A stretch of 25,101 bases of DNA from the IMG/VR virus record IMGVR_UViG_3300009165_000006; one strand, given 5' to 3'. Source of the DNA: a virus. This document shows, piece after piece, positions 1 to 25,101 of this stretch. How positions within the stretch are numbered: position 1 is the stretch's first letter; each line of letters begins with the position of its first letter. Both the position numbers and the translations under genes were made by a program. The notes under the pieces are model-generated. The model saw nothing but the letters and a program-made list of their open reading frames with translations. It had not been told where the DNA came from and searched no databases.

Positions 1-304
1 GGGCGTCCCTCGTAGCCTGTGTTTACCTACTAAGAGGAAGGATTGGCTCATTCCAGGGAACAGAGATCGTCAGCTTACTTTGACCTAGCAGGGCCGGTTC
101 GGCCTAGCTGAGGCATGGTATCTACATCGGATAGAATCTACATCTATAGGATCTACATCTGGTGTCTATCGGTTCACCTGTTACGACCCACCGAAGTAGG
201 CGGCCTCAGGTTTCTTACCTGGCTGACCCCAGAAGGAAGGCGCTAAGCCTATTCGGGCGCTGGGCAAGAAGAACTTACGACCCCCGGAGGATACCCCAGG
301 ACGG

Positions 305-544
305 TCAAGTGGTCAAGGATTTAGATGTGGCTAACTTAGAAGCCACTGATCTACCTAGCTCGGTTGGGACCAAAGTGATTCGGTAGCTACCCAAGGTCTC
401 ACTTTTGGACACATACTCAAGCTCGAGGAGCTTGAGAGCAGGCTTGTATTCCGGGAAACAACTCCAAGCTCGATATCCATCGTCAGTAACCTTGATGACT
501 TCCTGAAGGACCCGGGCTTGGGCTGGGGATAGCTTCTTGCTCAT
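305..544 (-). CDS. Family B small wHTH DNA-binding protein (LexA N-terminal-like domain only), copy 3
   Basis: 79-aa ORF. Its N-terminal half is a paralog of ORF 2861..3079 (KLSPAQARVLQEVIKVT vs KLTPTQVKTLQEIIKIT), and nt 337-385 are near-identical to 2869-2917. Pattern LTxxQxxxLxxI...G.P.....PEY...LKLLELGYV...G...I.LV resembles the LexA N-terminal winged helix. Preceded by the conserved promoter at 545-580. Confidence 0.6.
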   Translation of the reverse strand: MSKKLSPAQARVLQEVIKVTDDGYRAWSCFPEYKPALKLLELEYVSKSETLGSYRITLVPTELGRSVASKLATSKSLTT

Positions 545-580
545 GCACTCTATTACGCCTGGGCTCTAAAGAGATCAACC
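545..580 (-). promoter_or_regulatory. sigma70-like leaderless promoter: TTGATC(573-578 rc)-17-TAATAG(550-555 rc)-5-ATG
   Basis: Member of the conserved TTGAG-N17-GCGTAATAG-N5-ATG family seen in front of many minus-strand genes. Confidence 0.55.
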
Positions 581-717
581 TTTGCTGGGCGGTTCTTTGA
601 AGGAGAGCACGAGGACCTTCGCCGTTGGAACCTCATGGGGGTCGATCGATAATCGACCCCCATTGGAGGTCAAATCCTTGATCTCGTCGAACAGATCTTG
701 TTGTTTCTCGCTGAGCT

Positions 718-894
718 TCATTCGTTGACGCTCACGTGTAGTAGAAAGTCCCCTAGGGCCAGGACTGCCGTTTTCAGAGCTTGTCTCGCATGGGGTCCTA
801 ACAGGACCCCATGATTCGCCTGAACCTCATTGAGCATGTTGTTTGCCCAACGGGCAGCATGAGCCATAACTTCTAGGCGGGTTTCGGTAGACAT
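718..894 (-). CDS. hypothetical small protein (58 aa, MSTETRLEVMAHAARWANNMLNEVQANHGVLLGPHARQALKTAVLALGDFLLHVSVNE)
   Basis: Not in the supplied ORF track (below 60 aa). Found because the conserved promoter motif (TTGAGC-17-TAATAG-6-ATG, 895-930) sits directly upstream of an ATG at 892-894. Open frame runs to TGA at 718-720. Confidence 0.45.
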   Translation of the reverse strand: MSTETRLEVMAHAARWANNMLNEVQANHGVLLGPHARQALKTAVLALGDFLLHVSVNE

Positions 895-974
895 GCTCTC
901 TATTACGCGCGAGGGAGCCCGGGCTCAACCTCTCTTTCGAGGAAATCCCACCCCCCCTTCGAGACCAAGTTCCT

Positions 975-1160
975 CTAAGAGCGCTTTGGAGAACTTGGAG
1001 AGCTTGGTGGCCGTTCAGTCTCGGGTTCCTCGGGCCCCTGGTCTTTGAGGTAGATCTTGGCCGCCTCTACCTCGAGCGGGTCAAAAGATGATGTGTCCTG
1101 CTTGTGAAGCACGAGATGGGCTATTTGCCGGATTCTGTGACTGAATTCGTCCATACCCAC
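975..1160 (-). CDS. hypothetical protein (61 aa, Pro/Ser-rich C-terminus)
   Basis: ORF only. No clean promoter motif. Low-complexity tail. Confidence 0.25.
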   Translation of the reverse strand: MGMDEFSHRIRQIAHLVLHKQDTSSFDPLEVEAAKIYLKDQGPEEPETERPPSSPSSPKRS

Positions 1161-1216
1161 CCCGAATAGCCCAGTTCTAAGTCAATGTCCAAATTTTGAA
1201 CTCGAAAGTGTGTGGC

Positions 1217-1915
1217 TTACTCAGCTAACGCCCACTTGAGTGCCACTTCACAACCCGCTGGCATTTTGGCGGATGCTAGCCCGCCTCGGCTTTGTCGGAA
1301 ACTGTTCCGAGCTTCCCATCGAACCTCTCGGGACGCTAGCCCTTGGTCGACCGACCACGCTCGGTTACAGCACTCGAGCACTTCCACGTAGTAGGTTGAT
1401 GCTAGGGCCGCCGCAAGTCGACGTTGGTCTGCCGCTTGGGCTCGAAGAACCACGGCTCCCCTTCGGGCTCGACCGCCACTACGCCCTGAAGCTCGCGCCC
1501 GGGCCTGCCCCTCCAGCTCGATGGCAGCCTGGATCGCAGCTCGTAAGCGAGTCTCAATCTCCAGCTTACGAGCCGAATGAAGCTCGGCGTACGCCCTCTC
1601 GATCTTCCGATCTTGAAACAGTCGAGCCAAATGGGCCCGCCTCTTCTCCCGCCACTTCTCCAGGTCCGCGACGTAAGTGATGTCGCTGTCCCCACCGGGA
1701 TAGTACGACTCTTCCGCGCGCGCAGTAGACCCTGCCTGCAGGGTCACCTCGCAGGACTTCCAGCGGCAGAACCCGTTGTCTCCGGACTCCACAGAAGGCC
1801 CCCGTGTGGCCCCGCCGGTCAACGTCAACCGGACGATCCCAATCCCCGACCCAAAGTAACTGTAACACTGGCAGTATAGTGTTAGTTTCTTCCCTGGACG
1901 TACATACTGTATCAT
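1217..1915 (-). CDS. hypothetical protein, N-terminal CxC...CxxxxC cluster and Ala/Arg-rich coiled-coil C-terminal half
   Basis: 232-aa ORF. Upstream TTGAGT(1959-1964 rc)-18-TAATAG(1935-1940 rc), then a 19-nt leader containing AGGAG (1924-1928 rc) 9 nt before the ATG, so this is a leadered mRNA with a Shine-Dalgarno sequence. The GC-rich opposite-strand ORFs look like translation artefacts. Confidence 0.6.
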   Translation of the reverse strand: MIQYVRPGKKLTLYCQCYSYFGSGIGIVRLTLTGGATRGPSVESGDNGFCRWKSCEVTLQAGSTARAEESYYPGGDSDITYVADLEKWREKRRAHLARLFQDRKIERAYAELHSARKLEIETRLRAAIQAAIELEGQARARASGRSGGRARRGAVVLRAQAADQRRLAAALASTYYVEVLECCNRAWSVDQGLASREVRWEARNSFRQSRGGLASAKMPAGCEVALKWALAE

Positions 1916-2138
1916 GGTTTCTTCTCCTGCACGTCTATTACGCTTGAGCCTATCCTGAACTCAATTGGGAAAGATTACCTGTAATAGTAGAGGGATACTG
2001 AACCATCGTACCGTACCGACGCGTCCAACCAGGGGAGTCCCCCTAAGCGCCACTTGATGGCGTCGCATACGGTCCTAATACGCTTACTCCCCGTCTCATG
2101 AGTGGGGGTCCCGACCAACCAACGAATCAGTTTTTCTT

Positions 2139-2579
2139 TCATGGCTTCTCTTCGAACAGTGTACGATCATAACCAACTTGCATCACCGTACCATCCTGAT
2201 GGTGCAGGTTGTAGGCGTGCCCCATCTCGTGGAGTACTGTGTAATACAAGTCAAACTCCCACGTGTCTCTATCCCGACGGTCCGTAATCCGGATCTCGTG
2301 CCACTCATACAACCCCTTGTGGTGGGTGTAGATGGCGTGATCCTTCCCCGGCAATACCCCTACCGGCACGATGCGAATCTTGTTGGCGCCCTCTTCCCGG
2401 TTCATCTGGGCGCACCAAGCACCACTCGTCGCTTCACACCAAGCGTCCGAGGCCTCCTGCATGATCGCAATCTCTTCCTCCGTAGCGTCCCCTGTCACCT
2501 GGAAGTGGTCCTCTAAAGGGGCACATCCACTCAGGTCGACTAGGAGAACTGCCGCTACGGTGATGAGGTATCGTGCCAT
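2139..2579 (-). CDS. small secreted lipoprotein zinc metalloprotease (metzincin/snapalysin-like, HExxHxxxxxH)
   Basis: N-terminal signal peptide with lipobox LSGC. HEMGHAYNLHH motif in a roughly 125-aa mature protein. Conserved leaderless promoter at 2580-2614. Confidence 0.6.
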   Translation of the reverse strand: MARYLITVAAVLLVDLSGCAPLEDHFQVTGDATEEEIAIMQEASDAWCEATSGAWCAQMNREEGANKIRIVPVGVLPGKDHAIYTHHKGLYEWHEIRITDRRDRDTWEFDLYYTVLHEMGHAYNLHHQDGTVMQVGYDRTLFEEKP

Positions 2580-2610
2580 GCCATCCTATTACGCACGACC
2601 CCCAAGAACC

Positions 2611-2844
2611 TCAACCGGTTTCGTCGACCCAGTTCCGCCCAGTCGCCGGGTTCCAAGCCTTGAATCCTGCCTTGGTGATCTCGAGAGCCAACGCCTTCGA
2701 GTCAGCATCGTCCCCTCGTAGGGTGGGAACGTACCCATCGAGCATCTTGGCAGCTAACTCCGCGAACGACCTAAAGGCCGTGGCCGAAGCCGTTAGCTGG
2801 TTGAGTTTGTCGATCTGGGCAGCAACTTGAACTTCGCTTTTCAT
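2611..2844 (-). CDS. Family A hypothetical protein (77 aa), copy 1
   Basis: Paralog of 3110..3340 (shared C-terminus ...FAELAAKMLDGYVPTLRGDDADSKALAL.ITKAGFKAWNPATGRNWVDETG identical over about 45 aa). GAGGGGG Shine-Dalgarno about 10 nt upstream, 16 nt after the family B gene. Confidence 0.6.
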   Translation of the reverse strand: MKSEVQVAAQIDKLNQLTASATAFRSFAELAAKMLDGYVPTLRGDDADSKALALEITKAGFKAWNPATGRNWVDETG

Positions 2845-2860
2845 GTAGAAAATCCCCCTC

Positions 2861-3079
2861 TTACAAGCTCGAAGCCACTGATCGACCTAGCTCGGTCGGA
2901 ACCAAGATGATTAGAGACCCACCTAAACTTTTAGTCTTCGACACGTACCCGAGCTCGAGCAGCTTAAGAGCCGGCTTGTATTCCGGGACACAACTCCAAG
3001 GAAACCCCACACCCGTAATCTTGATGATCTCTTGGAGAGTTTTAACCTGGGTGGGGGTTAGCTTTTTCGTCTTGGGCAT
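2861..3079 (-). CDS. Family B small wHTH DNA-binding protein (LexA N-terminal-like), copy 1
   Basis: 72-aa ORF. Promoter TTGAGG-17-TAATAA-6-ATG at 3080-3113. Paralog of 305..544. Confidence 0.65.
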   Translation of the reverse strand: MPKTKKLTPTQVKTLQEIIKITGVGFPWSCVPEYKPALKLLELGYVSKTKSLGGSLIILVPTELGRSVASSL

Positions 3080-3109
3080 GCCTCTTATTACGCGCGAGCT
3101 TCGAGAACC

Positions 3110-3340
3110 TCAACCGGTTTCGTCGACCCAATTCCGTCCCGTTGCCGGGTTCCAAGCCTTGAATCCCGCCCTGGTGATCCCTAGGGCGAGGGCCTTTGAG
3201 TCCGCATCGTCTCCACGTAGAGTGGGAACGTACCCATCAAGCATGCGAGCTGCTAGCTCAGCAAACGACTTGAATGCCGTCACCTTGGCAGTCAGTTCGT
3301 TGAGCGAGGCAAGCATGTCAGCCGTATGTTTGAGGGTCAT
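3110..3340 (-). CDS. Family A hypothetical protein (76 aa), copy 2
   Basis: Paralog of 2611..2844. Promoter TTGAGT-17-TAATAC-6-ATG at 3341-3375. The tandem P-A-P-B-A unit at 2580-3375 is about 85% identical at the nucleotide level between repeats. Confidence 0.65.
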   Translation of the reverse strand: MTLKHTADMLASLNELTAKVTAFKSFAELAARMLDGYVPTLRGDDADSKALALGITRAGFKAWNPATGRNWVDETG

Positions 3341-3349
3341 GCCCTAGTA

Positions 3350-3559
3350 TTACGTGCCAGTCTTGCCAAACTCAACCAAACTTCGACGGCGTTCCTGCCT
3401 TTCTACGAGAATCCTATCCCCACACGTGGCAGCCCGGATGCTGTCACATGTGAGTTTTGTATGGAACTCACATGTGACAGCATCCGGTGGAACGTCTTTC
3501 ACCAAACCGAGCCTTACGGCTCTCAAAAAGTGTGCGACTTTCCCCTCAACTGATGACAT
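3350..3559 (-). CDS. hypothetical small protein (69 aa), or a small RNA; contains a 23-bp perfect palindrome
   Basis: Well-formed promoter TTGAGA(3588-3593 rc)-17-TACTAC(3565-3570 rc)-5-ATG. The ORF reads through the 3434-3487 hairpin and into the next gene's promoter, so protein-coding status is uncertain. Confidence 0.3.
   Translation of the reverse strand: MSSVEGKVAHFLRAVRLGLVKDVPPDAVTCEFHTKLTCDSIRAATCGDRILVERQERRRSLVEFGKTGT
3434..3487. repeat. perfect 23-bp inverted repeat (CCGGATGCTGTCACATGTGAGTT / AACTCACATGTGACAGCATCCGG) with an 8-nt loop
   Basis: Read directly: arms 3434-3456 and 3465-3487 are exact reverse complements. Confidence 0.9.
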
Positions 3560-3606
3560 GAGTCGTAGTATGTACCAAAAAGCGGACTCTCAACCAGAAA
3601 GTATGT

Positions 3607-3674
3607 AACTACACGTAGTTTTATGATTGGCTCATTACTATTGCTACGAACATGCTCTAAAACTACGTGTAGGC
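3607..3674. promoter_or_regulatory. conserved bipartite element, copy 1: AACTACACGTAG-16-TTACTATTG-21-ACGTGTAGGC (outer arms form a 14-bp inverted repeat)
   Basis: Same three blocks with identical 16/21-nt spacing recur at 8473-8540. Spacer sequences differ. Confidence 0.6.
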
Positions 3675-3976
3675 AATCAAGAGGCTCGAGCTTATAAGCT
3701 CGAACAAGGGACTAGCTTACATGTAGTTACTCAATACGCTGGTAACTATAGGAATGAGCCAAGAGCTTACCTACCTGTAAGCAATCTACTAACTATCCAG
3801 GCCACCCCCATTGTTCTGGTCATAAACGAGAGTGACCCTGGCTCCCCACCACCCTCGAGTCTTGATGCACTGCTCGTAACCTTACCGGCAACCTATCTTA
3901 CAGGTCAGCGTCAAACTCAAAATCCGGAACTGGACCAAGGCATTCCCCCCTACGGCGCATTAACCCTCCCCCAGGG

Positions 3977-4591
3977 TTAGCACAACGACCTCATTATCCG
4001 CTGGTACCGAGTAAGTACGGGAGCCCTTTCTTGTGGGGAATTCCTTAGAAGCCAATCTTGGCAATCAGTAAGTTGAGCTCTTCTCTCTTTAGCACTTTTA
4101 GCACTAGAAGTGGCTGCTCGAGCAGCCCAAGTCGTAGCAGCCCTAGCAGCAGCCTGAGCATTAGCCAAAGTAGTCATAACAGAAGCAGCCCAAGCAGCAG
4201 CCTGAGCAACCCGAGCAGCTCTATGAGCAGTCCTCCAAGCAGGCATTGAAGGAGCATCCTCAGACAGAACCTCCCAAGCAGCCTTAGCAGCCCTTTCTAG
4301 TTCTTCCTTTGAGACCGCTTCCCCGTTAACAAATCGGTCACACAGATCTAAAGCTCGAAGGGTATCAGGATGGAACCAACCTGTCTTCGTACAGCCTCGG
4401 CGTGCAACCCGAGCCACTACATAGACCATTCCCCTCCGCCCAAGAATCTCTTCATGTAGGAGTACCCCTACTTTAGCATTAGACGGAATCGATGCTTCAA
4501 ACAACTCCATCACTCCCATCGGGAGTAGTTCGTCTGGGATAAGGTCGGAAGGCTCCCAACTCTCAAGGAGTTCTTTCGTAATGGTGATCAT
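3977..4591 (-). CDS. Family D hypothetical protein (204 aa, Ala-rich C-terminal half), copy 1
   Basis: Paralog of 7826..8380 (shared blocks LIP.E.LPM...FEA.I.S..K.G.LL.EEILG.RGMVYV.AR.ARR.CT.TGW.HP.TLRALDLCDR, ...KERRAQL.DC..WL). Promoter TTGACT(4624-4629 rc)-17-GATAAT(4601-4606 rc)-9-ATG. Confidence 0.65.
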   Translation of the reverse strand: MITITKELLESWEPSDLIPDELLPMGVMELFEASIPSNAKVGVLLHEEILGRRGMVYVVARVARRGCTKTGWFHPDTLRALDLCDRFVNGEAVSKEELERAAKAAWEVLSEDAPSMPAWRTAHRAARVAQAAAWAASVMTTLANAQAAARAATTWAARAATSSAKSAKERRAQLTDCQDWLLRNSPQERAPVLTRYQRIMRSLC

Positions 4592-4647
4592 ACCACCCTC
4601 ATTATCCGTGGATCACCTCCAAAAGTCAACTGGTGTACTTTTGCCCC

Positions 4648-4923
4648 ATGAAAGAGAAGCCTGAACCCGAAAGGAAAGGCTGGGTACCGGTCACTGAATG
4701 CCATCCCCCAGTCGATGAACCACTACTCGTCTACCATCGTGTAGATCGATACCCGAGCGGCGAAGTGCATAGCTGGGACGCACTCCTCGTTGCAAAGTAC
4801 GATCGCACGTCTCATTGGTTAGTGGAATCGGATGCTGGCTATTGGGTACGCTTTTCCAAGTCCGAGCTAGTGACCCATTGGATGTATTTGCCCGAGCCAC
4901 CCGGCTCTTTGAGGTCCCCATAA
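4648..4923 (+). CDS. hypothetical protein (about 91 aa, Trp-rich)
   Basis: ORF 4633..4923, with the start more plausibly at ATG 4648 (MKEKPEP). TACTTT-6-ATG geometry upstream. Divergent from family D gene. Opposite-strand ORFs look less protein-like. Weak. Confidence 0.35.
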   Translation: MKEKPEPERKGWVPVTECHPPVDEPLLVYHRVDRYPSGEVHSWDALLVAKYDRTSHWLVESDAGYWVRFSKSELVTHWMYLPEPPGSLRSP

Positions 4924-5078
4924 AAGAAGACCGAGCCAATCCTCCGCACACAAGGAGAACTGGCCCGGCCTAGCCCGTACGTGGAAGATGATTGGAGAAC
5001 CACGCTCAGGCCAAACGGGAAAGTACTCCACCCCCACCCCGGTAGTCAACCTTTTTACAGCAGGCCGAAGTGGTTCGA

Positions 5079-5447
5079 TTACCCCTGCGAGTCTCCCACC
5101 TCTTTGATGGCTCTCTCCATCTGAGTGGCCAACTGACGTAGTTGGTTGGTCGTAAACTTCCGAGCCAACGCCTGGAGCCTCTCTAAGGCTACTACGTATA
5201 AGATATGAGCCATCTCTTGAGCATCCTGGGCCTCATAGAGCGCCACCATCTCAGGGGTGGGTGGGAACCATATGTGCCCGTCAGCCCAACGAGTTTTCTT
5301 CGGGATTCGTACCCCACTGGTAAGAATGACCATTGTCTTGGTTACCCGCTCAACAGTGACCTCACGCCAACTACGACCCACTTGGTGGTACCACTTCGAC
5401 CCAGCGACCGTATTTCGAACGGCTTCCTCAAGAATAGCGTTGCTCAT
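5079..5447 (-). CDS. Family C hypothetical protein (122 aa), copy 1
   Basis: Paralog of 6029..6400 and 7424..7780 (shared ...E.A..NTV.GSKWY..v...W..v.VE.VTKTT........I.K...........W.PPT). No canonical family promoter. Three ACTCAA (= TTGAGT) repeats lie upstream. Confidence 0.6.
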   Translation of the reverse strand: MSNAILEEAVRNTVAGSKWYHQVGRSWREVTVERVTKTMVILTSGVRIPKKTRWADGHIWFPPTPEMVALYEAQDAQEMAHILYVVALERLQALARKFTTNQLRQLATQMERAIKEVGDSQG

Positions 5448-5578
5448 ACCTACTACACACCACCTGTGCCCTAGTCCTGAGAGACTTTTGAGGCAGACTC
5501 AACCTCTGACTCAAAAGTCCCCCTACTCAAAAACCTCTTGCATGACGCCTTGACTACAGTACCACTAAGGCGCCCCCT

Positions 5579-6091
5579 ATGACGAGATTTCTCGTACAAT
5601 TCGAGACCGAGGACGATCAAGCCCTCATCAAGGCCCTCGTCTTCCTTCAGGAGAACGGCTTCAACCCAACCCTTCAGGCAGTCGCGGATGAACCAAAGCC
5701 CGTAGCACGTATCCCGGTAGTGGCACGCCTCGACCGGGATACGGCGTGGATGAAACTCCTCTCCGCCTTGAAGCCGAACCCCAAGAAGGTCCTCCAGTTC
5801 ATCAAGACCGGCCCCCCAAATGGTCTCTCCGCTAGGATGATCGCTGACCAGTTCAAGCAGAAACCAAACTGGTTCACCGGAGTCCTCAACGGCGGAATCC
5901 AACGTAACGTCAAGTCCGCCGGATTCCAGCTCGAAGACGTCGTTGTCATTACCCAGTATCGCGGAATGATCACCTACGCCCCCGGCCCAGAACTCAAACG
6001 CAGGGAGCTCAAAAGTCCCCTACCACCTTCACCGGCCTATGCCCCTATTGACGGTGACGAGGTCAATGAGGCTCTCCATCTGGGTGACTAG
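5579..6091 (+). CDS. hypothetical protein (170 aa), possible wHTH-like segment (VLQFIKTGPPNGLSARMIADQF)
   Basis: Protein-like composition. Its 3' end overlaps the convergent family C gene by 63 nt (antisense overlap). Confidence 0.5.
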   Translation: MTRFLVQFETEDDQALIKALVFLQENGFNPTLQAVADEPKPVARIPVVARLDRDTAWMKLLSALKPNPKKVLQFIKTGPPNGLSARMIADQFKQKPNWFTGVLNGGIQRNVKSAGFQLEDVVVITQYRGMITYAPGPELKRRELKSPLPPSPAYAPIDGDEVNEALHLGD

Positions 6092-6400
6092 TTGCCGGAG
6101 CTGGTCAGCTGTAGTCCACTGAGCAATAGCTCGAAGCTTCTCTAGAGCTGCCAGGTAAGAGGTCATCGCGTCCTTCTTCGCCATGACCTCCAGAACTAGG
6201 TCCTGAGTGGGTGGAAACCAGATCCGCCCAGCATGATCACGACAGGTTGCCTTCGAGATGCAAGTGCCCCCCAGAAGCACAACCGTAGTCTTGGTTACCT
6301 TCTTGACCTCAACCGCATGCCACTTACCATGGATGCACTGATACCACTTTGAACCAGGTACCGTATTTCGAATGGCCTCTTCGCGATCAACTGCGTTCAT
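6029..6400 (-). CDS. Family C hypothetical protein (123 aa), copy 2
   Basis: The track ORF 6029..6439 was trimmed to ATG 6398-6400. This ATG sits 5 nt after the conserved TAATAG (6406-6411 rc) with TTATGG -35 (6430-6435 rc) and aligns with the paralog N-termini (MNAVDREEAIRNTVPGSKWYQ). Confidence 0.65.
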   Translation of the reverse strand: MNAVDREEAIRNTVPGSKWYQCIHGKWHAVEVKKVTKTTVVLLGGTCISKATCRDHAGRIWFPPTQDLVLEVMAKKDAMTSYLAALEKLRAIAQWTTADQLRQLVTQMESLIDLVTVNRGIGR

Positions 6401-6583
6401 GTTCTCTATTACGCTTGCCCCCTGCGAACCCATAACCAAAATCTATAGCGTTCGCCTGTGGTACCCCCAAGAAACTAGCTTTGGCTGGGGTACTGGGAAG
6501 TCGGCCAACATCAAGTACCCCATCCGGAACCCAGTGCTTGGCTCCCCATTCTATGAAACTTAAGCTGGGTTTGGAGTCAACTT

Positions 6584-7378
6584 CTAGATCTCCATTTGCT
6601 CGGCCAAGTACTCGTAGTCGTCAAGCTTACCATTGGCACGCGAGGCCCTATTCGAGGCTTCGGACGCCCCGTTGGGTGCACCAAGCTTGGCGCGAGCTGT
6701 GACGCAATCCTCGTCGCGATGCCACTGACCACGGAGCTGCCACCGGGATTGCTCTCGTAGAGTCAACTTCCTCCAACCCTGTTCTCTAGCCCTCTGGTAG
6801 AGCTGCCTTGAAGCAAGGCGATTCGCCTCACTCAGAGTGAGTCCAATCGCCGCAGTCCCGAAGTCGCGTGCCAAATCCTCGACATCACACCACGGTAGGA
6901 AACGGTAGTAGCGCGTCCAGTGCCATGTCAGGATATCTGCGGCCCGTACCGGGTCAGACAATCGATGTGAGTAGCGAACAAAAGACTGCGACCATAGCAA
7001 TTCCTTGCCGGCGAACCGGTCACTCACCATGACCGTACAGGGAACTGTCTCATCAGCCGATACCTCAAGGCTAATTGGCCTCAAATCGCGAGCTTGCTCT
7101 TCTGGGAGCAGGCGAAATAGCATCCGAATCCGCCGAGTCCCGTCGAACTTACCAGTCTTGTTTGAGATCTCCAAAACCTGGCCCCATCGGCCTCGACCAG
7201 AAAAGAAATCGTCAACGACAACGACGTCAATGTCGCCCGTCGACACGCCTAGTAGCCCGGAGACTACGCCACGCATCGTACGTGACAGCCACACCACATT
7301 TTCTGTGGCCTCAAGGCTGAATTGGAAGGATGAAATCTCAACAGAACCCCGAACGATCAATTCAATTGGCTTTTTCAT
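6584..7378 (-). CDS. hypothetical protein (264 aa) with a G-x-S-x-G-D-I-D-VVVVDD acidic motif; possible nucleotide/metal-binding fold, unassigned
   Basis: Long clean ORF co-transcribed 45 nt downstream of family C copy 3 (no promoter motif between). Motif GLLGVSTGDIDVVVVDDFFSGRGRWG does not fit any family I can name with confidence. Confidence 0.6.
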   Translation of the reverse strand: MKKPIELIVRGSVEISSFQFSLEATENVVWLSRTMRGVVSGLLGVSTGDIDVVVVDDFFSGRGRWGQVLEISNKTGKFDGTRRIRMLFRLLPEEQARDLRPISLEVSADETVPCTVMVSDRFAGKELLWSQSFVRYSHRLSDPVRAADILTWHWTRYYRFLPWCDVEDLARDFGTAAIGLTLSEANRLASRQLYQRAREQGWRKLTLREQSRWQLRGQWHRDEDCVTARAKLGAPNGASEASNRASRANGKLDDYEYLAEQMEI

Positions 7379-7423
7379 GTCCCATACCCGAGGTCAATTT
7401 CTCGGGCCTCCTAGTACGAGCGG

Positions 7424-7780
7424 TCAGTGAATCTCCGACAGGTCAATGAGGCTCTCTAGCTGAGTGGCTAGCTTGAGAAGTTGAGCAGGCGTAGCACGCT
7501 GAGCTGCCTCTCGAAGCTTCTCTACGGCCGCCTCGTAAGCAACCCTGGCGACCTCAAAGTCCTCGAACTGCTTGACGATGTTCTGAGTGGGTGGATACCA
7601 AGCCCAACCATCTTGGTCACGACAGTTCCTCTTCGAGATGCGAGTCCCCCCTTCGAGGTAGATCGTAGTCTTGGTTACCCTCTCGACCAAGCCCACTACC
7701 CACTTGCTATTCACGCACTGATACCACTTCGAACCAGGAACCGTGTTCAGGATGACAGCTTCTCGTTCGACTTTGCTCAT
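7424..7780 (-). CDS. Family C hypothetical protein (118 aa), copy 3
   Basis: Promoter TTGAGT(7811-7816 rc)-18-TAATAG(7787-7792 rc)-6-ATG. Paralog alignment as above. Confidence 0.7.
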   Translation of the reverse strand: MSKVEREAVILNTVPGSKWYQCVNSKWVVGLVERVTKTTIYLEGGTRISKRNCRDQDGWAWYPPTQNIVKQFEDFEVARVAYEAAVEKLREAAQRATPAQLLKLATQLESLIDLSEIH

Positions 7781-7825
7781 GCCACCCTATTACGCATGGG
7801 CGCCTAGAGAACTCAACCAAATTCC

Positions 7826-8380
7826 TTAGGCCCGTCTCGTAAGCCACTCCCGACAATCGGCGAGTTGGGCTTTTCTCTCTTCCTTCTCACTAGGGACAGC
7901 ACTAACAGCCGTTCGAATAACTGTTAGTGCCCTAGTCCGGGCACTAGTATCAACGGCAACAGCCCAAGCAACTCGAGCAGCCCCATGAGCAGCCTCCCAA
8001 GCATCCATTGAAGGGGCATCATCAGCCATTGAAGGAGCCTCAGAAACAGCCAAAGCAGCTGCCCCTAGCGCTTTAGCTGAGATCTCTTCCCCCTCAGCGT
8101 AACGGTCGCATAGGTCGAGAGCTCGAAGGGTAGCAGGATGGTCCCAACCTGTCTCTGTGCAGGCTCGGCGCGCAGCCCTAGCCGCCACGTAGACCATCCC
8201 CCTTCCCCCAAGAATCTCTTCACGTAGGAGAAGCCCTATCTTGTTCTCAGAGGAAATCGGGGCTTCGAACACCTTCAGCGCCTCCATTGGAAGTTGTTCA
8301 CTCGGGATGAGGTTGGAAACCTCCCACCCCTCAAGAAGTCCACTCGTAAGAACGACCCCATTTCGTTCGGTTTGGCTCAT
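7826..8380 (-). CDS. Family D hypothetical protein (184 aa), copy 2
   Basis: Promoter TTGAGA(8409-8414 rc)-17-TAATAG(8386-8391 rc)-6-ATG. Paralog of 3977..4591. Confidence 0.7.
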   Translation of the reverse strand: MSQTERNGVVLTSGLLEGWEVSNLIPSEQLPMEALKVFEAPISSENKIGLLLREEILGGRGMVYVAARAARRACTETGWDHPATLRALDLCDRYAEGEEISAKALGAAALAVSEAPSMADDAPSMDAWEAAHGAARVAWAVAVDTSARTRALTVIRTAVSAVPSEKEERKAQLADCREWLTRRA

Positions 8381-8472
8381 GCCCTCTATTACGCACGAGC
8401 ACCCGAACTCTCAACTTCTTTCTACTCTATCTATGTAAGTAGAGGACTACCCCATGAGGGTACGGGTTCCTA

Positions 8473-8540
8473 CGGTTCTTACAACTACACGTAGGCAAGA
8501 ACCACGCTCGTTACTATTGATTCGAGCGCGCTCGTCACTT
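8473..8540. promoter_or_regulatory. conserved bipartite element, copy 2: AACTACACGTAG-16-TTACTATTG-21-ACGTGTAGGC
   Basis: Identical block order and spacing to 3607-3674. Internal GAGCGCGCTC palindrome in this copy. Confidence 0.6.
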
Positions 8541-8739
8541 ACGTGTAGGCTACCTTATCTTTCGTACCTACCATAGCTAATCATACCCTCGCCTACATAG
8601 GTATAGACGTATGACAAACACTACCTCATATCTTATAGGACTACCCTACCTACACTTGCGCGAAGCGCCTGTTCTGGTGTGGTTATCCGACACCTACTAC
8701 TTTCACAGTAAATCACGATGCGCCGAAGGCGCATCGTCG

Positions 8740-8940
8740 GATGTGTGTAGGAAACCTCACAACACAACTGGGGGTTGTGTAAAACACACAGTTCTGCAGG
8801 GAAACTGTGTGCTGTTTTCAAATGTGTAGTAAAAACACTGCACAAGTCAATTGCACGAAAGTGCCGTGATTTGTATAGTGTTTTGCCGTTTGTCGCGTTT
8901 ATTTGGAATTTTAGATCAGGTGGGTTTGATATTCGGGAGG
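8740..8940. other. AT-rich, A-tract and short-hairpin-rich region (candidate DNA unwinding element) in the divergent control region
   Basis: Local AT enrichment with TGTGT/ACACA repeats and small inverted repeats (e.g. ACACACAGTT..AACTGTGTG, GATGCGCC gaa GGCGCATC at about 8715-8735). Sits between the minus- and plus-strand gene blocks. Confidence 0.4.
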
Positions 8941-8944
8941 TCTG

Positions 8945-9140
8945 GTGATATACAAAACGGTCGGTCGGTGCTATACGAGCCCGTAGGCCGAGTGATATAC
9001 AAAACCGAACCAAGAACCAAAGTGATATACAAGCCCACGGGCAGGCTTCGCAGGCCAATGGGCTTGTATATCACTGACCCAAGAGCCGGGATAATTTGTA
9101 TATCACTGACCCAAGAGCCGGAAAGGAAAGTGATATACAA
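8945..9140. repeat. iteron array: 6 copies of GTGATATACAA (direct at 8945, 8992, 9022, 9130; inverted at 9065, 9096), including a 26-bp direct repeat TTGTATATCACTGACCCAAGAGCCGG x2 (9065-9090, 9096-9121)
   Basis: Read directly. Spacings of about 30-31 bp (three helical turns). Typical of plasmid/phage origin iterons, partition sites or operator arrays. Confidence 0.75.
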
Positions 9141-9175
9141 GTTCAAAGCTGCGGTGTATGACGGCTTATTCGAGC

Positions 9176-9526
9176 ATGGCCGTCAAGAACTACACGAAAA
9201 CTATACTCATTCGGGCAAGGGATGGGAAAGCACGGTCATGGGCGCTTCGCGCCAGTGAGAGTGGGAAGCGCCTATCGACTTGGATACGGGAGTCACTCAA
9301 TGAGAGGGCTGGGTACAAGCCTGATGGGTTGTCATCTGAGTCCATCTCACCTGAGCCTGAGGTGGGACCTGAACCAGTTATCGAGCCTGAAGTAGGGGAG
9401 TCAACTTCAGAGTCTGAGCGACCAGTTGACGAGGGCACTCAAGGTTCACCTGTTGGGGTTGGAGCCTCTCTCATTACGGATGACGAGATGCGGGTGATAC
9501 TTGATGACGTGTTGGGTAGGGGTTGA
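9176..9526 (+). CDS. ribbon-helix-helix (CopG/Arc/ParG-like) DNA-binding protein with acidic/Ser-Pro-Glu-rich disordered C-terminal tail
   Basis: N-terminus KTILIRARDGKARSWALRASESGKRLSTWIRESL fits the beta-strand/helix/helix RHH pattern. Start chosen at the second ATG (MAVKNY); ORF track starts at 9158. Immediately follows the iterons. Confidence 0.55.
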   Translation: MAVKNYTKTILIRARDGKARSWALRASESGKRLSTWIRESLNERAGYKPDGLSSESISPEPEVGPEPVIEPEVGESTSESERPVDEGTQGSPVGVGASLITDDEMRVILDDVLGRG

Positions 9527-9901
9527 GCTACTGACGATGTTCTAGCTGGCTGAGATGTCATGTGGCTCCATTACGGTCGAGGGGGTCTTCTTGGTGGGTT
9601 GCCACTTGAAGGCATCGGGGAACTGAAGGGTACCGAGCTTGAGGGGTATTGCTTAGGGTTGAGGTGCCACAGGTCATCGTCTATACCAACGACAGTGCTG
9701 CGGTTGGTATTGGTGTTCCAAGACTCTCTAGGCTTGGTGGTGGCTTATGGGGAGGTGTTCTATCTTGAGGGTTGGCCTAGGGCGTGTCCGTAGGCGAAGT
9801 AGAAACCGACTGTGCTATTCTGGCCGAGTCTTTGTCCTTCGATGGCGGGACAGTAAACCAAAAGCTTGCGTTTGCCTACGCGTTTTAGTACACATAGGCG
9901 T

Positions 9902-10288
9902 ATGACAGCATTTGCCCTTGGAGACATCGTTCTCGTAGCACGTCAACCGAAGGATATGATGGTTCACATTGTTGGCGAGGTAGGAGTCATTGAATCCTTG
10001 ACCTCTACCCATGCATCGATTACGTGTTTGAAGCTTGACGGTTCGATGTCGGGGTGCGGGGCTGTTCTACTGGACTGTCTTGAGCACGAGACCCGCTCTC
10101 ATTGGAGGCGAGCCAAAGAGATTCGGGACGCGAACGCTGCACAGAGCTTTGCCGAGGGTATGGAGCGGACCGAGAGATACCGTGCTCGAATGGCTGCACT
10201 GTCGGCCAAGTATGGGATCTCGGTTGAGAACGTGAAAGCTCTCTACTCGGACATTGTAGCGCTGAATAATCGGGGGTGGTGGTCGTAA
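9902..10288 (+). CDS. hypothetical protein (about 128 aa)
   Basis: ORF 9866..10288. ATG 9902 (MTAFALGD) preferred. Protein-like composition. First gene of a start/stop-overlapping plus-strand operon. Confidence 0.5.
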   Translation: MTAFALGDIVLVARQPKDMMVHIVGEVGVIESLTSTHASITCLKLDGSMSGCGAVLLDCLEHETRSHWRRAKEIRDANAAQSFAEGMERTERYRARMAALSAKYGISVENVKALYSDIVALNNRGWWS

Positions 10289-10494
10289 TGATGTACCGAG
10301 TAACGTACAACGTCTTTCTATCCTCTTCTGGTGAGCGGGTTACGGGTAGCCAGGTCATTGTTGAGGTCTCGGTCGAGGGTGGGGAGGATGTCAATGACGT
10401 AGCCTATGGGGAGGCGTCCAACTTGTTGGTTGAGAAGTTTGTCGTAGGTGGTGGTGAATCTCTTGGACCGCCTGTATCTGTTGAGAGGCTATGA
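10276..10494 (+). CDS. hypothetical small protein (about 67-72 aa)
   Basis: Overlaps the upstream stop and the downstream start (ATGATG at 10491). Start uncertain (10276 or 10291). Confidence 0.4.
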   Translation: MVVVMMYRVTYNVFLSSSGERVTGSQVIVEVSVEGGEDVNDVAYGEASNLLVEKFVVGGGESLGPPVSVERL

Positions 10495-10964
10495 TGGACG
10501 AAGTGATTGAGCTACTGGAGAAACGTGGGGCTTGTGATTCATCTCTTGATTGGTTGAGCGGGTTACCTTTGGGGACGACACTTCAAGAGGCGTGGGAGCG
10601 ATGTGAGAATGGGTCATGGCTTCTTTGGTTACTTGTTCGAGTCTACCCTAAGAGTGCGGCTTACCACCAGTTCATACTCAGGGTAGCGAATCGGGCAATC
10701 GAGGTAGCCGGCGGTGACTCTGTTCTTGTCCAAGTTGTCCGGGACAAGGAAGTCTGGTGTCAAGTGGCAACACCTTTGGAGTTGGAGTCTTCGATAACGT
10801 GGTCGAAGGATGCAGCTTGGCAAGCGAGCCTTTCACTTGTGTGGGACCGTTTGGGTAAGGGGCGCTCGCCCGAGTGGTTTGCAGAGCTGAGGGCTCGGGC
10901 AGATGATCTTCGTTCTCTCTTCAGCAGGCCGGATCTGAGCTTAGTTCGCAAGGGGAAGTCGTGA
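10491..10964 (+). CDS. hypothetical protein (157 aa)
   Basis: Clean ORF in the operon. No recognisable motifs. Confidence 0.55.
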   Translation: MMDEVIELLEKRGACDSSLDWLSGLPLGTTLQEAWERCENGSWLLWLLVRVYPKSAAYHQFILRVANRAIEVAGGDSVLVQVVRDKEVWCQVATPLELESSITWSKDAAWQASLSLVWDRLGKGRSPEWFAELRARADDLRSLFSRPDLSLVRKGKS

Positions 10965-10980
10965 AGTTTGGACCTTTCTC

Positions 10981-11265
10981 ATGCCCCTTGGAGTTTGTTT
11001 GTACAAAAGAAGCGAGGTAGCCGTGAAGTTTCAAATCGTAACCTACAACCAGGCTCAAAGGCTGTGTTGTTACCCTTCAACAAGTAAGAAGCGCTACTTA
11101 GCGATGACTGTTCCGTTTGGGCTTCAGGGCGAAGAACCTTTTCGAGCTGAGGGTGATACTCGGGAGGAGGCCAAGGCGAACCTGATAGTCTTGGTTCAGC
11201 GGTTCCTTGACGATTACCCTGAGCTTGAGGTAACTGAGGTTGACCTTCAACCAAGTCACGTTTGA
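10981..11265 (+). CDS. HicB-like / UPF0150-family small protein (antitoxin-like fold)
   Basis: VPFGLQGEEPFRAEGDTREEAKANLIVLVQRFL matches the UPF0150 signature (P.lPGc...GeTlEEAlenl). Start may instead be GTG 11023. No HicA-like partner recognised nearby. Confidence 0.45.
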   Translation: MPLGVCLYKRSEVAVKFQIVTYNQAQRLCCYPSTSKKRYLAMTVPFGLQGEEPFRAEGDTREEAKANLIVLVQRFLDDYPELEVTEVDLQPSHV

Positions 11266-11386
11266 CAAGGGGGCGAGCACCGAGGGAAGGTTGGGAGTCT
11301 CAGGGGAAGTACTCGAAGGCTTCCCCTGTTAGGGGGATCAACGTCTGACTTCTTTGATGGGGAGGCCTGGAAGCGGAAGAACGTGG

Positions 11387-11590
11387 TCATACTTCGTCAT
11401 TGGAGATCAGGATATAGGGCTGACCTTCTTCGTAGCCGAAGTCTTCGCCAGTAATGTCGGCCTTGGTTGGTTCAACCTTGTCTATGATGAAGGGCGGAGC
11501 GTCTATGTGGACGAGGTAGAAGACCTCCAGGTCACCTGGGTTGGATTCTCGTATGGTTTGAAGTCTTTGGATGAGGTTATCGAGTGTCAT
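11387..11590 (-). CDS. hypothetical acidic small protein (67 aa); the alternative is the plus-strand ORF 11354..11650
   Basis: Both strands are open here. The minus-strand product looks more protein-like but it sits inside an otherwise plus-strand operon and lacks a clean promoter. Unresolved. Confidence 0.25.
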   Translation of the reverse strand: MTLDNLIQRLQTIRESNPGDLEVFYLVHIDAPPFIIDKVEPTKADITGEDFGYEEGQPYILISNDEV

Positions 11591-11927
11591 GGTGGCAAAC
11601 TACAGGGATCCAGTGCGGATGGTACGGGACATCCGGGCTCACGTCCATGAGCATGGGCATCGAGTTCAGCCGGCGGACGACCCAATGAGGCAGATGCTTG
11701 GGTACATGTGTCCGACCTGCGAGGTGTTTTGGACGTGTGGGTTACTGGCGCTTCGGGAGCTGGACGAGGCACGACTTATGGGCACACCTCTGACGGGTGT
11801 GGTTCAGAGGCGGGACGTACGGGAGCGGCTGACGGCCTACCTGAACTGGGAGCTTGACGACCCTCGGCCTACAGAGCCCTCAAAAGTTCCTGTTTTAAGT
11901 CGATACAAGCGGCCATGGGTGGTATAG
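11571..11927 (+). CDS. His/Cys-motif domain protein (family E), single-domain copy
   Basis: Paralog of 23224..23856: DPVRMVRDIRAHVHEHGHRVQPADDPMRQMLGYMCPTCE vs DPVQMIRDIRYHVRLTGHRAIPGDDPRRAMLGWICSTCE. Both end RY(K/H)RPWV(V/I). True start probably ATG 11589 (MVANYRDPV). Confidence 0.6.
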   Translation: MRLSSVMVANYRDPVRMVRDIRAHVHEHGHRVQPADDPMRQMLGYMCPTCEVFWTCGLLALRELDEARLMGTPLTGVVQRRDVRERLTAYLNWELDDPRPTEPSKVPVLSRYKRPWVV

Positions 11928-12421
11928 AATTGGCTATTACGATGGTCTATGAGTTCAAAGCCAATGGGAAAGTCATTTACGGATATCGGTTCGATCATCA
12001 ACTACTTCAAGTAGTTGATGGGATGGAGCCCGTGTGCCAGTCAAACTCTTCCCATGTAGTTGTACCGGGCGGGCTCTACTGTCCCCAGTGTGGTTCAACG
12101 GTGAAAAAGCGGGATCGGATGGTGCCTTCGCCAATCGTAGTCGAGTATGCTACTCAGTATGGGATGTCCATTGACGTGGCGCTATCTACTCTTCTCAACT
12201 GTCAGCATCAAGTACCTCAGCAGTGGTTTGATCCGAACGATAGTGAAGACTGGCTATTTGGGGTTACGGTCGTGGATGGAGGGGCGAACACTTGCACGGA
12301 GTTCTACCCGTTTTGGCATCCGGATCGAATCGAGGGCTTAGAGAAGGCGGTTCTGCTCTTCACTGACCTCGGATTGGATCCCGCAGGGGCGAAGTACTAC
12401 CTCTTAGTGAAACCGTCATGA
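11915..12421 (+). CDS. hypothetical protein (168 aa) with CPQCG zinc-ribbon-like motif
   Basis: Start overlaps the upstream stop within a CCATGGGTG context. The same context occurs at 23842-23850. Confidence 0.55.
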   Translation: MGGIELAITMVYEFKANGKVIYGYRFDHQLLQVVDGMEPVCQSNSSHVVVPGGLYCPQCGSTVKKRDRMVPSPIVVEYATQYGMSIDVALSTLLNCQHQVPQQWFDPNDSEDWLFGVTVVDGGANTCTEFYPFWHPDRIEGLEKAVLLFTDLGLDPAGAKYYLLVKPS

Positions 12422-12636
12422 CGGTGTTAAGTGCACTCATGACTAACTCGAAAGCAGTGCCGAACCAAGTCATCTATCAAGGGGTGCTGGATGATGGACA
12501 GATCATACTCACCTCTGTCCATCATCCTTCGGAGTATGTGAGTGAGGATGGGAAGGTGGTCATGACGTGTGAATCTGTCGAAGAAATCCCACTAAACAGC
12601 AGTTTCCCAGAACCCAAGACCCACTCCCAATCTTAA
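12418..12636 (+). CDS. hypothetical protein (72 aa)
   Basis: ATGA start/stop overlap with the upstream gene. Confidence 0.45.
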   Translation: MTVLSALMTNSKAVPNQVIYQGVLDDGQIILTSVHHPSEYVSEDGKVVMTCESVEEIPLNSSFPEPKTHSQS

Positions 12637-12849
12637 CACAAAGGTCTCTGTGGACATAGTTGTACAGAAATAAGAGAGGTGGTTACCCAGTGACTAATGC
12701 ACCTATTACTCCATGCTAAGTATGACTCAACACCTAAATGAGGATTCAAGTCCAAGGGTACATTCCGCCCTAAAGAAACCTAAGAAGCTTAAAGGACGTT
12801 CGAGAGTTGACAAGGATTGCAGGTTAGTCTCGAAAGGTTACTTGGTACA

Positions 12850-13095
12850 ATGTACTCTGAAGTTCTAAGGTATTTAGCAGTTGGGCTGGGTGGGTACTCC
12901 CTGGCTTTGCTGACGATTGCGGTGATCGATTGGCAGGCGAATCGCATTCGTCGACGGCGTGGCTTTTGGTCAATCTCGCCCGATGGTTCCGACGTGATGT
13001 GGCAGAAGGGCGATTTGAAGCTTCACTTTTCTATGATCTCTCGTGAAATTCAGCAAGAGCAACCAGTCCAGACGCAACGTAAAGGGATGGACTGA
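12850..13095 (+). CDS. small membrane protein (one TM helix YLAVGLGGYSLALLTIAVI followed by RRRR); holin-like topology is speculative
   Basis: ORF 12817..13095, with ATG 12850 preferred (AAAGG about 13 nt upstream). Convergent with the beta-helix gene. Confidence 0.4.
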   Translation: MYSEVLRYLAVGLGGYSLALLTIAVIDWQANRIRRRRGFWSISPDGSDVMWQKGDLKLHFSMISREIQQEQPVQTQRKGMD

Positions 13096-13207
13096 AAGGA
13101 TACTTTCAGGGCATGGCCGACCTATTACGGATCTGCATCTTCATCGGACTGTGGGTCTGCGAAGTCTATCTCTGTCGTATGCTTTATCGAGCGTGTTGAA
13201 AGAAGGT

Positions 13208-13250
13208 GGTCTTCGAGTGATCCTAGTTCGATTGGGCTCGAAGGACCTTT
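13208..13250. terminator. hairpin GGTCTTCGAG...CTCGAAGGACC followed by TTT, between convergent genes
   Basis: Inverted repeat read directly. Short T-run only. Confidence 0.35.
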
Positions 13251-13253
13251 GAC

Positions 13254-15218
13254 TCAGTAGGCATCAATCTCGACAGTGAAGTCTCCGGGGCTAACGGGTG
13301 AGTTAGATTCTAGTTGTACTGCGAGGAATGAGGCTCGTTCGAACAGTATAGAAGATTTGTAATTCTCTGCCATAGTGATCCCGTTAGTGATGCTCACACT
13401 CACTGGAGTGTGGATCCCCTGTCCGGCGATACCACTCAAGGACTTGAGTGCCGTTGCCTTAACCACAGTGGTGCCTAAATCTGTGTTCCTAACTACGATG
13501 GAGATCCCTTGCACGATGGTATCTTGCTGGAAGCGGTAGAATACCTGGGTACTGTCCAACGCGGTCTGCAGTCCTTGCCATAGGTACCTGATACCATTAG
13601 GCAGGTTACCTCGATAGCCATACACGAAAGTATTTGGTCTCGTGTATGTTGAGAAAGGCTTGCCATTGGTACTTTTCGTAACCAAGTCAACACCAGGCCC
13701 GACGTTGATGCCATTGGGCACGTTACCCGAGAGCGGTAGGAGTTGAAGGATATCCGATCCGTTGTACTTGGGCACAAACGTTAGATCATCTGTATCCACA
13801 GTACCCACGGTAGTGCAGATGAATGCGTGTCCTTCATCTGTACCACCCTCCACAGTTATGTAGGCATTGAAGGAAGTTGTTCCTGCGGGCATATCCCCAG
13901 CCCGAGTCCAGGCTCCAGTCGAATTGTAGGTCCAAGTACCATTGTTTACTGCACTTGTGGCCTGATCCAAGAATAGGCGATCTCCTTCGGCGGGCGTGTA
14001 GGAGCCTTGAGCTGCTCTAGATCCTGTAGGGGATCCCCCTGTATACCTGGCCATCACGGGCAACTTGAGATCTACCCCGCTATAGGTGTGTCTCCAGGTT
14101 AGAGGATCTGTGCCAACTGTGGCTGGGTAACTAACACAGAGCCACTTTTGGGACGCGAAGCTTCCTTCTTGCACCTCTATCCAAGATCCACTGGCATTGC
14201 TGCCAAGGGGCATATCTGCCGCACGGGTCCAAGCCTCACTAGCAACTATCCAAACAGAGTTCTGGGTTTCTGTGTTTTGACTTCCGAGGAGGATTCGGTC
14301 ACCAGCGACCAGTGTGACTCCTTGAATGGTTTGGATCCCTGATAGAGTCGTGTTCACAAGTGAGAACAGGCGTACCGAGGGGTTAGTAGTTGGTGATTGA
14401 TAGGGTACTCCAGATATGGAGGTTGTTCTTAGCTGGATTTGGCTGTTGTTATTCTCACAGCAAACCCCAGTGTAGTTACCCGCTGAGGCCAAGTCTCGTG
14501 GGGCGGCAACGTAAATGTTTGAGTCTCTCCAGGAGATCTGACACCCGGAGCCTGTCGGGGGCAAGTAGATCCCGTACTTGTGGCCATTCCCGTTGGAACG
14601 GAGATTCATTGTGCTACTTCGAGTTTGATTGAAGCTGAACGTTGCTGGCCCAAGGATACCGGTACCTGTCACGTAGAGGCCATACACGTTGGTGGTACTG
14701 CCCGTCGAGACTGTGGCGTTATCTATATTGAGAACGCAAGTTCTGATCTTCGATGTGATTGACGTCGTACCCGGGAGCTCAAGTAGTACTAGGTTAGCCG
14801 TATCTGATGTTGACGTTAAGTTCAGGGTCAGATCCTCTATACGAGAATTCTCCCCCATCGTGATCATTGTAGCGCTTACAGAGGTAGTGAGTGTGATGCT
14901 GCACACTTGCAAGCTGAATCCACGCATTGAGCAGGTGGCGGGCATTACGAACCCGGCAGCGATAGTATACCGCCCCGGTAAGAGCCACATAGTCACTTCC
15001 GTGAAGCCATACGTATTGATGTAGGCGATGGCGGCTTCAACTGTTTTGAAGGGTAATCCGTTGATCACTCCCGTTGAGTCATTCCCGTTGACGTCATCGA
15101 TGATGATGACGTCACCAAGGCTAAAGGAGTTGGGTCCCCCGGGGACGTTGAGCTTTCGGATGATAGTCCCGAAGTCATCACGAGCGAGTTCTTGTGGTGT
15201 AACTGTCATATTATCCAA
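13254..15218 (-). CDS. right-handed beta-helix protein (DUF1565/pectate-lyase-like N-terminal signature GNDSTG..PFKTVEAAI...LLPGRY); probable tailspike / tail fibre / depolymerase
   Basis: 654-aa ORF, Thr/Ser/Asn/Gly-rich. Internal tandem roughly 60-aa repeat (GDRILLGSQN...AWTRAADMPLG... / GDRLFLDQAT...AWTRAGDMPAG...). Overlaps the upstream gene by 8 nt. Confidence 0.65.
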   Translation of the reverse strand: MDNMTVTPQELARDDFGTIIRKLNVPGGPNSFSLGDVIIIDDVNGNDSTGVINGLPFKTVEAAIAYINTYGFTEVTMWLLPGRYTIAAGFVMPATCSMRGFSLQVCSITLTTSVSATMITMGENSRIEDLTLNLTSTSDTANLVLLELPGTTSITSKIRTCVLNIDNATVSTGSTTNVYGLYVTGTGILGPATFSFNQTRSSTMNLRSNGNGHKYGIYLPPTGSGCQISWRDSNIYVAAPRDLASAGNYTGVCCENNNSQIQLRTTSISGVPYQSPTTNPSVRLFSLVNTTLSGIQTIQGVTLVAGDRILLGSQNTETQNSVWIVASEAWTRAADMPLGSNASGSWIEVQEGSFASQKWLCVSYPATVGTDPLTWRHTYSGVDLKLPVMARYTGGSPTGSRAAQGSYTPAEGDRLFLDQATSAVNNGTWTYNSTGAWTRAGDMPAGTTSFNAYITVEGGTDEGHAFICTTVGTVDTDDLTFVPKYNGSDILQLLPLSGNVPNGINVGPGVDLVTKSTNGKPFSTYTRPNTFVYGYRGNLPNGIRYLWQGLQTALDSTQVFYRFQQDTIVQGISIVVRNTDLGTTVVKATALKSLSGIAGQGIHTPVSVSITNGITMAENYKSSILFERASFLAVQLESNSPVSPGDFTVEIDAY

Positions 15219-15648
15219 CCCTTACTAAGAACTCTAAAGGCAAGGCCACTGTATTGATGAAGGTGGTCTCTGTGAAGGTAGCGTTGTGGATGATGTCTAC
15301 GGCACCTATAGAGGTTAACCACGTGACTACCGAACCCGTAACAACCTTTTTGAGAGCTGCTGCGTTGGGGTAATACCCTAGGTCATGGTGTATCGTTGCT
15401 GAGTTCCCTGGGCCCGGGAAGGCCGCTAGAGAGAGGATCTCGTTGAGCCTTAGCTTACCCACCTTCTCGAACTGATAGAGATCACCTTTTTGAGCGGATC
15501 GAATGACTTCTGAAGTGTCGGGCAGGTAAACACTACGTCCCGCCCCAATGTACTGGTCCTCAGCTCTCCGGGCCTCGGATTGACCCTGCCGAATGAGTCT
15601 TAAGTCCTTCAGGTAGATCGGAGCATTGGTGAGATTCGTGACTTTCAT
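15211..15648 (-). CDS. hypothetical protein (145 aa), co-transcribed upstream partner of the beta-helix protein
   Basis: Clean ORF. GGGG 5-8 nt before the ATG. Putative promoter TTAGAC-17-GATAAC upstream. Confidence 0.55.
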   Translation of the reverse strand: MKVTNLTNAPIYLKDLRLIRQGQSEARRAEDQYIGAGRSVYLPDTSEVIRSAQKGDLYQFEKVGKLRLNEILSLAAFPGPGNSATIHHDLGYYPNAAALKKVVTGSVVTWLTSIGAVDIIHNATFTETTFINTVALPLEFLVRVG

Positions 15649-15767
15649 GAAACCCCAGATGTAATCTCATCAGAGAGTTATCTGACCTAGGGTTACCTGG
15701 TCTAAACCCTTGATATACTTATACTAATCCTAAGCCTGGTAGGTTTCCGTAGCTAGCGACATAGGTT

Positions 15768-15795
15768 TTGACTTCTAGAGGAAATCACGTAGGAT
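15768..15795 (+). promoter_or_regulatory. sigma70-like promoter TTGACT-16-TAGGAT for the Thg1-like gene (about 35-nt leader)
   Basis: Hexamers read directly. The same TTGACT...TAGGAT pair recurs at 24216-24242. Confidence 0.5.
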
Positions 15796-15830
15796 GGTTA
15801 GCTACTCGAGCACAGAAGTGACCTCAAAGT

Positions 15831-16577
15831 ATGAAAAGTGACAACCTTGATGTTCGGATGCGACGGCTTGAGTGCTATCATGCGCTGGAAGTCTTACCTG
15901 GTGCCTATCCCATTGTTCGTGTTGATGGGCGGAGCTTCACGAAGCTGACCCGAGGAATGGAGCATCCATTCGATGTGAAGTTTCACGAGTGCATGGTGGC
16001 GACGGCGAAGGCTTTGTTGATTGAGTTAGGTGGACTCTATGCATTCACGGAGAGTGACGAAATTTCGGTTCTACTGCCTCGTGATACGGATCTATTCGGT
16101 CGCGAAGTGGAGAAGCTTGTGTCGGTCTCTGCGGGGATAGCGTCGTCGACCTTTTCGTTGGAGCTGGGCAAGCCTGGTCACTTTGACGGTCGGGTCTGGG
16201 TGGGGATCTTGGAGAACGACGTGGTCGATTACTTCCGATGGAGGCAGTCGGATGCCTTTCGCTGTTGTCTGAACTCCTGGTGTTACTGGACGTTGAGAAA
16301 GGCTGGGAAGAACGCCAAGCAGGCGACGGAGGTCCTTGAAGGTCGGAGTTTCTCGGCCAAGAACGAACTACTCTTTCAGCATGGGATCAATTTCAACAAG
16401 CTCGCTACCTGGCAAAAGCATGGTGTCGGTCTCTATTGGGAGGACTTCGAGAGGACTGGGTTCAACCCCAAGACCAAGGCACCCACGACGTGCACTCGTC
16501 GGAAGGTTTTGGTGAACCGGGATCTACCACGGGGTTTGGAGTACGTTAACCTCGTGCTACGGGTAGGTGGGTTATGA
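15831..16577 (+). CDS. Thg1-like protein (tRNA-His guanylyltransferase family; 3'-5' nucleotidyltransferase)
   Basis: Hallmark blocks PIVRVDGRSFTKLT (RxDGxxF), YAFTESDEISVLL (SDE carboxylates), FDGRVW, CYWTLRKAGKNAKQATEVLEGRSFSAKNELLFQHGINFNKL. Stand-alone transcription unit. Confidence 0.75.
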   Translation: MKSDNLDVRMRRLECYHALEVLPGAYPIVRVDGRSFTKLTRGMEHPFDVKFHECMVATAKALLIELGGLYAFTESDEISVLLPRDTDLFGREVEKLVSVSAGIASSTFSLELGKPGHFDGRVWVGILENDVVDYFRWRQSDAFRCCLNSWCYWTLRKAGKNAKQATEVLEGRSFSAKNELLFQHGINFNKLATWQKHGVGLYWEDFERTGFNPKTKAPTTCTRRKVLVNRDLPRGLEYVNLVLRVGGL

Positions 16578-16849
16578 ACAGTTGGATTTCAGCTAGAACG
16601 CTCTTTCAGCCAAACAAGAACCCTCGTCCCAGTACTTCGCAACGTAGGAGACGAGAGTCCTCAAAGATTTGAACCTAGCATCCACAGTACAATAACAACG
16701 GTAGACTTCAAGGCTCCTAATGGAGCCTTAGTGACCCTGCACATAAGCGAACAAGAGTTGGAACAACTCCTCCCGTTCTTCACTGAACCACCCGTACCAA
16801 AAACAACAAAGACGATGTACCCATCAAGGTATCACCGGGTGCCAGTGAT

Positions 16850-17128
16850 CTAGATCGTCTCAAGTGCTCGATTGAGCGCAAAGCGAATCACTCGTAGATC
16901 TCGCTCCGTTAGCTTCATGGTGAATTCTTTTCCCTCGTTGCTATCCATGTTAACAACAACGTCAAGGATGTTGGGCAACTGAGGTCCAAGTAGGGCGGTT
17001 ACCTTGTCCCGTTGGATCTCTATGGCGGAACGGACTAGGTCAGCATTCGCCACCGTCGAGAACTCTGGATCATACACATCGGATATTGGTCCTGGCATGC
17101 TCAGTACCGTATCTGAGAACGTGTTCAA
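16850..17128 (-). CDS. hypothetical protein (about 82-92 aa)
   Basis: The track start is a TTG at 17128. An ATG start at 17098 (MPGPISD) is equally possible. Confidence 0.45.
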   Translation of the reverse strand: MNTFSDTVLSMPGPISDVYDPEFSTVANADLVRSAIEIQRDKVTALLGPQLPNILDVVVNMDSNEGKEFTMKLTERDLRVIRFALNRALETI

Positions 17129-17224
17129 ACTTACGTTAGAGTAGAACTCTCAGTTTGAAGCTATGCGAACCAGATTTTGTGATCTTACCTTCACAGTAAG
17201 CCTCCGGCTAGTACGGTAATAGCG

Positions 17225-17260
17225 CGAATGCAGTGCCCCTTCGGGCACTGCATCATTCGA
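17225..17260. other. GC-rich hairpin (GCAGTGCCC-CTTC-GGGCACTGC, extendable to about 14 bp) in a 480-bp non-coding gap
   Basis: Read directly. Additional perfect small hairpins at about 17322-17345 (TCGAGGAAT..ATTCCTCGA), 17355-17370 and 17448-17460. Confidence 0.6.
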
Positions 17261-17607
17261 CGATCGGGACACTTCCTAAGTAAACTTAGGCATAGCCTTC
17301 GATCCATCGATTCACCAATTTCGAGGAATATCGACATTCCTCGACCATTTTGTCCTGGAACGTCCAGGTGATCTAGGAACTACTTTCCCCGAAAGGATCA
17401 AGTCCTCTTGGTGTTTGGTCAACTTGATTTTCCTCAAGTCTTTTACCACAGCAAGGAAGTGCGCGGAACGCGCTGTTTCGTGCCGTGAACCCGATAGACT
17501 TGCTTTTCAAGGACCCATCAGATCTACCACTTTACGGAATTATGACCTGAGGCCGGTATGCTAAATCCGATTGGAATTCTTGTCAAGTTGAAAATGATCG
17601 GGTAACT

Positions 17608-17898
17608 TTGATCAGGTTTGGAGTCAACTGCTACGACCCTAACCCACCCCCAGGTCTAAAGTCCACTCCAATGCCCACGTCCACGTTCGAGAACCAAGAT
17701 GACATGATGAAGACCATCACCGAGAACGAACAAGGGAAGCCGGTCGAGGTTAATGCTTTGACCTTCGATGAGGAGTACCCGTTCGCGACCTCGCCGTTTG
17801 ACGAAGAGCCTAGGCTACCGGAGATGCCACGTGACCACACGGTGATGCATAAGACGGTCAGTGGCAACGGCGTAGTAGGACGATTGAGGAAACCATGA
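17608..17898 (+). CDS. hypothetical acidic protein (up to 96 aa; start uncertain)
   Basis: ORF only. Followed by a strong hairpin. Confidence 0.4.
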   Translation: MIRFGVNCYDPNPPPGLKSTPMPTSTFENQDDMMKTITENEQGKPVEVNALTFDEEYPFATSPFDEEPRLPEMPRDHTVMHKTVSGNGVVGRLRKP

Positions 17899-17908
17899 GT
17901 CACGAGAT

Positions 17909-17939
17909 GAAGAACGGGTCAACCACTTGACCCGTTCTT
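17909..17939. terminator. bidirectional terminator-like hairpin (AGAACGGGTCAA-CCAC-TTGACCCGTTCT, 12-13 bp stem) between convergent genes
   Basis: Read directly. Weak T-tract (TTCTTAT). Confidence 0.5.
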
Positions 17940-17944
17940 ATCGG

Positions 17945-18304
17945 TTAGCGAGCCTTCTTCCGAAGGGCTTCGAGGGCTTGCTTGGCGACGTTGAGTTCGG
18001 TTTCCACGTCACTCTCCGAATCGACGTCATGCTCACTCGCAGCGAAGCAAGCGTGCTCGATTCTGAGTGCTATCTCGCGCAACATCTCGCATGGGAGATC
18101 CAACCCCCTCCCAAGCTTCCGGATTGCTCCGATGGTAAGCCAATTCACGAACTCGGGCACCGTCCTGTAGTGGTTGGGGAGGGTACATGCAGACCCAACG
18201 AATTCGCTGGCAACCACGGCGTAGGGCTCCAAACCTACGCAACGAAATGCCTCGGCCAATGTGGTTCGAACAGCTTCGTCAATCTTCTCTGCTGGGTCGT
18301 ACAT
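17945..18304 (-). CDS. hypothetical protein (119 aa, acidic C-terminus)
   Basis: Promoter TTGAGT(18333-18338 rc)-17-TAGTAC(18310-18315 rc)-5-ATG. Confidence 0.6.
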   Translation of the reverse strand: MYDPAEKIDEAVRTTLAEAFRCVGLEPYAVVASEFVGSACTLPNHYRTVPEFVNWLTIGAIRKLGRGLDLPCEMLREIALRIEHACFAASEHDVDSESDVETELNVAKQALEALRKKAR

Positions 18305-18469
18305 GCTAAGTACTACGCACGATGGGGTGAGAACTCAACAACAAAAAAGTGGTATTGCCAGTGCAACCTGAGTATTAGTTTTTGGGTTTGGGGCCGTTTC
18401 AACCCCAGGTGGAGAAGCCTCGAAGGGGTTTGGGTGGTACTGGTTTTGCACCTTGTAGGGGGCTTGGAC

Positions 18470-18802
18470 TCAACGTTTCTTGGCCTTGGGGTGGGTGCAA
18501 GTAGGTGTGTGACCGTCGACCTCCTTAGCGCGGCAGAAGTAGCAGGTTCTGCCTTCGAAGATCCCTATCGTGGACCACTCGGGGGGAGTCCGACGGATCC
18601 TTGCGTCCTGGAAGTACTGTTCGGTTTTCCAAACAGGCGAGTTTCCGTTCCAAGAGATGAGCGCTTTACCCTCTTCAAGATTCACCTCGAGGACTTGGAT
18701 CTTCCAGACCCTCATTACAGACATGGTGGTATTTCCAGCCCTCTCCTTGTGGCAGTCGTAGAGAACATCCCCAGTCTTCAGGCTTTTGATTGCAATTGAC
18801 AT
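18470..18802 (-). CDS. hypothetical protein (110 aa) with C-terminal CYFC...H.PTCTH Cys/His cluster
   Basis: Promoter TTGAGG(18832-18837 rc)-18-TATAAT(18808-18813 rc)-5-ATG, which is a consensus -10. Confidence 0.6.
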   Translation of the reverse strand: MSIAIKSLKTGDVLYDCHKERAGNTTMSVMRVWKIQVLEVNLEEGKALISWNGNSPVWKTEQYFQDARIRRTPPEWSTIGIFEGRTCYFCRAKEVDGHTPTCTHPKAKKR

Positions 18803-18911
18803 GTTCTATTATACGTTCGAAGGTAGGGGAACCTCAACAGCTCCCTGTCGATTTCGATCTCTTCCAGGAAGCTGTTGAAATGTTGCAATAGAGTGCGAGT
18901 AGTTTAAGGTC

Positions 18912-19598
18912 TCACCGGAGAGGCTTGGCATAGTAGTGCCAAGCGTGGTTCGAGTGGTTCATGAAGTCAGCTTCCTTCACAGCATCCTCATAGGGCTTGG
19001 GATCAGATGCGATGAAGCGTGGGTTCCCCTTGTGTCCGATGGGCTCGCAGAAGACCCCGTAGAGGCCTTCTGGTCGATTCCCTACCATTAGGGTCCAATT
19101 GGGATCGGGGGTTGGTGGTTGCGGGTTCACGGCCTCGGTGATGGCTTGAATGACACGCTCATCCTCAGCTTCGCGGATGCTCTGCTTTAGGTAGCCTTTT
19201 TCAAACTCTTTGACCTTGGGTGGGTCCACGGTCTCGTTCTTGTGACGATCCTTACCAGTAAGCAAAGGATCGTTCTCGGTGATGGCTGCATAGACCTTTT
19301 CGGCCGCCACGAGAGGAGGTATGCGACCATCTTTGACCCTCATGAAGTAGGTTCGGAGTACGTCCTTGATGACCCCCCCTTGAGAGAACGGATAGGGCTC
19401 TAGTCGCTTGGCCATATCGAAGGCGTATTGGGCGAGGTACCCATTCGTGTAGGATACCTCGATGGCTATGGACTCCTGAACCAGCTCCTCAACAACCCCT
19501 GGCGTTAGGTGATCTCGCATGAGATCGTAGAGAAAACTCGTAAGCCGGCTTCGAATATTGACACTACCACTTCGTTCACGCAGGTCTTTGTTGGACAT
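18912..19598 (-). CDS. hypothetical protein (228 aa)
   Basis: Clean ORF. No family-type promoter. No motif recognised. Confidence 0.55.
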   Translation of the reverse strand: MSNKDLRERSGSVNIRSRLTSFLYDLMRDHLTPGVVEELVQESIAIEVSYTNGYLAQYAFDMAKRLEPYPFSQGGVIKDVLRTYFMRVKDGRIPPLVAAEKVYAAITENDPLLTGKDRHKNETVDPPKVKEFEKGYLKQSIREAEDERVIQAITEAVNPQPPTPDPNWTLMVGNRPEGLYGVFCEPIGHKGNPRFIASDPKPYEDAVKEADFMNHSNHAWHYYAKPLR

Positions 19599-19669
19599 CG
19601 GAGTGGTAGTTACACCGGGGAGGGACCCGAGGATTCAAAAACTCAACTCCCGGGGTATCGACTTGGCAT

Positions 19670-19922
19670 GAAAACCATACCCCATGTGATCTCTATCCTC
19701 ATCATCGTGGCTTGGCTGCTCCCTTGGACGAACGAGGCAGGCACCCAAAGGGCCTTGAAGTACAATGGGTTCACTGATGTACGGACCAAGGGGCATAGCT
19801 TTTTTACCTGTATGGACTGGTCAGCTACGGAGTTCGAAGCAACCAACCCAGCAGGGCTGCCACGGGTGACGGGTACCGTTTGTTGTGGGCTCGTCGTCAA
19901 GGCTTGTACAATCCGGTGGTAA
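19670..19922 (+). CDS. small secreted protein (signal-peptide-like N-terminus MKTIPHVISILIIVAWLLPW)
   Basis: Internal ATG of ORF 19509..19922. TTCAAA-16-TATCGA-6-ATG geometry. Confidence 0.4.
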
Positions 19923-19973
19923 CTTCGAACGGCTGTCTTTGACTTGGAGCGAGTAAGGTGCCAAAATCAACCT

Positions 19974-20231
19974 ATGCTCAAGGAATTTCTCAGATCTGCG
20001 ACCTCGATTACGATACTTCGAATCGAGGGCACAGATACTATTCAGGTTTTCTTCGAAGGAGCTGCTAGCCCCTATCCTGAGCTAGCAGCTCAACAGCCAA
20101 ACGAGTACAAGGGAGTCGTATTTTCTGTCGAGACCCGGCGAGGATATGCAGAAGAGTGGTTGAAGGTCAACCACTTTTCAGGAAAAGTTCGGTTGATAAC
20201 CAAGTCAGGCGCTTCCGAGATTCGGCTTTAG
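19974..20231 (+). CDS. hypothetical protein (86 aa)
   Basis: Internal ATG of ORF 19944..20231, directly preceded by TTGACT(19939-19944)-17-CAAAAT(19962-19967)-6-ATG. Confidence 0.45.
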   Translation: MLKEFLRSATSITILRIEGTDTIQVFFEGAASPYPELAAQQPNEYKGVVFSVETRRGYAEEWLKVNHFSGKVRLITKSGASEIRL

Positions 20232-20299
20232 ACCCGATGGTTGTTCGGGGGGCTCTGGTAAGATCATCCTCGAATGATCTACTCATACCAGGTTTTAGT

Positions 20300-20560
20300 A
20301 TGAGTAGAATCACTAATGCCCAAGACTTGTCGAGAGAGTTGCAGCGACTTCAGGATGTGTGTCAGCAGCCCAATCCTAGTCGAATGGAATTAGCTGTTAA
20401 GCTCCAGCGGTTGGCCCATCAACTTGTTGATTCAGGGCATGATATTCAGGCTACTCTCGTACATTACCCCAAACCGGTGAATTTCGAGGAGGTACTCAAG
20501 CAGCGTTGGGCACGAGAGCTTATGGAACTTCTCAATTGGTGGTTCAGTACTCACGAATAA
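20300..20560 (+). CDS. hypothetical helical protein (86 aa)
   Basis: Internal ATG of ORF 20156..20560. The start codon lies in the loop-proximal part of the hairpin TACTCATA..(11)..TATGAGTA. Confidence 0.4.
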   Translation: MSRITNAQDLSRELQRLQDVCQQPNPSRMELAVKLQRLAHQLVDSGHDIQATLVHYPKPVNFEEVLKQRWARELMELLNWWFSTHE

Positions 20561-20715
20561 GGATGAGTTTTTGGTAAACTATTGATTGGTCTTGGCAGTT
20601 GATGACTGACCCAATAGTTCGACAGGTGGTGAGCAGGTATCTGAGGGTTCGAGCAGTTGACTTCAAACTTACAAAGTTGATCAAGGCCGCTAATTATTCC
20701 GGTGTATGTAATTAG

Positions 20716-22143
20716 ATGAAGAAGAGTCGGTTCTTCATGCTGCACCCCGAGTGTAACCCAGGGAAACTAGCCTCCCTTGAAGCCCTCCATGTCGAATACG
20801 TCTCTTACGTTCGGATCTGCGTCCAGACGATGCTTGAAGCTCGTAGGCTGACTTTACCTCGTTCCAAGAAGCAAGAGTTCTTTCCACGAGCTGAGAAGCT
20901 CACATCTCAGATTGAGAAGAACGCCCGAGACCACGCTATTCAGATCGTGAGTACTTGAGCTAAATCAGTCTACGTCCGGAAGCTCAAGACCCACATTCGA
21001 TTGGCTTTCAAGAGGGGTGAAATCACCGAGGACTTCCGAAAGCAACTCTACACAGTAGAGAAGTATCTGGTTCATGAGCCAAGGGACACTGTCTCCCAAG
21101 AAGCTATCGATCTGTATTGGACTTGGCTCTCAGACCCAGAAGTAGTGGGAAATTTCCCAAGCGTGTCCAATCGGATTCCAATGAGGATGTCGGAAAACAC
21201 TTGCTCATTGGAAGATCCAGAAGAAACTGTCCACGCTGATTTTTGGCTCAAGATCTCAACCTTGGTTTCGCGTAAGCTTGCCTGGTTACCATTGGTTGGT
21301 AACCCTTATGTGAGGAAAGCTTCCGATGTTTCCAAGGGAATCCATGCGAGGAAAGACCGAAAGGGCCGTTGGCGTTTTGAAGCGGTTGATATCAAGGAGT
21401 GGCTCGTTCTGGAAGCTGAGCCAGAGTTACCTCGAGTAGGAGTCGACGTTGGGCTGAACGTAGTAGCGGCTACTTCGAGTGGACACACGTTTGGGGCTGA
21501 CCTTCAACCAAAGTTCAACCAGCTCTACAACAAGGTCAGGGCGGTTCGCTCGAACCGCCAGAGACAGAATCTTAAGGACAACTCACCCAGGCTTGACCGC
21601 CTAGAGTCCAAGCTTTCTGGGCTTACTAAGAGTATCACAGGACGAGTATCAAATGAGCTTCTTCTAGCTTATCCAGAATCGGTCTTCGTTCTTGAAGACC
21701 TTGATCTCTCTGGATGTCGAGGTCAGAAACGTTTTTGTTATCGGGCTTTAGCTCACGCTCTTGAGTCAAAAGCCCCGACGGAAGTTGTCAATCCGGCCTA
21801 TTCGTCTCAGACATGCCCGTCATGCGGGCATGTCTCCAGACTTAACAGGTCTGGAACCAGTTTCGTCTGCCGCCAGTGCGGCAGACGTTCACATGCTGAT
21901 GTGGTGGGAGGGATCAATCTGCTCAGACGTTCTGAGAGCAAACAGATTGGTCTCGATGATCATCCGTCGGAAGTGAAGGAAGTGCTTGTGAGGCTATACT
22001 GGAATCGAGGTAATCTCGGTCGGGAGTGTCCACAGGACTTCTTGAATAAGTTCGCGCCATTATCGTATGGCCGCAGGCTTACTACCAGAGCATCGCCCCG
22101 CAAGGGGCAGGCTGGCACAGCCTCTAATCAGGTAGCTGCTTGA
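20716..22143 (+). pseudogene. tnpB: TnpB / IS605-IS1341 OrfB-like RNA-guided RuvC nuclease homolog; reading frame interrupted by a single in-frame TGA (20956-20958) and carrying a roughly 70-aa C-terminal extension
   Basis: N-terminal TnpB-like start (MKKSRFFMLHPE...) and ORF 21001..22143 are in the same frame, separated only by the TGA. Downstream RuvC-I GVDVGLN, RuvC-II VFVLEDLDL, zinc ribbon CPSCGH...CRQCG and RuvC-III HADVVGGINLL are all intact. No TnpA gene nearby. Confidence 0.75.
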
Positions 22144-22166
22144 GCTTAGTAAGTTTGAGCAACTTC

Positions 22167-22198
22167 TTGAGTACGGTCTTATGCATACCTCATAATGT
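22167..22198 (+). promoter_or_regulatory. leaderless promoter TTGAGT-17-TCATAA-3-ATG for gene 22199
   Basis: Read directly. Begins only 24 nt after the tnpB stop. Confidence 0.5.
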
Positions 22199-22810
22199 AT
22201 GAAGACCATCCAACGAGTTAATAACCGATTCATCCAGGCTTCCCAAAAAGCTGACTTCGAAGCCAACCTCTTCGCAGTCCTCAAAGACAACCCAGAGGCC
22301 ATAGATGAGGGTATCCTCGAGGGCGAAAATGCCTCACAACGCTACCATAAAAACGATCCTTACGAAACAATCAAGGAATTCAAACGCTACGACCCTGAGG
22401 GCTACCAAAGGGCCTTAGAACGCTCCAAAAAAGAGCTGCTTAATAGACTTGGCAGAATCAACTTTGGCCAAAAGGGTCCAATCGTTTTCCGTGCCCTCTC
22501 ACTCCAAAACCCACAAGACTTCACCGAGAAACTACTGACATCACAAACACACGTTGGTATCTATTGGTCCTTCACTAGAGGTATGGCAAGGCCTTACTGG
22601 GCCAAAGCACCTACCCACAAAACGGTCATCCTCGAAGCCGAATTGCCCCCACGCTCTATCGACTTTCTTCAACTCATTGAGGCCAATACCACTAGAGCCT
22701 TCTCTCAAGACGAAAACGAAATTACCGCACTACCAAGTACCCCAGTCTTCATCCTCAACATCGTCTTCGAAAACCAACTCACACCAGTCAACCGTATGCA
22801 TAAAACCTAG
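22199..22810 (+). CDS. hypothetical protein (203 aa)
   Basis: Clean ORF with its own promoter. Confidence 0.6.
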   Translation: MKTIQRVNNRFIQASQKADFEANLFAVLKDNPEAIDEGILEGENASQRYHKNDPYETIKEFKRYDPEGYQRALERSKKELLNRLGRINFGQKGPIVFRALSLQNPQDFTEKLLTSQTHVGIYWSFTRGMARPYWAKAPTHKTVILEAELPPRSIDFLQLIEANTTRAFSQDENEITALPSTPVFILNIVFENQLTPVNRMHKT

Positions 22811-23223
22811 AAGACATGCAAATCTGACTCAGGGTTCTTCGGGTAAGGATTAACGGATTACACGGTCAACATGAAAAGTCATAGATATCGCGATAGAGGA
22901 AGCATTCCGACGAGCTGCTATTGAGCGACGGGGTTATACCGGGAGGAGCCTCGGATCTGGGCTACCGTTTATAGTCAAACTGAGAACCTTCGAGTGGTCT
23001 CTACGAAAGAGGAGGATGGTTTAGTGGCTCTTGAGCCCTTCTTAGAGGATTTGGGTAAGGCTCTATCTAGTTGGTTCTATGTGGACTCCATACTAGAGGC
23101 TTCTCGCTGAGGCGGGTATTTGTAGCCTGAGCATGGGGCGACAATTCGATGCTCTTGGGCCACCCGCAAGGTTTGAGGGACTTCTCCGGGACCTAGAGAC
23201 AGTACTTTGGAAAGGGTCATTGG

Positions 23224-23856
23224 GTGGCTGATTATACTGATCCAGTGCAGATGATACGGGACATTCGGTATCATGTTCGGTTGACGGGTCATCGGGCTAT
23301 ACCTGGGGATGATCCTCGTCGTGCGATGCTTGGGTGGATCTGTTCTACGTGCGAGGAATCTTGGCACATAGGGTTGGAGGGATGGCGGGAGTTGGATTTT
23401 AGGCGGCTCTACGGGCAGAACTTCGCGGATCGGTCTGCCTTTCTGGCTTACCTGAATGGTGAACTGGAGGGTCCGGACAGTTTGGGGCCTCGGGGATCTT
23501 GTCTCTTGTGCACGGATCCGATTGAGATGGTTCAGTGCATCCGGACTCATGTGCTTCGAGAAAGGCACTCGGTGGTGCCTTCTGACAACCCATTAGGGCT
23601 GACGATGGGTTACACTTGTGTTGAGTGTAATAGGGATCTTTCTCGGATTCCGCGGGTCTCTACCTGGTACACTCACTTACGATTCTTGAAGTCGTTGTCT
23701 ACCTCTGGAAAGGAGGCTGACCTTCTTCGAGGCGCACTACAAGGGCCAAGGTTACGGGAGCTGCTGACTGACTACTTGAATGATCTAACTGAGTTAGACC
23801 TTGGTGTAACTCTTCCCTTTGTAATAGATCGGTACCATCGACCATGGGTGATTTGA
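23224..23856 (+). CDS. His/Cys-motif domain protein (family E), two tandem domain copies; GTG start with AAAGGG Shine-Dalgarno
   Basis: Domain 1 DPVQMIRDIRYHV..GHRAIPGDDPRRAMLGWICSTCE. Domain 2 DPIEMVQCIRTHV..RHSVVPSDNPLGLTMGYTCVECN. C-terminus RYHRPWVI as in 11571..11927. Confidence 0.65.
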   Translation: MADYTDPVQMIRDIRYHVRLTGHRAIPGDDPRRAMLGWICSTCEESWHIGLEGWRELDFRRLYGQNFADRSAFLAYLNGELEGPDSLGPRGSCLLCTDPIEMVQCIRTHVLRERHSVVPSDNPLGLTMGYTCVECNRDLSRIPRVSTWYTHLRFLKSLSTSGKEADLLRGALQGPRLRELLTDYLNDLTELDLGVTLPFVIDRYHRPWVI

Positions 23857-24158
23857 TTCAGATCCAGGTTCGAGTTGTTGAGGATCGAGTTGTTGGGATT
23901 TTCACATCCGGGTTCAGTCTATCAACCTCCAAGCTCTATTCCAACAAGGAGGCTTTGGCCCGCCTTAGGGATGCCTCAAGCGACTGGAAGATAGTGGTTC
24001 CTAGTATCATTGCCTACTTGATAGAACAGTATCCAGATGAGGCTTGGGGTATCAATGTATTGGTGGGTCAGGTAGTGGTCCGCAGGTTTGAGTCAACTCT
24101 GACTCCCGTGGTTGTTGAGACGTCCAGGCGGAGTCGATACAACCACGGGAGTCGGTGA
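23844..24158 (+). CDS. hypothetical protein (104 aa)
   Basis: Start overlaps the upstream gene end (CCATGGGTG context). Confidence 0.45.
   Translation: MGDLIQIQVRVVEDRVVGIFTSGFSLSTSKLYSNKEALARLRDASSDWKIVVPSIIAYLIEQYPDEAWGINVLVGQVVVRRFESTLTPVVVETSRRSRYNHGSR
24104..24148. repeat. 11-bp perfect inverted repeat CCCGTGGTTGT...ACAACCACGGG (23-nt loop) at the end of the gene
   Basis: Read directly. Confidence 0.7.
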
Positions 24159-24193
24159 TCTGATTGCCCAATTCGTTGGGACAGCAGAGCGCT

Positions 24194-24217
24194 CCTTTCC
24201 TTTCCTTTCCTTTCCTT
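24194..24217. repeat. pentanucleotide microsatellite (CCTTT)4 + CCTT directly abutting a TTGACT -35 hexamer
   Basis: Read directly. TTGACT 24216-24221, TAGGAT 24237-24242. Confidence 0.85.
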
Positions 24218-24291
24218 GACTCAGTTGTACAAGTTCTAGGATGTGAACCTTAGAGATTTGGCGATTTGATCTGGTGTAGCTGCTCATCGTT

Positions 24292-25101
24292 ATGAGCAGC
24301 CTACCAACCCCCCTAGAGCTCTTGAAACAAAAGCATGCGGATCTGTTCAAAGGCCTTCAGTTCAGCTCCAAAGACAACAAGATGGCTGGGAAGGTGCTCA
24401 AGAAAGACGGAGAGGAAGCCGCCCTAGCGTTTCTGAGTGAGCGAGGGGTATCAAGGGGCGAGCTCCCAAACTTTCGACCTCCGGCTAAGACCTTGGTAGT
24501 TGCGCAGAGTCGACCTTTTGAGGAGTTTCCAATTTACCGAGTGAGTGAGGCTATTCAGCTCTATGTTTACAGCCTTTCTGTAAAGGAGTTGGAGACAGTA
24601 CCAAGCGGATCTAGTACCAAAAAAGAGCATCAACGGTTCTTTCAAGATAGTTCAGTACCTGATTTTGGATACACATCAGTCCAAGGTCTGAACAAGATCT
24701 TTGGTCTCGCCAGGGGAATCTATCTAGGAGTGATCACGAGGGGGGAGAATCAACTCCAGAAGGCCAAGAGTAAGCACGAGGCACTCAACAAAAAGCGTAG
24801 GGCTTCGGGGGAGGCAGAGACGGAGTTTGATCCAACCCCTTACGAGTACATGACTCCTGAGCGTAAGTTGGCAAAGCCCCCTGGAGTCAATCACAGCATC
24901 ATGTGTTATGTGGATATTAGTGTAGATGAATTTGACTTTAGGAACCCAGATGGCATTGTCTTACCCTCTGAGTATGCTGGATACTGTCGTGAGATCAATA
25001 CTGCGATTGAGAAGGGTACTGTCGATCGATTAGGTCACTTGAAGGGGGGCCCTGGGTATATCCCAGGGCATCAACGGAAGGAGAGCACGACAGAAGGTCC
25101 T
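24292..25101 (+). CDS. hypothetical protein, 3'-partial (at least 270 aa, runs off the window end)
   Basis: Manual translation from ATG 24292 (MSSLPTPLELLKQKHADLF...) is open to 25101. Not in the ORF track because there is no stop in the window. The start codon lies inside the hairpin GCTGCTCAT-CGTT-ATGAGCAGC. Confidence 0.5.
   Translation, partial: MSSLPTPLELLKQKHADLFKGLQFSSKDNKMAGKVLKKDGEEAALAFLSERGVSRGELPNFRPPAKTLVVAQSRPFEEFPIYRVSEAIQLYVYSLSVKELETVPSGSSTKKEHQRFFQDSSVPDFGYTSVQGLNKIFGLARGIYLGVITRGENQLQKAKSKHEALNKKRRASGEAETEFDPTPYEYMTPERKLAKPPGVNHSIMCYVDISVDEFDFRNPDGIVLPSEYAGYCREINTAIEKGTVDRLGHLKGGPGYIPGHQRKESTTEGP

Follow-up and report, generated by a model that had tools for sequence, protein, structure and literature searches.

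The window analysed here, the whole 25,101-nt stretch of the viral record IMGVR_UViG_3300009165_000006, contains on the minus strand of positions 305-8414 approximately 18 small genes, many of them in paralog families, raising the question of what element carries such an array, how it is expressed and how it changes. All of the genes named in an earlier, sequence-only reading of this DNA were found as minus-strand open reading frames at the positions assigned to them there. The reading preferred here, with a probability of about 0.6, is that the element is an uncultured tailed phage of ∼95-100 kb and that 305-8414 is its leftward arm, most likely early, comprised of cassette-driven accessory genes (Table 1). 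The arm would be transcribed leftward, diverging from an iteron-rich control region at ∼8.4-9.15 kb, and its products would be dispensable, fast-turnover accessory proteins.

Table 1. Features of the leftward arm, given as window positions (L005 and L008 are relatives).
Feature	Position	Strand	Details
B1	305..544	-	79 aa, pI 9.4, stand-alone winged helix; 88-93% identity to the single B gene of L005 and L008
Cassette of B1	542..578	-	TTGATC-N16-GTAATA-GAGTGC-ATG
Family E remnant	575..721	-	48 aa, in-frame deletion; E-family HMM E=8e-13
58-aa gene (718-894) and cassette (892-928)	718..928	-	100% aa identity in L005
232-aa gene (1217-1915) and cassette (1936-1964)	1217..1964	-	20-nt leader containing AGGAGA
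146-aa HExxH metallopeptidase-like gene (2139-2579) and cassette (2577-2614)	2139..2614	-	
A1	2611..2844	-	77 aa; without cassette; GAGGGGG 10 nt upstream of ATG
B2 (2861-3079) and cassette (3077-3113)	2861..3113	-	72 aa, pI 9.8
A2 (3110-3340) and cassette (3338-3375)	3110..3375	-	76 aa; 93% aa identity to the single A gene of L005
D1 (3977-4591) and σ70-like promoter TTGACT-17-GATAAT (4601-4629)	3977..4629	-	204 aa
DUF551 gene	4633..4923	+	Pfam PF04448, E=1.2e-7; opposite strand, interrupts the leftward arm
C1	5079..5447	-	122 aa; no clear cassette; 97.5% aa identity in L005
C2 (6029-6400) and downstream cassette block GCGTAATAGAGAAC-ATG (6398-6414)	6029..6414	-	123 aa
g6584	6584..7378	-	264 aa, no family; frameshifted in L005
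C3 (7424-7780) and cassette (7778-7816)	7424..7816	-	118 aa; L005 ortholog split into two ORFs
D2 (7826-8380) and cassette (8378-8414)	7826..8414	-	184 aa; first gene of the leftward arm

The phage assignment draws on gene content. The suggestion of the sequence-only reading that this is a phage accessory locus is supported by DUF551, Thg1 and a structural-protein gene (PHROG matches) in the window, where Ig-like matches also occur, and by the phage-typical auxiliary genes for dCTP deaminase, PDF, Ro60-like and NUDIX proteins on the 94.9-kb contig of a relative. Elsewhere, another phage-like contig has an A-like gene in its small-gene array, and a capsid module has an A-like domain as its neighbor. 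Genomic architecture alone is consistent with a phage early or host-takeover module. It is extremely unlikely that the region belongs instead to the accessory part of a plasmid or integrative element, with the iterons and an RHH-like gene forming a replication/partition module. At ∼8.9-9.5 kb, the RHH-like gene does adjoin six exact GTGATATACAA iterons, where the GC skew also switches, and a TnpB gene is present in the window; the phage-type genes of the window and of the relative's contig speak against a plasmid, and neither relaxase nor conjugation genes were seen. No match was obtained for window positions 1-12000 against phages (megablast) or for A1 and D1 against cultured phages (tblastn), a scan of a viral contig collection with D1 found no relative, and no tRNA genes or Rfam families were found. 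As a guide to the host, TnpB gave relatives in genomes at 27-30% identity only, and these are taxonomically scattered.

The paralog families are real, as judged by protein alignment with shuffle controls. A1 and A2 share 83% amino acid identity (z 61), B1 and B2 67% (z 46), the three C proteins 43-53% (z 41-55), and D1 and D2 54% (z 52). Every paralog pair has a dN/dS of 0.15-0.53, indicative of purifying selection, and the family genes are therefore real, constrained coding genes. The copy numbers proposed earlier stand for A (two), C (three) and D (two). Family B has two copies in place of the three that were counted, as the supposed homology at 337-385 lies inside B1 (repeat 339-468 versus 2871-3000); the nearest approach to a third copy is the remnant at 575-721, which belongs to a different, B-like family, E. 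The description "tiny" does not suit the D proteins, with their 184-204 residues. C2 properly begins with the ATG at 6400, right behind its cassette, and so has 123 rather than 136 aa. A tandem repeat is present, with 80% identity over 229 nt rather than 85% over 2580-3375, and is made up of the 3' two-thirds of A and the cassette that follows (2577-2805 versus 3077-3304).

Families A, B, C and D gave nothing above threshold in Pfam, PHROG or PADLOC models, and profile searches of the PDB with A, B, C, D and E returned nothing significant. Family A belongs to a wider family of small proteins, so far from metagenome contigs only. Assignment of A to LysM (PF01476) was rejected, with 0 of 43 A-family members matching; fungal LysM-repeat proteins match the A profile solely through an F-x-A-W-N-P-A-x-G segment. 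Family C appears specific to this phage lineage, and its assignment to Phage_ProQ_C_like (PF24203) was likewise rejected (C1 at 17.6 bits, cutoff 27; 2 of 19 members matching, best E 0.002). The 146-aa gene has weak Pfam matches to Metallopep and Peptidase_M10 and contains an HEMGH motif.

Most of the arm genes are directly preceded by a stereotyped promoter-like cassette of ∼38 nt, with the consensus GTTGAG(T)-N16-GCGTAATA-nGGGC-ATG, and this genome reuses it at least 14 times. The strict cassette has seven matches in the window, all on the minus strand, compared with 0.02 expected, and TTGAG-N15-19-GTAATA has nine, again with 0.02 expected. Of these nine, seven lie between 900 and 8414 on the minus strand and end 6-7 nt before an ATG, with the exception of the site of the gene at 1217 (g1217), at 20 nt. 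The right arm contains no strict-geometry cassette and two loose matches (12704-12730 and 15350-15375) without the ATG geometry. Across the window and L004, L005, L008 and L009 there are 19 distinct strict-geometry cassettes, with conserved blocks and a variable N16 spacer; such cassettes are essentially absent from L010.

With two conserved blocks separated by 16-18 nt, enrichment over chance and an orientation that follows the genes, the cassette has the geometry of a σ70-type promoter. The -10-like block, GTAATA/TAATAG, fails the σ70 pattern of A at position 2 and T at position 6, and a generic σ70 promoter scan recovers the D1 promoter only. The claim that each paralog has its own promoter holds for B1, B2, A2, C3 and D2, which have the full cassette, and for D1, with its near-consensus TTGACT-17-GATAAT; C2 has the downstream block only, and the claim fails for A1, where a Shine-Dalgarno-like GAGGGGG is found instead, and for C1, with nothing clear upstream. 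Since the last cassette block ends 6-7 nt before the ATG, cassette-linked genes are predicted to give leaderless mRNAs, and this spacing together with the two-block geometry suggests that each small gene could be expressed from its own transcript, probably leaderless or nearly so. Where the cassette is farther from the ATG (g1217), a Shine-Dalgarno-like AGGAGA is present in the leader. Right-arm genes are mostly without an obvious Shine-Dalgarno sequence too, so its lack is not specific to the leftward arm, and the host may initiate Shine-Dalgarno-independently on leadered mRNAs. No terminators were found between the arm genes; therefore, read-through transcripts must also exist.

This lack of terminators is also what would be seen if the arm gave one long polycistronic transcript, starting near 8.4-8.55 kb and at the D1 promoter, with the cassette acting as an operator or "stoperator" protein-binding site or as a translation-initiation element. 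Such an arrangement is considered unlikely. In its favor, the -10-like block is non-canonical, the conservation of the cassette exceeds σ70 needs (CTCGnGCGTAATA and GGGCATG), TAATAG gives stop codons in two frames, GAGGG resembles a Shine-Dalgarno sequence, and the same arm encodes winged-helix proteins that are candidate binders of such sites. However, the spacer is variable in sequence and fixed in length (16-17 nt) between two conserved blocks, as in a promoter; GAGGG is separated from the ATG by 1-2 nt, less than a normal Shine-Dalgarno sequence requires, and a separate AGGAGA appears where the cassette sits 20 nt upstream. A GGG discriminator fits a stable open complex at σ70 promoters, and the GGG of the cassette is compatible with this.

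The candidate binders are the products of families B and E. Family B has a winged helix-turn-helix fold and is related to the N-terminal domain of E (hhalign E 5.7e-5). In relatives, the E proteins are 121-134 aa in length, with a B-like N-terminal domain and a helical C-terminal domain, and the 133-aa E proteins of L005 and L008 match residues 1-38 of the remnant at 95% identity. B would be a minimal basic winged-helix protein and E a winged-helix domain joined to a helical one, both likely nucleic acid-binding regulators. The idea that B and A together represent a split E protein was rejected (A versus the E C-terminal domain, hhalign probability 0.2%), as was membership of B in the MarR family, where only the winged-helix core is matched, the length is 72-79 aa against ∼140 aa and there is no Pfam match.

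The sequence-only reading had proposed that B is a LexA-type DNA-binding domain without its peptidase, serving as a small repressor or as a decoy at host SOS boxes. The basic, stand-alone winged helix fits this proposal, and its LexA part finds some echo in E, whose N-terminal domain aligns with that of Escherichia coli LexA in 48 columns with 35% identity (probability 86% in pairwise hhalign, with a hand-entered LexA sequence) and whose profile has LexA 1LEA as its third-best PDB match. That match has an E of 1.4 and is not significant, however, only one of four full-length E proteins touches PF01726 (E=0.15, 18 residues), and most of LexA helix 2 is deleted in the alignment. For B itself, the hhalign probability against LexA, using the same hand-entered sequence, is 0.4%; B1 and B2 have no Pfam match at E≤1, PF01726 included, and the B profile retrieves nothing from the PDB at E≤10. 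The 25-kb window contains no CTGT-N8-ACAG site and one GAAC-N4-GTTC site, the chance level, so an SOS-box decoy is unsupported in cis. The proposal as a whole is very unlikely. Overall, the profile and structure searches suggested earlier gave a winged helix for B and no database family above threshold for A-D.

Family D appears to be an expandable family of all-α bundles, the AF2 model of D1 being all-α; its central, Ala/Trp-rich segment varies most and is modelled with the lowest confidence. Searching the 3560-3976 gap with the D HMM revealed no D-gene remnant beyond a short 5' stub. These properties bear on a reading of the arm as, above all, an arsenal for counter-defence or anti-toxin action, in which D proteins would be Imm5-like binders neutralizing host toxins or abortive-infection effectors, and the copy expansion and variable segment of D would reflect an arms race. 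The D profile extends to P0042-46, distant proteins with E 2e-6 to 4e-4, and of these P0043 matches Pfam Imm5_like (PF21805) with an E of 6.7e-5. Imm5 is described as all-α, as D is modelled, and polyimmunity loci as multi-copy (PMC3482391); one relative has seven close D copies, five in tandem, resembling such loci. Against this, the 23.2 bits of P0043 fall short of the cutoff of 25, and neither D1 and D2 nor their close relatives match Imm5_like (23 aligned D-family sequences). The D dN/dS of 0.33-0.53 indicates no gene-wide positive selection, PADLOC gave no matches and there are no toxin genes nearby. A counter-defence role of the arm is possible; that it is the main one is improbable.

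Copy number differs between close relatives. The window has two copies each of A and B where L005 has one, a single E remnant where relatives have five or six copies, and two D genes where a relative has two plus a tandem array of five; C3 and g6584 are broken in L005. The sequence-only reading took the copies for old duplications. Duplication in situ does not hold for A and B: the B-A pair of L009 provides the orthologs of A1 and B2 (A1 and the L009 A gene share 97% amino acid identity, dS 0.27), and those of A2 and B1 are in L005. Positions 3115 to 2164 are collinear with L009 at 89.5% identity, 3423 to 3077 match L005 at 86.5%, the junction between the two is a cassette, and the dS values agree. 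On these alignments, the A2-P-B2-A1-P tandem is a recombinant of two phage lineages, joined at the cassette. Families may thus grow, shrink and be exchanged between related phages by recombination at cassettes and conserved gene ends, which would account for the copy-number differences. A bolder version, in which the cassette is a portable "promoter plus start codon" module and a homology patch for swapping gene cassettes under the control of truncated LexA-like B and E proteins, is quite doubtful; if true, it would amount to an integron-like shuffling system without an integrase, with leaderless expression of each mini-gene.

Collectively, the arm is a phage accessory region of uncharacterised proteins, interesting and not unprecedented, and none of these findings overturns current understanding. 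It offers a clean, sequence-defined example of how such an arm is built and changes over time, with one expression cassette reused and gene families that expand, decay and are exchanged at cassettes. If confirmed, the cassette would provide a searchable signature for early genes of this uncultured phage group and a set of probable leaderless mRNAs in the host. The five uncharacterised protein families defined here, of which A extends to other metagenome contigs, are reasonable candidates for host-interaction screens.

Several known systems resemble parts of this locus. Family D may share with Imm5/Imm5_like (PF21805; PMC3482391) its mostly α-helical content (AF2), similar size and, in a relative, multi-copy tandem loci, and a distant homolog is near threshold in Pfam; it differs in that D1 and D2 are unmatched and lie in a phage context with no toxin partner rather than in a toxin locus. 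Family E is collinear with residues 1-20 and 45-57 of the LexA N-terminal domain (PF01726), with the LexA-like motifs L-[ST]-x-x-Q-Q-x-[LV]-[FL]-[DN]-x-I in the first helix and AKAL-x-RKG-[LV]-I, whereas it lacks ∼12 residues, mostly those of helix 2, as well as an S24 peptidase domain. At database level the match falls short of significance, and no similarity is detectable for B itself. Compared with MarR/PadR winged helices, B has no MarR dimerisation helices, a vestigial helix 2 and no Pfam match. The early operons of mycobacteriophage L5 and phage phiC31 contain copies of a conserved motif, the L5 stoperators and the phiC31 early-promoter/operator repeats, and as in the present arm one short motif recurs in one orientation in short intergenic gaps; those are repressor-binding sites of 13-17 bp, whereas here the unit is two-block, ∼38 nt long, of promoter-like spacing and tied to the ATG. 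The closest parallels in organization are the host-takeover module of Bacillus phage SPO1 and the early (Pe) regions of T4, which like this arm are one-strand clusters of many small, mostly uncharacterised, dispensable genes with multiple closely spaced early promoters, paralogs and rapid turnover. There is no shared protein family (no phage-database matches), and the mRNAs here are predicted to be leaderless; the promoter-like element is unusually stereotyped, with a non-canonical -10 block and a fixed distance of 6-7 nt from the start codon.

All of the genes that the sequence-only reading had named are present as minus-strand ORFs at the positions it gave, and its description of four paralogous families was largely right. 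In local alignments of the proteins, each compared with 100 shuffles, identity was 83% for A1/A2 (z 61), 67% for B1/B2 (z 46), 43-53% among C1, C2, and C3 (z 41-55), and 54% for D1/D2 (z 52). By the Nei-Gojobori method, every paralog pair had a dN/dS of 0.15-0.53 and comparisons with orthologs in relatives gave 0.05-0.45; families A-D are thus genuine, constrained coding genes. Five details were corrected, one of which, the promoters of A1 and C1, is discussed with the upstream regions below. Family B, counted as three copies, has two, the homology reported at 337-385 falling within B1; the start codon of C2 is the ATG at 6400, giving a product of 123 aa; the tandem repeat, put at about 85% nucleotide identity over 2580-3375, spans 229 nt at 80% identity (2577-2805 versus 3077-3304); and the term "tiny" does not suit the D proteins, which are ~200 aa.

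D1 is followed immediately by a stub (3960-4064, minus strand) that overlaps the end of the gene in a different frame and ends in PTRKGSRTYSVPADNEVVVLTLGEG and a stop codon. The stub matches the N terminus of D proteins from the tandem array (P0032: PTRKSSRINLIPADNEVVVLTIT...), which suggests that a D copy following D1 was deleted; a D HMM found no further remnant in 3560-3976. The right arm contains a paralog pair of its own (11571-11927 and 23224-23856, both plus strand; 49% identity over 96 aa, E-value 6e-24), and another lies past the left end of the window on its extension, L004 (15775-16173 and 16226-16768; 84% over 61 aa). Paralogous genes are common throughout this genome.

Coordinates of the principal features (window positions unless another contig is named)
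Feature	Position	Strand	Remark
A1, A2	2611-2844, 3110-3340	-	
B1, B2	305-544, 2861-3079	-	
C1, C2, C3	5079-5447, 6029-6400, 7424-7780	-	
D1, D2	3977-4591, 7826-8380	-	
Hairpin element, ~64 nt	3609-3672, 8485-8548; L004 18061-18124		third copy on L004
Perfect 23-bp inverted repeat	3434-3487		8-nt loop; dG -45 kcal/mol, z -9.6
DUF551 gene	4633-4923	+	only clear exception to leftward direction
170-aa ORF	5579-6091	+	called as gene on JGI contigs
Thg1-type tRNA-His guanylyltransferase	15831-16577	+	right arm
TnpB/Cas12f-like gene (OrfB_IS605 + TNB domain)	21001-22143	+	right arm

Alignment of the upstream regions revealed a two-block motif, the cassette (P), which runs up to the start codon with the consensus a.A.a.GTTGAGttc.t.....CtCg.GCGTAATAg.GgGCATG. 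The pattern TTGAG-N15-19-GTAATA occurs nine times in the window, compared with 0.02 expected, with seven of the nine lying within 900-8414 on the minus strand. The proposal that each paralog has its own promoter was mostly borne out: the full cassette precedes B1, B2, A2, C3, and D2, as well as the non-family genes at 718, 1217, and 2139, C2 has the downstream block only, and D1 carries a near-consensus TTGACT-17-GATAAT in its place, but A1 and C1 have no promoter-like element. The gene at 1217-1915 is the sole case in which the cassette lies 20 nt upstream, with a separate AGGAGA in the leader. Across L004 and the related contigs L005, L008, and L009, 19 distinct cassettes share one geometry, with a spacer of 16 nt and the ATG 6 nt away. 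The right arm of the window has no cassette of this strict geometry, just two loose matches without the ATG spacing, and a 20-kb segment taken from another part of a relative's genome has essentially none. The combination of conserved blocks and free spacer sequence argues for selection on function and not recent copying.

The -10-like block of the cassette fails the standard sigma70 criteria, and the cassette may, less probably, act as an operator or translation element. As a putative promoter, for which its two blocks have a bacterial geometry, the cassette would direct initiation on or beside the A of the ATG and so give rise to leaderless mRNAs. Among right-arm genes (9158-24158), too, a recognisable Shine-Dalgarno sequence is mostly missing within 30 nt of the start; this points tentatively to a host lineage that makes little use of such sequences, and it weakens their absence as evidence for leaderless starts.

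The gene order D2-C3-g6584-C2-C1-DUF551-D1-...-A-M10-like-...-E-B (where g6584 is a 264-aa gene, M10-like a metallopeptidase-like gene, and E a fifth protein family) is kept in L005, which differs in having one A, one B, a full-length E with four more copies, and frameshifts in C3 and g6584. A1 shares 97% identity with the L009 A gene (dS 0.27) and B2 79% with the L009 B gene, and A2 and B1 match genes of L005 and L008. At the DNA level, the window from 3115 down to 2164 is collinear with a P-B-A-P-peptidase stretch of L009 (89.5% identity) and from 3423 down to 3077 it aligns with L005 (86.5%), the junction falling at the cassette. Taken together, these matches identify the A2-P-B2-A1-P tandem as the product of recombination between two lineages at the cassette and A 3' end that they share, and not as an old duplication in situ.

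An exhaustive HMMER search of 1.84 billion representatives gave 58 matches for family A, ~45 of which are 56-115-aa proteins with a common T-A-F-x-[ST]-[WF]-x-E-L ... G-Y-V-P-T-L ... G-[FY]-x-x-W pattern and no Pfam or PDB match. All of the homologs come from metagenome sequences, and both inspected contexts are phage-like: in one, on a phage-like contig of 39 kb, the homolog belongs to an array of small genes that lies upstream of a PD-(D/E)XK nuclease and an AAA_24 gene, and in the other the homolog is fused N-terminally to an ADP-ribosyltransferase domain and adjoins a capsid gene. From these homologs and their contexts, A is a small module extending past the phage lineage of the window. 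LysM was rejected as an assignment for A, as fungal LysM proteins matched only via a short repeated segment. Family C has 19 homologs, on contigs including those of 94.9 and 102 kb, none with a Pfam domain or an informative name; the sole outside signal is a sub-threshold match of two of the 19 to Phage_ProQ_C_like (17.6 bits versus a cutoff of 27).

The winged-helix assignment of family B was upheld, but its "LexA-type" label has no direct support, as B has no Pfam or PDB match and its comparison with LexA is insignificant. Family E, found in the relatives, consists of 121-134-aa proteins with a B-like N-domain and a helical C-domain (five copies in L005 and six in L008, C-domain-only copies included), and is represented in the window by a 48-aa in-frame deletion remnant (575-721). 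B aligns with the E N-domain at an hhalign E-value of 5.7e-5, and the E N-domain aligns with the N-terminal domain of Escherichia coli LexA (hand-entered sequence) with a probability of 86% over 48 columns at 35% identity, most of LexA helix 2 being deleted in the alignment. LexA (1LEA) was the third match of E in a PDB search, but with an E-value of 1.4. Family E provides a weak, indirect link between B and LexA. The suggestion that B acts as a decoy at SOS boxes is unsupported, SOS-box motifs in the window being no more frequent than chance.

Genes between 305 and 8380 all run leftward, apart from DUF551 and possibly the 170-aa ORF, and are directed away from a control region (8.4-9.15 kb) in which the GC skew switches sign. 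The 170-aa ORF shares 63 nt (6029-6091) with the 3' end of C2, lies opposite a 143-aa minus-strand ORF (5471-5902), and is conserved in L005 over its C-terminal 97 aa only. GTGATATACAA recurs six times without mismatch at 8945-9140 (four direct and two inverted copies, against 0.22 expected), between the divergent arms, at the skew switch, and directly upstream of a gene (9158-9526) for a 122-aa protein whose N terminus, judged by eye, is ribbon-helix-helix-like. Eight copies are located at the very start of the L005 contig (21-268), and the region is likely an origin or operator region.

In the ~64-nt hairpin, probably the "68-bp element" of the sequence-only reading, the outer arms (CTACACGTAG ... 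CTACGTGTAG) and the loop (CAATAGTAA) are conserved, and the inner stem is divergent yet still pairs. RNA folding gives z-scores of -5.4 and -4.0, and L005 and L009 retain the element at 85-89% identity. One copy sits just upstream of the first cassette (D2); the element could serve as an operator pair or a structured RNA. The 23-bp inverted repeat, with the palindrome TCACATGTGA in each arm, lies within a doubtful 69-aa ORF (3350-3559), ~60 nt upstream of the A2 cassette. The near-identical contigs L002, L003, and L004 have the repeat; L005, L008, L009, and L010 lack it.

The sequence of the window is also present on JGI and Logan metagenome contigs and its proteins on contigs of up to 102 kb, and cultured phages gave no match to the window at the DNA level or to families A and D. 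The DUF551, Thg1, and TnpB genes, a 654-aa protein with PHROG virion-structural matches, and the further genes of a relative's 94.9-kb contig (dCTP deaminase, peptide deformylase, a Ro60/TROVE-vWA protein, NUDIX, and Band_7) point to a putative tailed phage of ~95-100 kb. The genomic TnpB relatives (Sutterellaceae, Oxalobacteraceae, Poribacteria, and Opitutae) are only 27-30% identical and consequently give no host inference. The best explanation, with a probability of roughly 0.6, is that the leftward arm is a phage accessory or early arm whose genes each have a promoter of their own. SPO1, T4, and other phages are known to carry arrays of small early genes in which promoters recur and genes form paralog families, and the arm likewise has a small-gene array, repeated promoter-like elements, and paralog families; it is set apart from those arrays by its stereotyped, ATG-fused cassette and its uncharacterised families.

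Follow-up and report, generated by a model that had tools for sequence, protein, structure and literature searches.

Primary sigma factors normally require a T at the last position of the −10 hexamer, and bacterial RNA polymerase prefers a pyrimidine at −1 followed by a purine at +1. ECF sigma promoters are exemplified by that of B. subtilis sigma-W (TGAAAC-N16-CGTATA), and the start-associated sequence (SAS) of cluster K mycobacteriophages is a single 13-bp block that contains a Shine-Dalgarno (SD) sequence and acts in translation. Bacterial leaderless promoters of the Actinobacteria and Deinococcus-Thermus carry a TANNNT element about 12 nt before the start codon (Zheng et al. 2011, PMC3160421), and a TA-led signal at that distance is accepted as the in-silico hallmark of leaderless genes in bacteria (PMC3160421). 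Most middle and late genes of the Thermus phage phiYS40 were shown experimentally to give leaderless mRNAs (PMC3594737). Infection can involve a switch between −10/−35 and extended −10 promoters, as with gp39 of the Thermus phage P23-45 and AsiA of T4 (PMC4124052), and the early promoters of giant phages (AR9, AAATATATATTAT-N6-G; phiKZ) are read by a virion multisubunit RNA polymerase (PMC5312081).

The window considered here, a 25,101-nt stretch of viral DNA (IMG/VR record IMGVR_UViG_3300009165_000006), carries a recurrent cassette before its small leftward genes, which is probably a lineage-specific bipartite promoter of the sigma-70 family whose transcripts begin at the A of the ATG and so are leaderless. 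With the TANNNT promoters it shares a −10 TA placed 11–12 nt before the start codon with no space for an SD, an ATG start, and the doubling of the promoter as a determinant of translation start. In contrast to these, the hexamer ends in G or C and not T, the −35 is strong and nearly invariant with CTCGYGCG and ATC conserved in addition, and the cassette makes up a phage regulon with over 100 nearly identical copies, where TANNNT is a loose genome-wide consensus. As in phiYS40, most genes of one class in a large phage would be leaderless from a promoter consensus of their own; however the consensus differs, the cassette genes look early and not late, and the leaderless state is here deduced from sequence. 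No evidence for manipulation of initiation factors, as considered in the phiYS40 comparison, was seen in the cassette phages.

Architecture and recurrence of the cassette

Twelve minus-strand ATGs in the window share a 5' block comprising (G)TTGAG, a spacer of 17 or 18 nt, (GCG)TAATA(G/C), a further 5–6 nt and the ATG (Table 1). An earlier note on this DNA had described this architecture before genes from 544 to 18802, and it was recovered at all 12 of the starts listed there, as were the 5–6 nt from TAATAG to ATG (5 nt at nine sites, 6 nt at 2579, 3340 and 7780) and conservation beyond the hexamers, namely the G before TTGAG, the ATC after it and the CTCGYGCG before TAATA. An AGGAG leader had been claimed for 1217..1915 only, and among the window's cassette copies 1915 alone indeed has an SD leader; it is as strong as the other strong copies. 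A weight-matrix scan, which the note had proposed, was run on the window with a two-block matrix whose training sites all came from other contigs and which held no ATG information. It recovered 10 of the 12 above a shuffle null, as distinct sites at 16–34 bits, all at ORF starts, all on the minus strand and none within an opposite-strand gene; the best score in 40 Markov shuffles averaged 10.6 and never exceeded 17.0. The string CGTAATA-N6-ATG is seen 5 times in the window against 0.02 expected, and the start codon at 6400, whose cassette scores low, is backed by a paralog alignment.

Table 1. Cassettes and neighbouring candidate signals in the window. The fourth column gives the window position of the T of TTGAG and that of the ATG.
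Feature	Position	Strand	T of TTGAG to ATG	Sequence features	Bits
Class I cassette P544, strong	542..578	−	578 to 544	−35 variant TTGATC	22.7
Class I cassette P894, strong	892..928	−	928 to 894		26.5
Class I promoter P1915 with leader	1913..1964	−	1964 to 1915	19 nt from TAATAG to ATG, including AGGAG	26.6
Class I cassette P2579, strong	2577..2614	−	2614 to 2579	6 nt to ATG	30.2
Class I cassette P3079, strong	3077..3113	−	3113 to 3079	GCGTAATAA	31.2
Class I cassette P3340, strong	3338..3375	−	3375 to 3340	ACGTAATAC, 6 nt to ATG	29.3
Weak class I variant P3559	3557..3593	−	3593 to 3559	TTGAGA, TACTAC-GACTC-ATG; CTACGTGTAG box 13 nt upstream	16.3
Three CTAC(R)(Y)GTAG boxes (3609, 3663, 3718), candidate regulator sites	3609..3726			54–55 nt phasing; upstream of P3559	
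Terminator-like hairpin	4928..4971	−		18-pair stem, then TCTTTTATGG	
Cassette P6400, weaker variant	6398..6435	−	6435 to 6400	perfect GCGTAATAG-AGAAC-ATG, degenerate −35 TTATGG	9.0 (within shuffle null)
Class I cassette P7780, strong	7778..7816	−	7816 to 7780	18-nt spacer, 6 nt to ATG	34.3
Class I cassette P8380, strong	8378..8414	−	8414 to 8380	TTGAGA, 17-nt spacer, GCGTAATAG, AGGGC, ATG	31.9
Two CTAC(R)(Y)GTAG boxes (8485, 8540), candidate regulator sites	8485..8548			upstream of P8380, divergent control region	
Class I cassette P18304, strong	18302..18338	−	18338 to 18304	GCGTAGTAC	28.7
Variant P18802, weaker	18800..18837	−	18837 to 18802	TTGAGG, ACG-TATAAT-AGAAC-ATG	9.8
Class II-like promoter (putative)	19596..19616	−		CC-GGTGTA-N12-ATG; before 228-aa gene 18912-19598	
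Class II promoter (putative)	20701..20718	+		CC-GGTGTA-N9-ATG; before 80-aa ORF and TnpB unit	

The cassette is a property of the whole phage lineage and is not private to the window, the weight matrix finding 126 unique sites in roughly 400 kb of metagenomic DNA from related phages. The earlier note was right that the block is present in the window and too narrow in scope, in that the feature is lineage-wide and has a sister class without a −35 element. The relatives are large: one contig is of 98.5 kb, and another, of 443 kb, has cassettes outside its 66-kb IMG/VR part. With the hexamers counted as TTGAGN and TAATAS, only spacers of 17 nt (82 sites) or 18 nt (44 sites) occur among the 126, within the 17 ± 1 bp of sigma-70-family promoters, and when 98 sites are anchored only on CGTARTA-N6-ATG a TTGA is found at one of two adjacent offsets in 93 of them (58 + 35), reading TTGAG in 92 of these 93. 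The −35 block reads GTTGAGATC with no AAC motif, and its TTGAG(A) matches TTGACA at 5 of 6 positions. In the −10 hexamer the TA of positions 1–2 is invariant and position 6 shows 43 G, 41 C, 11 A and a single T (n=96); the CGTA is likewise invariant, for an overall layout of GTTGAG-N16/17-CGTA. Conservation is bipartite, the spacer and the region −30 to −20 being variable and GC-rich and positions −5 to −2 variable also. Between orthologous genes with about 50% protein identity, upstream invariance is limited to TTGA, GCGTAATA and ATG, with spacer and flanks diverged. Bacterial DNA has copies too: one bacterial MAG carries them on chromosomal contigs of 571 kb and 820 kb, a Polyangiaceae MAG also contains the cassette, and there are weak pointers to Myxococcota-like bacteria as hosts.

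Two other kinds of promoter do not fit. A T7-like single-subunit RNAP promoter is contiguous over some 20 bp (−17 to +3), where the cassette varies at −5 to −2 and in its spacer. An archaeal (haloviral) leaderless promoter has a TATA box and BRE at about −26 to −35, where −30 to −20 is here variable and GC-rich, and variant cassette copies have SD-like leaders.

Coupling to the start codon

Across the 126 sites, found by a matrix blind to the ATG, an ATG follows GTAATA at a distance of exactly 6 nt in 96 (76%, with 1.6% expected per position) and of 7 nt in 6. At 92 of the 96 this ATG opens an ORF of at least 40 codons. Immediately before it stands a pyrimidine at 95 of the 96 sites (77 C, 18 T) and an A at the remaining one, and a comparison within the same DNA gives a pyrimidine before 100% of class I starts against 56–60% of other starts; a pyrimidine just before the A of the ATG fits the −1/+1 preference of RNA polymerase. 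Cassette-associated starts are ATG in 56 of 58, other starts, noisily called, in 52%. The T of the TA lies at −11 or −12 from the ATG, and the 5–6 nt between hexamer and ATG hold no SD. Where the gap has its common length of 5 nt, the hexamer is followed only 6 nt later by the A of the ATG, at the lower limit of the distances over which start sites are normally chosen.

Polymerase would then recognise a −35 element GTTGAG(ATC) with a T-rich stretch ahead and, across 17 or 18 bp of sequence that is free save for the CTCGYGCG abutting the −10 element, the −10 itself, (CTCGYG)CG-TAATA(G/C), followed by a 5- or 6-nt discriminator with a pyrimidine end. The A of the ATG would be the first transcribed base, which places the start 6 or 7 nt past the −10 hexamer, where 6–8 nt is usual for sigma-70-family promoters; the mRNA would then have neither a 5' untranslated region nor an SD, and ribosomes would need to bind at the 5'-terminal AUG. 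The sequences themselves show the architecture and its statistics, the positional coupling to the ATG and the conservation across diverged genomes, whereas that the block is an active promoter, where transcription begins and that translation is leaderless are what we infer. The leaderless output and the phage-type gene set advanced in the earlier note are both consistent, in silico, with a geometry that has no space for a leader and with a cassette that marks small ORFan genes. Twenty copies lack an ATG close by, and in most of them an SD-like AAGAGGTGG, AAAGGA or AGGAG precedes the start codon; there the cassette would drive transcription and translation would depend on a separate signal. At such more distant copies, 1915 for example, the SD would lie within a short leader.

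The fixed spacing to the ATG could also be expected of an RNA-level signal in polycistronic transcripts, either an enhancer of initiation or re-initiation or a processing site making 5'-AUG ends, with a role comparable to that of the SAS. Since intergenic terminators are absent the block would be present in read-through RNA, and TAATAG is a tandem stop and TTGAG holds a TGA, both of which upstream ORFs use as stops. However two blocks, a 17/18-nt spacer and an upstream T-rich flank are the geometry of a promoter, no RNA structure was detected at the cassettes (mean folding z = 0.07 over 126 sites), and a purine-rich SD-like core is absent. The leadered copies, with the block 15–35 nt from the start codon, have a separate SD, which argues that the block is not itself the ribosome signal, and the first cassettes of their blocks (8414, 3593) are preceded by long non-coding regions with no upstream gene. 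Like the SAS the cassette is a short conserved block directly upstream of many phage start codons, but it is bipartite, lacks an SD and sits at a promoter position, and we regard an RNA-level role as very unlikely.

Still fainter is the chance that the block is a protein-binding operator or the boundary of a mobile gene cassette (a recombination or homing site), in which case its placement ahead of genes would stem from gene insertion and not from transcription. GIY-YIG and HNH homing nucleases and transposases are abundant at the loci, many of the downstream genes are unrelated ORFans, and bacterial chromosomes carry the same block before an integrase-like ORF. Against this, the block is strictly oriented with the downstream gene, registered to the ATG at single-nucleotide level with a pyrimidine at −1, free of flanking repeats and target duplications, and kept by orthologous genes in different genomes; the palindromic box CTACRYGTAG is the better operator candidate.

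Transcription units and a putative second promoter class

Almost every small gene of the leftward clusters (8414 to 305, of which P8380 is the first promoter, and 18837 to 17945) carries a cassette copy, as would be expected if a leaderless ORF requires its own 5' end. The earlier view that each tiny gene is its own transcription unit is not supported: terminator-like hairpins are not enriched (7 seen, 7.5 expected), promoters overlap upstream stops, and several gaps are promoter only. P7780 fills an entire 45-nt intergenic gap, P3340 lies within the 3' end of ORF 3350-3559, the TAA stop of which is the TAA of GTAATA, and the TTGAG of P3079 and of P2579 contains the TGA stop of ORF 3110-3340 and of ORF 2611-2844, respectively. 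Nested read-through transcripts are more likely than separate units. Terminators being scarce, transcripts probably continue into downstream genes, which would give nested, co-terminal mRNAs in which the leaderless route translates the first ORF only and interspersed SD-led genes are translated from read-through RNA. Genes without a cassette are interspersed at 7378 (AGGAGG and a hairpin), 2844 (GAGGGGGA), 4591 and 5447. The most convincing terminator-like hairpins of the leftward block are the one in Table 1 and another at 3684-3705.

The sister class, class II, is leaderless in layout and has no −35 element (GGTGTA-N9/10-ATG). Classes I and II occupy separate blocks, often divergent and back to back. 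Two promoter classes per phage recall the P23-45 and T4 switch, class I needing a −35 and class II only an upstream-extended −10; the class II extension however is a G-Y-G that directly abuts the TA, and not TGn, and no gp39- or AsiA-like factor was identified in the cassette phage DNA.

The factor that may read the cassette

A multisubunit RNA polymerase with a sigma-70-family factor would be the reader, and we put the chance that this is the host primary sigma at about half, hold a dedicated phage- or element-encoded sigma to be less likely, and leave the remainder to other readers. The host polymerase is favoured by the driven genes being small ORFans in paralog families, typical of early regions, by one driven family having a predicted winged-helix DNA-binding fold, and by the chromosomal copies in bacterial MAGs. 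Weakly in its favour as well, neither the window nor some 270 ORFs of partly sampled relatives yielded a gene for a sigma factor or an RNA polymerase, and Pfam gave no RNA polymerase match in the sampled DNA, which is a minor part of the 98-kb and 443-kb contigs. That P18802 has a canonical TATAAT in the register of TAATAG argues for the sigma-70 type. Of the label sigma70-like in the earlier note, the bipartite promoter behaviour stands and the canonical final T of the −10 hexamer does not, its presence in 1 of 96 family sites counting against the primary sigma.

The near-invariance of TTGAG (92/93) with this rare final T is tighter than in ordinary host promoters, and so a dedicated factor is a less likely but appreciable option, which would give the same promoter and leaderless output. 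Candidates would be a sigma of phage or mobile-element origin (ECF-like, gp28/gp55-like) or a phage-encoded or virion RNA polymerase. Both blocks are near-invariant over more than 100 sites in diverged genomes (TTGAG and CGTAATA nearly so at about 100), resembling dedicated-factor sets, and the region has no excess of canonical sigma-70 promoters (5 seen, 5.0 expected). The spacing fits the ECF type, sigma-W included: the −10 holds an invariant CGTA, 16/17 nt separate this from the upstream block, and conservation within the regulon is very high; in contrast to ECF promoters that block is GTTGAG(ATC) and lacks AAC, and no cognate sigma/anti-sigma pair was found in the sampled phage DNA. One chromosomal copy (L047) adjoins a divergent Sigma70_r2 gene, but this sigma has no relative in IMG/VR.

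The geometry of block, 6 nt and start is also that of the giant-phage virion-polymerase promoters (PMC5312081), with many copies in a large phage genome, as the relatives here are large, and with deviation poorly tolerated. Theirs however are single AT-rich blocks without a −35, and the cassette, with two blocks and a variable GC-rich spacer, does not match that form, its bipartite layout being unlike the single-block promoters of phage polymerases in general. AR9 leaders moreover run to 26–491 nt, and those phages encode split beta/beta' polymerases, none of which was found in the sampled cassette-phage DNA. Early-type genes would also need expression before a phage factor exists, unless the factor is injected, and the one canonical TATAAT site is a further point against a dedicated reader.

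The host primary sigma is the first candidate. Should a dedicated factor prove to be the reader instead, the cassette genes would form a regulon specific to the phage, with the chromosomal copies as infection-responsive elements.

The class I cassette in the window and its lineage

When the 60 nt upstream of each start named in the earlier note were extracted and compared, the layout it had described, a TTGAG −35 element, a (GCG)TAATA(G/C) −10 element and an ATG close behind, was present at all twelve. Eight of these cassettes (ATGs 544, 894, 2579, 3079, 3340, 7780, 8380 and 18304) are near-perfect and read (G)GTTGAG, 15 or 16 nt, GCGTAATA(G/C/A), 5 or 6 nt with a terminal C, and ATG. Weaker variants stand before 3559 (−10 TACTAC), 6400 (perfect −10, degenerate −35) and 18802 (TATAAT replaces TAATAG), and at 1915, as had been seen before, the promoter is equally good but the gap from TAATAG to the ATG is 19 nt and includes AGGAG. 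A regular-expression scan confines the block to the minus strand, one unrelated plus-strand match excepted. With a two-block weight matrix trained only on sites from foreign contigs, all ATG information being excluded, the window yields 10 distinct sites at 16–34 bits, minus strand throughout, against a mean best score of 10.6 bits and a maximum never above 17.0 in 40 Markov shuffles, and so the claimed recurrence holds. CGTAATA-N6-ATG is seen five times in the window, against 0.02 expected.

The block is also found several times in each of five large uncultivated viral contigs (36–98 kb) by pattern scans of IMG/VR, contigs with almost no DNA similarity to the window, and a metagenome scan adds 45 further loci. 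The matrix picks out 126 unique sites in about 400 kb of related DNA, and in these TTGAG and GTAATA stand at one of just two distances (82 and 44 sites). The ATG lies exactly 6 nt past GTAATA in 96 of the 126 and 7 nt past it in 6, where 1.6% would be expected per position, and 92 of those 96 ATGs begin reading frames 40 codons long or longer. Directly before the ATG comes C at 77 of the 96 sites, T at 18 and A at one; a −1 pyrimidine is scored at 100% of class I starts and at 56–60% of other starts in the same DNA. Sites anchored on CGTARTA-N6-ATG only have TTGA at the expected offset in 93 of 98, extended to TTGAG in 92 of the 93. Conservation does reach beyond the hexamers, as proposed earlier, the consensus being a-t-t-y-T-n-GTTGAGATCc ... 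cTCGyGCGTAATA(G/C)-n-n-g-g-C-ATG-g-c, and the spacer sequence is free except beside the −10 element.

The block is retained by orthologous small genes whose proteins are about 50% identical (the 544/3079 and 5447/6400/7780 families, named by their window members); when their upstream regions are aligned, nothing but TTGA, GCGTAATA and ATG is invariant. Recent duplication as the source of the similarity is rejected, since the block precedes non-homologous genes in diverged genomes and orthologous promoters keep the two blocks only. A structured RNA, or a DNA hairpin as in phage N4 promoters, is rejected too, no folding potential above shuffles being detected in the blocks (mean z = 0.07). A literature search for the motif string gave unrelated primer sequences only. 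Phage-specific promoter consensus sets are routine, and what sets this one apart is its consensus, how little that varies among more than 100 copies from a diverged uncultivated lineage, a −10 without the final T, a sister class without a −35, and copies in bacterial chromosomes.

Promoter anatomy, proposed leaderless output and transcription units

Two blocks, a spacer of fixed length, a T-rich upstream flank and a pyrimidine/purine step at the predicted start add up to sigma-70-family promoter anatomy, from which we infer promoter activity. Archaeal, T7-like, sigma-28, sigma-32 and sigma-B promoters are all ruled out by the layout, and a canonical sigma-70 scan finds no enrichment in the region. 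The label sigma70-like given in the earlier note fits the bipartite anatomy but calls for a reservation over the hexamer, TAATA(G/C), which has the final T in one of 96 sites. That T is normally needed by primary sigma factors. The 5–6 nt from hexamer to ATG leave room for a leader of 0–2 nt at most, which would make the mRNAs leaderless. An accepted in silico mark of bacterial leaderless genes is a TA-led signal some 12 nt before the start codon; such genes, with a −10 abutting the start codon as in the cassette, are well known in Actinobacteria and Deinococcus-Thermus (PMC3160421). Most middle and late mRNAs of Thermus phage phiYS40 are leaderless (PMC3594737), a likeness in that phage genes are so made, which in the cassette lineage is read from sequence.

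Twenty family copies have no ATG nearby, and in most of them a start codon follows behind SD-like AAGAGGTGG, AAAGGA or AGGAG; P1915, the cassette of ATG 1915, is of this leadered kind. The SD in such copies implies that the jobs of block and start signal are separable and that the host has a canonical anti-SD. In the division of labour proposed, transcription would start from the block, and translation from a 5'-terminal AUG or, in leadered copies, by way of the SD.

Where starts lack the block, no upstream word is more over-represented than GGTGTA, which defines a second, promoter-like class (GGTGTA-N9/10-ATG). At 177 unique GGTGTA sites the ATG follows at 9 nt in 24 and at 10 nt in 20, over a background of 1–4 per position, and 52 distinct ORFs in the lineage, relatives including L026, L060 and L085 among their carriers, are preceded by y-T-T-C-GGTGTA-N8-11-ATG; no conserved −35 element was found before class II sites. 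Aligned on the ATG, classes I and II have a common G-Y-G-T-A at equal distance from the start codon, and they occupy separate blocks, often as divergent back-to-back pairs. The arrangement resembles that of P23-45 and T4, where a −10/−35 class is paired with an extended −10 class for temporal switching (PMC4124052), the classes here being known by sequence and not by timing.

That each tiny gene is its own transcription unit, as had been suggested, is not borne out. Hairpins resembling terminators are no more frequent than shuffles predict (7 against 7.5), only two of them being convincing, and promoters lie within or abut upstream ORFs: the gap before 7780 is 45 nt, the promoter alone; P3340 sits inside ORF 3350-3559, which takes its TAA stop from GTAATA; and TTGAG holds the TGA stops of ORFs 3110-3340 and 2611-2844. 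Scarce terminators and promoters overlapping upstream stops make nested read-through transcripts likely. ORF 3350-3559, the gene behind the weakest cassette, contains a perfect 23-nt inverted repeat with an 8-nt loop and may not be a normal gene.

Genes without the block (7378, 2844 and 4591) are interspersed among the cassette genes. Before ATG 7378 stand AGGAGG, a hairpin CCCGAG-N8-CTCGGG and then TATGGGAC-ATG, and folding of the hairpin would bring the distant SD to normal spacing, next to the ATG; such an approach of SD and start by folding is described for some T4 genes. Gene 2844 carries GAGGGGGA, and 9 nt upstream of ATG 4591 is TTGACT-17-GATAAT, the only canonical sigma-70-like promoter of the early region, with GAGGGTGGT between the two.

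Driven genes and neighbouring elements

The genes driven by the cassettes fall into four paralog families. Almost nothing came of searching about 40 window ORFs against Pfam, PHROGs and PDB sequences, and neither tRNAs nor Rfam families were found. By structure prediction the family of 72–79 aa would be a winged-helix DNA-binding protein (pLDDT 74; MarR/PadR/AspA/F-93 matches, TM 0.6–0.7) and that of 118–123 aa an SH3/Tudor-like barrel with a long helical hairpin (pLDDT 84), for the latter the structural matches are only weak and the ProQ-C-like hit in Pfam is below threshold.

In the two long non-coding regions, palindromic CTAC(R)(Y)GTAG boxes phased at 54–55 nt closely precede the class I promoter that opens each block (3 exact copies, 0.07 expected). 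The related locus L022 has the box in a 25-bp tandem array and also a copy 15 nt upstream of a class I −35, and the boxes are candidate operator or origin sites. Opposite P8380 is a strongly structured, conserved non-coding element (MFE z = −4.8) with two GGCGC-N3-GCGCC hairpins, compensatory change at 6 pairs in a 3-sequence alignment and no Rfam match; the 72-aa 'ORF' there is probably not coding. An iteron-like region nearby has AGTGATATACAA in four direct copies and one inverted.

On the plus strand an 80-aa ORF and a TnpB gene (Cas12f1-like TNB, OrfB_IS605), with a class II promoter at the left edge, look like a mobile unit, which is 85.5% identical to L095 over 1466 nt and 99% identical to L090 in its last 123 nt. 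A Thg1-like tRNA-His guanylyltransferase family gene has a copy 80% identical in L051, and large phages, Bacillus phage G and Prevotella megaphages among them, commonly carry homologues; as a host pointer the gene is uninformative, at 32–34% identity to many large phages.

Coordinates of features in the window and in loci of relatives (L numbers)
Feature	Location	Coordinates	Strand	Remark
Paralog family	window	305-544, 2861-3079		cassette-driven
Paralog family	window	5079-5447, 6029-6400, 7424-7780		cassette-driven
Paralog family	window	3977-4591, 7826-8380		cassette-driven
Paralog family	window	2611-2844, 3110-3340		cassette-driven
Class II	window	20701-20718	+	before ATG 20716
Class II, 12-nt gap	window	19596-19616	-	before ATG 19598
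Chromosomal class I loci and neighbours	L047	4894-4928, 5461-6270		MAG contig
Chromosomal class I loci and neighbours	L048	1335-1369		MAG contig
Chromosomal class I loci and neighbours	L039	7151-7190		MAG contig
Palindromic box CTAC(R)(Y)GTAG	window	3609-3618, 3663-3672, 3718-3726, 8485-8494, 8540-8548		
Palindromic boxes	L022	325-434, 985-993		
Structured non-coding element	window	8640-8850	+	
Structured non-coding element	L057	150-291	-	
Structured non-coding element	L001	69-205	+	
72-aa 'ORF'	window	8611-8829		probably not coding
Iteron-like region	window	8930-9140		inverted copy 9021-9075; overlaps doubtful ORF 8851-9258
Convincing terminator-like hairpins	window	4971-4928, 3705-3684		
Inverted repeat	window	3434-3487		
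AGGAGG and hairpin upstream of ATG 7378	window	7379-7423	-	
TTGACT-17-GATAAT	window	4601-4629	-	
80-aa ORF and TnpB	window	20716-22177	+	
Match to 80-aa ORF/TnpB unit	L095	3364-4828		
Match to end of 80-aa ORF/TnpB unit	L090	1-123		
Thg1-like gene	window	15831-16577	+	

The reader of the cassette

The scan of one genome collection gave mostly chance single hits. The only class I copies in it that look genuine are those of two MAGs, one of Polyangiaceae and one labelled 'delta proteobacterium' (53% GC), where they lie on contigs of 571 kb and 820 kb; a further hit, from an Omnitrophota bin, belongs to a 5-kb phage contig. Behind the chromosomal cassettes are a conserved 122-aa 'MLW' ORF, adjoining a divergent Sigma70_r2 gene in L047, and a frameshifted tyrosine-recombinase-like (integrase-like) ORF, and such cassettes are possibly a host clue, or else elements tuned to phage transcription. 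Literature searches on leaderless transcription in Myxococcus gave nothing relevant. IMG/VR lists as viral a 66-kb segment of the contig Ga0265338_10000010 (443,068 bp; loci L056, L058, L060, L064, L068, L069 and L092), and eight cassette sites of the contig fall outside that segment. The contig must be a huge phage genome or else a host chromosome, which would then have far more such promoters than one prophage would bring. Megablast of window 1-8500 against 50,697 phage records gave no match, and tblastn of the 654-aa protein was discarded as an identity clue, its sole match being a promiscuous Ig-like decoration domain.

The chances that the host primary sigma reads the cassette seem roughly even. 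In its favour, the driven genes, small ORFans in paralog families, have an early-region look, one family is the predicted winged-helix protein, TATAAT is used at one site, and genuine copies lie in the bacterial MAG contigs; neither the window nor 274 ORFs of relatives, searched with Pfam, gave a sigma factor or polymerase gene in the families listed, and the L047 sigma found no match by phmmer against all ORFs or in an IMG/VR scan with the protein. A dedicated sigma is a distinctly less probable reader, which the near-invariance of both blocks, the missing final T, the ECF-like spacing (GTTGAG-N16/17-CGTA), the Sigma70_r2 neighbour and the existence of large relatives such as the 443-kb contig nonetheless favour. 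Also on this side, giant phages with their own polymerases have motif-N6-start promoters (PMC5312081), although these are single AT-rich blocks. Other readers share the remaining, smaller probability. The most far-reaching account, and an improbable one taken whole, would have a clade of uncultivated phages, large and perhaps huge (reaching 443 kb or more), with most accessory genes expressed as leaderless mRNAs, two promoter classes with an unusual G-Y-G-T-A core without the final T read by a hitherto unrecognised dedicated sigma or polymerase specificity, and host-clade chromosomal islands (integrase gene, 'MLW' genes, Myxococcota-like MAGs) whose copy of the promoter lets the phage transcription machinery switch them on.

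The 45-bp signature is precise and portable: it identifies an uncultivated phage lineage in sediment, wetland and leachate metagenomes, and fixes gene starts there to the nucleotide. The T-less −10 core common to both classes is a lead to an unusual sigma specificity or a phage-directed switch of promoter class, and with its reader enzyme known, the cassette could find use as a compact expression part. Confirmation of the start site would place this among the clearest examples of leaderless translation imposing a one-gene-one-promoter layout, and the reading, if true, would point to a host clade that initiates efficiently on leaderless mRNAs.

Follow-up and report, generated by a model that had tools for sequence, protein, structure and literature searches.

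The early gene arm of a large phage carries two 68-bp sequences with the same blocks at the same spacing, which raises the question of what this element is and what it does beside early promoters. The window is a 25,101-nucleotide stretch of DNA from an uncultured phage with a genome of roughly 100 kb. A search of the window with the pattern AACTACACGTAG-N16-TTACTATTG-N21-ACGTGTAGGC returns exactly two matches, at 3607-3674 and 8483-8550, and dinucleotide-preserving shuffles of the window return none (0/100). The conserved blocks, fixed spacing and variable spacers of the original prediction are thereby borne out, as is its placing of the first copy; the second, given as 8473-8540, was 10 nt off. 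The outer blocks are inverted repeats of each other, as had been described, and the two copies have unrelated flanks, in agreement with the view that the pair is not a remnant of a longer duplication. The description as a two-copy bipartite element does not hold: each 68-bp element is instead a single repeat unit of a 172-bp tandem array with four palindromic boxes, and the genome has three such arrays.

Architecture of the arrays

The features of the two arrays in the window are listed below. Array strand is relative to the downstream promoter, and boxes and centre motifs are given without a strand.

3609-3780, minus strand: array 1, comprising units c (3609-3672), b (3663-3726) and a (3717-3780), with four shared boxes and a 54-bp period
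3609-3618: box 4 of array 1, promoter-proximal; CTACACGTAG on plus, CTACGTGTAG on minus
3663-3672: box 3 of array 1; CTACGTGTAG on plus
3717-3726: box 2 of array 1; TTACATGTAG on plus
3771-3780: box 1 of array 1, promoter-distal; CTACCTGTAA on plus
3635-3643: centre motif of unit c; TTACTATTG on plus, CAATAGTAA on minus, flanked by the inner inverted repeat GTTCGT/ATGAGC
3557-3593, minus strand: predicted leaderless promoter TTGAGA-N17-TACTAC-N5-ATG, 15 nt downstream of box 4 of array 1
8429-8602, minus strand: array 2, in a divergent control region, with intervals of 54, 54 and about 56 bp
8485-8548: unit d of array 2, well preserved, with one decayed unit on each side
8593-8602: box 1 of array 2; inward half alone left, ACCTATGTAG on minus
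8539-8548: box 2 of array 2; TTACGTGTAG on plus
8485-8494: box 3 of array 2; CTACACGTAG on plus
8429-8438: box 4 of array 2; inward half alone left, TTACATAGAT on minus
8511-8519: centre motif of unit d; TTACTATTG on plus, flanked by CGCTCG/CGAGCG
8378-8414, minus strand: predicted leaderless promoter TTGAGA-N17-TAATAG-N5-ATG of a 184-aa family D gene, the first leftward early one; separated by 14 nt from array 2's decayed box 4

The boxes are 10 bp long and near-palindromic, with the consensus CTACATGTAG, and successive boxes lie 54 bp apart. Boxes in the window start at 3609, 3663, 3717 and 3771 and at 8485 and 8539, and the degenerate end boxes of array 2 occupy 8593-8602 and 8429-8438. Four box pairs stand at exactly 54 bp in the window, against none in 200 Markov simulations. 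An array thus consists of three head-to-tail, quasi-palindromic 64-bp units whose neighbours share boxes, and every aligned unit of the 54-bp period (13/13) is exactly 64 nt long without indels. Box positions 2-9 (TACATGTA) show 75-92% conservation across 36 boxes and are the most conserved feature of the array. Most arrays retain the inward half alone of the promoter-distal box, and the same is true of the promoter-proximal box in locus-2 arrays. The array as a whole forms a long imperfect palindrome with inverted-repeat ends.

Each 44-bp spacer between boxes has a central TATAG-type motif. The TTACTATTG that had been taken for a conserved central block is the remaining half of a palindromic centre (TTACTATAGTAA-like), which occurs in both orientations inside one array; in array 3, two units out of three have it inverted. 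This third array lies about 6 kb left of the window. No intergenic gaps seen in the early gene arm are larger than the three that contain these arrays.

Conservation and position at early promoters

A search for the element in related genomes, proposed with the original prediction, finds the arrays in five related uncultured phages, with a period of 54 bp, or 56 bp in one relative. All nine arrays from the six phage genomes have four boxes and three units. Array 1 has an ortholog in identical register at L015:5407-5578, and orthologs of array 2 lie at L015:674-737 (identical), L037:1929-2102, L021:488-661 and L044:9213-9398. The divergent region with array 2 is 97% identical to that of L015, compared with 88% for the flanking block including genes. 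In the more distant L044, the boxes are perfect (three CTACATGTAG and one CTACACGTAG) and the spacers have diverged. Boxes, period and box number are what relatives keep, whereas the hairpin potential of the spacers is not kept, with fold z scores of -5 to -9 in six arrays and near -1 in three.

The arrays are sparse. The examined part of this genome, roughly 31 kb, contains three, and a further 60 kb of related sequence has none. A strict pattern scan of 185,579 GTDB species genomes gave no matches and no host copies, and a degenerate scan gave four matches, at chance level and not palindromic.

Seven of the nine arrays precede a sigma-70-like promoter, its -35 lying 14-15 or 23-24 nt downstream of the last box; promoters here are consensus motifs rather than mapped transcription starts. 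Five of these arrays have distances to the TTGANN -35 of 15, 14, 14, 15 and 15 nt, and the other two have 23 and 24 nt, so that the two gap classes differ by about one helical turn; all three arrays of this genome belong to the shorter class. Six of these seven promoters are leaderless (TTGAGN-N17-TAATAG-N5-ATG, or more loosely TAnTAn-N5-ATG after the -35). The gap sequences are unrelated between loci. The original prediction had placed the two copies 13 and 58 nt from a -35, which is right for the first (-35 at 3593-3588), whereas the second is actually 68 nt away (8414-8409). Its link to family D genes is coincidental, since in relatives the gene that follows the locus-2 array is of family C or unrelated.

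The arrays as candidate protein-binding sites

The favoured, though tentative, explanation is that each array is an operator- or enhancer-like DNA element for a putative dimeric protein that regulates early promoters, which agrees with the composite protein-binding site first proposed. A dimeric, sequence-specific DNA-binding protein of phage or host origin would fill the boxes cooperatively, and the bound protein would organise about 170 bp of upstream DNA. This organised DNA would switch the adjoining early promoter on or off, as multi-operator and enhancer-like arrays do. From the observed anatomy, conservation and position relative to promoter motifs, we infer protein binding and an action on transcription, which could run in either direction. 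The arrays have the conserved short sites, fixed spacing, free spacer sequence and placement in control regions that are expected of operators or iterons. With the centre motif present in both orientations within one array, a symmetric duplex site is a better fit than a sequence-specific RNA loop. Folded as single-stranded DNA, the units reach only -6 to -14 kcal/mol with unpaired interiors of about 30 nt, making cruciform extrusion unlikely as the main state.

Known multi-operator or phased-site arrays of phage and plasmid regulators include the phi29 p4 sites, the phage 186 CI flanking sites, the conserved inverted repeats of phiC31, the KorB operators of RK2 and Lrp-type phased boxes. Like the present arrays, these combine conserved short palindromes with regular spacing in promoter or divergent control regions, and their spacers are fixed in length and free in sequence. 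The present arrays differ in their unusually long centre-to-centre spacing of 54-56 bp, in having a palindromic centre of its own in every spacer, and in always having four candidate binding boxes with half-site ends.

Several observations count against protein docking. Only two of the nine leaderless early promoters in the window have an array, and seven do not; conversely, L015 keeps array 1 although the adjoining promoter is absent. The occurrence of both 54-bp and 56-bp periods argues against a strict helical-phase constraint, and end boxes with only inward halves are more natural for a hairpin or inverted-repeat-bounded unit than for dimers on whole boxes. The small early proteins, labelled wHTH and RHH in the original prediction, gave no Pfam and no PHROGs matches that would bear these labels out, and no binding protein was identified; the AlphaFold model of an RHH-like 122-aa neighbour is of low confidence (pLDDT 59).

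In large uncultured phages the early regions are made up almost wholly of ORFans, and the arrays provide a conserved, phased cis-element at three control points. The array also offers an experimental handle, as a 172-bp DNA bait for a phage or host regulator, a view of how leaderless early promoters are switched, and a metagenome marker for this phage group.

Alternative readings of the arrays

A somewhat doubtful alternative to a docking site for protein is that each unit acts, as RNA or single-stranded DNA, as a stem-loop of about 54-64 nt with the base ATGTAG/CTACAT, so that an array would form either three hairpins side by side or a single long one. Such a structure could insulate or terminate transcription, signal RNA processing or stability, or be bound by a protein just before the next early promoter, a role likened to that of the promoter-early stem-loop (PeSL) cassettes of T4-type phages. 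The RNA folds of units c and d have energies of -27 to -31 kcal/mol (z -3.4 to -5.4), and whole-array folds beat shuffles in six of nine arrays (z -5 to -9). Unit-specific complementarity reaches past the boxes, and positions 11-14 and 51-54 beside them swap TTTT/AAAA for GCAA/TTGC with complementarity kept. End boxes reduced to their inward halves are what three self-contained hairpins require. Arrays 1 and 3 also lie downstream of genes on the transcribed strand.

The details of pairing are less favourable to a structured RNA or long-range stem of the kind envisaged in the original prediction. In the unit alignment, 73.8% of cells are paired and sliding the register gives 44% at most, but the observed pairing measures are reached in 18-44 of 500 shuffles; G-U pairs number 20 and A-C pairs 13. 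The covariation proposed as a check is present only as a weak term (-0.43 kcal/mol), and linker columns 15-21 pair at chance level. The sense-over-antisense fold advantage is that of ordinary coding windows and does not go beyond base composition. Some relatives have kept the boxes but not the interior complementarity, fold z scores being about -1 in the L044 arrays and -1.5 to -2.4 in the L021 array. The loop motif is inverted in array 3, as noted above, and Rfam covariance models gave no hits at E<=1 in the window and nothing better than chance-level hits at array 3.

An intrinsic-terminator role in particular fits poorly. An intrinsic terminator combines a GC-rich hairpin with a U-tract, and the unit tails read UUACAUACUUUC, UUGUAAGAACC and UAUGAGGAGAC, without a U-tract, although this phage has canonical U-tract terminators elsewhere (e.g. 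4971-4928). A terminator scan lists no 64-bp unit; within the units it picks up just the small central hairpin of unit b (3684-3705), with a tail, CUCUUGAUUG, that passes the T-count criterion. A separate terminator-like hairpin precedes array 3. Array 2 has no same-strand gene upstream to terminate, being placed in the divergent region ahead of the first leftward promoter.

Cassettes of a stem-loop and an early promoter are known in phages from the PeSLs (Arbiol et al. 2010, PMC2839356; Comeau et al. 2014, PMC4122927), which number about 50 per genome, each with one short GC-rich (GGGG...CCCC) stem-loop that is a demonstrated terminator, often inside or overlapping the promoter (PMC2839356; PMC4122927). 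PeSLs and the arrays are both repeated composite intergenic motifs of plastic, ORFan-rich early regions in large phages, where gene cassettes are gained, lost and duplicated, and both couple a sigma-70-like early promoter to a palindromic or stem-loop sequence, as seen in seven of nine arrays. By contrast, the present arrays number just three in the 31 kb examined, consist of three 64-bp units with shared boxes and a strict 54-bp period, and lie about 15 nt upstream of the -35 without a terminator signature. PeSL-like abundance at ORFan boundaries and indels is not seen, with arrays at two of nine early promoters in the window and one indel abutting array 1.

It is unlikely that the arrays are recombinogenic or selfish palindromic repeats without a direct regulatory role, akin to REP/BIME elements, MITEs or IS200/IS605-derived PATEs. 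Such repeats would spread or persist in intergenic gaps and provide homology or targets for a nuclease or recombinase that shuffles early gene cassettes. The long imperfect palindromes with inverted-repeat ends are in keeping with this reading, as are the many paralogs and tandem duplications of the early arm and the TnpB-like genes of these phages. Gene contexts of the arrays also differ among relatives; in L035 an array precedes a 122-aa gene, and neither box nor unit was found in the matching region of the window genome. Furthermore, the window and L015 differ by a 180-bp indel that borders the end of array 1. The other rearrangements relative to these phages map to promoter repeats, however, and the nine repeated promoters can account for most of the observed shuffling. 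The constant unit number (three in 9/9 arrays) is not expected of slippage-prone or mobile repeats, copies are few, the array-to--35 spacing is conserved, and degenerate genome scans gave chance-level matches only. No target-site duplications or empty sites were found, and no Y1 transposase, RAYT or integrase was seen.

REPs are elements of 20-40 nt, present in hundreds of copies of alternating orientation in host chromosomes and linked to RAYT transposases. The arrays share with REP/BIME an extragenic location, the clustering of imperfectly palindromic units and a foot that contains GTAG, and differ in their confinement to phage early regions and their invariable three units; an assignment to REP/BIME was rejected on the absence of host-chromosome copies in the GTDB scans and of a Y1 transposase in the window. 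An IS200/IS605 end or PATE was likewise set aside, as the TnpB-like gene (21001-22143) lies 12 kb from the nearest array, its ends are boxless and no TnpA was found.

More improbable again are triple-hairpin DNA or RNA elements that are recognised jointly by structure and box sequence and belong to an undescribed phage system, such as a hairpin-dependent switch that acts on early promoters or on the non-coding transcripts apparently following arrays 1 and 3, or else attC-like recombination sites that move promoter-plus-ORFan cassettes within the early arm. If a hairpin or recombination reading were true, the arrays would represent a new type of structured mobile regulatory cassette. Integron attC core sites R''/R' read RYYYAAC/GTTRRRY; the unit ends are CTACATGTAG, not an attC core, and no integrase occurs among the large ORFs scanned.

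The least probable reading, that the arrays are replication-origin, centromere-like partition or packaging sites whose phased boxes are iterons for an initiator, a ParB/ParR-like protein or a small terminase, draws on the regular short-site arrays typical of origins and centromeres in large intergenic regions, on contig ends near arrays in two assemblies and on the position of array 2 in a divergent region at a GC-skew sign change, which is not independent evidence because it coincides with the gene-orientation switch; against it, the three arrays are dispersed and each adjoins a promoter motif, none was found to have a replication, partition or terminase gene beside it, and the divergent region has a separate and better iteron candidate in the GTGATATACAA copies within 32-bp repeats at 8930-9140, which are conserved in L044.

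Architecture of the arrays

The 68-bp pattern of the original prediction, which placed two copies at 3607-3674 and 8473-8540, has exactly two matches in the window and none in 100 dinucleotide-preserving shuffles of it. The first copy lies where it was placed; the second is at 8483-8550, 10 nt higher than stated. The sequences flanking the two copies do not align, so they share no longer duplication, and the view that the element is not a duplication remnant stands. The feature is real, non-random and conserved within a clade of uncultured phages, but its description was incomplete: copy 1 is the promoter-proximal unit of a three-unit array.

A relaxed search with the outer block recovers a 10-bp near-palindrome, YTACNNGTAR, at 3609, 3663, 3717 and 3771, and also at 8485 and 8539. 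Four box pairs in the window lie exactly 54 bp apart, compared with none in 200 first-order Markov simulations. This recurrence resolves array 1 into three 64-bp units that share boxes.

Arrays of this genome and their parts
3609-3780, array 1, four boxes forming units c (3609-3672), b (3663-3726) and a (3717-3780)
8429-8602, array 2 (locus 2)
8485-8548, unit d, the well-kept unit of array 2, with two decayed units on either side
8593-8602 and 8429-8438, outer boxes of array 2, the inward half alone retained
L040:16491-16662, array 3, three units, about 6 kb to the left of the window

Each unit is a quasi-palindrome laid out as box, N11, GTTCG, centre, CGAAC, N11, box, with CTACATGTAG as the palindrome of the box. 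The centre derives from a TTACTATAGTAA-like palindrome that has usually kept one half alone, reading CAATAGTAA or TTACTATTG according to the half kept; the centre motif is inverted in two of the three units of array 3. All 13 aligned units with the 54-bp period are exactly 64 nt long, with zero indels, and box positions 2-9 are conserved at 75-92% over 36 boxes.

Distribution among relatives and comparison with known elements

The window has no BLAST match among INPHARED phages, and searches for tRNA, tmRNA and Rfam families are negative; a 654-aa tail-fibre-like protein has distant viral relatives. Scans for the complete 68-bp pattern, exact and near-exact, in contigs of viruses, metagenomes and genomes are empty; this phage group is absent from the collections scanned. 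The route to relatives was instead through proteins of the early gene family D and their neighbours, and through a degenerate 19-base pattern. Family D homologs lead to metagenomic contigs: L010-L012 and L040 are 100% identical to the window, L015 and L020 belong to a 94.9-kb phage contig 88%-related to it, and L013, L021 and L044 are more distant relatives. The 19-base pattern adds L035 and L037, both metagenome contigs, as members; its remaining matches lack dyad symmetry and were set aside as chance.

The search of related genomes proposed in the original prediction finds arrays in relatives. L015 holds orthologs of both array 1 and array 2, and arrays also occur in L021 and L044, giving nine arrays in six genomes, every one with four boxes. 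Boxes repeat every 54 bp, with 56 bp instead in L044 and in the final interval of the locus-2 arrays. Conserved family-wide are the sequence of the boxes, their period, their number (four) and their placement with respect to the promoter. An HMM of the unit detects zero copies in window positions 9-25 kb and in L013, L017 and L020. Unit d is identical between the window and L015, which is unremarkable, given that identity is 97% across the entire intergenic region. A plus-strand ORF over array 1 (3627-3980) was rejected as coding, given 61% amino-acid identity to L015 against 83-95% nucleotide identity, and frame-breaking indels.

The nearest described concept is the PeSL of T4-type phages, a repeated cassette of stem-loop plus early promoter found in plastic regions (PMC2839356). 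The arrays are likewise coupled to early promoters in a comparable genomic setting, but they lack the abundance and terminator signature of PeSLs and are built from four phased boxes and three long units. The arrays are neither REP/BIME elements, IS200/IS605 ends, attC sites nor intrinsic terminators, and they belong to no Rfam family. They appear to resemble phased operator arrays in general; the boxes do not seem to fit the LexA, NtcA or IHF consensus sequences or protelomerase (56-bp telRL) sites.

Clusters of CTACATGTAG are also present in five unrelated IMG/VR viral contigs (GC 30 to 64%), at spacings unlike those of the arrays.

Clusters of CTACATGTAG in unrelated viral contigs
L046:3800-3960
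L047:1489-1600
L049:10920-11100
L048:2926-2990
L050:2908-2971

No protein common to these five contigs and this phage group is detectable, and the clusters are treated as putative independent uses of one palindrome. The extended site in L046, ACACTACATGTAGTGT, appears NrdR-box-like.

Early promoters and the nature of the arrays

Window genes from 1 to about 8400 lie on the minus strand. A leaderless promoter-plus-start motif, (GG)TTGAGN-N17/18-TAATAG-N5/6-ATG, is repeated nine times in the window and also occurs in L037, L035, L044 and L051, a contig extending left of the window in the same genome. Each small early gene seems to form its own leaderless transcription unit.

Leaderless promoter motifs in the window
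578-542, minus strand
928-892, minus strand
2614-2577, minus strand
3113-3077, minus strand
3375-3338, minus strand
3593-3557, minus strand
7816-7778, minus strand
8414-8378, minus strand
18338-18302, minus strand

The early promoters beside the arrays are predicted, being consensus motifs rather than mapped starts. Measured from the last box to the next TTGANN hexamer, the gap falls into two classes about one helical turn apart, and gap sequences are unrelated between loci.

Gap between last box and promoter hexamer
Array 1, 15 nt
Array 2, 14 nt
Array 3, 14 nt
L037 array, 15 nt
L021 array, 15 nt
L035 array, 23 nt
L044 array 1, 24 nt

Two arrays, L015 array 1 and L044 array 2, have no adjacent promoter; the 180-bp segment with the array-1 promoter (window 3428-3606) is absent from L015. 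The proposed proximity of both copies to a minus-strand -35 is exact for copy 1, which ends 13 nt from it (3593-3588), whereas for copy 2 the distance to its own (8414-8409) is 68 nt and not the stated 58 nt. Array 2 sits within the divergent control region (777 bp), ahead of the first leftward promoter. Array 3 has a separate terminator-like hairpin upstream, and the roughly 510 nt downstream of it are non-coding. Array 2 is followed by a family D gene in the window and L015, by a family C gene in L021 and by an unrelated gene in L037; the association with family D genes drawn earlier is therefore incidental.

The best-supported reading, a tentative one, is an array of protein-binding sites acting at the DNA level, multi-operator or enhancer-like, that controls the adjacent early promoters. 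A protein on these sites would alter the activity of the neighbouring promoter; we infer the binding, the effect on transcription and its direction alike. Small neighbouring proteins have no matches in Pfam or PHROGs, and no binder can be named from these. The 122-aa protein encoded divergently from array 2 (9158-9526) has an N-terminus that looks ribbon-helix-helix-like by eye only, and its structure model is unreliable (pLDDT 59). Profile comparison of this protein with PDB sequences gives only a marginal match, to an unrelated fimbrial subunit.

The main rival, which we consider unlikely, is an array of RNA or single-stranded DNA hairpins serving as insulator, processing signal or protein-bound hairpin. 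Folded as RNA, units c and d reach -27 to -31 kcal/mol (z -3.4 to -5.4), and whole arrays fold into a single long imperfect palindrome, with z of -5 to -9 in six arrays. The four positions adjoining each box alternate between TTTT/AAAA and GCAA/TTGC with complementarity kept, and the retention of inward halves alone in end boxes is exactly what three self-contained hairpins would need. Other results count against a hairpin. The covariation suggested as a check on the originally proposed stem or structured RNA is weak (term -0.43 kcal/mol), with 18-44 of 500 shuffles reaching the observed measures. Linker columns 15-21 pair at chance level, and G-U pairs exceed A-C pairs only slightly (20 vs 13). 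The sense-over-antisense stability gap is that of ordinary coding windows, and strand-specific folding was rejected as evidence because coding controls show an equal bias. The arrays of L044 (z about -1) and L021 (z -1.5 to -2.4) keep boxes and period with little or no fold signal, and a U-tract follows none of the units, while the phage has canonical terminators elsewhere. As single-stranded DNA the units reach only -6 to -14 kcal/mol and leave large interiors unpaired, a weak folding that makes cruciform extrusion improbable.

That the arrays are recombinogenic or selfish palindromic repeats is improbable, and that they are origin, partition or packaging sites is more improbable still. The arrays are best called phage early-region regulatory repeats, and nothing in the present data requires a new mechanism. 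Their strict architecture and the zero annotated proteins around them make them a useful experimental handle.

Neighbouring features and other genes

Several further features are present in this genome and its relatives.

Hairpin and repeats in the window
3434-3487, hairpin, perfect 23-bp inverted repeat with 8-nt loop
8930-9140, 32-bp repeats containing GTGATATACAA; counterparts L015:12-160 and L044:9700-9990
2584-2805 vs 3083-3304, early-arm repeat
339-468 vs 2871-3000, early-arm repeat
4267-4566 vs 8035-8334, early-arm repeat
5386-5429, 6339-6382 and 7719-7762, early-arm repeat

Besides the array-1 promoter, segment 3428-3606 contains a 69-aa ORF, inside which the hairpin lies. The hairpin arms carry a palindrome, TCACATGTGA, related to the box core ACATGT, and the segment may encode a small RNA rather than a protein. 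Upstream of array 1, 195 non-coding nt (3781-3976) separate it from the family D stop codon. The approximately 125 nt nearest the family D gene (3853-3976) are 95% identical to L015, a coding-level conservation, and the rest is poorly conserved. Frame-breaking indels occur in 3781-3976, Rfam gives no match for it, and it could be a structured 3' UTR or non-coding RNA.

Beside the first rightward gene, at least five copies of GTGATATACAA occur in both orientations. The motif is conserved as far as L044, a distant relative, and the contig of L015 breaks off within the set, a candidate operator or iteron set of the divergent control region that is separate from the arrays. This intergenic region also holds a 10-bp, GC-rich hairpin capped by a UUCG loop (8715-8737, ACGATGCGCC-TTCG-GGCGCATCGT), kept in position in L044, that may be the terminator of a short non-coding transcript. 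After array 3, about 510 nt without an ORF (L051:6209-6722) begin with CCACTTGACCGCCCTGARGGT twice in tandem, containing -35-like TTGACC hexamers, and are possibly a non-coding transcript.

The early arm is made up of families of paralogs and of recent tandem duplications, one of them a 499-bp repeat with a promoter plus a 76/77-aa gene, and among relatives entire promoter-gene cassettes have been gained or lost there.

Elsewhere, a TnpB-like gene (21001-22143, plus strand; also L013:17231-18475) has a Cas12f1-like TNB domain (E 1.8e-13) and a weak OrfB_IS605 match, with no adjoining TnpA. Positions 17094-17134 and 22149-22189 form a 41-nt imperfect inverted repeat, whose second arm lies just 3' of the gene's stop codon. 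The window has zero tRNA genes and carries a Thg1-like gene of the tRNA-His guanylyltransferase family (15831-16577, plus strand; Thg1 E 1e-26, Thg1C E 4e-15). L020 (contig Ga0654620_0000003) represents the phage of L015 and encodes a Ro60-like protein (3619-5205) with a vWA_Ro60 match and a weak TROVE match; genes for dCTP deaminase and peptide deformylase adjoin it. The early arms of L044 encode a Cas_VVA1548-domain protein and an Anti-Pycsar Apyc1-like protein (L044:6092-6709, L044:13235-13873).

Follow-up and report, generated by a model that had tools for sequence, protein, structure and literature searches.

The window analysed here, a stretch of 25,101 nucleotides from IMG/VR virus record IMGVR_UViG_3300009165_000006, carries a cassette made up of non-coding DNA rich in hairpins (about 550 bp), an array of short sites and a gene for a ribbon-helix-helix (RHH) protein. 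It lies at a strand switch, with minus-strand genes up to position 8380 and plus-strand genes from 9176, as an earlier note on this DNA had placed it. We found the same parts, with 5-12 sites per array, in eight divergent metagenomic phage lineages (the window and seven others), and the cassette belongs to an uncultured large tailed phage. Because the flanking genes vary between lineages (HNH-type endonuclease genes are inserted to the left of the cassette in two, and T5orf172/GIY-YIG-like genes lie to its right in four), the non-coding region and the RHH gene constitute the conserved unit; in related lineages, the neighbourhood also carries anti-defence genes (Apyc1 and Tad2-like). A megablast of the full window against phages yielded no match, a search of IMG/VR for related loci returned just a weak match to the low-complexity tail of the protein (L008), and the family alignment recovered no relatives from IMG/VR and GTDB genomes. 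Scanning IMG/VR for two 11-mers 15-40 bp apart returned seven loci (L001-L007), all of them unrelated tandem repeats dissimilar to the window, which we discarded; a more specific two-site pattern added one metagenome contig (L021), with zero matches in genomes or IMG/VR.

Within 8945-9140, the 11-mer GTGATATACAA occurs in six exact copies, four on the plus strand (8945, 8992, 9022 and 9130) and two on the minus strand (9064 and 9096), against an expectation of 0.00 in 100 dinucleotide-preserving shuffles, bearing out the original description of six 11-bp repeats in mixed orientation. There is in addition a degenerate seventh site, GTGCTATACGA, at 8968. The distal direct sites (8945..9032, plus strand) occupy 8945-8955, 8968-8978 (the degenerate copy), 8992-9002 and 9022-9032, and the proximal sites (9064..9140) occupy 9064-9074 and 9096-9106 on the minus strand and 9130-9140 on the plus strand, the last two lying at -80 and -46 relative to the ATG at 9176. 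Sites 9022(+) and 9064(-) are held in the 22-nt arms (91% complementary, with centre GGCTTCGCAGG) of a large inverted repeat, H4 (9021..9075), and the embedded 26-bp direct repeat reported earlier is an exact match between 9064-9089 and 9096-9121. Centre-to-centre, successive sites are 23, 24, 30, 42, 32 and 34 bp apart, such that the proposed phasing of about 30 bp holds only approximately, within a range of 23-42 bp. The partial iteron reported at about 15710-15717 exists, as TGATATAC at 15711-15718, but only at a chance-level frequency, because a given 8-mer should turn up about 0.8 times in 2 x 25 kb, and we rejected it as a meaningful site. No exact copy of the 11-mer was found outside the arrays in about 77 kb (the window, L010, L014, L020 and L030), which argues for a local, not a genome-wide, regulator.

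The RHH gene and its product

As listed, the open reading frame beside the array begins at 9158, but homologues of its product (P0002-P0009 were compared) all begin MAVKNYTK, and the true start is therefore probably the ATG at 9176, giving a plus-strand gene (9176..9526) of 116 codons. Its product comprises an RHH domain of about 46 aa (9176-9313), which is the structured part of the protein, followed by an acidic disordered tether of ~55 aa (~9314-9478) and a conserved C-terminal amphipathic helix (~9479-9517); an embedded hairpin, GGCGCttcGCGCC, lies within the gene at 9241-9253. An AF2 model of the N-domain, built from a 21-sequence alignment, reached a pLDDT of 85 and shows a strand-helix-helix topology (residues 1-15 extended, a helix at 16-28, a turn at G30 and a helix at 33-44), with just six to eight residues ahead of the beta-strand. 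When this model was compared with the PDB by Foldseek, every one of the ~35 best matches was an RHH protein, the best being Arc, CopG, AtaR, NikA, TacA, PutA and FitA. The C-terminal helix spans residues 102-114 (mean pLDDT of 75 for residues 101-110 and 64 for 111-116), and a full-length monomer model from six sequences consisted of one long helix (pLDDT 57) and was uninformative.

By sequence, the protein is linked to curated RHH families only transitively: it has itself no Pfam match at E<=0.1 and no PHROG family, whereas the N-domains of family members match DUF6290, HicB and NikA-like models at E-values of 0.02-0.14, and distant relatives reached through the family profile match NikA-like, DUF6290, TacA1 and RHH_1 models, some of them above threshold. 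The best sequence match in the PDB is NikA (2BA3, E=0.1). Neither a tblastn search of the protein against phages and plasmids nor a homologue search with a truncated N-domain alignment returned any match. Together, the profile links and the predicted fold uphold the earlier recognition of an RHH gene adjacent to the repeats, with its start moved to 9176. RHH proteins of the NikA/TacA/CopG/Arc-like families bind operators at their own promoters; this protein would act on the repeats as dimers.

The resemblance to NikA-like relaxosome proteins, the closest relatives both by sequence profile and among solved structures, raises the question of whether the cassette is an oriT-like or packaging site, which the RHH protein would mark, as a NikA-like accessory factor, for a relaxase, a terminase or a homing endonuclease. 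NikA-like accessory proteins likewise have an N-terminal RHH domain and bind repeats in hairpin-rich DNA just upstream of their own gene, and the hairpins beside the repeats recall oriT anatomy. Moreover, one distant relative (P0018) joins the RHH type to a T5orf172/GIY-YIG domain, and in the four lineages with a T5orf172 gene, that gene either overlaps the RHH stop codon or directly adjoins it. However, T5orf172 is missing from the window and from three other lineages with known downstream sequence and thus falls outside the conserved unit. Neither a relaxase nor a terminase gene adjoins the cassette, and no relaxase family was matched, the downstream genes being small ORFs of unknown function or T5orf172. 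Unlike NikA-like systems, the element is a tailed phage with no conjugation context, and its setting among small unknown genes and putative anti-defence genes resembles an early region, a location atypical for pac or cos. A role as transfer or packaging site is, on this balance, very improbable.

Conserved hairpins left of the array

At its left edge, the non-coding region is marked by a promoter-like bipartite gene-start motif, GTTGAG-N13-GTGCGTAATA-N6-ATG (8381..8418, minus strand), which belongs to the neighbouring leftward gene (7826-8380) and not to the cassette; the same motif stands ahead of 10-11 leftward genes in the window and of 23 genes when all loci are counted. The leftward gene at 7826-8380 is thus preceded, no more than 40 bp from its ATG, by a promoter-like motif, and we therefore rejected the idea that 8381-8740 is merely its 5' leader. 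The left arm (8430..8610) consists of two to three units of ~55 bp with the palindrome-bearing motif CTACRTGTAGGCAA, copies of which lie at 8485-8498 and 8539-8552 and, in part, near 8592; the motif has 10 matches in the window where 2.7 are expected and is kept in other lineages, and a paralogous copy of the arm occurs at 3560-3790. Next come stem-loop H1 (8638..8688), with a GC-clamped tip, GCGCgaaGCGC, at 8658-8668, and the central stem-loop H2 (8702..8750), with a 10-bp core stem, ACGATGCGCC-gaa-GGCGCATCGT, at 8715-8737. These are followed by a GT/CA-rich segment (8751..8831), whose stem-loops ACACAAC-tgggg-GTTGTGT and CACACAG-N13-CTGTGTG appear in the MFE structures of both strands and are partly conserved, and by stem-loop H3 (8832..8884), with tip GCACgaaaGTGC. 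The pairing is conserved: H1 folds in all lineages (95-100% of cells paired), H2 contains 16 pairs, seven with compensatory changes (89% paired, against 24-45% in slid controls), and H3 contains 16 pairs, six of them changed on both sides (86% paired, against 18-51% in slid controls). An AT-rich block (8875..8944), containing TTTATTTGGAATTTTAG and GGGTTTGATATTCGGGAGGTCTG and with columns conserved across lineages, adjoins the first site. This flank had been described as an AT-rich A-tract region, of which the AT-richness stood (8813-8913 has 36% GC against a window mean of 52%, a joint minimum among 100-bp stretches of the window) but a true A-tract did not.

Pairing kept by compensatory changes in H1-H3 would be expected if 8400-9175 gave rise to a long, highly structured RNA of the rightward operon, be it a 5' leader or a non-coding transcript, to which the array would be incidental, with the RHH protein acting on the DNA within the transcribed leader as a roadblock or processing regulator. 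In line with this, 8620-8900 folds far better than shuffles (z = -4.79), G.T wobbles outnumber A.C on the plus strand (15 vs 6), and to the right of 8740 the plus strand is G-rich, as are all coding strands of this phage. However, folding is just as good for the minus strand (z = -4.74), G+T richness confounds the wobble bias, and the H1 loop alternates between GAA/GGA and TTC/TCC among lineages: loops that flip to their reverse complements speak against strand-specific RNA loops. Searches for tRNAs and Rfam families produced no match at the gathering threshold, nor any in 8300-9300 even at E<=1, and a global RNA structure of the non-coding region was rejected, the covariation term of RNAalifold being unfavourable (+2.28). 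We consider a structured leader or RNA to be improbable.

The array as a proposed operator

In all eight lineages, the array lies directly 5' of the RHH gene, and the encoded proteins are 42-62% identical overall. The 11-mer columns are invariant in 41-44 of the 44 sites and the flanks variable; spacers, copy number and orientation differ among lineages, whereas the 11-mer is almost unchanged. Sites lie 19-43 bp apart (centre-to-centre) in mixed orientation, and the gaps between 11-mers measure a minimum of 8 bp and typically 12-32 bp. Relative to the ATG, the proximal site is found at -46/-47 and the second site at -78 to -85, both in eight of eight lineages. Farther upstream, the distal block with its spacing of 23/24 and ~30 bp is kept in L012 and L014, recurs in L010 with 24/30-bp spacing and without the degenerate site, and is expanded in L020; palindromes equivalent to H4 are seen in L010 and L023.

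One lineage departs from this pattern on both sides: in L022, seven of the eight sites read GTGCTATACAA, an A4 -> C change made in concert, and its RHH protein has the most divergent N-terminus of the lineages, including the beta-strand (NYPRTIVIRAK vs NYTKTILIRAR). Sites are unchanged wherever the beta-strand is unchanged and changed where the N-terminus differs, a covariation that comes from this one lineage and reflects a single evolutionary event but argues, indirectly, that the RHH protein binds the repeats. Judged from sequence, the RHH protein is the probable binder of the 11-mers, and the link between the two that the earlier note implied is reinforced by conservation across eight lineages, the near-invariance of the 11-mer, its fixed distance from the ATG and the concerted change.

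The best supported reading is now the one that the earlier note had named as its own refuting case, a multi-site repressor operator. We favour, at something short of even confidence, an array that is an autoregulated multi-site operator heading the rightward operon. RHH dimers would bind the 11-13-bp site R-GTGATATACAA-R, present in 5-12 copies in the 160-380 bp that immediately precede their own gene; the proximal sites (-46 and ~-80) would lie across or beside the promoter of the rightward operon, whose first gene is that of the RHH protein, and site occupancy would feed back on RHH synthesis and on the gene block 9176-13252, most likely as an early shut-off. The distal sites may provide a cooperative loading platform, with the flexible acidic tether of ~55 aa joining the dimers to the C-terminal amphipathic helix and allowing contacts, between dimers or with a partner protein, that are independent of fixed spacing or orientation. 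Tethered contacts free of fixed geometry would account for the drift in spacing, orientation and copy number around sites that stay invariant. We infer repression rather than activation; the promoter presumably lies near the proximal sites, and the tail presumably has a bridging or docking role.

The promoter-like motif found ahead of 10-11 leftward genes is missing from the rightward genes, so the rightward block needs another control region, for which the array region is the sole candidate. The stretch between the last site and the ATG (9141..9175, plus strand) contains the conserved GCGGTGTA and is a putative core promoter and leader, with no Shine-Dalgarno sequence. A scan for sigma-70-type promoters gave no conserved candidate for the rightward operon; the sole sigma-70-like candidate whose position is conserved is that of the leftward gene. 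The protein shares its fold with RHH autorepressors (P22 Arc and Mnt, CopG, RHH antitoxins and the Aca-type repressors of early shut-off), with Foldseek TM values of ~0.7 to Arc, CopG, AtaR and TacA, and, as in those systems, its gene adjoins its own sites, here among small unannotated genes resembling an early region. However, Arc, Mnt, CopG, antitoxin and Aca-type repressors use one or two (pseudo)palindromic operators and have compact oligomerisation domains, unlike the dispersed sites, long acidic tether and terminal helix of the phage cassette. Several points weigh against the operator: the number of sites, 5-12 over 160-380 bp, far exceeds what the known phage RHH repressors (Arc, Mnt, CopG-type) employ, the promoter scans mapped no promoter for the rightward operon, the covariation of protein and site comes from a single lineage, the acidic tether and docking helix have the architecture of an adaptor such as ParR and not that of a simple repressor, and the ~550 bp of conserved hairpin-rich non-coding DNA upstream of the array is unexplained by a pure operator model.

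Origin and docking-site readings

The number of sites (5-12), the acidic tether and the docking helix keep alive the alternative that the cassette is a previously undescribed genome-handling element (an origin or centromere-like docking site) of large uncultured phages, which we regard as possible but rather unlikely. The RHH protein would then be a minimal adaptor, with a head of 46 aa that reads DNA, an acidic tether of 55 aa and, at its end, a docking helix, working without an adjacent motor or initiator and forming, by virtue of its tether, a complex indifferent to the spacing and orientation of sites.

In its replicative form, a reading that we find doubtful, the distal direct repeats beside the AT-rich block would be origin iterons and the RHH protein a minimal origin-recognition adaptor, whose acidic tail and terminal helix would bring in a replisome component, of phage or host, whose gene lies elsewhere; the inverted proximal sites would autoregulate, as in iteron plasmids. 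Acidic tails with hydrophobic tips are a replisome-docking device (as in T7 gp2.5 and gp4 and in SSB), to which the acidic tail and terminal helix of this protein may be compared. The layout resembles that of an iteron replicon, with structured or AT-rich DNA, direct repeats, inverted repeats at a promoter and the gene of the binder: P1, F, R6K, pSC101, RK2 and the lambda ori have the same order of elements, with repeats ~23 bp apart, and the distal spacing is 23-24 bp and ~30 bp in several lineages (the window, L012 and L014, and 24/30 in L010). Autoregulation through inverted copies is expected in both. The lowest-GC 100 bp of the window adjoin the array, the chain of conserved hairpins is tipped GAA or GAAA with loop inversions indicative of extrusion as DNA, and the homing-endonuclease-like neighbours suggest an indispensable, highly conserved target. 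However, iteron replicons employ a Rep protein of 30-40 kDa with winged helices (or lambda O) where the phage has a 13-kDa RHH protein, and RHH proteins are, to our knowledge, no class of phage or plasmid initiator. The sites are dispersed and irregular in spacing and orientation, and their copy number varies between 5 and 12. In the AT-rich block, conservation extends to the sequence, beyond composition alone, and the GC content of the block is no more extreme than that of other intergenic regions, several of which are similar to 8813-8913. No DnaA box with at most one mismatch lies in the module (TTATCCACA at <=1 mismatch occurs six times in the window, with 4.4 expected, and nowhere within 8381-9175, a feature that depends on the host and so carries limited weight). 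A literature search on RHH proteins, iterons and phage origins yielded no relevant work.

Cumulative GC skew, computed on partial genomes, has its minimum within the non-coding region in the window (at 8716, within H2) and in L010, L014, L020 and L021, and minus-strand genes to the right of the minimum show a skew of ~0 to +0.06, not a negative one. However, the skew mostly follows gene orientation, its minimum lies elsewhere in L023, and the far-left plus-strand genes of L010 have positive skew. The sign change falls where transcription changes direction, and although the minimum recurs at five loci, a strand-independent signal is not reproduced in every lineage.

The earlier note had remarked that no Rep or ParA gene is recognisable next to the array, and our Pfam, PHROG and motif searches agree, finding neither in the window nor in the recovered loci of the other seven lineages. 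The ORFs of 90 aa or more there include no Rep, helicase or primase and no Walker-A protein, the Walker-A pattern [AG]xxxxGK[ST] being hit in only one spurious 90-aa frame; ParM-, ParA- and TubZ-like genes are adjacent in none of the eight lineages, and no ParM, StbA or actin-like Pfam match was obtained among window ORFs or neighbours in related loci. With no Rep, ParA, ParM or Walker-A gene nearby, no DnaA box and dispersed sites, the origin or partition function first proposed for the module was not supported, although the anatomy described for it is correct.

In the docking form, which we consider quite unlikely, the RHH protein would be a ParR-like adaptor coating the array, with its C-terminal helix coupling the phage genome to a filament or motor whose gene, of actin-like, tubulin-like or other type, lies elsewhere, and with the array doubling as operator. 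Centromere repeats are typically labile in copy number and spacing, as these are; Thg1 homologues are found chiefly in phages of 140-500 kb, and some large phages carry cytoskeletal genes. A close architectural parallel is R1 ParR/parC: ParR, of ~117 aa, has an N-terminal RHH domain and a C-terminal partner-binding peptide, and the 11-bp iterons of parC, each bound by one dimer, flank the promoter and serve as operator and centromere (PMC2241845). Array sizes are also similar, with 10 iterons in parC and 5-12 sites in the phage. Omega of pSM19035 likewise has mixed-orientation repeats that overlap promoters (PMC9499535), and in 35 of 44 phage sites the reverse complement of the 11-mer, extended by one flanking base (TATCACT), agrees with the omega heptad WATCACW. 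In the omega and ParG/parH systems, an RHH dimer reads a short asymmetric repeat that may be direct or inverted, as would be the case at the phage sites, and arrays of 7-10 repeats overlap promoters, uniting operator and centromere.

ParR and omega, however, need contiguous repeats (PMC2241845, PMC9499535), at least four gap-free heptads for omega (PMC9499535), and parC consists of contiguous direct repeats in two blocks of five, whereas the phage sites are dispersed in mixed orientation with variable spacers of 8-32 bp. In R1, parM is the adjacent operon partner; genes downstream of the phage RHH gene differ between lineages, with no such partner among them. By sequence, neither Pfam nor the PDB links the phage protein to ParR, ParG or omega (the hhalign probability against omega is 1.2%), although its beta-strand, KTILIRAR, can be placed in register with KTVRVRAD of omega, a correspondence that is not significant. 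Its structured part is only ~46 aa and is followed, unlike in ParR, by an acidic low-complexity tether; the tail of omega is N-terminal, basic and partner-stimulating, with ParA adjacent, where that of the phage protein is C-terminal, acidic and without ParA. Nor did we find evidence of plasmid-like maintenance for the phage.

Hardly any origin, partition site or early-gene switch has been mapped in large uncultured phages, and the locus offers a compact, strongly conserved pair of protein (116 aa) and DNA site (11 bp) that is directly synthesisable. Should it be only an autorepressor, it would still represent a new RHH family, covered by no Pfam model, with an unusual operator logic in which many dispersed sites are read by tethered dimers; as an origin or docking site, it would show that a ParR-like RHH adaptor can part from its motor gene and serve the genome of a lytic-type phage. 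The comparison also yields a natural specificity pair, GTGATATACAA and GTGCTATACAA with their cognate proteins, that could be of use for the study of RHH base recognition or for orthogonal regulators. A literature search with the 11-mer returned solely unrelated primers and shRNAs. One of the homologues, P0005, sits on a 435-kb contig.

The 11-bp array and its conservation

The 11-mer GTGATATACAA is present in six exact copies within 8945-9140, four direct (+ strand; 8945, 8992, 9022 and 9130) and two inverted (- strand; 9064 and 9096), just as the earlier note had counted them, and none arose in 100 dinucleotide-preserving shuffles; a degenerate seventh site, GTGCTATACGA, lies at 8968. The 26-bp direct repeat described within the array is likewise exact (9064-9089 = 9096-9121), and both 22-nt arms of an inverted repeat (9021-9042 / 9054-9075) contain 11-mer sites. 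Because the centre-to-centre spacings are 23, 24, 30, 42, 32 and 34 bp, the proposed phasing of about 30 bp holds only loosely. The AT-rich flank exists, in that the 100 bp from 8813 have 36% GC (window mean, 52%) and are the joint lowest of the window, but other intergenic regions are similar; and the partial copy reported near 15710 is there (TGATATAC at 15711), but chance alone would supply an 8-mer about this often over 2 x 25 kb.

We compared the window with seven other metagenomic phage lineages (L010, L012/L021, L014, L020, L022, L023 and L030), in all of which non-coding DNA alignable with window positions 8381-9175 extends for 650-950 bp ahead of the homologous gene. Mean column identity is 68% over five lineages, and 61% over seven for the part left of the array. 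Every lineage has an 11-mer array of 5-12 copies within the last 160-380 bp before the gene. Among 44 aligned sites, each of the eleven positions is invariant in 41-44, position -1 is a purine, and the flanks vary. Copy number, orientation and spacing (19-43 bp, with a single case of 79) differ among lineages, site-plus-spacer units being visibly duplicated; all eight lineages keep the proximal site at -46 (or -47) relative to the ATG and a second one at -78 to -85. No exact 11-mer occurs outside the arrays in the ~77 kb examined. This is a real, conserved protein-DNA cassette, and the non-coding region and the ribbon-helix-helix (RHH) gene form the conserved unit, its flanking genes not being conserved.

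The L022 protein, which diverges most in its N-terminus and beta-strand (NYPRTIVIRAK vs NYTKTILIRAR), is accompanied by an array in which seven of eight sites read GTGCTATACAA, a single event of covariation that would be expected if the protein bound its sites. Site invariance amid drifting surroundings, the fixed register to the gene and this concerted change all agree with such binding, and the RHH protein very probably recognizes the 11-mers.

The RHH protein and its probable control of the rightward genes

Since the eight homologues of ORF 9158-9526 (P0002-P0009) all begin with MAVKNYTK, or differ from it by one or two conservative changes, the gene most likely starts at ATG 9176 and encodes 116 aa. 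In alignments, a highly conserved N-domain (~46 aa) is followed by a variable, acidic, Pro/Glu/Ser-rich tether (~55 aa) and a conserved C-terminal motif, T-D-D-E-M-x-x-L-L-D-x-x-F, in a predicted helix at residues 102-114. The window protein itself matched no Pfam or PHROG family. Its initial assignment as an RHH protein is nonetheless supported by prediction: the N-domain profile reaches distant proteins matching NikA-like, DUF6290, TacA1 and RHH_1; the closest sequence match of solved structure is NikA (2BA3, E=0.1); an AlphaFold model from a 21-sequence alignment (pLDDT 85) has an extended N-terminus and two helices; and roughly the top 35 Foldseek matches in the PDB are all RHH proteins (TM ~0.7), including AtaR, NikA, Arc, TacA, CopG, PutA and FitA. 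P0018, a distant relative, combines RHH, T5orf172/GIY-YIG and RHH in one fused protein. The L030 homologue (P0009, 8936-9172) has just 78 aa, with helix B seemingly disrupted after LSMW; it still has SDDEMKALLDEAL as its C-terminal motif and an array of five sites, and could be a variant or a copy in decay.

Through the fixed proximal sites, the protein would probably autoregulate the rightward operon. Many small genes have, 5-6 nt upstream of their ATG, the bipartite motif GTTGAG-N13-G(Y)GCGTAATA, both in the window (10-11 leftward genes; minus-strand motif starts at 8418, 7819, 3597, 3379, 3117, 2618, 1967, 932, 582, 18342 and 18840) and in L010, L014, L020-L023 and L030 (23 genes). The motif resembles a -35/-10 pair whose placement would yield nearly leaderless transcripts. 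The copy at 8381-8418, GTTGAG-N13-GTGCGTAATA-N6-ATG when read on the minus strand, belongs to the leftward gene bounding the module; none precedes a rightward gene of the window, the RHH-headed block included, and that block would therefore be controlled differently. The distribution suggests two promoter or temporal classes. To the right of this motif, the left arm (8430-8610) holds two to three ~55-bp units containing CTACRTGTAGGCAA, and a paralogous copy of the left arm (8381-8600) occurs at 3560-3790, upstream of leftward gene 3350-3559, where CTACGTGTAGGCAA is matched exactly at 3663 and by related copies at 3605, 3713 and 3771, but with no 11-mer sites.

As the module's primary function, we tentatively favor autoregulation or early shut-off. 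The fold, and a gene placed beside its own sites, are also seen in phage RHH repressors (Arc, Mnt, CopG-like, Aca-like), but these use one or two operators each. The long flexible tether could offer a mechanical reason for the free spacing and orientation of the distal sites. A simple operator, however, does not account for the surplus of sites, the docking helix or the conserved DNA rich in hairpins, which keeps other readings in play.

Stem-loops and the origin and partition readings

The stretch from 8620 to 8900 is a chain of stem-loops (folding z = -4.79 and -4.74 vs shuffles on the two strands). H1 (8638-8688) and H2 (8702-8750, core 8715-8737) are paired in 93% of cells, against 24-45% in slid controls, with 8 pairs changed on both sides vs 1.8 in shuffles; in H3 (8832-8884) pairing is 86%, and 6 pairs are changed in this way. 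GC clamps with GAA, GGA or GAAA loops form the stem tips. Hairpins of this type are rare, the whole window containing 6, of which 3 lie inside the module; one outside it, the triloop hairpin GCGCGgaaCGCGC at 17461-17473, sits in another stretch without a long ORF. Hairpin loops switch to their reverse complement between lineages, and this extends into the RHH coding region, where GGCGC-NNN-GCGCC (9241-9253) is kept in all eight lineages with a loop of TTC/TCC (Leu-Arg) in some and GAA/GGA (Arg-Ser) in others, so that loop inversion accounts for the amino-acid dimorphism at residues 24-25 of helix A. Such flips point to hairpin dynamics at the DNA level, not to a strand-specific RNA loop. G.T wobbles favor the + strand (15 to 6), a weak signal confounded by composition; a global RNA structure of the non-coding region was unsupported (covariation term +2.28), and Rfam returned no match for it even at E<=1. 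We consider a structured leader or roadblock arrangement quite improbable, and a nicking or cutting site highly improbable.

The earlier note had read the module as an origin or partition locus. It shares with iteron plasmids the order of AT-rich DNA, direct repeats, inverted repeats near the promoter and the binder gene, but initiators there are of another protein class. The window (minimum at 8716), L010, L014, L020 and L021 have their cumulative GC-skew minimum inside the non-coding region, and minus-strand genes right of the module have a skew of ~0 to +0.06. In these comparisons, which cover genome fragments only, skew nevertheless mainly tracks gene orientation; a distant left plus-strand block in L010 is positive, and the L023 minimum lies elsewhere. 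As the note had observed for Rep and ParA, no match to Rep, ParA, ParM, helicase or primase families was found in the window or the larger neighbors of related loci, no ORF of 90 aa or more in the window or in the loci fetched for the other seven lineages has a Walker-A motif, and the module has no DnaA box at one mismatch or fewer. A replication origin is unlikely.

In build, the cassette is closest to ParR/parC of R1, where ParR is an RHH adaptor of ~117 aa whose C-terminal peptide binds the filament. parC consists of ten 11-bp iterons around the promoter, each taking one dimer, and is both operator and centromere (PMC2241845). The omega protein of pSM19035 uses asymmetric, orientation-tolerant repeats that overlap promoters, with the heptad WATCACW (PMC9499535). 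The cassette repeats are likewise asymmetric and tolerant of orientation and would overlap promoters, and the heptad lies within the reverse complement (TATCACT) of 35 of the 44 sites; hhalign places KTILIRAR of the RHH protein in register with omega KTVRVRAD, though not significantly. Both systems, however, depend on repeats without gaps and on a motor gene next to them, whereas the cassette sites are not contiguous and no motor gene lies beside them. A ParR-like docking site is rather improbable.

Neighboring genes and phage context

The module occupies a strand switch, as first described, with - strand genes up to 8380 and + strand genes from 9176 to ~13252. On its left in L010 and L021, a plus-strand HNH/endonuclease-VII-type gene (8718-9224 and 4370-4867, respectively; phrog_3322, E ~5e-33) takes the place of the 100-170 nt at the left end of the non-coding DNA; on its right, the RHH stop codon lies within or directly beside a T5orf172/MUG113 (GIY-YIG-like) gene in L014 (6313-6957), L021 (5925-6536), L030 (9176-9673) and the contig of homologue P0005. 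Homing-endonuclease-type genes at both sides fit a target sequence highly conserved in the phage group.

The source is an uncultured large tailed phage. A 654-aa protein has virion or tail-fibre PHROG domains, and most phage homologues of a Thg1-like tRNA-His guanylyltransferase gene (15831-16577, Pfam 1.2e-26) belong to 140-500-kb genomes; a search of the window for tRNA genes found none, and none of 50,697 phage records matched the window at the nucleotide level. DUF551 and a TnpB-like gene are also encoded, the remaining ORFs being of unknown function; related loci contain Apyc1 and a Tad2-like gene. The TnpB/Cas12f-like gene at 21001-22143 (380 aa) has OrfB_IS605 and TNB domains, and a second, from ~24292 past the window end (L026 2145-4526, 793 aa), matches the TNB domain weakly. 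An independent 10,384-bp metagenome contig (JGI Ga0105091_10001451, L009) has an end coinciding exactly with window position 1, which might reflect a repeat, a physical genome end or coincidence. The leftward block comprises several families of paralogous small genes with 67-80% DNA identity between copies; paralogous sets in the window are 3977-4591 and 7826-8380; 5079-5447, 6029-6439 and 7424-7780 (a family with a weak Phage_ProQ_C_like match); 2577-2805 and 3077-3304; 339-498 and 2871-3027; and 11583-11732 and 23213-23364.

Follow-up and report, generated by a model that had tools for sequence, protein, structure and literature searches.

The window analysed here, a 25,101-nucleotide stretch of viral DNA (IMG/VR virus record IMGVR_UViG_3300009165_000006), carries an intact gene for a Thg1-like protein (TLP), a 3'-5' nucleotidyltransferase by family, at positions 15831-16577 of the plus strand. 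The coding sequence begins with an ATG at 15831 and, with its stop codon included, specifies 248 aa. We consider it probable, at roughly 60%, that this TLP is an active enzyme and a single-gene accessory unit of an uncultivated, probably ~450-kb phage-like element, in which it would repair tRNA-like 5' ends. The function with the best support for the protein is repair of RNA 5' ends, which had already been suggested by an earlier reading of the letters without database searches (the sequence-only reading); the cellular relatives of the TLP sit in operons with a PNK-type kinase, and in Nostoc the gene lies between Hen1 and Pnkp.

The four catalytic motifs on which the sequence-only reading had based its Thg1 assignment, IVRVDGRSF, TESDEIS, HFDGRVW and KNELLFQHGINFN, are all found in the 248-aa translation of 15831-16577. 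Homologues cover 98-100% of the protein and align from residue 1, which supports the ATG at 15831 as the start codon. Since the gene upstream (15211-15648, minus strand) is divergent and the gene downstream (16850-17128, minus strand) is convergent, the TLP gene is monocistronic by geometry, which bears out its earlier description as a solitary unit within the window. Scans of the neighbouring genes against Pfam and PHROG returned a TnpB-like gene, a DUF551 gene and a tail-fibre/virion-protein-like domain in a 654-aa gene, and no ligase, phosphatase, CCA-adding enzyme or kinase. The 654-aa gene (13254-15218, minus strand) shares its domain with phage head-decoration, virion and tail-fibre PHROGs and with such proteins of cultured phages.

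A sigma-70-like hexamer pair, TTGACT-16-TAGGAT, lies at 15768-15795 on the plus strand, 35 nt before the ATG, and is a possible promoter. It matches 9/12 consensus positions, and sites of this quality occur 10 times between window positions 12000 and 20000, against 6.4 +/- 2.6 in shuffled sequence. The regions upstream of the TLP in its relatives do not align and the hexamers are unconserved in most of them, a loosely similar TTGACT...TAGCAT being found in the same place at one related locus only (L009). The hexamers are therefore where the sequence-only reading had put them, but its description of the promoter as strong is unsupported, and a special or strong promoter was rejected because sites of equal quality occur at chance frequency. 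A promoter somewhere in the 182-nt divergent intergenic region is plausible.

The window gene is a genuine, intact TLP and its family assignment is secure. The protein matches Pfam Thg1 (PF04446) at 93.6 bits (cut-off 29.2; E-value 1.2e-26), Pfam Thg1C (PF14413) at 56.4 bits (cut-off 26.3; 4.3e-15) and PHROG 4717, annotated as 'tRNA-His guanylyltransferase', at 1.6e-35; no NCBIfam model was found for it. The top match in a sequence search of the PDB is the Methanosarcina acetivorans TLP (MaTLP, 5AXK; 1.3e-31, ~32% identity), followed at greater distance by the Bacillus thuringiensis TLP (BtTLP, 4KGK; 6e-20) and human Thg1 (1e-17). The roles of the MaTLP residues have been described by Kimura et al. 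2016 (PMC4820378), and alignment to 5AXK allows them to be carried across: R19/D21 correspond to R30/D32 of the window TLP, S68/D69/E70 to S75/D76/E77, K86 to K95, R114 to R121 and R215 to R223. The carboxylates of the two-metal catalytic site (D21, D69 and E70 in MaTLP) are thus intact as D32, D76 and E77. Among the basic residues responsible for NTP triphosphate binding, R30, K95 and R121 are kept exactly, while the fourth is shifted and slightly uncertain, as MaTLP R83 falls opposite E92 and an invariant arginine, R91, stands one residue earlier. When 42 homologues (55-87% identical) are aligned, R30, D32, G33, S75, D76, E77, R91, K95, D119, R121, R223 and R224 are invariant and N187 is nearly so.

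The predicted fold agrees with this assignment. An AlphaFold2 model built with the 42-homologue alignment as input has a mean pLDDT of 93 and a pTM of 0.88, and in a Foldseek search of the PDB its top 32 matches are all Thg1/TLP chains, the best being 5axk_B (E-value 2.9e-22, TM-score 0.84). The model contains a long beta-hairpin at residues 199-229 (strands 199-212 and 217-229), which includes the invariant R223. MaTLP (PDB 5AXK-5AXN) is therefore the closest characterised protein in both sequence and structure, sharing the metal-binding aspartates, the triphosphate-binding arginines and lysine, the beta-hairpin arginine and the phenylalanine, asparagine and arginine (here lysine) of the anticodon site. 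It differs in being encoded by an archaeal chromosomal gene, whereas the gene studied here belongs to a phage-like element, and in the position of R83, which is displaced by one residue (R91/E92) in the window TLP.

The sequence-only reading had left open whether the protein is a TLP or of the eukaryotic type, and had named two findings that would speak against it, loss of the catalytic carboxylates or an unrelated nucleotidyltransferase family as the closest match; on alignment the carboxylates are present and the best matches are to Thg1/TLP proteins. Eukaryotic Thg1 (human 3OTB, yeast 5XOX, Candida 3WBZ) shares the palm fold and the catalytic carboxylates with the window protein, but is dedicated to the non-templated addition of G-1 to tRNAHis. 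In human Thg1, H154 of the HINNLYN motif stacks on anticodon base G36 (PMC6471195). This eukaryotic motif is absent here, the window TLP having AFRCCLNS where human Thg1 has CHINNLYN, and the protein is therefore of the TLP type and not Thg1 proper; a eukaryotic-type tRNAHis guanylyltransferase was ruled out by the replacement of HINNLYN with FRCCLNS.

A different function for the protein would be maturation of tRNAHis, in which G-1 would be added to phage or host tRNAHis lacking an encoded G-1 and so enable charging by HisRS during infection. This is the usual annotation of the family, and the 5AXK alignment places F182, N187 and K196 of the window TLP where MaTLP uses F174, N179 and R188 in a second, anticodon-dependent mode of tRNA binding for adding G-1 (PMC4820378). 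The missing anticodon-reading HINNLYN of the eukaryotic enzymes counts against it, as does the fact that most bacteria encode G-1 in their genomes (PMC3061083). We regard this function as possible but unlikely, also in view of the genomic neighbourhoods described below.

The element that carries the TLP is likely a phage, on the basis of its IMG/VR membership, the density of its ORFans and the sizes of related contigs. Only four Pfam families (Thg1, Thg1C, Cas12f1-like_TNB and DUF551) were found among the 52 ORFs of the window, and none of 50,697 phage records was matched when the whole window was searched by megablast. TLPs with 70-87% identity to that of the window were found in uncultivated material only, among other places on two IMG/VR contigs and on contigs of 435,302, 442,082, 443,068 and 464,890 bp from different samples; one of the IMG/VR entries, L008, represents 66 kb of the 443-kb contig. 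The nearly equal sizes of the four large contigs suggest complete replicons of ~450 kb, and a genome of this size would make the element either a huge phage or something similarly large. Around the TLP, the relatives' contigs are densely packed with small genes that have no Pfam match, and several ORFans of the window recur on them in shuffled order. No capsid or terminase gene was found among 91 ORFs of the related loci, where there were weak tail-like matches only. The earlier view of this region as virus-like and accessory thus holds, the surroundings of the TLP being ORFan-rich and phage-like. Look-ups of exact proteins recovered ~6.4 kb of flank beyond the left end of the window (L090) and 1.6 kb beyond the right end (L092).

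Homology between the window and those relatives whose TLPs are 84-87% identical starts exactly at the ATG of the TLP and stops just before its stop codon, and the flanks are unrelated. As the homology is limited to the open reading frame, the TLP moves as a single-gene mosaic unit.

TLPs are also known from cultured phages, in 159 GenBank phage records and in PHROG 4717, and those of Bacillus phages Bc431v3 and G, Burkholderia phage BcepSauron, Brevundimonas phage Kikimora and Pseudomonas phage 201phi2-1 belong to the same family as the window TLP. In the two records that were examined, Kikimora and BcepSauron, the TLP is likewise a lone gene among the ORFans of a large or jumbo phage. The cultured-phage proteins, however, are only 28-34% identical to the window TLP and lie far from it in a neighbour-joining (NJ) tree of 87 TLPs. 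In this tree the phage-like copies form one clade (39/40 bootstraps) within the bacterial TLPs that are linked to a kinase, and the patristic distance of the window clade to the cultured-phage TLPs is 1.5-1.7, against 0.74 to cyanobacterial TLPs; the tree is rooted on a partial human sequence, a weak root from which the deeper branching is not readable. The closest cellular relatives are 54-58% identical to the window TLP. The position of the window clade, far from the cultured-phage TLPs and within the kinase-linked bacterial ones, indicates that its kinase-TLP module was captured from bacteria independently.

The kinase of this module is a P-loop protein that matches Pfam AAA_33 and, more weakly, KTI12, and its best PDB match is the kinase domain of mammalian polynucleotide kinase/phosphatase (PNKP; 1e-12). 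An iterative HMM search placed it directly upstream of the TLP, co-directional and usually overlapping the TLP start, at 57/80 loci from cellular genomes; cyanobacteria, Chloroflexota, Planctomycetota, Acidobacteriota and Actinomycetota are among the taxa with kinase-TLP loci. Outside the phage-like clade, the kinase is directly upstream and co-directional at 36/75 metagenome loci, 11 of the 75 having too little upstream sequence to be judged. A Nostoc locus (L075) has Hen1, the kinase, the TLP and Pnkp in one string, and at other loci HD-kinase fusions or an RlaP-kinase-DUF6557 fusion adjoin the TLP. Such surroundings of kinase, Hen1 and Pnkp are an RNA-repair neighbourhood. They also weigh against tRNAHis maturation, since it is the repair genes PNK, Hen1 and Pnkp, and not tRNAHis, that adjoin the cellular relatives. 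Anantharaman, Iyer & Aravind 2010 (PMC2904730) reported the Thg1-PNK operon and proposed that the kinase makes the 5'-phosphate needed by Thg1 and that the Thg1 copies of phages might repair RNA against host defences; Thg1 has since been listed among the sporadic RNA-repair genes of jumbo phages (Iyer et al. 2021, PMC7824862).

Related phage-like loci have the kinase in varying positions. It is immediately downstream of the TLP at L008 and L009, 2.6 kb downstream at L006, 6.2 kb downstream at L096, where the TLP is 87% identical to that of the window, and 8.6 kb downstream on the 435-kb contig that carries TLP P0007. The known bacterial operons (PMC2904730; the Nostocales Hen1-kinase-TLP-Pnkp clusters) thus hold TLPs of the same branch as that of the window but differ in arrangement: in the phage-like clade the TLP comes before the kinase, the reverse of the operon order, or is separated from it by 2.6-8.6 kb, and the window is without the kinase cassette.

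This cassette, of 2.34 kb, is absent from the window by comparison with related locus L097. The junction lies at 19620-19637, where the window has 18 nt and L097 has 2343 nt, and the sequences on its two sides are collinear, window positions 19407-19619 corresponding to L097 positions 64-276 (81%) and 19638-19922 to 2620-2908 (87%). The L097 cassette codes for products of 70, 229, 154, 178 and 101 aa, of which the 154-aa one is the PNK-like AAA_33 kinase; neither Pfam nor a PDB sequence search gave a match for the 229-aa and 178-aa products, which travel with the kinase. Every ORF of 60 aa or more in the window, L090 and L092 was covered by an iterative HMM search, which detected no kinase there, and no AAA_33 match was obtained with Pfam among the 52 window ORFs; as none of the four families found in those 52 ORFs is a kinase, the earlier statement that no partner is recognisable in the window is upheld. 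A second locus, L003, whose TLP is 87% identical to that of the window, keeps the 229-aa and 178-aa genes and has ~95 nt in place of the kinase gene. With the cassette absent in the window and the kinase alone absent in L003, the kinase has been removed in two different ways within the closest sub-lineage. The label 'stand-alone' in the sequence-only reading is accordingly true of this window, but it describes a local loss and not a property of the lineage, in which relatives carry the kinase beside the TLP or a few kb from it.

The deletion of the cassette here and of the kinase alone in L003, together with the gene shuffling seen in the unrelated flanks of relatives, could be taken to mean that the TLP is a functionless remnant, one half of a kinase-TLP operon captured from bacteria, and in decay now that its partner is gone. 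Such decay is very improbable given that the reading frame is full-length with every catalytic residue intact, and that at least 10 distinct elements retain the TLP with 70-100% identity. The dN/dS of the TLP is 0.13-0.20 in all pairs compared, and 0.158 between the window and L003, both of which lack the kinase. Purifying selection has thus continued after the kinase was lost, which makes the stand-alone state a derived one and the enzyme evidently still useful without a dedicated kinase.

A search for RNA substrates near the gene returned none. ARAGORN found 0 tRNA genes in the 25.1-kb window, in agreement with the sequence-only reading, and 0 in 18 related loci; across the whole window no Rfam family reached its gathering score, and at positions 15000-21000 none matched even at E<=1; and tRNA and Rfam scans of the retrieved flanks of relatives found no tRNA or other structured RNA. 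Against tRNAHis maturation, neither the window nor any of the flanks retrieved contains a tRNAHis gene; in its favour, many tRNA genes are often present in large phages (PMC5852040).

The substrate could also be other than tRNA, the TLP extending or adenylylating phage transcripts or small RNAs at their 5' ends for ligation, for a cap-like modification or for escape from decay or sensing that depends on the 5' end. DdiTLP4 polymerises on non-tRNA substrates (PMC6471195), and Anantharaman et al. (PMC2904730) raised the possibility that Thg1 makes 5'-App ends for use in ligation. The double loss of the kinase from a lineage in which the TLP is under purifying selection would fit substrates that already bear a 5'-monophosphate or 5'-triphosphate, such as primary transcripts. 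The protein nevertheless keeps the beta-hairpin and the invariant R223, whose equivalents in MaTLP measure the acceptor stem and elbow of tRNA, and the Rfam scans offer no candidate structured RNA near the gene, so that we judge this use of the enzyme improbable.

Repair of tRNA-like 5' ends, the reading that we prefer, would proceed as in the characterised TLPs. The enzyme is predicted to bind a tRNA or tRNA-like RNA with a shortened 5' end at its acceptor stem and elbow, to activate a 5'-monophosphate with ATP or GTP, or use a 5'-triphosphate directly, and then to rebuild the helix of the stem by 3'-5' nucleotide addition with the 3' strand as template. Two Mg2+ ions, coordinated by D32 and D76/E77, would carry out the chemistry. 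In the ancestral module the PNK-type kinase would have supplied the 5'-phosphate on 5'-OH ends. With the kinase absent from the window and from L003, this canonical kinase-plus-TLP pathway cannot run from the window, and the TLP must either depend on a kinase encoded elsewhere or use ends on which a 5'-phosphate or triphosphate is already present. During infection, its most likely role would be the upkeep or rescue of host or phage tRNAs with damaged or immature 5' ends. In the literature searched we found neither a biochemical test of any phage TLP nor a physiological role demonstrated for any bacterial or phage TLP.

A more specific scenario, speculative and at present doubtful, is that the ~450-kb phage-like clade captured the kinase-TLP module and shed the kinase twice, with the TLP held under strong purifying selection and left to act alone on 5'-phosphate or 5'-triphosphate ends. 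It might there either counter an undiscovered host nuclease that trims tRNA 5' ends or, as a bacterial-virus parallel of mitochondrial tRNA 5'-editing, mature phage tRNAs with mismatched acceptor stems. No bacterial nuclease is known to shorten the 5' ends of tRNAs, which counts against the repair reading.

The presence of TLPs in phages, a repair role for them and the idea of counter-defence are already published (PMC2904730, 2010; PMC7824862, 2021) and are not new, tRNA modification or repair against host defences having been proposed, speculatively, for the cultured-phage proteins. What is new here is local, namely a distinct, uncultivated phage-like clade of TLPs derived from the bacterial kinase-TLP operon, and the documented loss of the kinase cassette in the window. 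Relatives whose TLPs are 70-100% identical have kept the kinase, lost the kinase only or lost the whole cassette, and so provide a natural comparison, which makes it testable whether a viral TLP needs a 5'-kinase and on which RNA it acts.

In the Nostoc sp. MAG locus L075, Hen1, a PNK-like kinase, the Thg1-like protein (TLP) and Pnkp form a single co-directional string (8162-13498), and the same string is shared by similar Nostocales loci. Pfam confirmed the whole string for L075, and Pnkp for locus L036. A kinase-domain protein of ~860-930 aa lies downstream of TLP in 10 further loci.

The phage-like relatives of the window add other neighbours. In L096, whose TLP is 87% identical to that of the window, a plus-strand gene (1661-1948) that begins right at the stop codon of TLP encodes a 95-aa protein with a GatB/YqeY domain (5.6e-17). 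In GatB, this domain binds tRNA; no homologue of the L096 protein was found in the window. In several phage-like relatives, the PNK-like kinase is flanked by two ORFan genes of 229 aa and 178 aa; such ORFans lie at 564-1253 and 1749-2285 in L097, at 11213-11746 in L009 and at 11348-12709 in L003. TLP, the kinase and then the 178-aa gene follow one another in L009 as one overlapping string. Neither ORFan has a Pfam match or a PDB sequence match, and both could be further components of the kinase-TLP module.

A 20-nt motif, CGYGCGTAATAGRGNGC-ATG, occurs five times in the window, always on the minus strand (542-561, 892-911, 3077-3096, 6398-6417 and 8378-8397), where shuffled sequences give an expectation of 0. 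The motif ends exactly on an ATG at all five places, and at four of them it stands at the start of a listed minus-strand ORF (305-544, 718-894, 7826-8380 and, through an internal ATG at 6400, 6029-6439). Similar sequence is carried by the right edge of the block with the PNK-like kinase in L097. The TLP gene is without the motif. CGYGCGTAATAGRGNGC-ATG might serve as a promoter particular to this element or mark leaderless starts.

At 8930-9140, transcription diverges and the sign of the GC skew switches. This stretch, which might act as an operator or as a control region resembling an origin, holds GTGATATACAA four times as a direct repeat and, in the opposite orientation, TTGTATATCACTGACCCAAGAGCCGG twice as perfect 26-nt copies. 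Diverged internal duplications at 73-81% identity are also present in the left arm (4267-4566 with 8035-8334, 2584-2805 with 3083-3304, and 339-468 with 2871-3000), with a 12-nt periodic, Ala/Gly-rich stretch among them (4136-4219); the duplications mark paralogous small genes.

In the right part of the window, a plus-strand gene (21001-22143) encodes a 380-aa TnpB-like protein, matching Pfam Cas12f1-like_TNB (1.8e-13), OrfB_IS605 weakly, and a PHROG annotated 'transposase'. Its best phage match, at 48% identity, is in LR745208.1, a 485-kb uncultured phage record with four places matching the gene. Further right on the same strand, 24292-25101 encodes the N-terminal portion of another protein, of 793 aa, whose gene continues in L092 (2145-4526), which extends the window. 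Weak matches of its C-terminal residues 550-726 to TnpB/Cas12f-like RuvC and TNB profiles (PHROG 12300, 2e-9; Pfam TNB, 4.6e-4) mark it as a large TnpB or Cas12-like relative. A search across the window found no CRISPR-like repeat array.

Two phage-like relatives carry an ABC-transporter set 1-4 kb upstream of TLP, comprising an NMT1/OmpA-domain binding protein, a permease and an ATPase (L003, 2382-6252, and the 435-kb contig carrying P0007). This set, which the window lacks, is an unusual cargo for a virus.

Follow-up and report, generated by a model that had tools for sequence, protein, structure and literature searches.

The window analysed here is the whole stretch of 25,101 nucleotides, and all the positions given below refer to it. 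It is phage-like, with matches to virion Ig-like and head-decoration proteins and to a Thg1-like tRNA-His guanylyltransferase, and the search of the window against GenBank phages by megablast gave no match. The open reading frames 20716..20958 and 21001..22143 belong to one frame, as claimed in a preliminary description made from the sequence and as confirmed by the continuous translation of 20716-22143, in which the TGA at 20956-20958 is the sole internal stop. The features recognised at this locus, together with a related one elsewhere in the window, are as follows, with the basis of each in brackets.

20644..20647, plus strand: AGGG, a target- or TAM-like motif directly 5' of the left end, with GG as the common core dinucleotide (16 left ends)
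20648..20715, plus strand: left end (LE), fused straight to the tnpB start codon (alignment with the LEs of TnpA-bearing copies)
20663..20676, plus strand: subterminal repeat complementary to 22145-22158 in the right end (14 nt, 93%); the two are candidate TnpA binding sites
20716..22143, plus strand: tnpB pseudogene of 475 codons (joined translation, profile matches and alignments)
20956..20958, plus strand: in-frame TGA at codon 81, TGG to TGA by one transition (alignments and contig L045)
21445-21447, 21694-21696 and 21898-21900, plus strand: RuvC triad D244, E327 and D395, respectively (invariant across homologs)
21814-21879, plus strand: zinc ribbon C367, C370, C385 and C388 (invariant across homologs)
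21931..22176, plus strand: omega-RNA scaffold template, spanning the final ~70 codons plus RE, with an approximate 5' limit (covariation)
22063..22063, plus strand: T for C in the ACCG loop (nearly invariant) of omega-RNA hairpin 1, also causing P450S (alignments)
22144..22176, plus strand: right end (RE) after the stop, ending ...GAGTACGG and including TTGAGT (five contexts, 27 loci)
22177..22196, plus strand: predicted guide/target segment TCTTATGCATACCTCATAAT (by analogy with the IS607/TnpB architecture)
17107..17636, minus strand: miniature family member, consisting of LE, ~320 nt and omega-RNA/RE, without tnpA or tnpB (LE motif and covariance model)

TnpB and its interrupted reading frame

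The joined 475-aa product matched Pfam PF07282 (Cas12f1-like TNB) at 50.4 bits (cut-off 26.3), and weaker profile matches were obtained to NCBIfam guided_TnpB, IS607_TnpB and IS200_TnpB. The match to guided_TnpB (NF040570; E 5e-23) covered residues 204-405 only and scored 82 bits, under the cut-off of 100, by which the window TnpB belongs to a divergent clade. The RuvC triad and the four zinc-ribbon cysteines were judged invariant both in an alignment of 29 sequences and in one of 40, and the earlier assignment of a TnpB-like protein with an intact RuvC triad and a CxxC..CxxC ribbon is therefore upheld by both the PF07282 match and the conservation of these residues. More than 430 homologs were found in a large protein collection. 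Many of them are of 470-488 aa and 55-89% identical, and these span 100% of the joined product, its first 80 residues as well as its tail at the C-terminus. The ~70 aa downstream of RuvC-III had been described as atypical; they are indeed there in the joined product, but such a tail is present in the whole family.

The AlphaFold2 model of an intact homolog (P0001, 88% identical) had a mean pLDDT of 78.8, and among PDB structures Foldseek ranked Cas12f, ISDra2 TnpB (8H1J) and the IS607 TnpB of ISFba1 (8IAZ) highest, with a full-length fold match to Cas12f/TnpB at a probability of 1.0. The match to 8IAZ was found at E 9.5e-12 with a sequence identity of ~17%. Residues 408-476 of the model were below pLDDT 50 and are predicted to form a disordered tail. 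A link to CasPhi, suggested by the best PDB sequence match (7odf, over a 50-aa stretch), was rejected, since the fold search placed Cas12f and TnpB first. The TnpB of this family is presumably an RNA-guided nuclease, which would act next to an RGGG TAM.

The window tnpB is not an uninterrupted ORF, owing to the TGA at codon 81. The corresponding Trp81 is invariant in the alignment of 40 homologs and nearly invariant in that of 29, and codon 81 is TGG in the two closest DNA relatives. Contigs of 102, 99 and 7.7 kb bear shortened gene calls, of 380 aa (P0122) and 320 aa (P0027, 100%-identical). Through P0122, contig L045 from another JGI sample was reached, which is 99.97% identical to window 14545-22226 over 7682 bp and keeps the TGA. 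As the same TGA stands in a second, independent assembly, an assembly error is unlikely, and on the sequences compared the change from TGG to TGA appears to be a real mutation, in agreement with the recent nonsense mutation that had been listed among the options. The changes specific to the window lineage were 31 synonymous and 11 non-synonymous ones (the nonsense change counted among the 11), which points to purifying selection on tnpB until shortly before the mutation.

TGA terminates 9 of the 20 longest ORFs in the window, tnpB among them, and the tnpB homologs also end in TGA. TGA is thus in normal use as a stop, and nothing points to recoding across the genome, which the preliminary description had also called unlikely; translation with TGA as a sense codon yielded only overlapping spurious ORFs, and this candidate was discarded. 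No tRNA, and hence no suppressor tRNA, was found within the window. The other shortened family copies are broken by frameshifts or deletions and are without such a TGA, so a recurrent programmed TGA among truncated homologs was rejected, and nothing was found in favour of the programmed read-through that had been offered as an option.

Element ends, the miniature copy and the element family

In the closest intact homologs, which lie on contigs of 120-443 kb, a 207-aa protein with a MerR-type HTH and a resolvase domain is encoded directly upstream of tnpB. This protein is the IS607-type serine transposase TnpA, and its gene is itself preceded in those full copies by a 62-aa ORF. The gene tnpA is present in the sister copies L001, L002 and L007, and one family variant carries two additional small genes between tnpA and tnpB. 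The common unit was delimited by pairwise comparison of three insertions in unrelated contexts; it reaches from ~90 nt ahead of the 62-aa ORF to 34-35 nt past the tnpB stop. A comparison with homologs had been proposed for the C-terminal extension and for a TnpA: the former turned out to be carried by the whole family, and the latter to stand directly upstream in the closest full copies. By tblastn of the window with the family TnpA nothing was found, so the earlier statement that TnpA is missing holds, and the window copy was filed as non-autonomous rather than as an autonomous IS because of this. Its left end aligns with those of the TnpA-bearing copies and runs straight into the tnpB start, tnpA having been deleted. 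A sister solo copy (L020, 89% nucleotide identity) has the 22 nt before the ATG in common with the window copy and is broken by a 1-nt deletion.

In IMG/VR, the family is represented by 31 loci, the viral contigs that bear them reaching 618 kb. Several viral genomes have two or three copies each; many loci are without tnpA and some are fragments. Among 185,579 species-representative genomes, there were five close relatives only, all on short MAG contigs with inconsistent taxonomy, and the isolate genomes gave only ~25-33% identity over long stretches, plus short better matches confined to the zinc-ribbon region. In these searches the clade of ~475-aa TnpB with an IS607-type TnpA was thus nearly confined to contigs of phages or to phage-like metagenomic ones. 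When the two flanking proteins were searched against IMG/VR, no relatives turned up.

The left-end motif AGGG/TTCGAGCAGTTGACTTCAAACTTACAAAGTT at 20644-20715 (the slash marks the junction here and below) aligns with the left ends of the TnpA-bearing copies, and RGGG/T was found at 16 of the 16 recognisable family left ends. The pattern RGGGTNNNAGCAGTTGAC has exactly two occurrences in the window. On the other side, DNA similarity to other copies spans the tnpB ATG to 22177, and the 33 nt at 22144-22176, GCTTAGTAAGTTTGAGCAACTTCTTGAGTACGG, are base-for-base the same in copies across five unrelated insertion contexts, with a (T/A)ACGG terminus located 10-35 nt past the stop in 27 loci. The preliminary description had left no room for a right end; a sharp one ending in ACGG is present after all, and such a short RE behind the stop is the normal layout of the family. 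The junctions of the window element are therefore AGGG/T at LE and ACGG/T at RE. The search for terminal inverted repeats in the window element gave only the subterminal 14-nt inverted match. Homologous sharp ends, a GG core at both junctions and the lack of terminal inverted repeats mark the element as IS607-derived.

The segment 22177-22196 ends shortly before 22199, where the next gene begins with ATG, and the right flank is different in every insertion. The promoter of the next gene had been placed 24 nt past the stop, but its TTGAGT at 22167 is part of the conserved RE. Together with CATAAT of the flank it makes up a sigma-70-like pair; the motif of the supposed family-type promoter occurs only once in the window, and promoter-like matches were at chance level (2 found vs 2.0 expected by chance).

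The miniature member on the minus strand has its LE motif at 17640-17623 and an omega-RNA match of 85.4 bits at 17251-17107; it begins AGGG/TCGTAGCAGTTGAC and finishes ...CTCAGATACGG/TACTGAGC. Its size is ~0.5 kb, and it lies 3.5 kb from the tnpB element. A relative without the tnpB element was found through the protein of the downstream gene (22199-22810), a 95%-identical homolog of which is encoded on the 120-kb contig L046. A full IS copy stands elsewhere on this contig, which shares synteny with the window over 10331-25101, the identity being 91-99.8%. At the place of the mini-element L046 has the empty site GGGTTAGGG/TACTGAGCATGCC, and the sequence of window 17103-17640 recurs elsewhere in L046, inverted and at 98.7% identity. 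Comparison of the empty AGGG/TACTGAGC with the filled site gave a precise insertion after AGGG with duplication absent. This clean empty site is an independent confirmation of the family boundaries and target, and the absence of a target duplication in the family is judged on it.

At the tnpB site, L046 is without the element and only 40 nt lie between the neighbouring genes. Homology with L046 sets in again at precisely 22177, the base directly past ACGG, and window 20260-22176 stands where L046 has unrelated 1.36 kb with three small genes. Given this unrelated DNA, the local history is one of cassette replacement and not of a clean insertion. For the left junction of the tnpB element L046 offers no empty site, as unrelated DNA is found there. 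Exact-pattern scans of metagenome contigs for the predicted empty-site junction and for the right flank gave 0 matches each.

The omega-RNA in the C-terminal tail

For the RNA, the 180 nt leading up to the end of RE were aligned from 27 loci, and the structure obtained with RNAalifold comprised 31 pairs, 24 of them with compensatory changes. At these 31 base pairs, 90.9% of the cells were paired vs 26-51% in controls slid by 1-3 columns, double-change cells numbered 170 vs 21-52 in the slid controls, and the observed values were attained by 0 of 500 shuffles. The covariation-supported core of the omega-RNA is 22053-22176. A covariance model (27 training sequences) matched exactly two sites in the window, both of them training sequences; the match on the plus strand, at 22036-22176, scored 106.8 bits and lies in the 3' end, over which such a search had been advised. 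In loci held out of training, matches were obtained only at tnpB 3' ends or at a mini-element copy.

In five close copies, the variable sites at the three codon positions amounted to 27%, 13% and 71%, respectively, for codons 1-405, and to 21%, 26% and 30% for codons 406-475, the third-position excess being gone after codon 405. This loss of codon periodicity indicates that the tail is constrained as nucleic acid and not as protein, in agreement with its predicted disorder. The C-terminal "extension" is thus an ORF running through the omega-RNA scaffold, and the suggestion that a guide RNA overlaps the 3' coding extension is supported by the covariation, the lost codon periodicity and the predicted disorder of the tail alike. 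P450S, caused by the substitution at 22063 within the scaffold, is one of the 11 non-synonymous changes of the window lineage and the second change at a conserved position.

The window gave no Rfam match at the gathering threshold, and relaxing the limit to E 10 over 20400-22400 gave none either, and hence neither a group I intron nor RAGATH-18. An IStron assignment was accordingly rejected, as Rfam detected no group I intron core, and so was an origin of the RNA as a RAGATH-18-derived reRNA, the Rfam RAGATH-18 model giving no match. The omega-RNA of the family is supported by covariation and absent from Rfam.

Interpretation and comparison with known systems

The stretch 20648-22176 is best explained as a non-autonomous, tnpA-less and recently pseudogenised derivative of an IS607-family IS, the latter being in circulation among large phage genomes; to this explanation a probability of about 0.85 was assigned. 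The explanation is carried by the homology, the ends, the RNA covariation, and the mutation with its reproducibility. The parts of the element stand in the order LE, tnpB and omega-RNA/RE. In intact relatives, the serine-recombinase TnpA may move the element via recombination at the GG core, from which AGGG/T on the left, ACGG/T on the right and the lack of a target duplication would follow. The final ~70 codons together with the 33 nt behind the stop encode the omega-RNA scaffold; its guide would be read from the right flank, and TnpB guided by this RNA would cut element-free sites consisting of RGGG followed by a guide match, after which the element may be copied back into the cut site by recombination. 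In the window copy, tnpA is gone, the change at Trp81 would have knocked out tnpB recently, and a nearly invariant loop of the omega-RNA is altered, so that the copy would be an inert or decaying passenger.

The rival explanation given most weight, an improbable one even so, is that the UGA is leaky, so that a near-cognate tRNA-Trp or a phage suppressor tRNA gives low-level TnpB and the codon serves as an attenuator. The leakiness of UGA through tRNA-Trp is established, and as the TGA sits exactly at the codon of Trp81, read-through would yield wild-type TnpB. The remaining ORF and the catalytic residues are intact, the 31 synonymous and 11 non-synonymous changes speak for purifying selection, and the allele is present in two assemblies; the ratio, however, mostly reflects the history before the mutation. 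Also against a leaky stop, other family copies are broken by unrelated lesions with no recurrent TGA, tnpB itself is among the TGA-terminated 9 of the 20 longest ORFs, the window holds no tRNA, and a second change affects the omega-RNA loop at 22063. If the leaky UGA were true, an attenuated live TnpB could also serve the gene-less mini-element 3.5 kb away, and one phage genome would then combine parasites consisting of a guide alone with a throttled homing nuclease. That the TGA arose in sequencing or assembly and the gene is intact is scarcely credible: it is a single base away from TGG, yet the same TGA is found in the other JGI sample (L045, 99.97% identical over 7682 bp), and the 320- and 380-aa calls come from contigs of 102, 99 and 7.7 kb.

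There is likewise very little to be said for a functional truncated protein started from TTG at 21001 (380 aa) or ATG at 21181 (320 aa). The gene callers did annotate P0122 and P0027 at these lengths, and the RuvC and zinc-ribbon half is kept. However, the 95-155 residues lost contain strand one (residues 4-9) and two long helices (15-41, 64-99), all conserved and confidently modelled, and the corresponding N-terminal regions of TnpB and Cas12f bind the RNA-DNA duplex and the TAM. Neither start is preceded by a Shine-Dalgarno-like sequence, and every homolog of such length is a broken copy. Domestication, whether as a TldR-like guide-RNA regulator of the downstream gene or with RE co-opted as its promoter, is equally hard to credit. 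The predicted guide at 22177-22196 abuts the start codon at 22199, and the TTGAGT of RE pairs with the CATAAT of the flank in a sigma-70-like arrangement, but that match is at chance level, and an intact triad in a broken ORF is the reverse of what nuclease-dead repressors have. The locus shows no fixed genomic association as a TldR would, L046 being without the element and having only 40 nt between the neighbouring genes, and the family is multi-copy, mobile and found in varied contexts. Of the preliminary conclusion of a domesticated or decaying TnpB, the decay therefore stands, and the domestication is not supported, given the multi-copy family, the absence of the element from L046 and the intact catalytic residues. 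Intact homologs with standard IS607 ends and TnpA, which had been named beforehand as an outcome that would refute the preliminary reading, do exist, and the window copy is thus an ordinary decayed IS copy: it is broken and unremarkable, an ordinary decaying mobile element, neither domesticated nor recoded.

With the IS607-family derivative as the preferred explanation, the two ORFs should be merged and annotated as a single tnpB pseudogene of the IS607 family whose ends are defined, and the conserved C-terminal tail should be annotated as an omega-RNA template and not as a protein domain. The family, with its presumed RGGG TAM, its omega-RNA new to Rfam and its mini-derivatives, could yield compact RNA-guided nucleases and may illustrate the spread of homing-type elements between large phages.

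Among known systems, IS607 elements were found by experiment to have a strict GG core, and the omega-RNA scaffold ends in UCGG with TGGG as the TAM (PMC10690162), features to which the ends in the window correspond; in their architecture with TnpB, the scaffold ends at RE and the guide is taken from the flank (PMC10690162). Terminal inverted repeats and target duplication are both absent from IS607 (PMC6188088), and AGGAG or GAGGG have been given as TAMs of IS607 TnpB (PMC11061315). As in the Clostridium botulinum IStron CboIS607 (PMC10690162) and in IS607 (PMC6188088), full copies of the present family have a serine-recombinase TnpA with a MerR-type HTH upstream of tnpB, a GG core at the junctions, neither terminal inverted repeats nor target duplication, and non-autonomous derivatives. 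As in CboIS607, the scaffold ends in NCGG and the TAM would be the same tetramer with G for C (AGGG/ACGG here and TGGG/TCGG in CboIS607, the slash separating TAM and scaffold end). In contrast to these systems, no group I intron was detected by Rfam, TnpB is longer, at about 475 aa, the clade was met almost only on phage or phage-like metagenomic contigs, and the window copy is without tnpA and carries a nonsense codon.

The TnpB of ISFba1 (PMC11061315; PDB 8IAZ), the guide of which is a reRNA derived from RAGATH-18, is likewise an IS607 RuvC nuclease, and its G-rich TAMs resemble the (G/A)AGGG flanks found here. It differs in that the guide RNA of the present family is not RAGATH-18 and has its scaffold largely within the ORF instead of in downstream non-coding sequence, and the protein here is ~90 aa longer with ~17% identity. 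The fold and the catalytic architecture are the same as in ISDra2 TnpB of IS200/IS605 (8H1J, 8EXA) and in Cas12f; ISDra2 TnpB also shares an omega-RNA overlapping the 3' end of tnpB and a poorly ordered C-terminal tail. The IS605 partner, however, is a Y1 HUH TnpA and not a serine recombinase, and the ISDra2 TAM is T-rich whereas the one predicted here is G-rich; Cas12f, unlike the present family, works with CRISPR arrays. The miniature member at 17107-17636 is comparable to PATE and mini-IS derivatives, since it retains LE, RE and the omega-RNA scaffold with no genes, and it differs from that type in being IS607-derived, not derived from IS200/IS605, and in residing in a phage genome.

Ends and left flank of the tnpB element

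The left and right ends (LE and RE) of the tnpB element, an IS607-family copy without tnpA, share a subterminal match, and AAGTT/AACTT motifs occur repeatedly in LE and in RE. From their sequence, the match and the motifs are candidate binding subsites of TnpA, the IS607-type serine-recombinase transposase. The left flank differs from that in L046, a syntenic 120-kb contig without the element at this site.

20663-20676 and 22145-22158: LE/RE subterminal match, 14 nt, 93% complementary (TCAAACTTACAAAG and CTTAGTAAGTTTGA, respectively)
20260-20647: differing left flank (L046 8616-9978)

An 86-aa gene (ATG 20300 to 20560) is carried by this flank in the window, and three small, unrelated genes (105, 142 and 135 aa) are found at the same place in L046. 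Only the right boundary of the replacement (22177) coincides with a transposon end. Co-conversion of the flank in the course of homing may account for the difference, as may the usual mosaicism of phage genomes.

Other segments differing from L046

17107-17636, minus strand: mini-derivative of the tnpB element's IS607-type family, 0.5 kb, without genes
17944-18899: segment of about 950 bp without counterpart in the otherwise syntenic L046

The mini-element consists of LE, about 320 nt and the omega-RNA scaffold/RE. It is inserted close to a small gene on the minus strand, 8 nt upstream of that gene's ATG (17098). Its empty site is present in L046, which carries a further copy at another location (16893-17429).

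L046 is uninterrupted (7248-7255) where the window carries 17944-18899, possibly another mobile cassette. Two small minus-strand genes (119 and 110 aa) were called there by JGI, and a 290-aa plus-strand ORF had no match in PHROG.

Separately, a Thg1-like tRNA-His guanylyltransferase is encoded by the phage at 15831-16577 (PHROG 4717, E 1.6e-35); its homologs in L046 and L045 (a near-identical 7682-bp contig from another JGI sample) matched Pfam Thg1/Thg1C.

Full family copies and solved structures

L007 5256-6004: passenger ORFs (L007/L015, relatives' loci, IMGVR_UViG_3300021077_000115)

In some full copies, tnpA and tnpB are separated by a pair of passenger ORFs, one of 111 aa and the other of 138-144 aa, neither with a Pfam match, and in all full copies a conserved 62-aa ORF overlaps the tnpA start. 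When the profile of the TnpB family alignment was compared with PDB sequences, the top match was CasPhi-3 (7odf, E 3.7e-13), a huge-phage nuclease, confined to a 50-aa zinc-ribbon/RuvC-III stretch. In the fold search, Cas12f and TnpB were ranked top.
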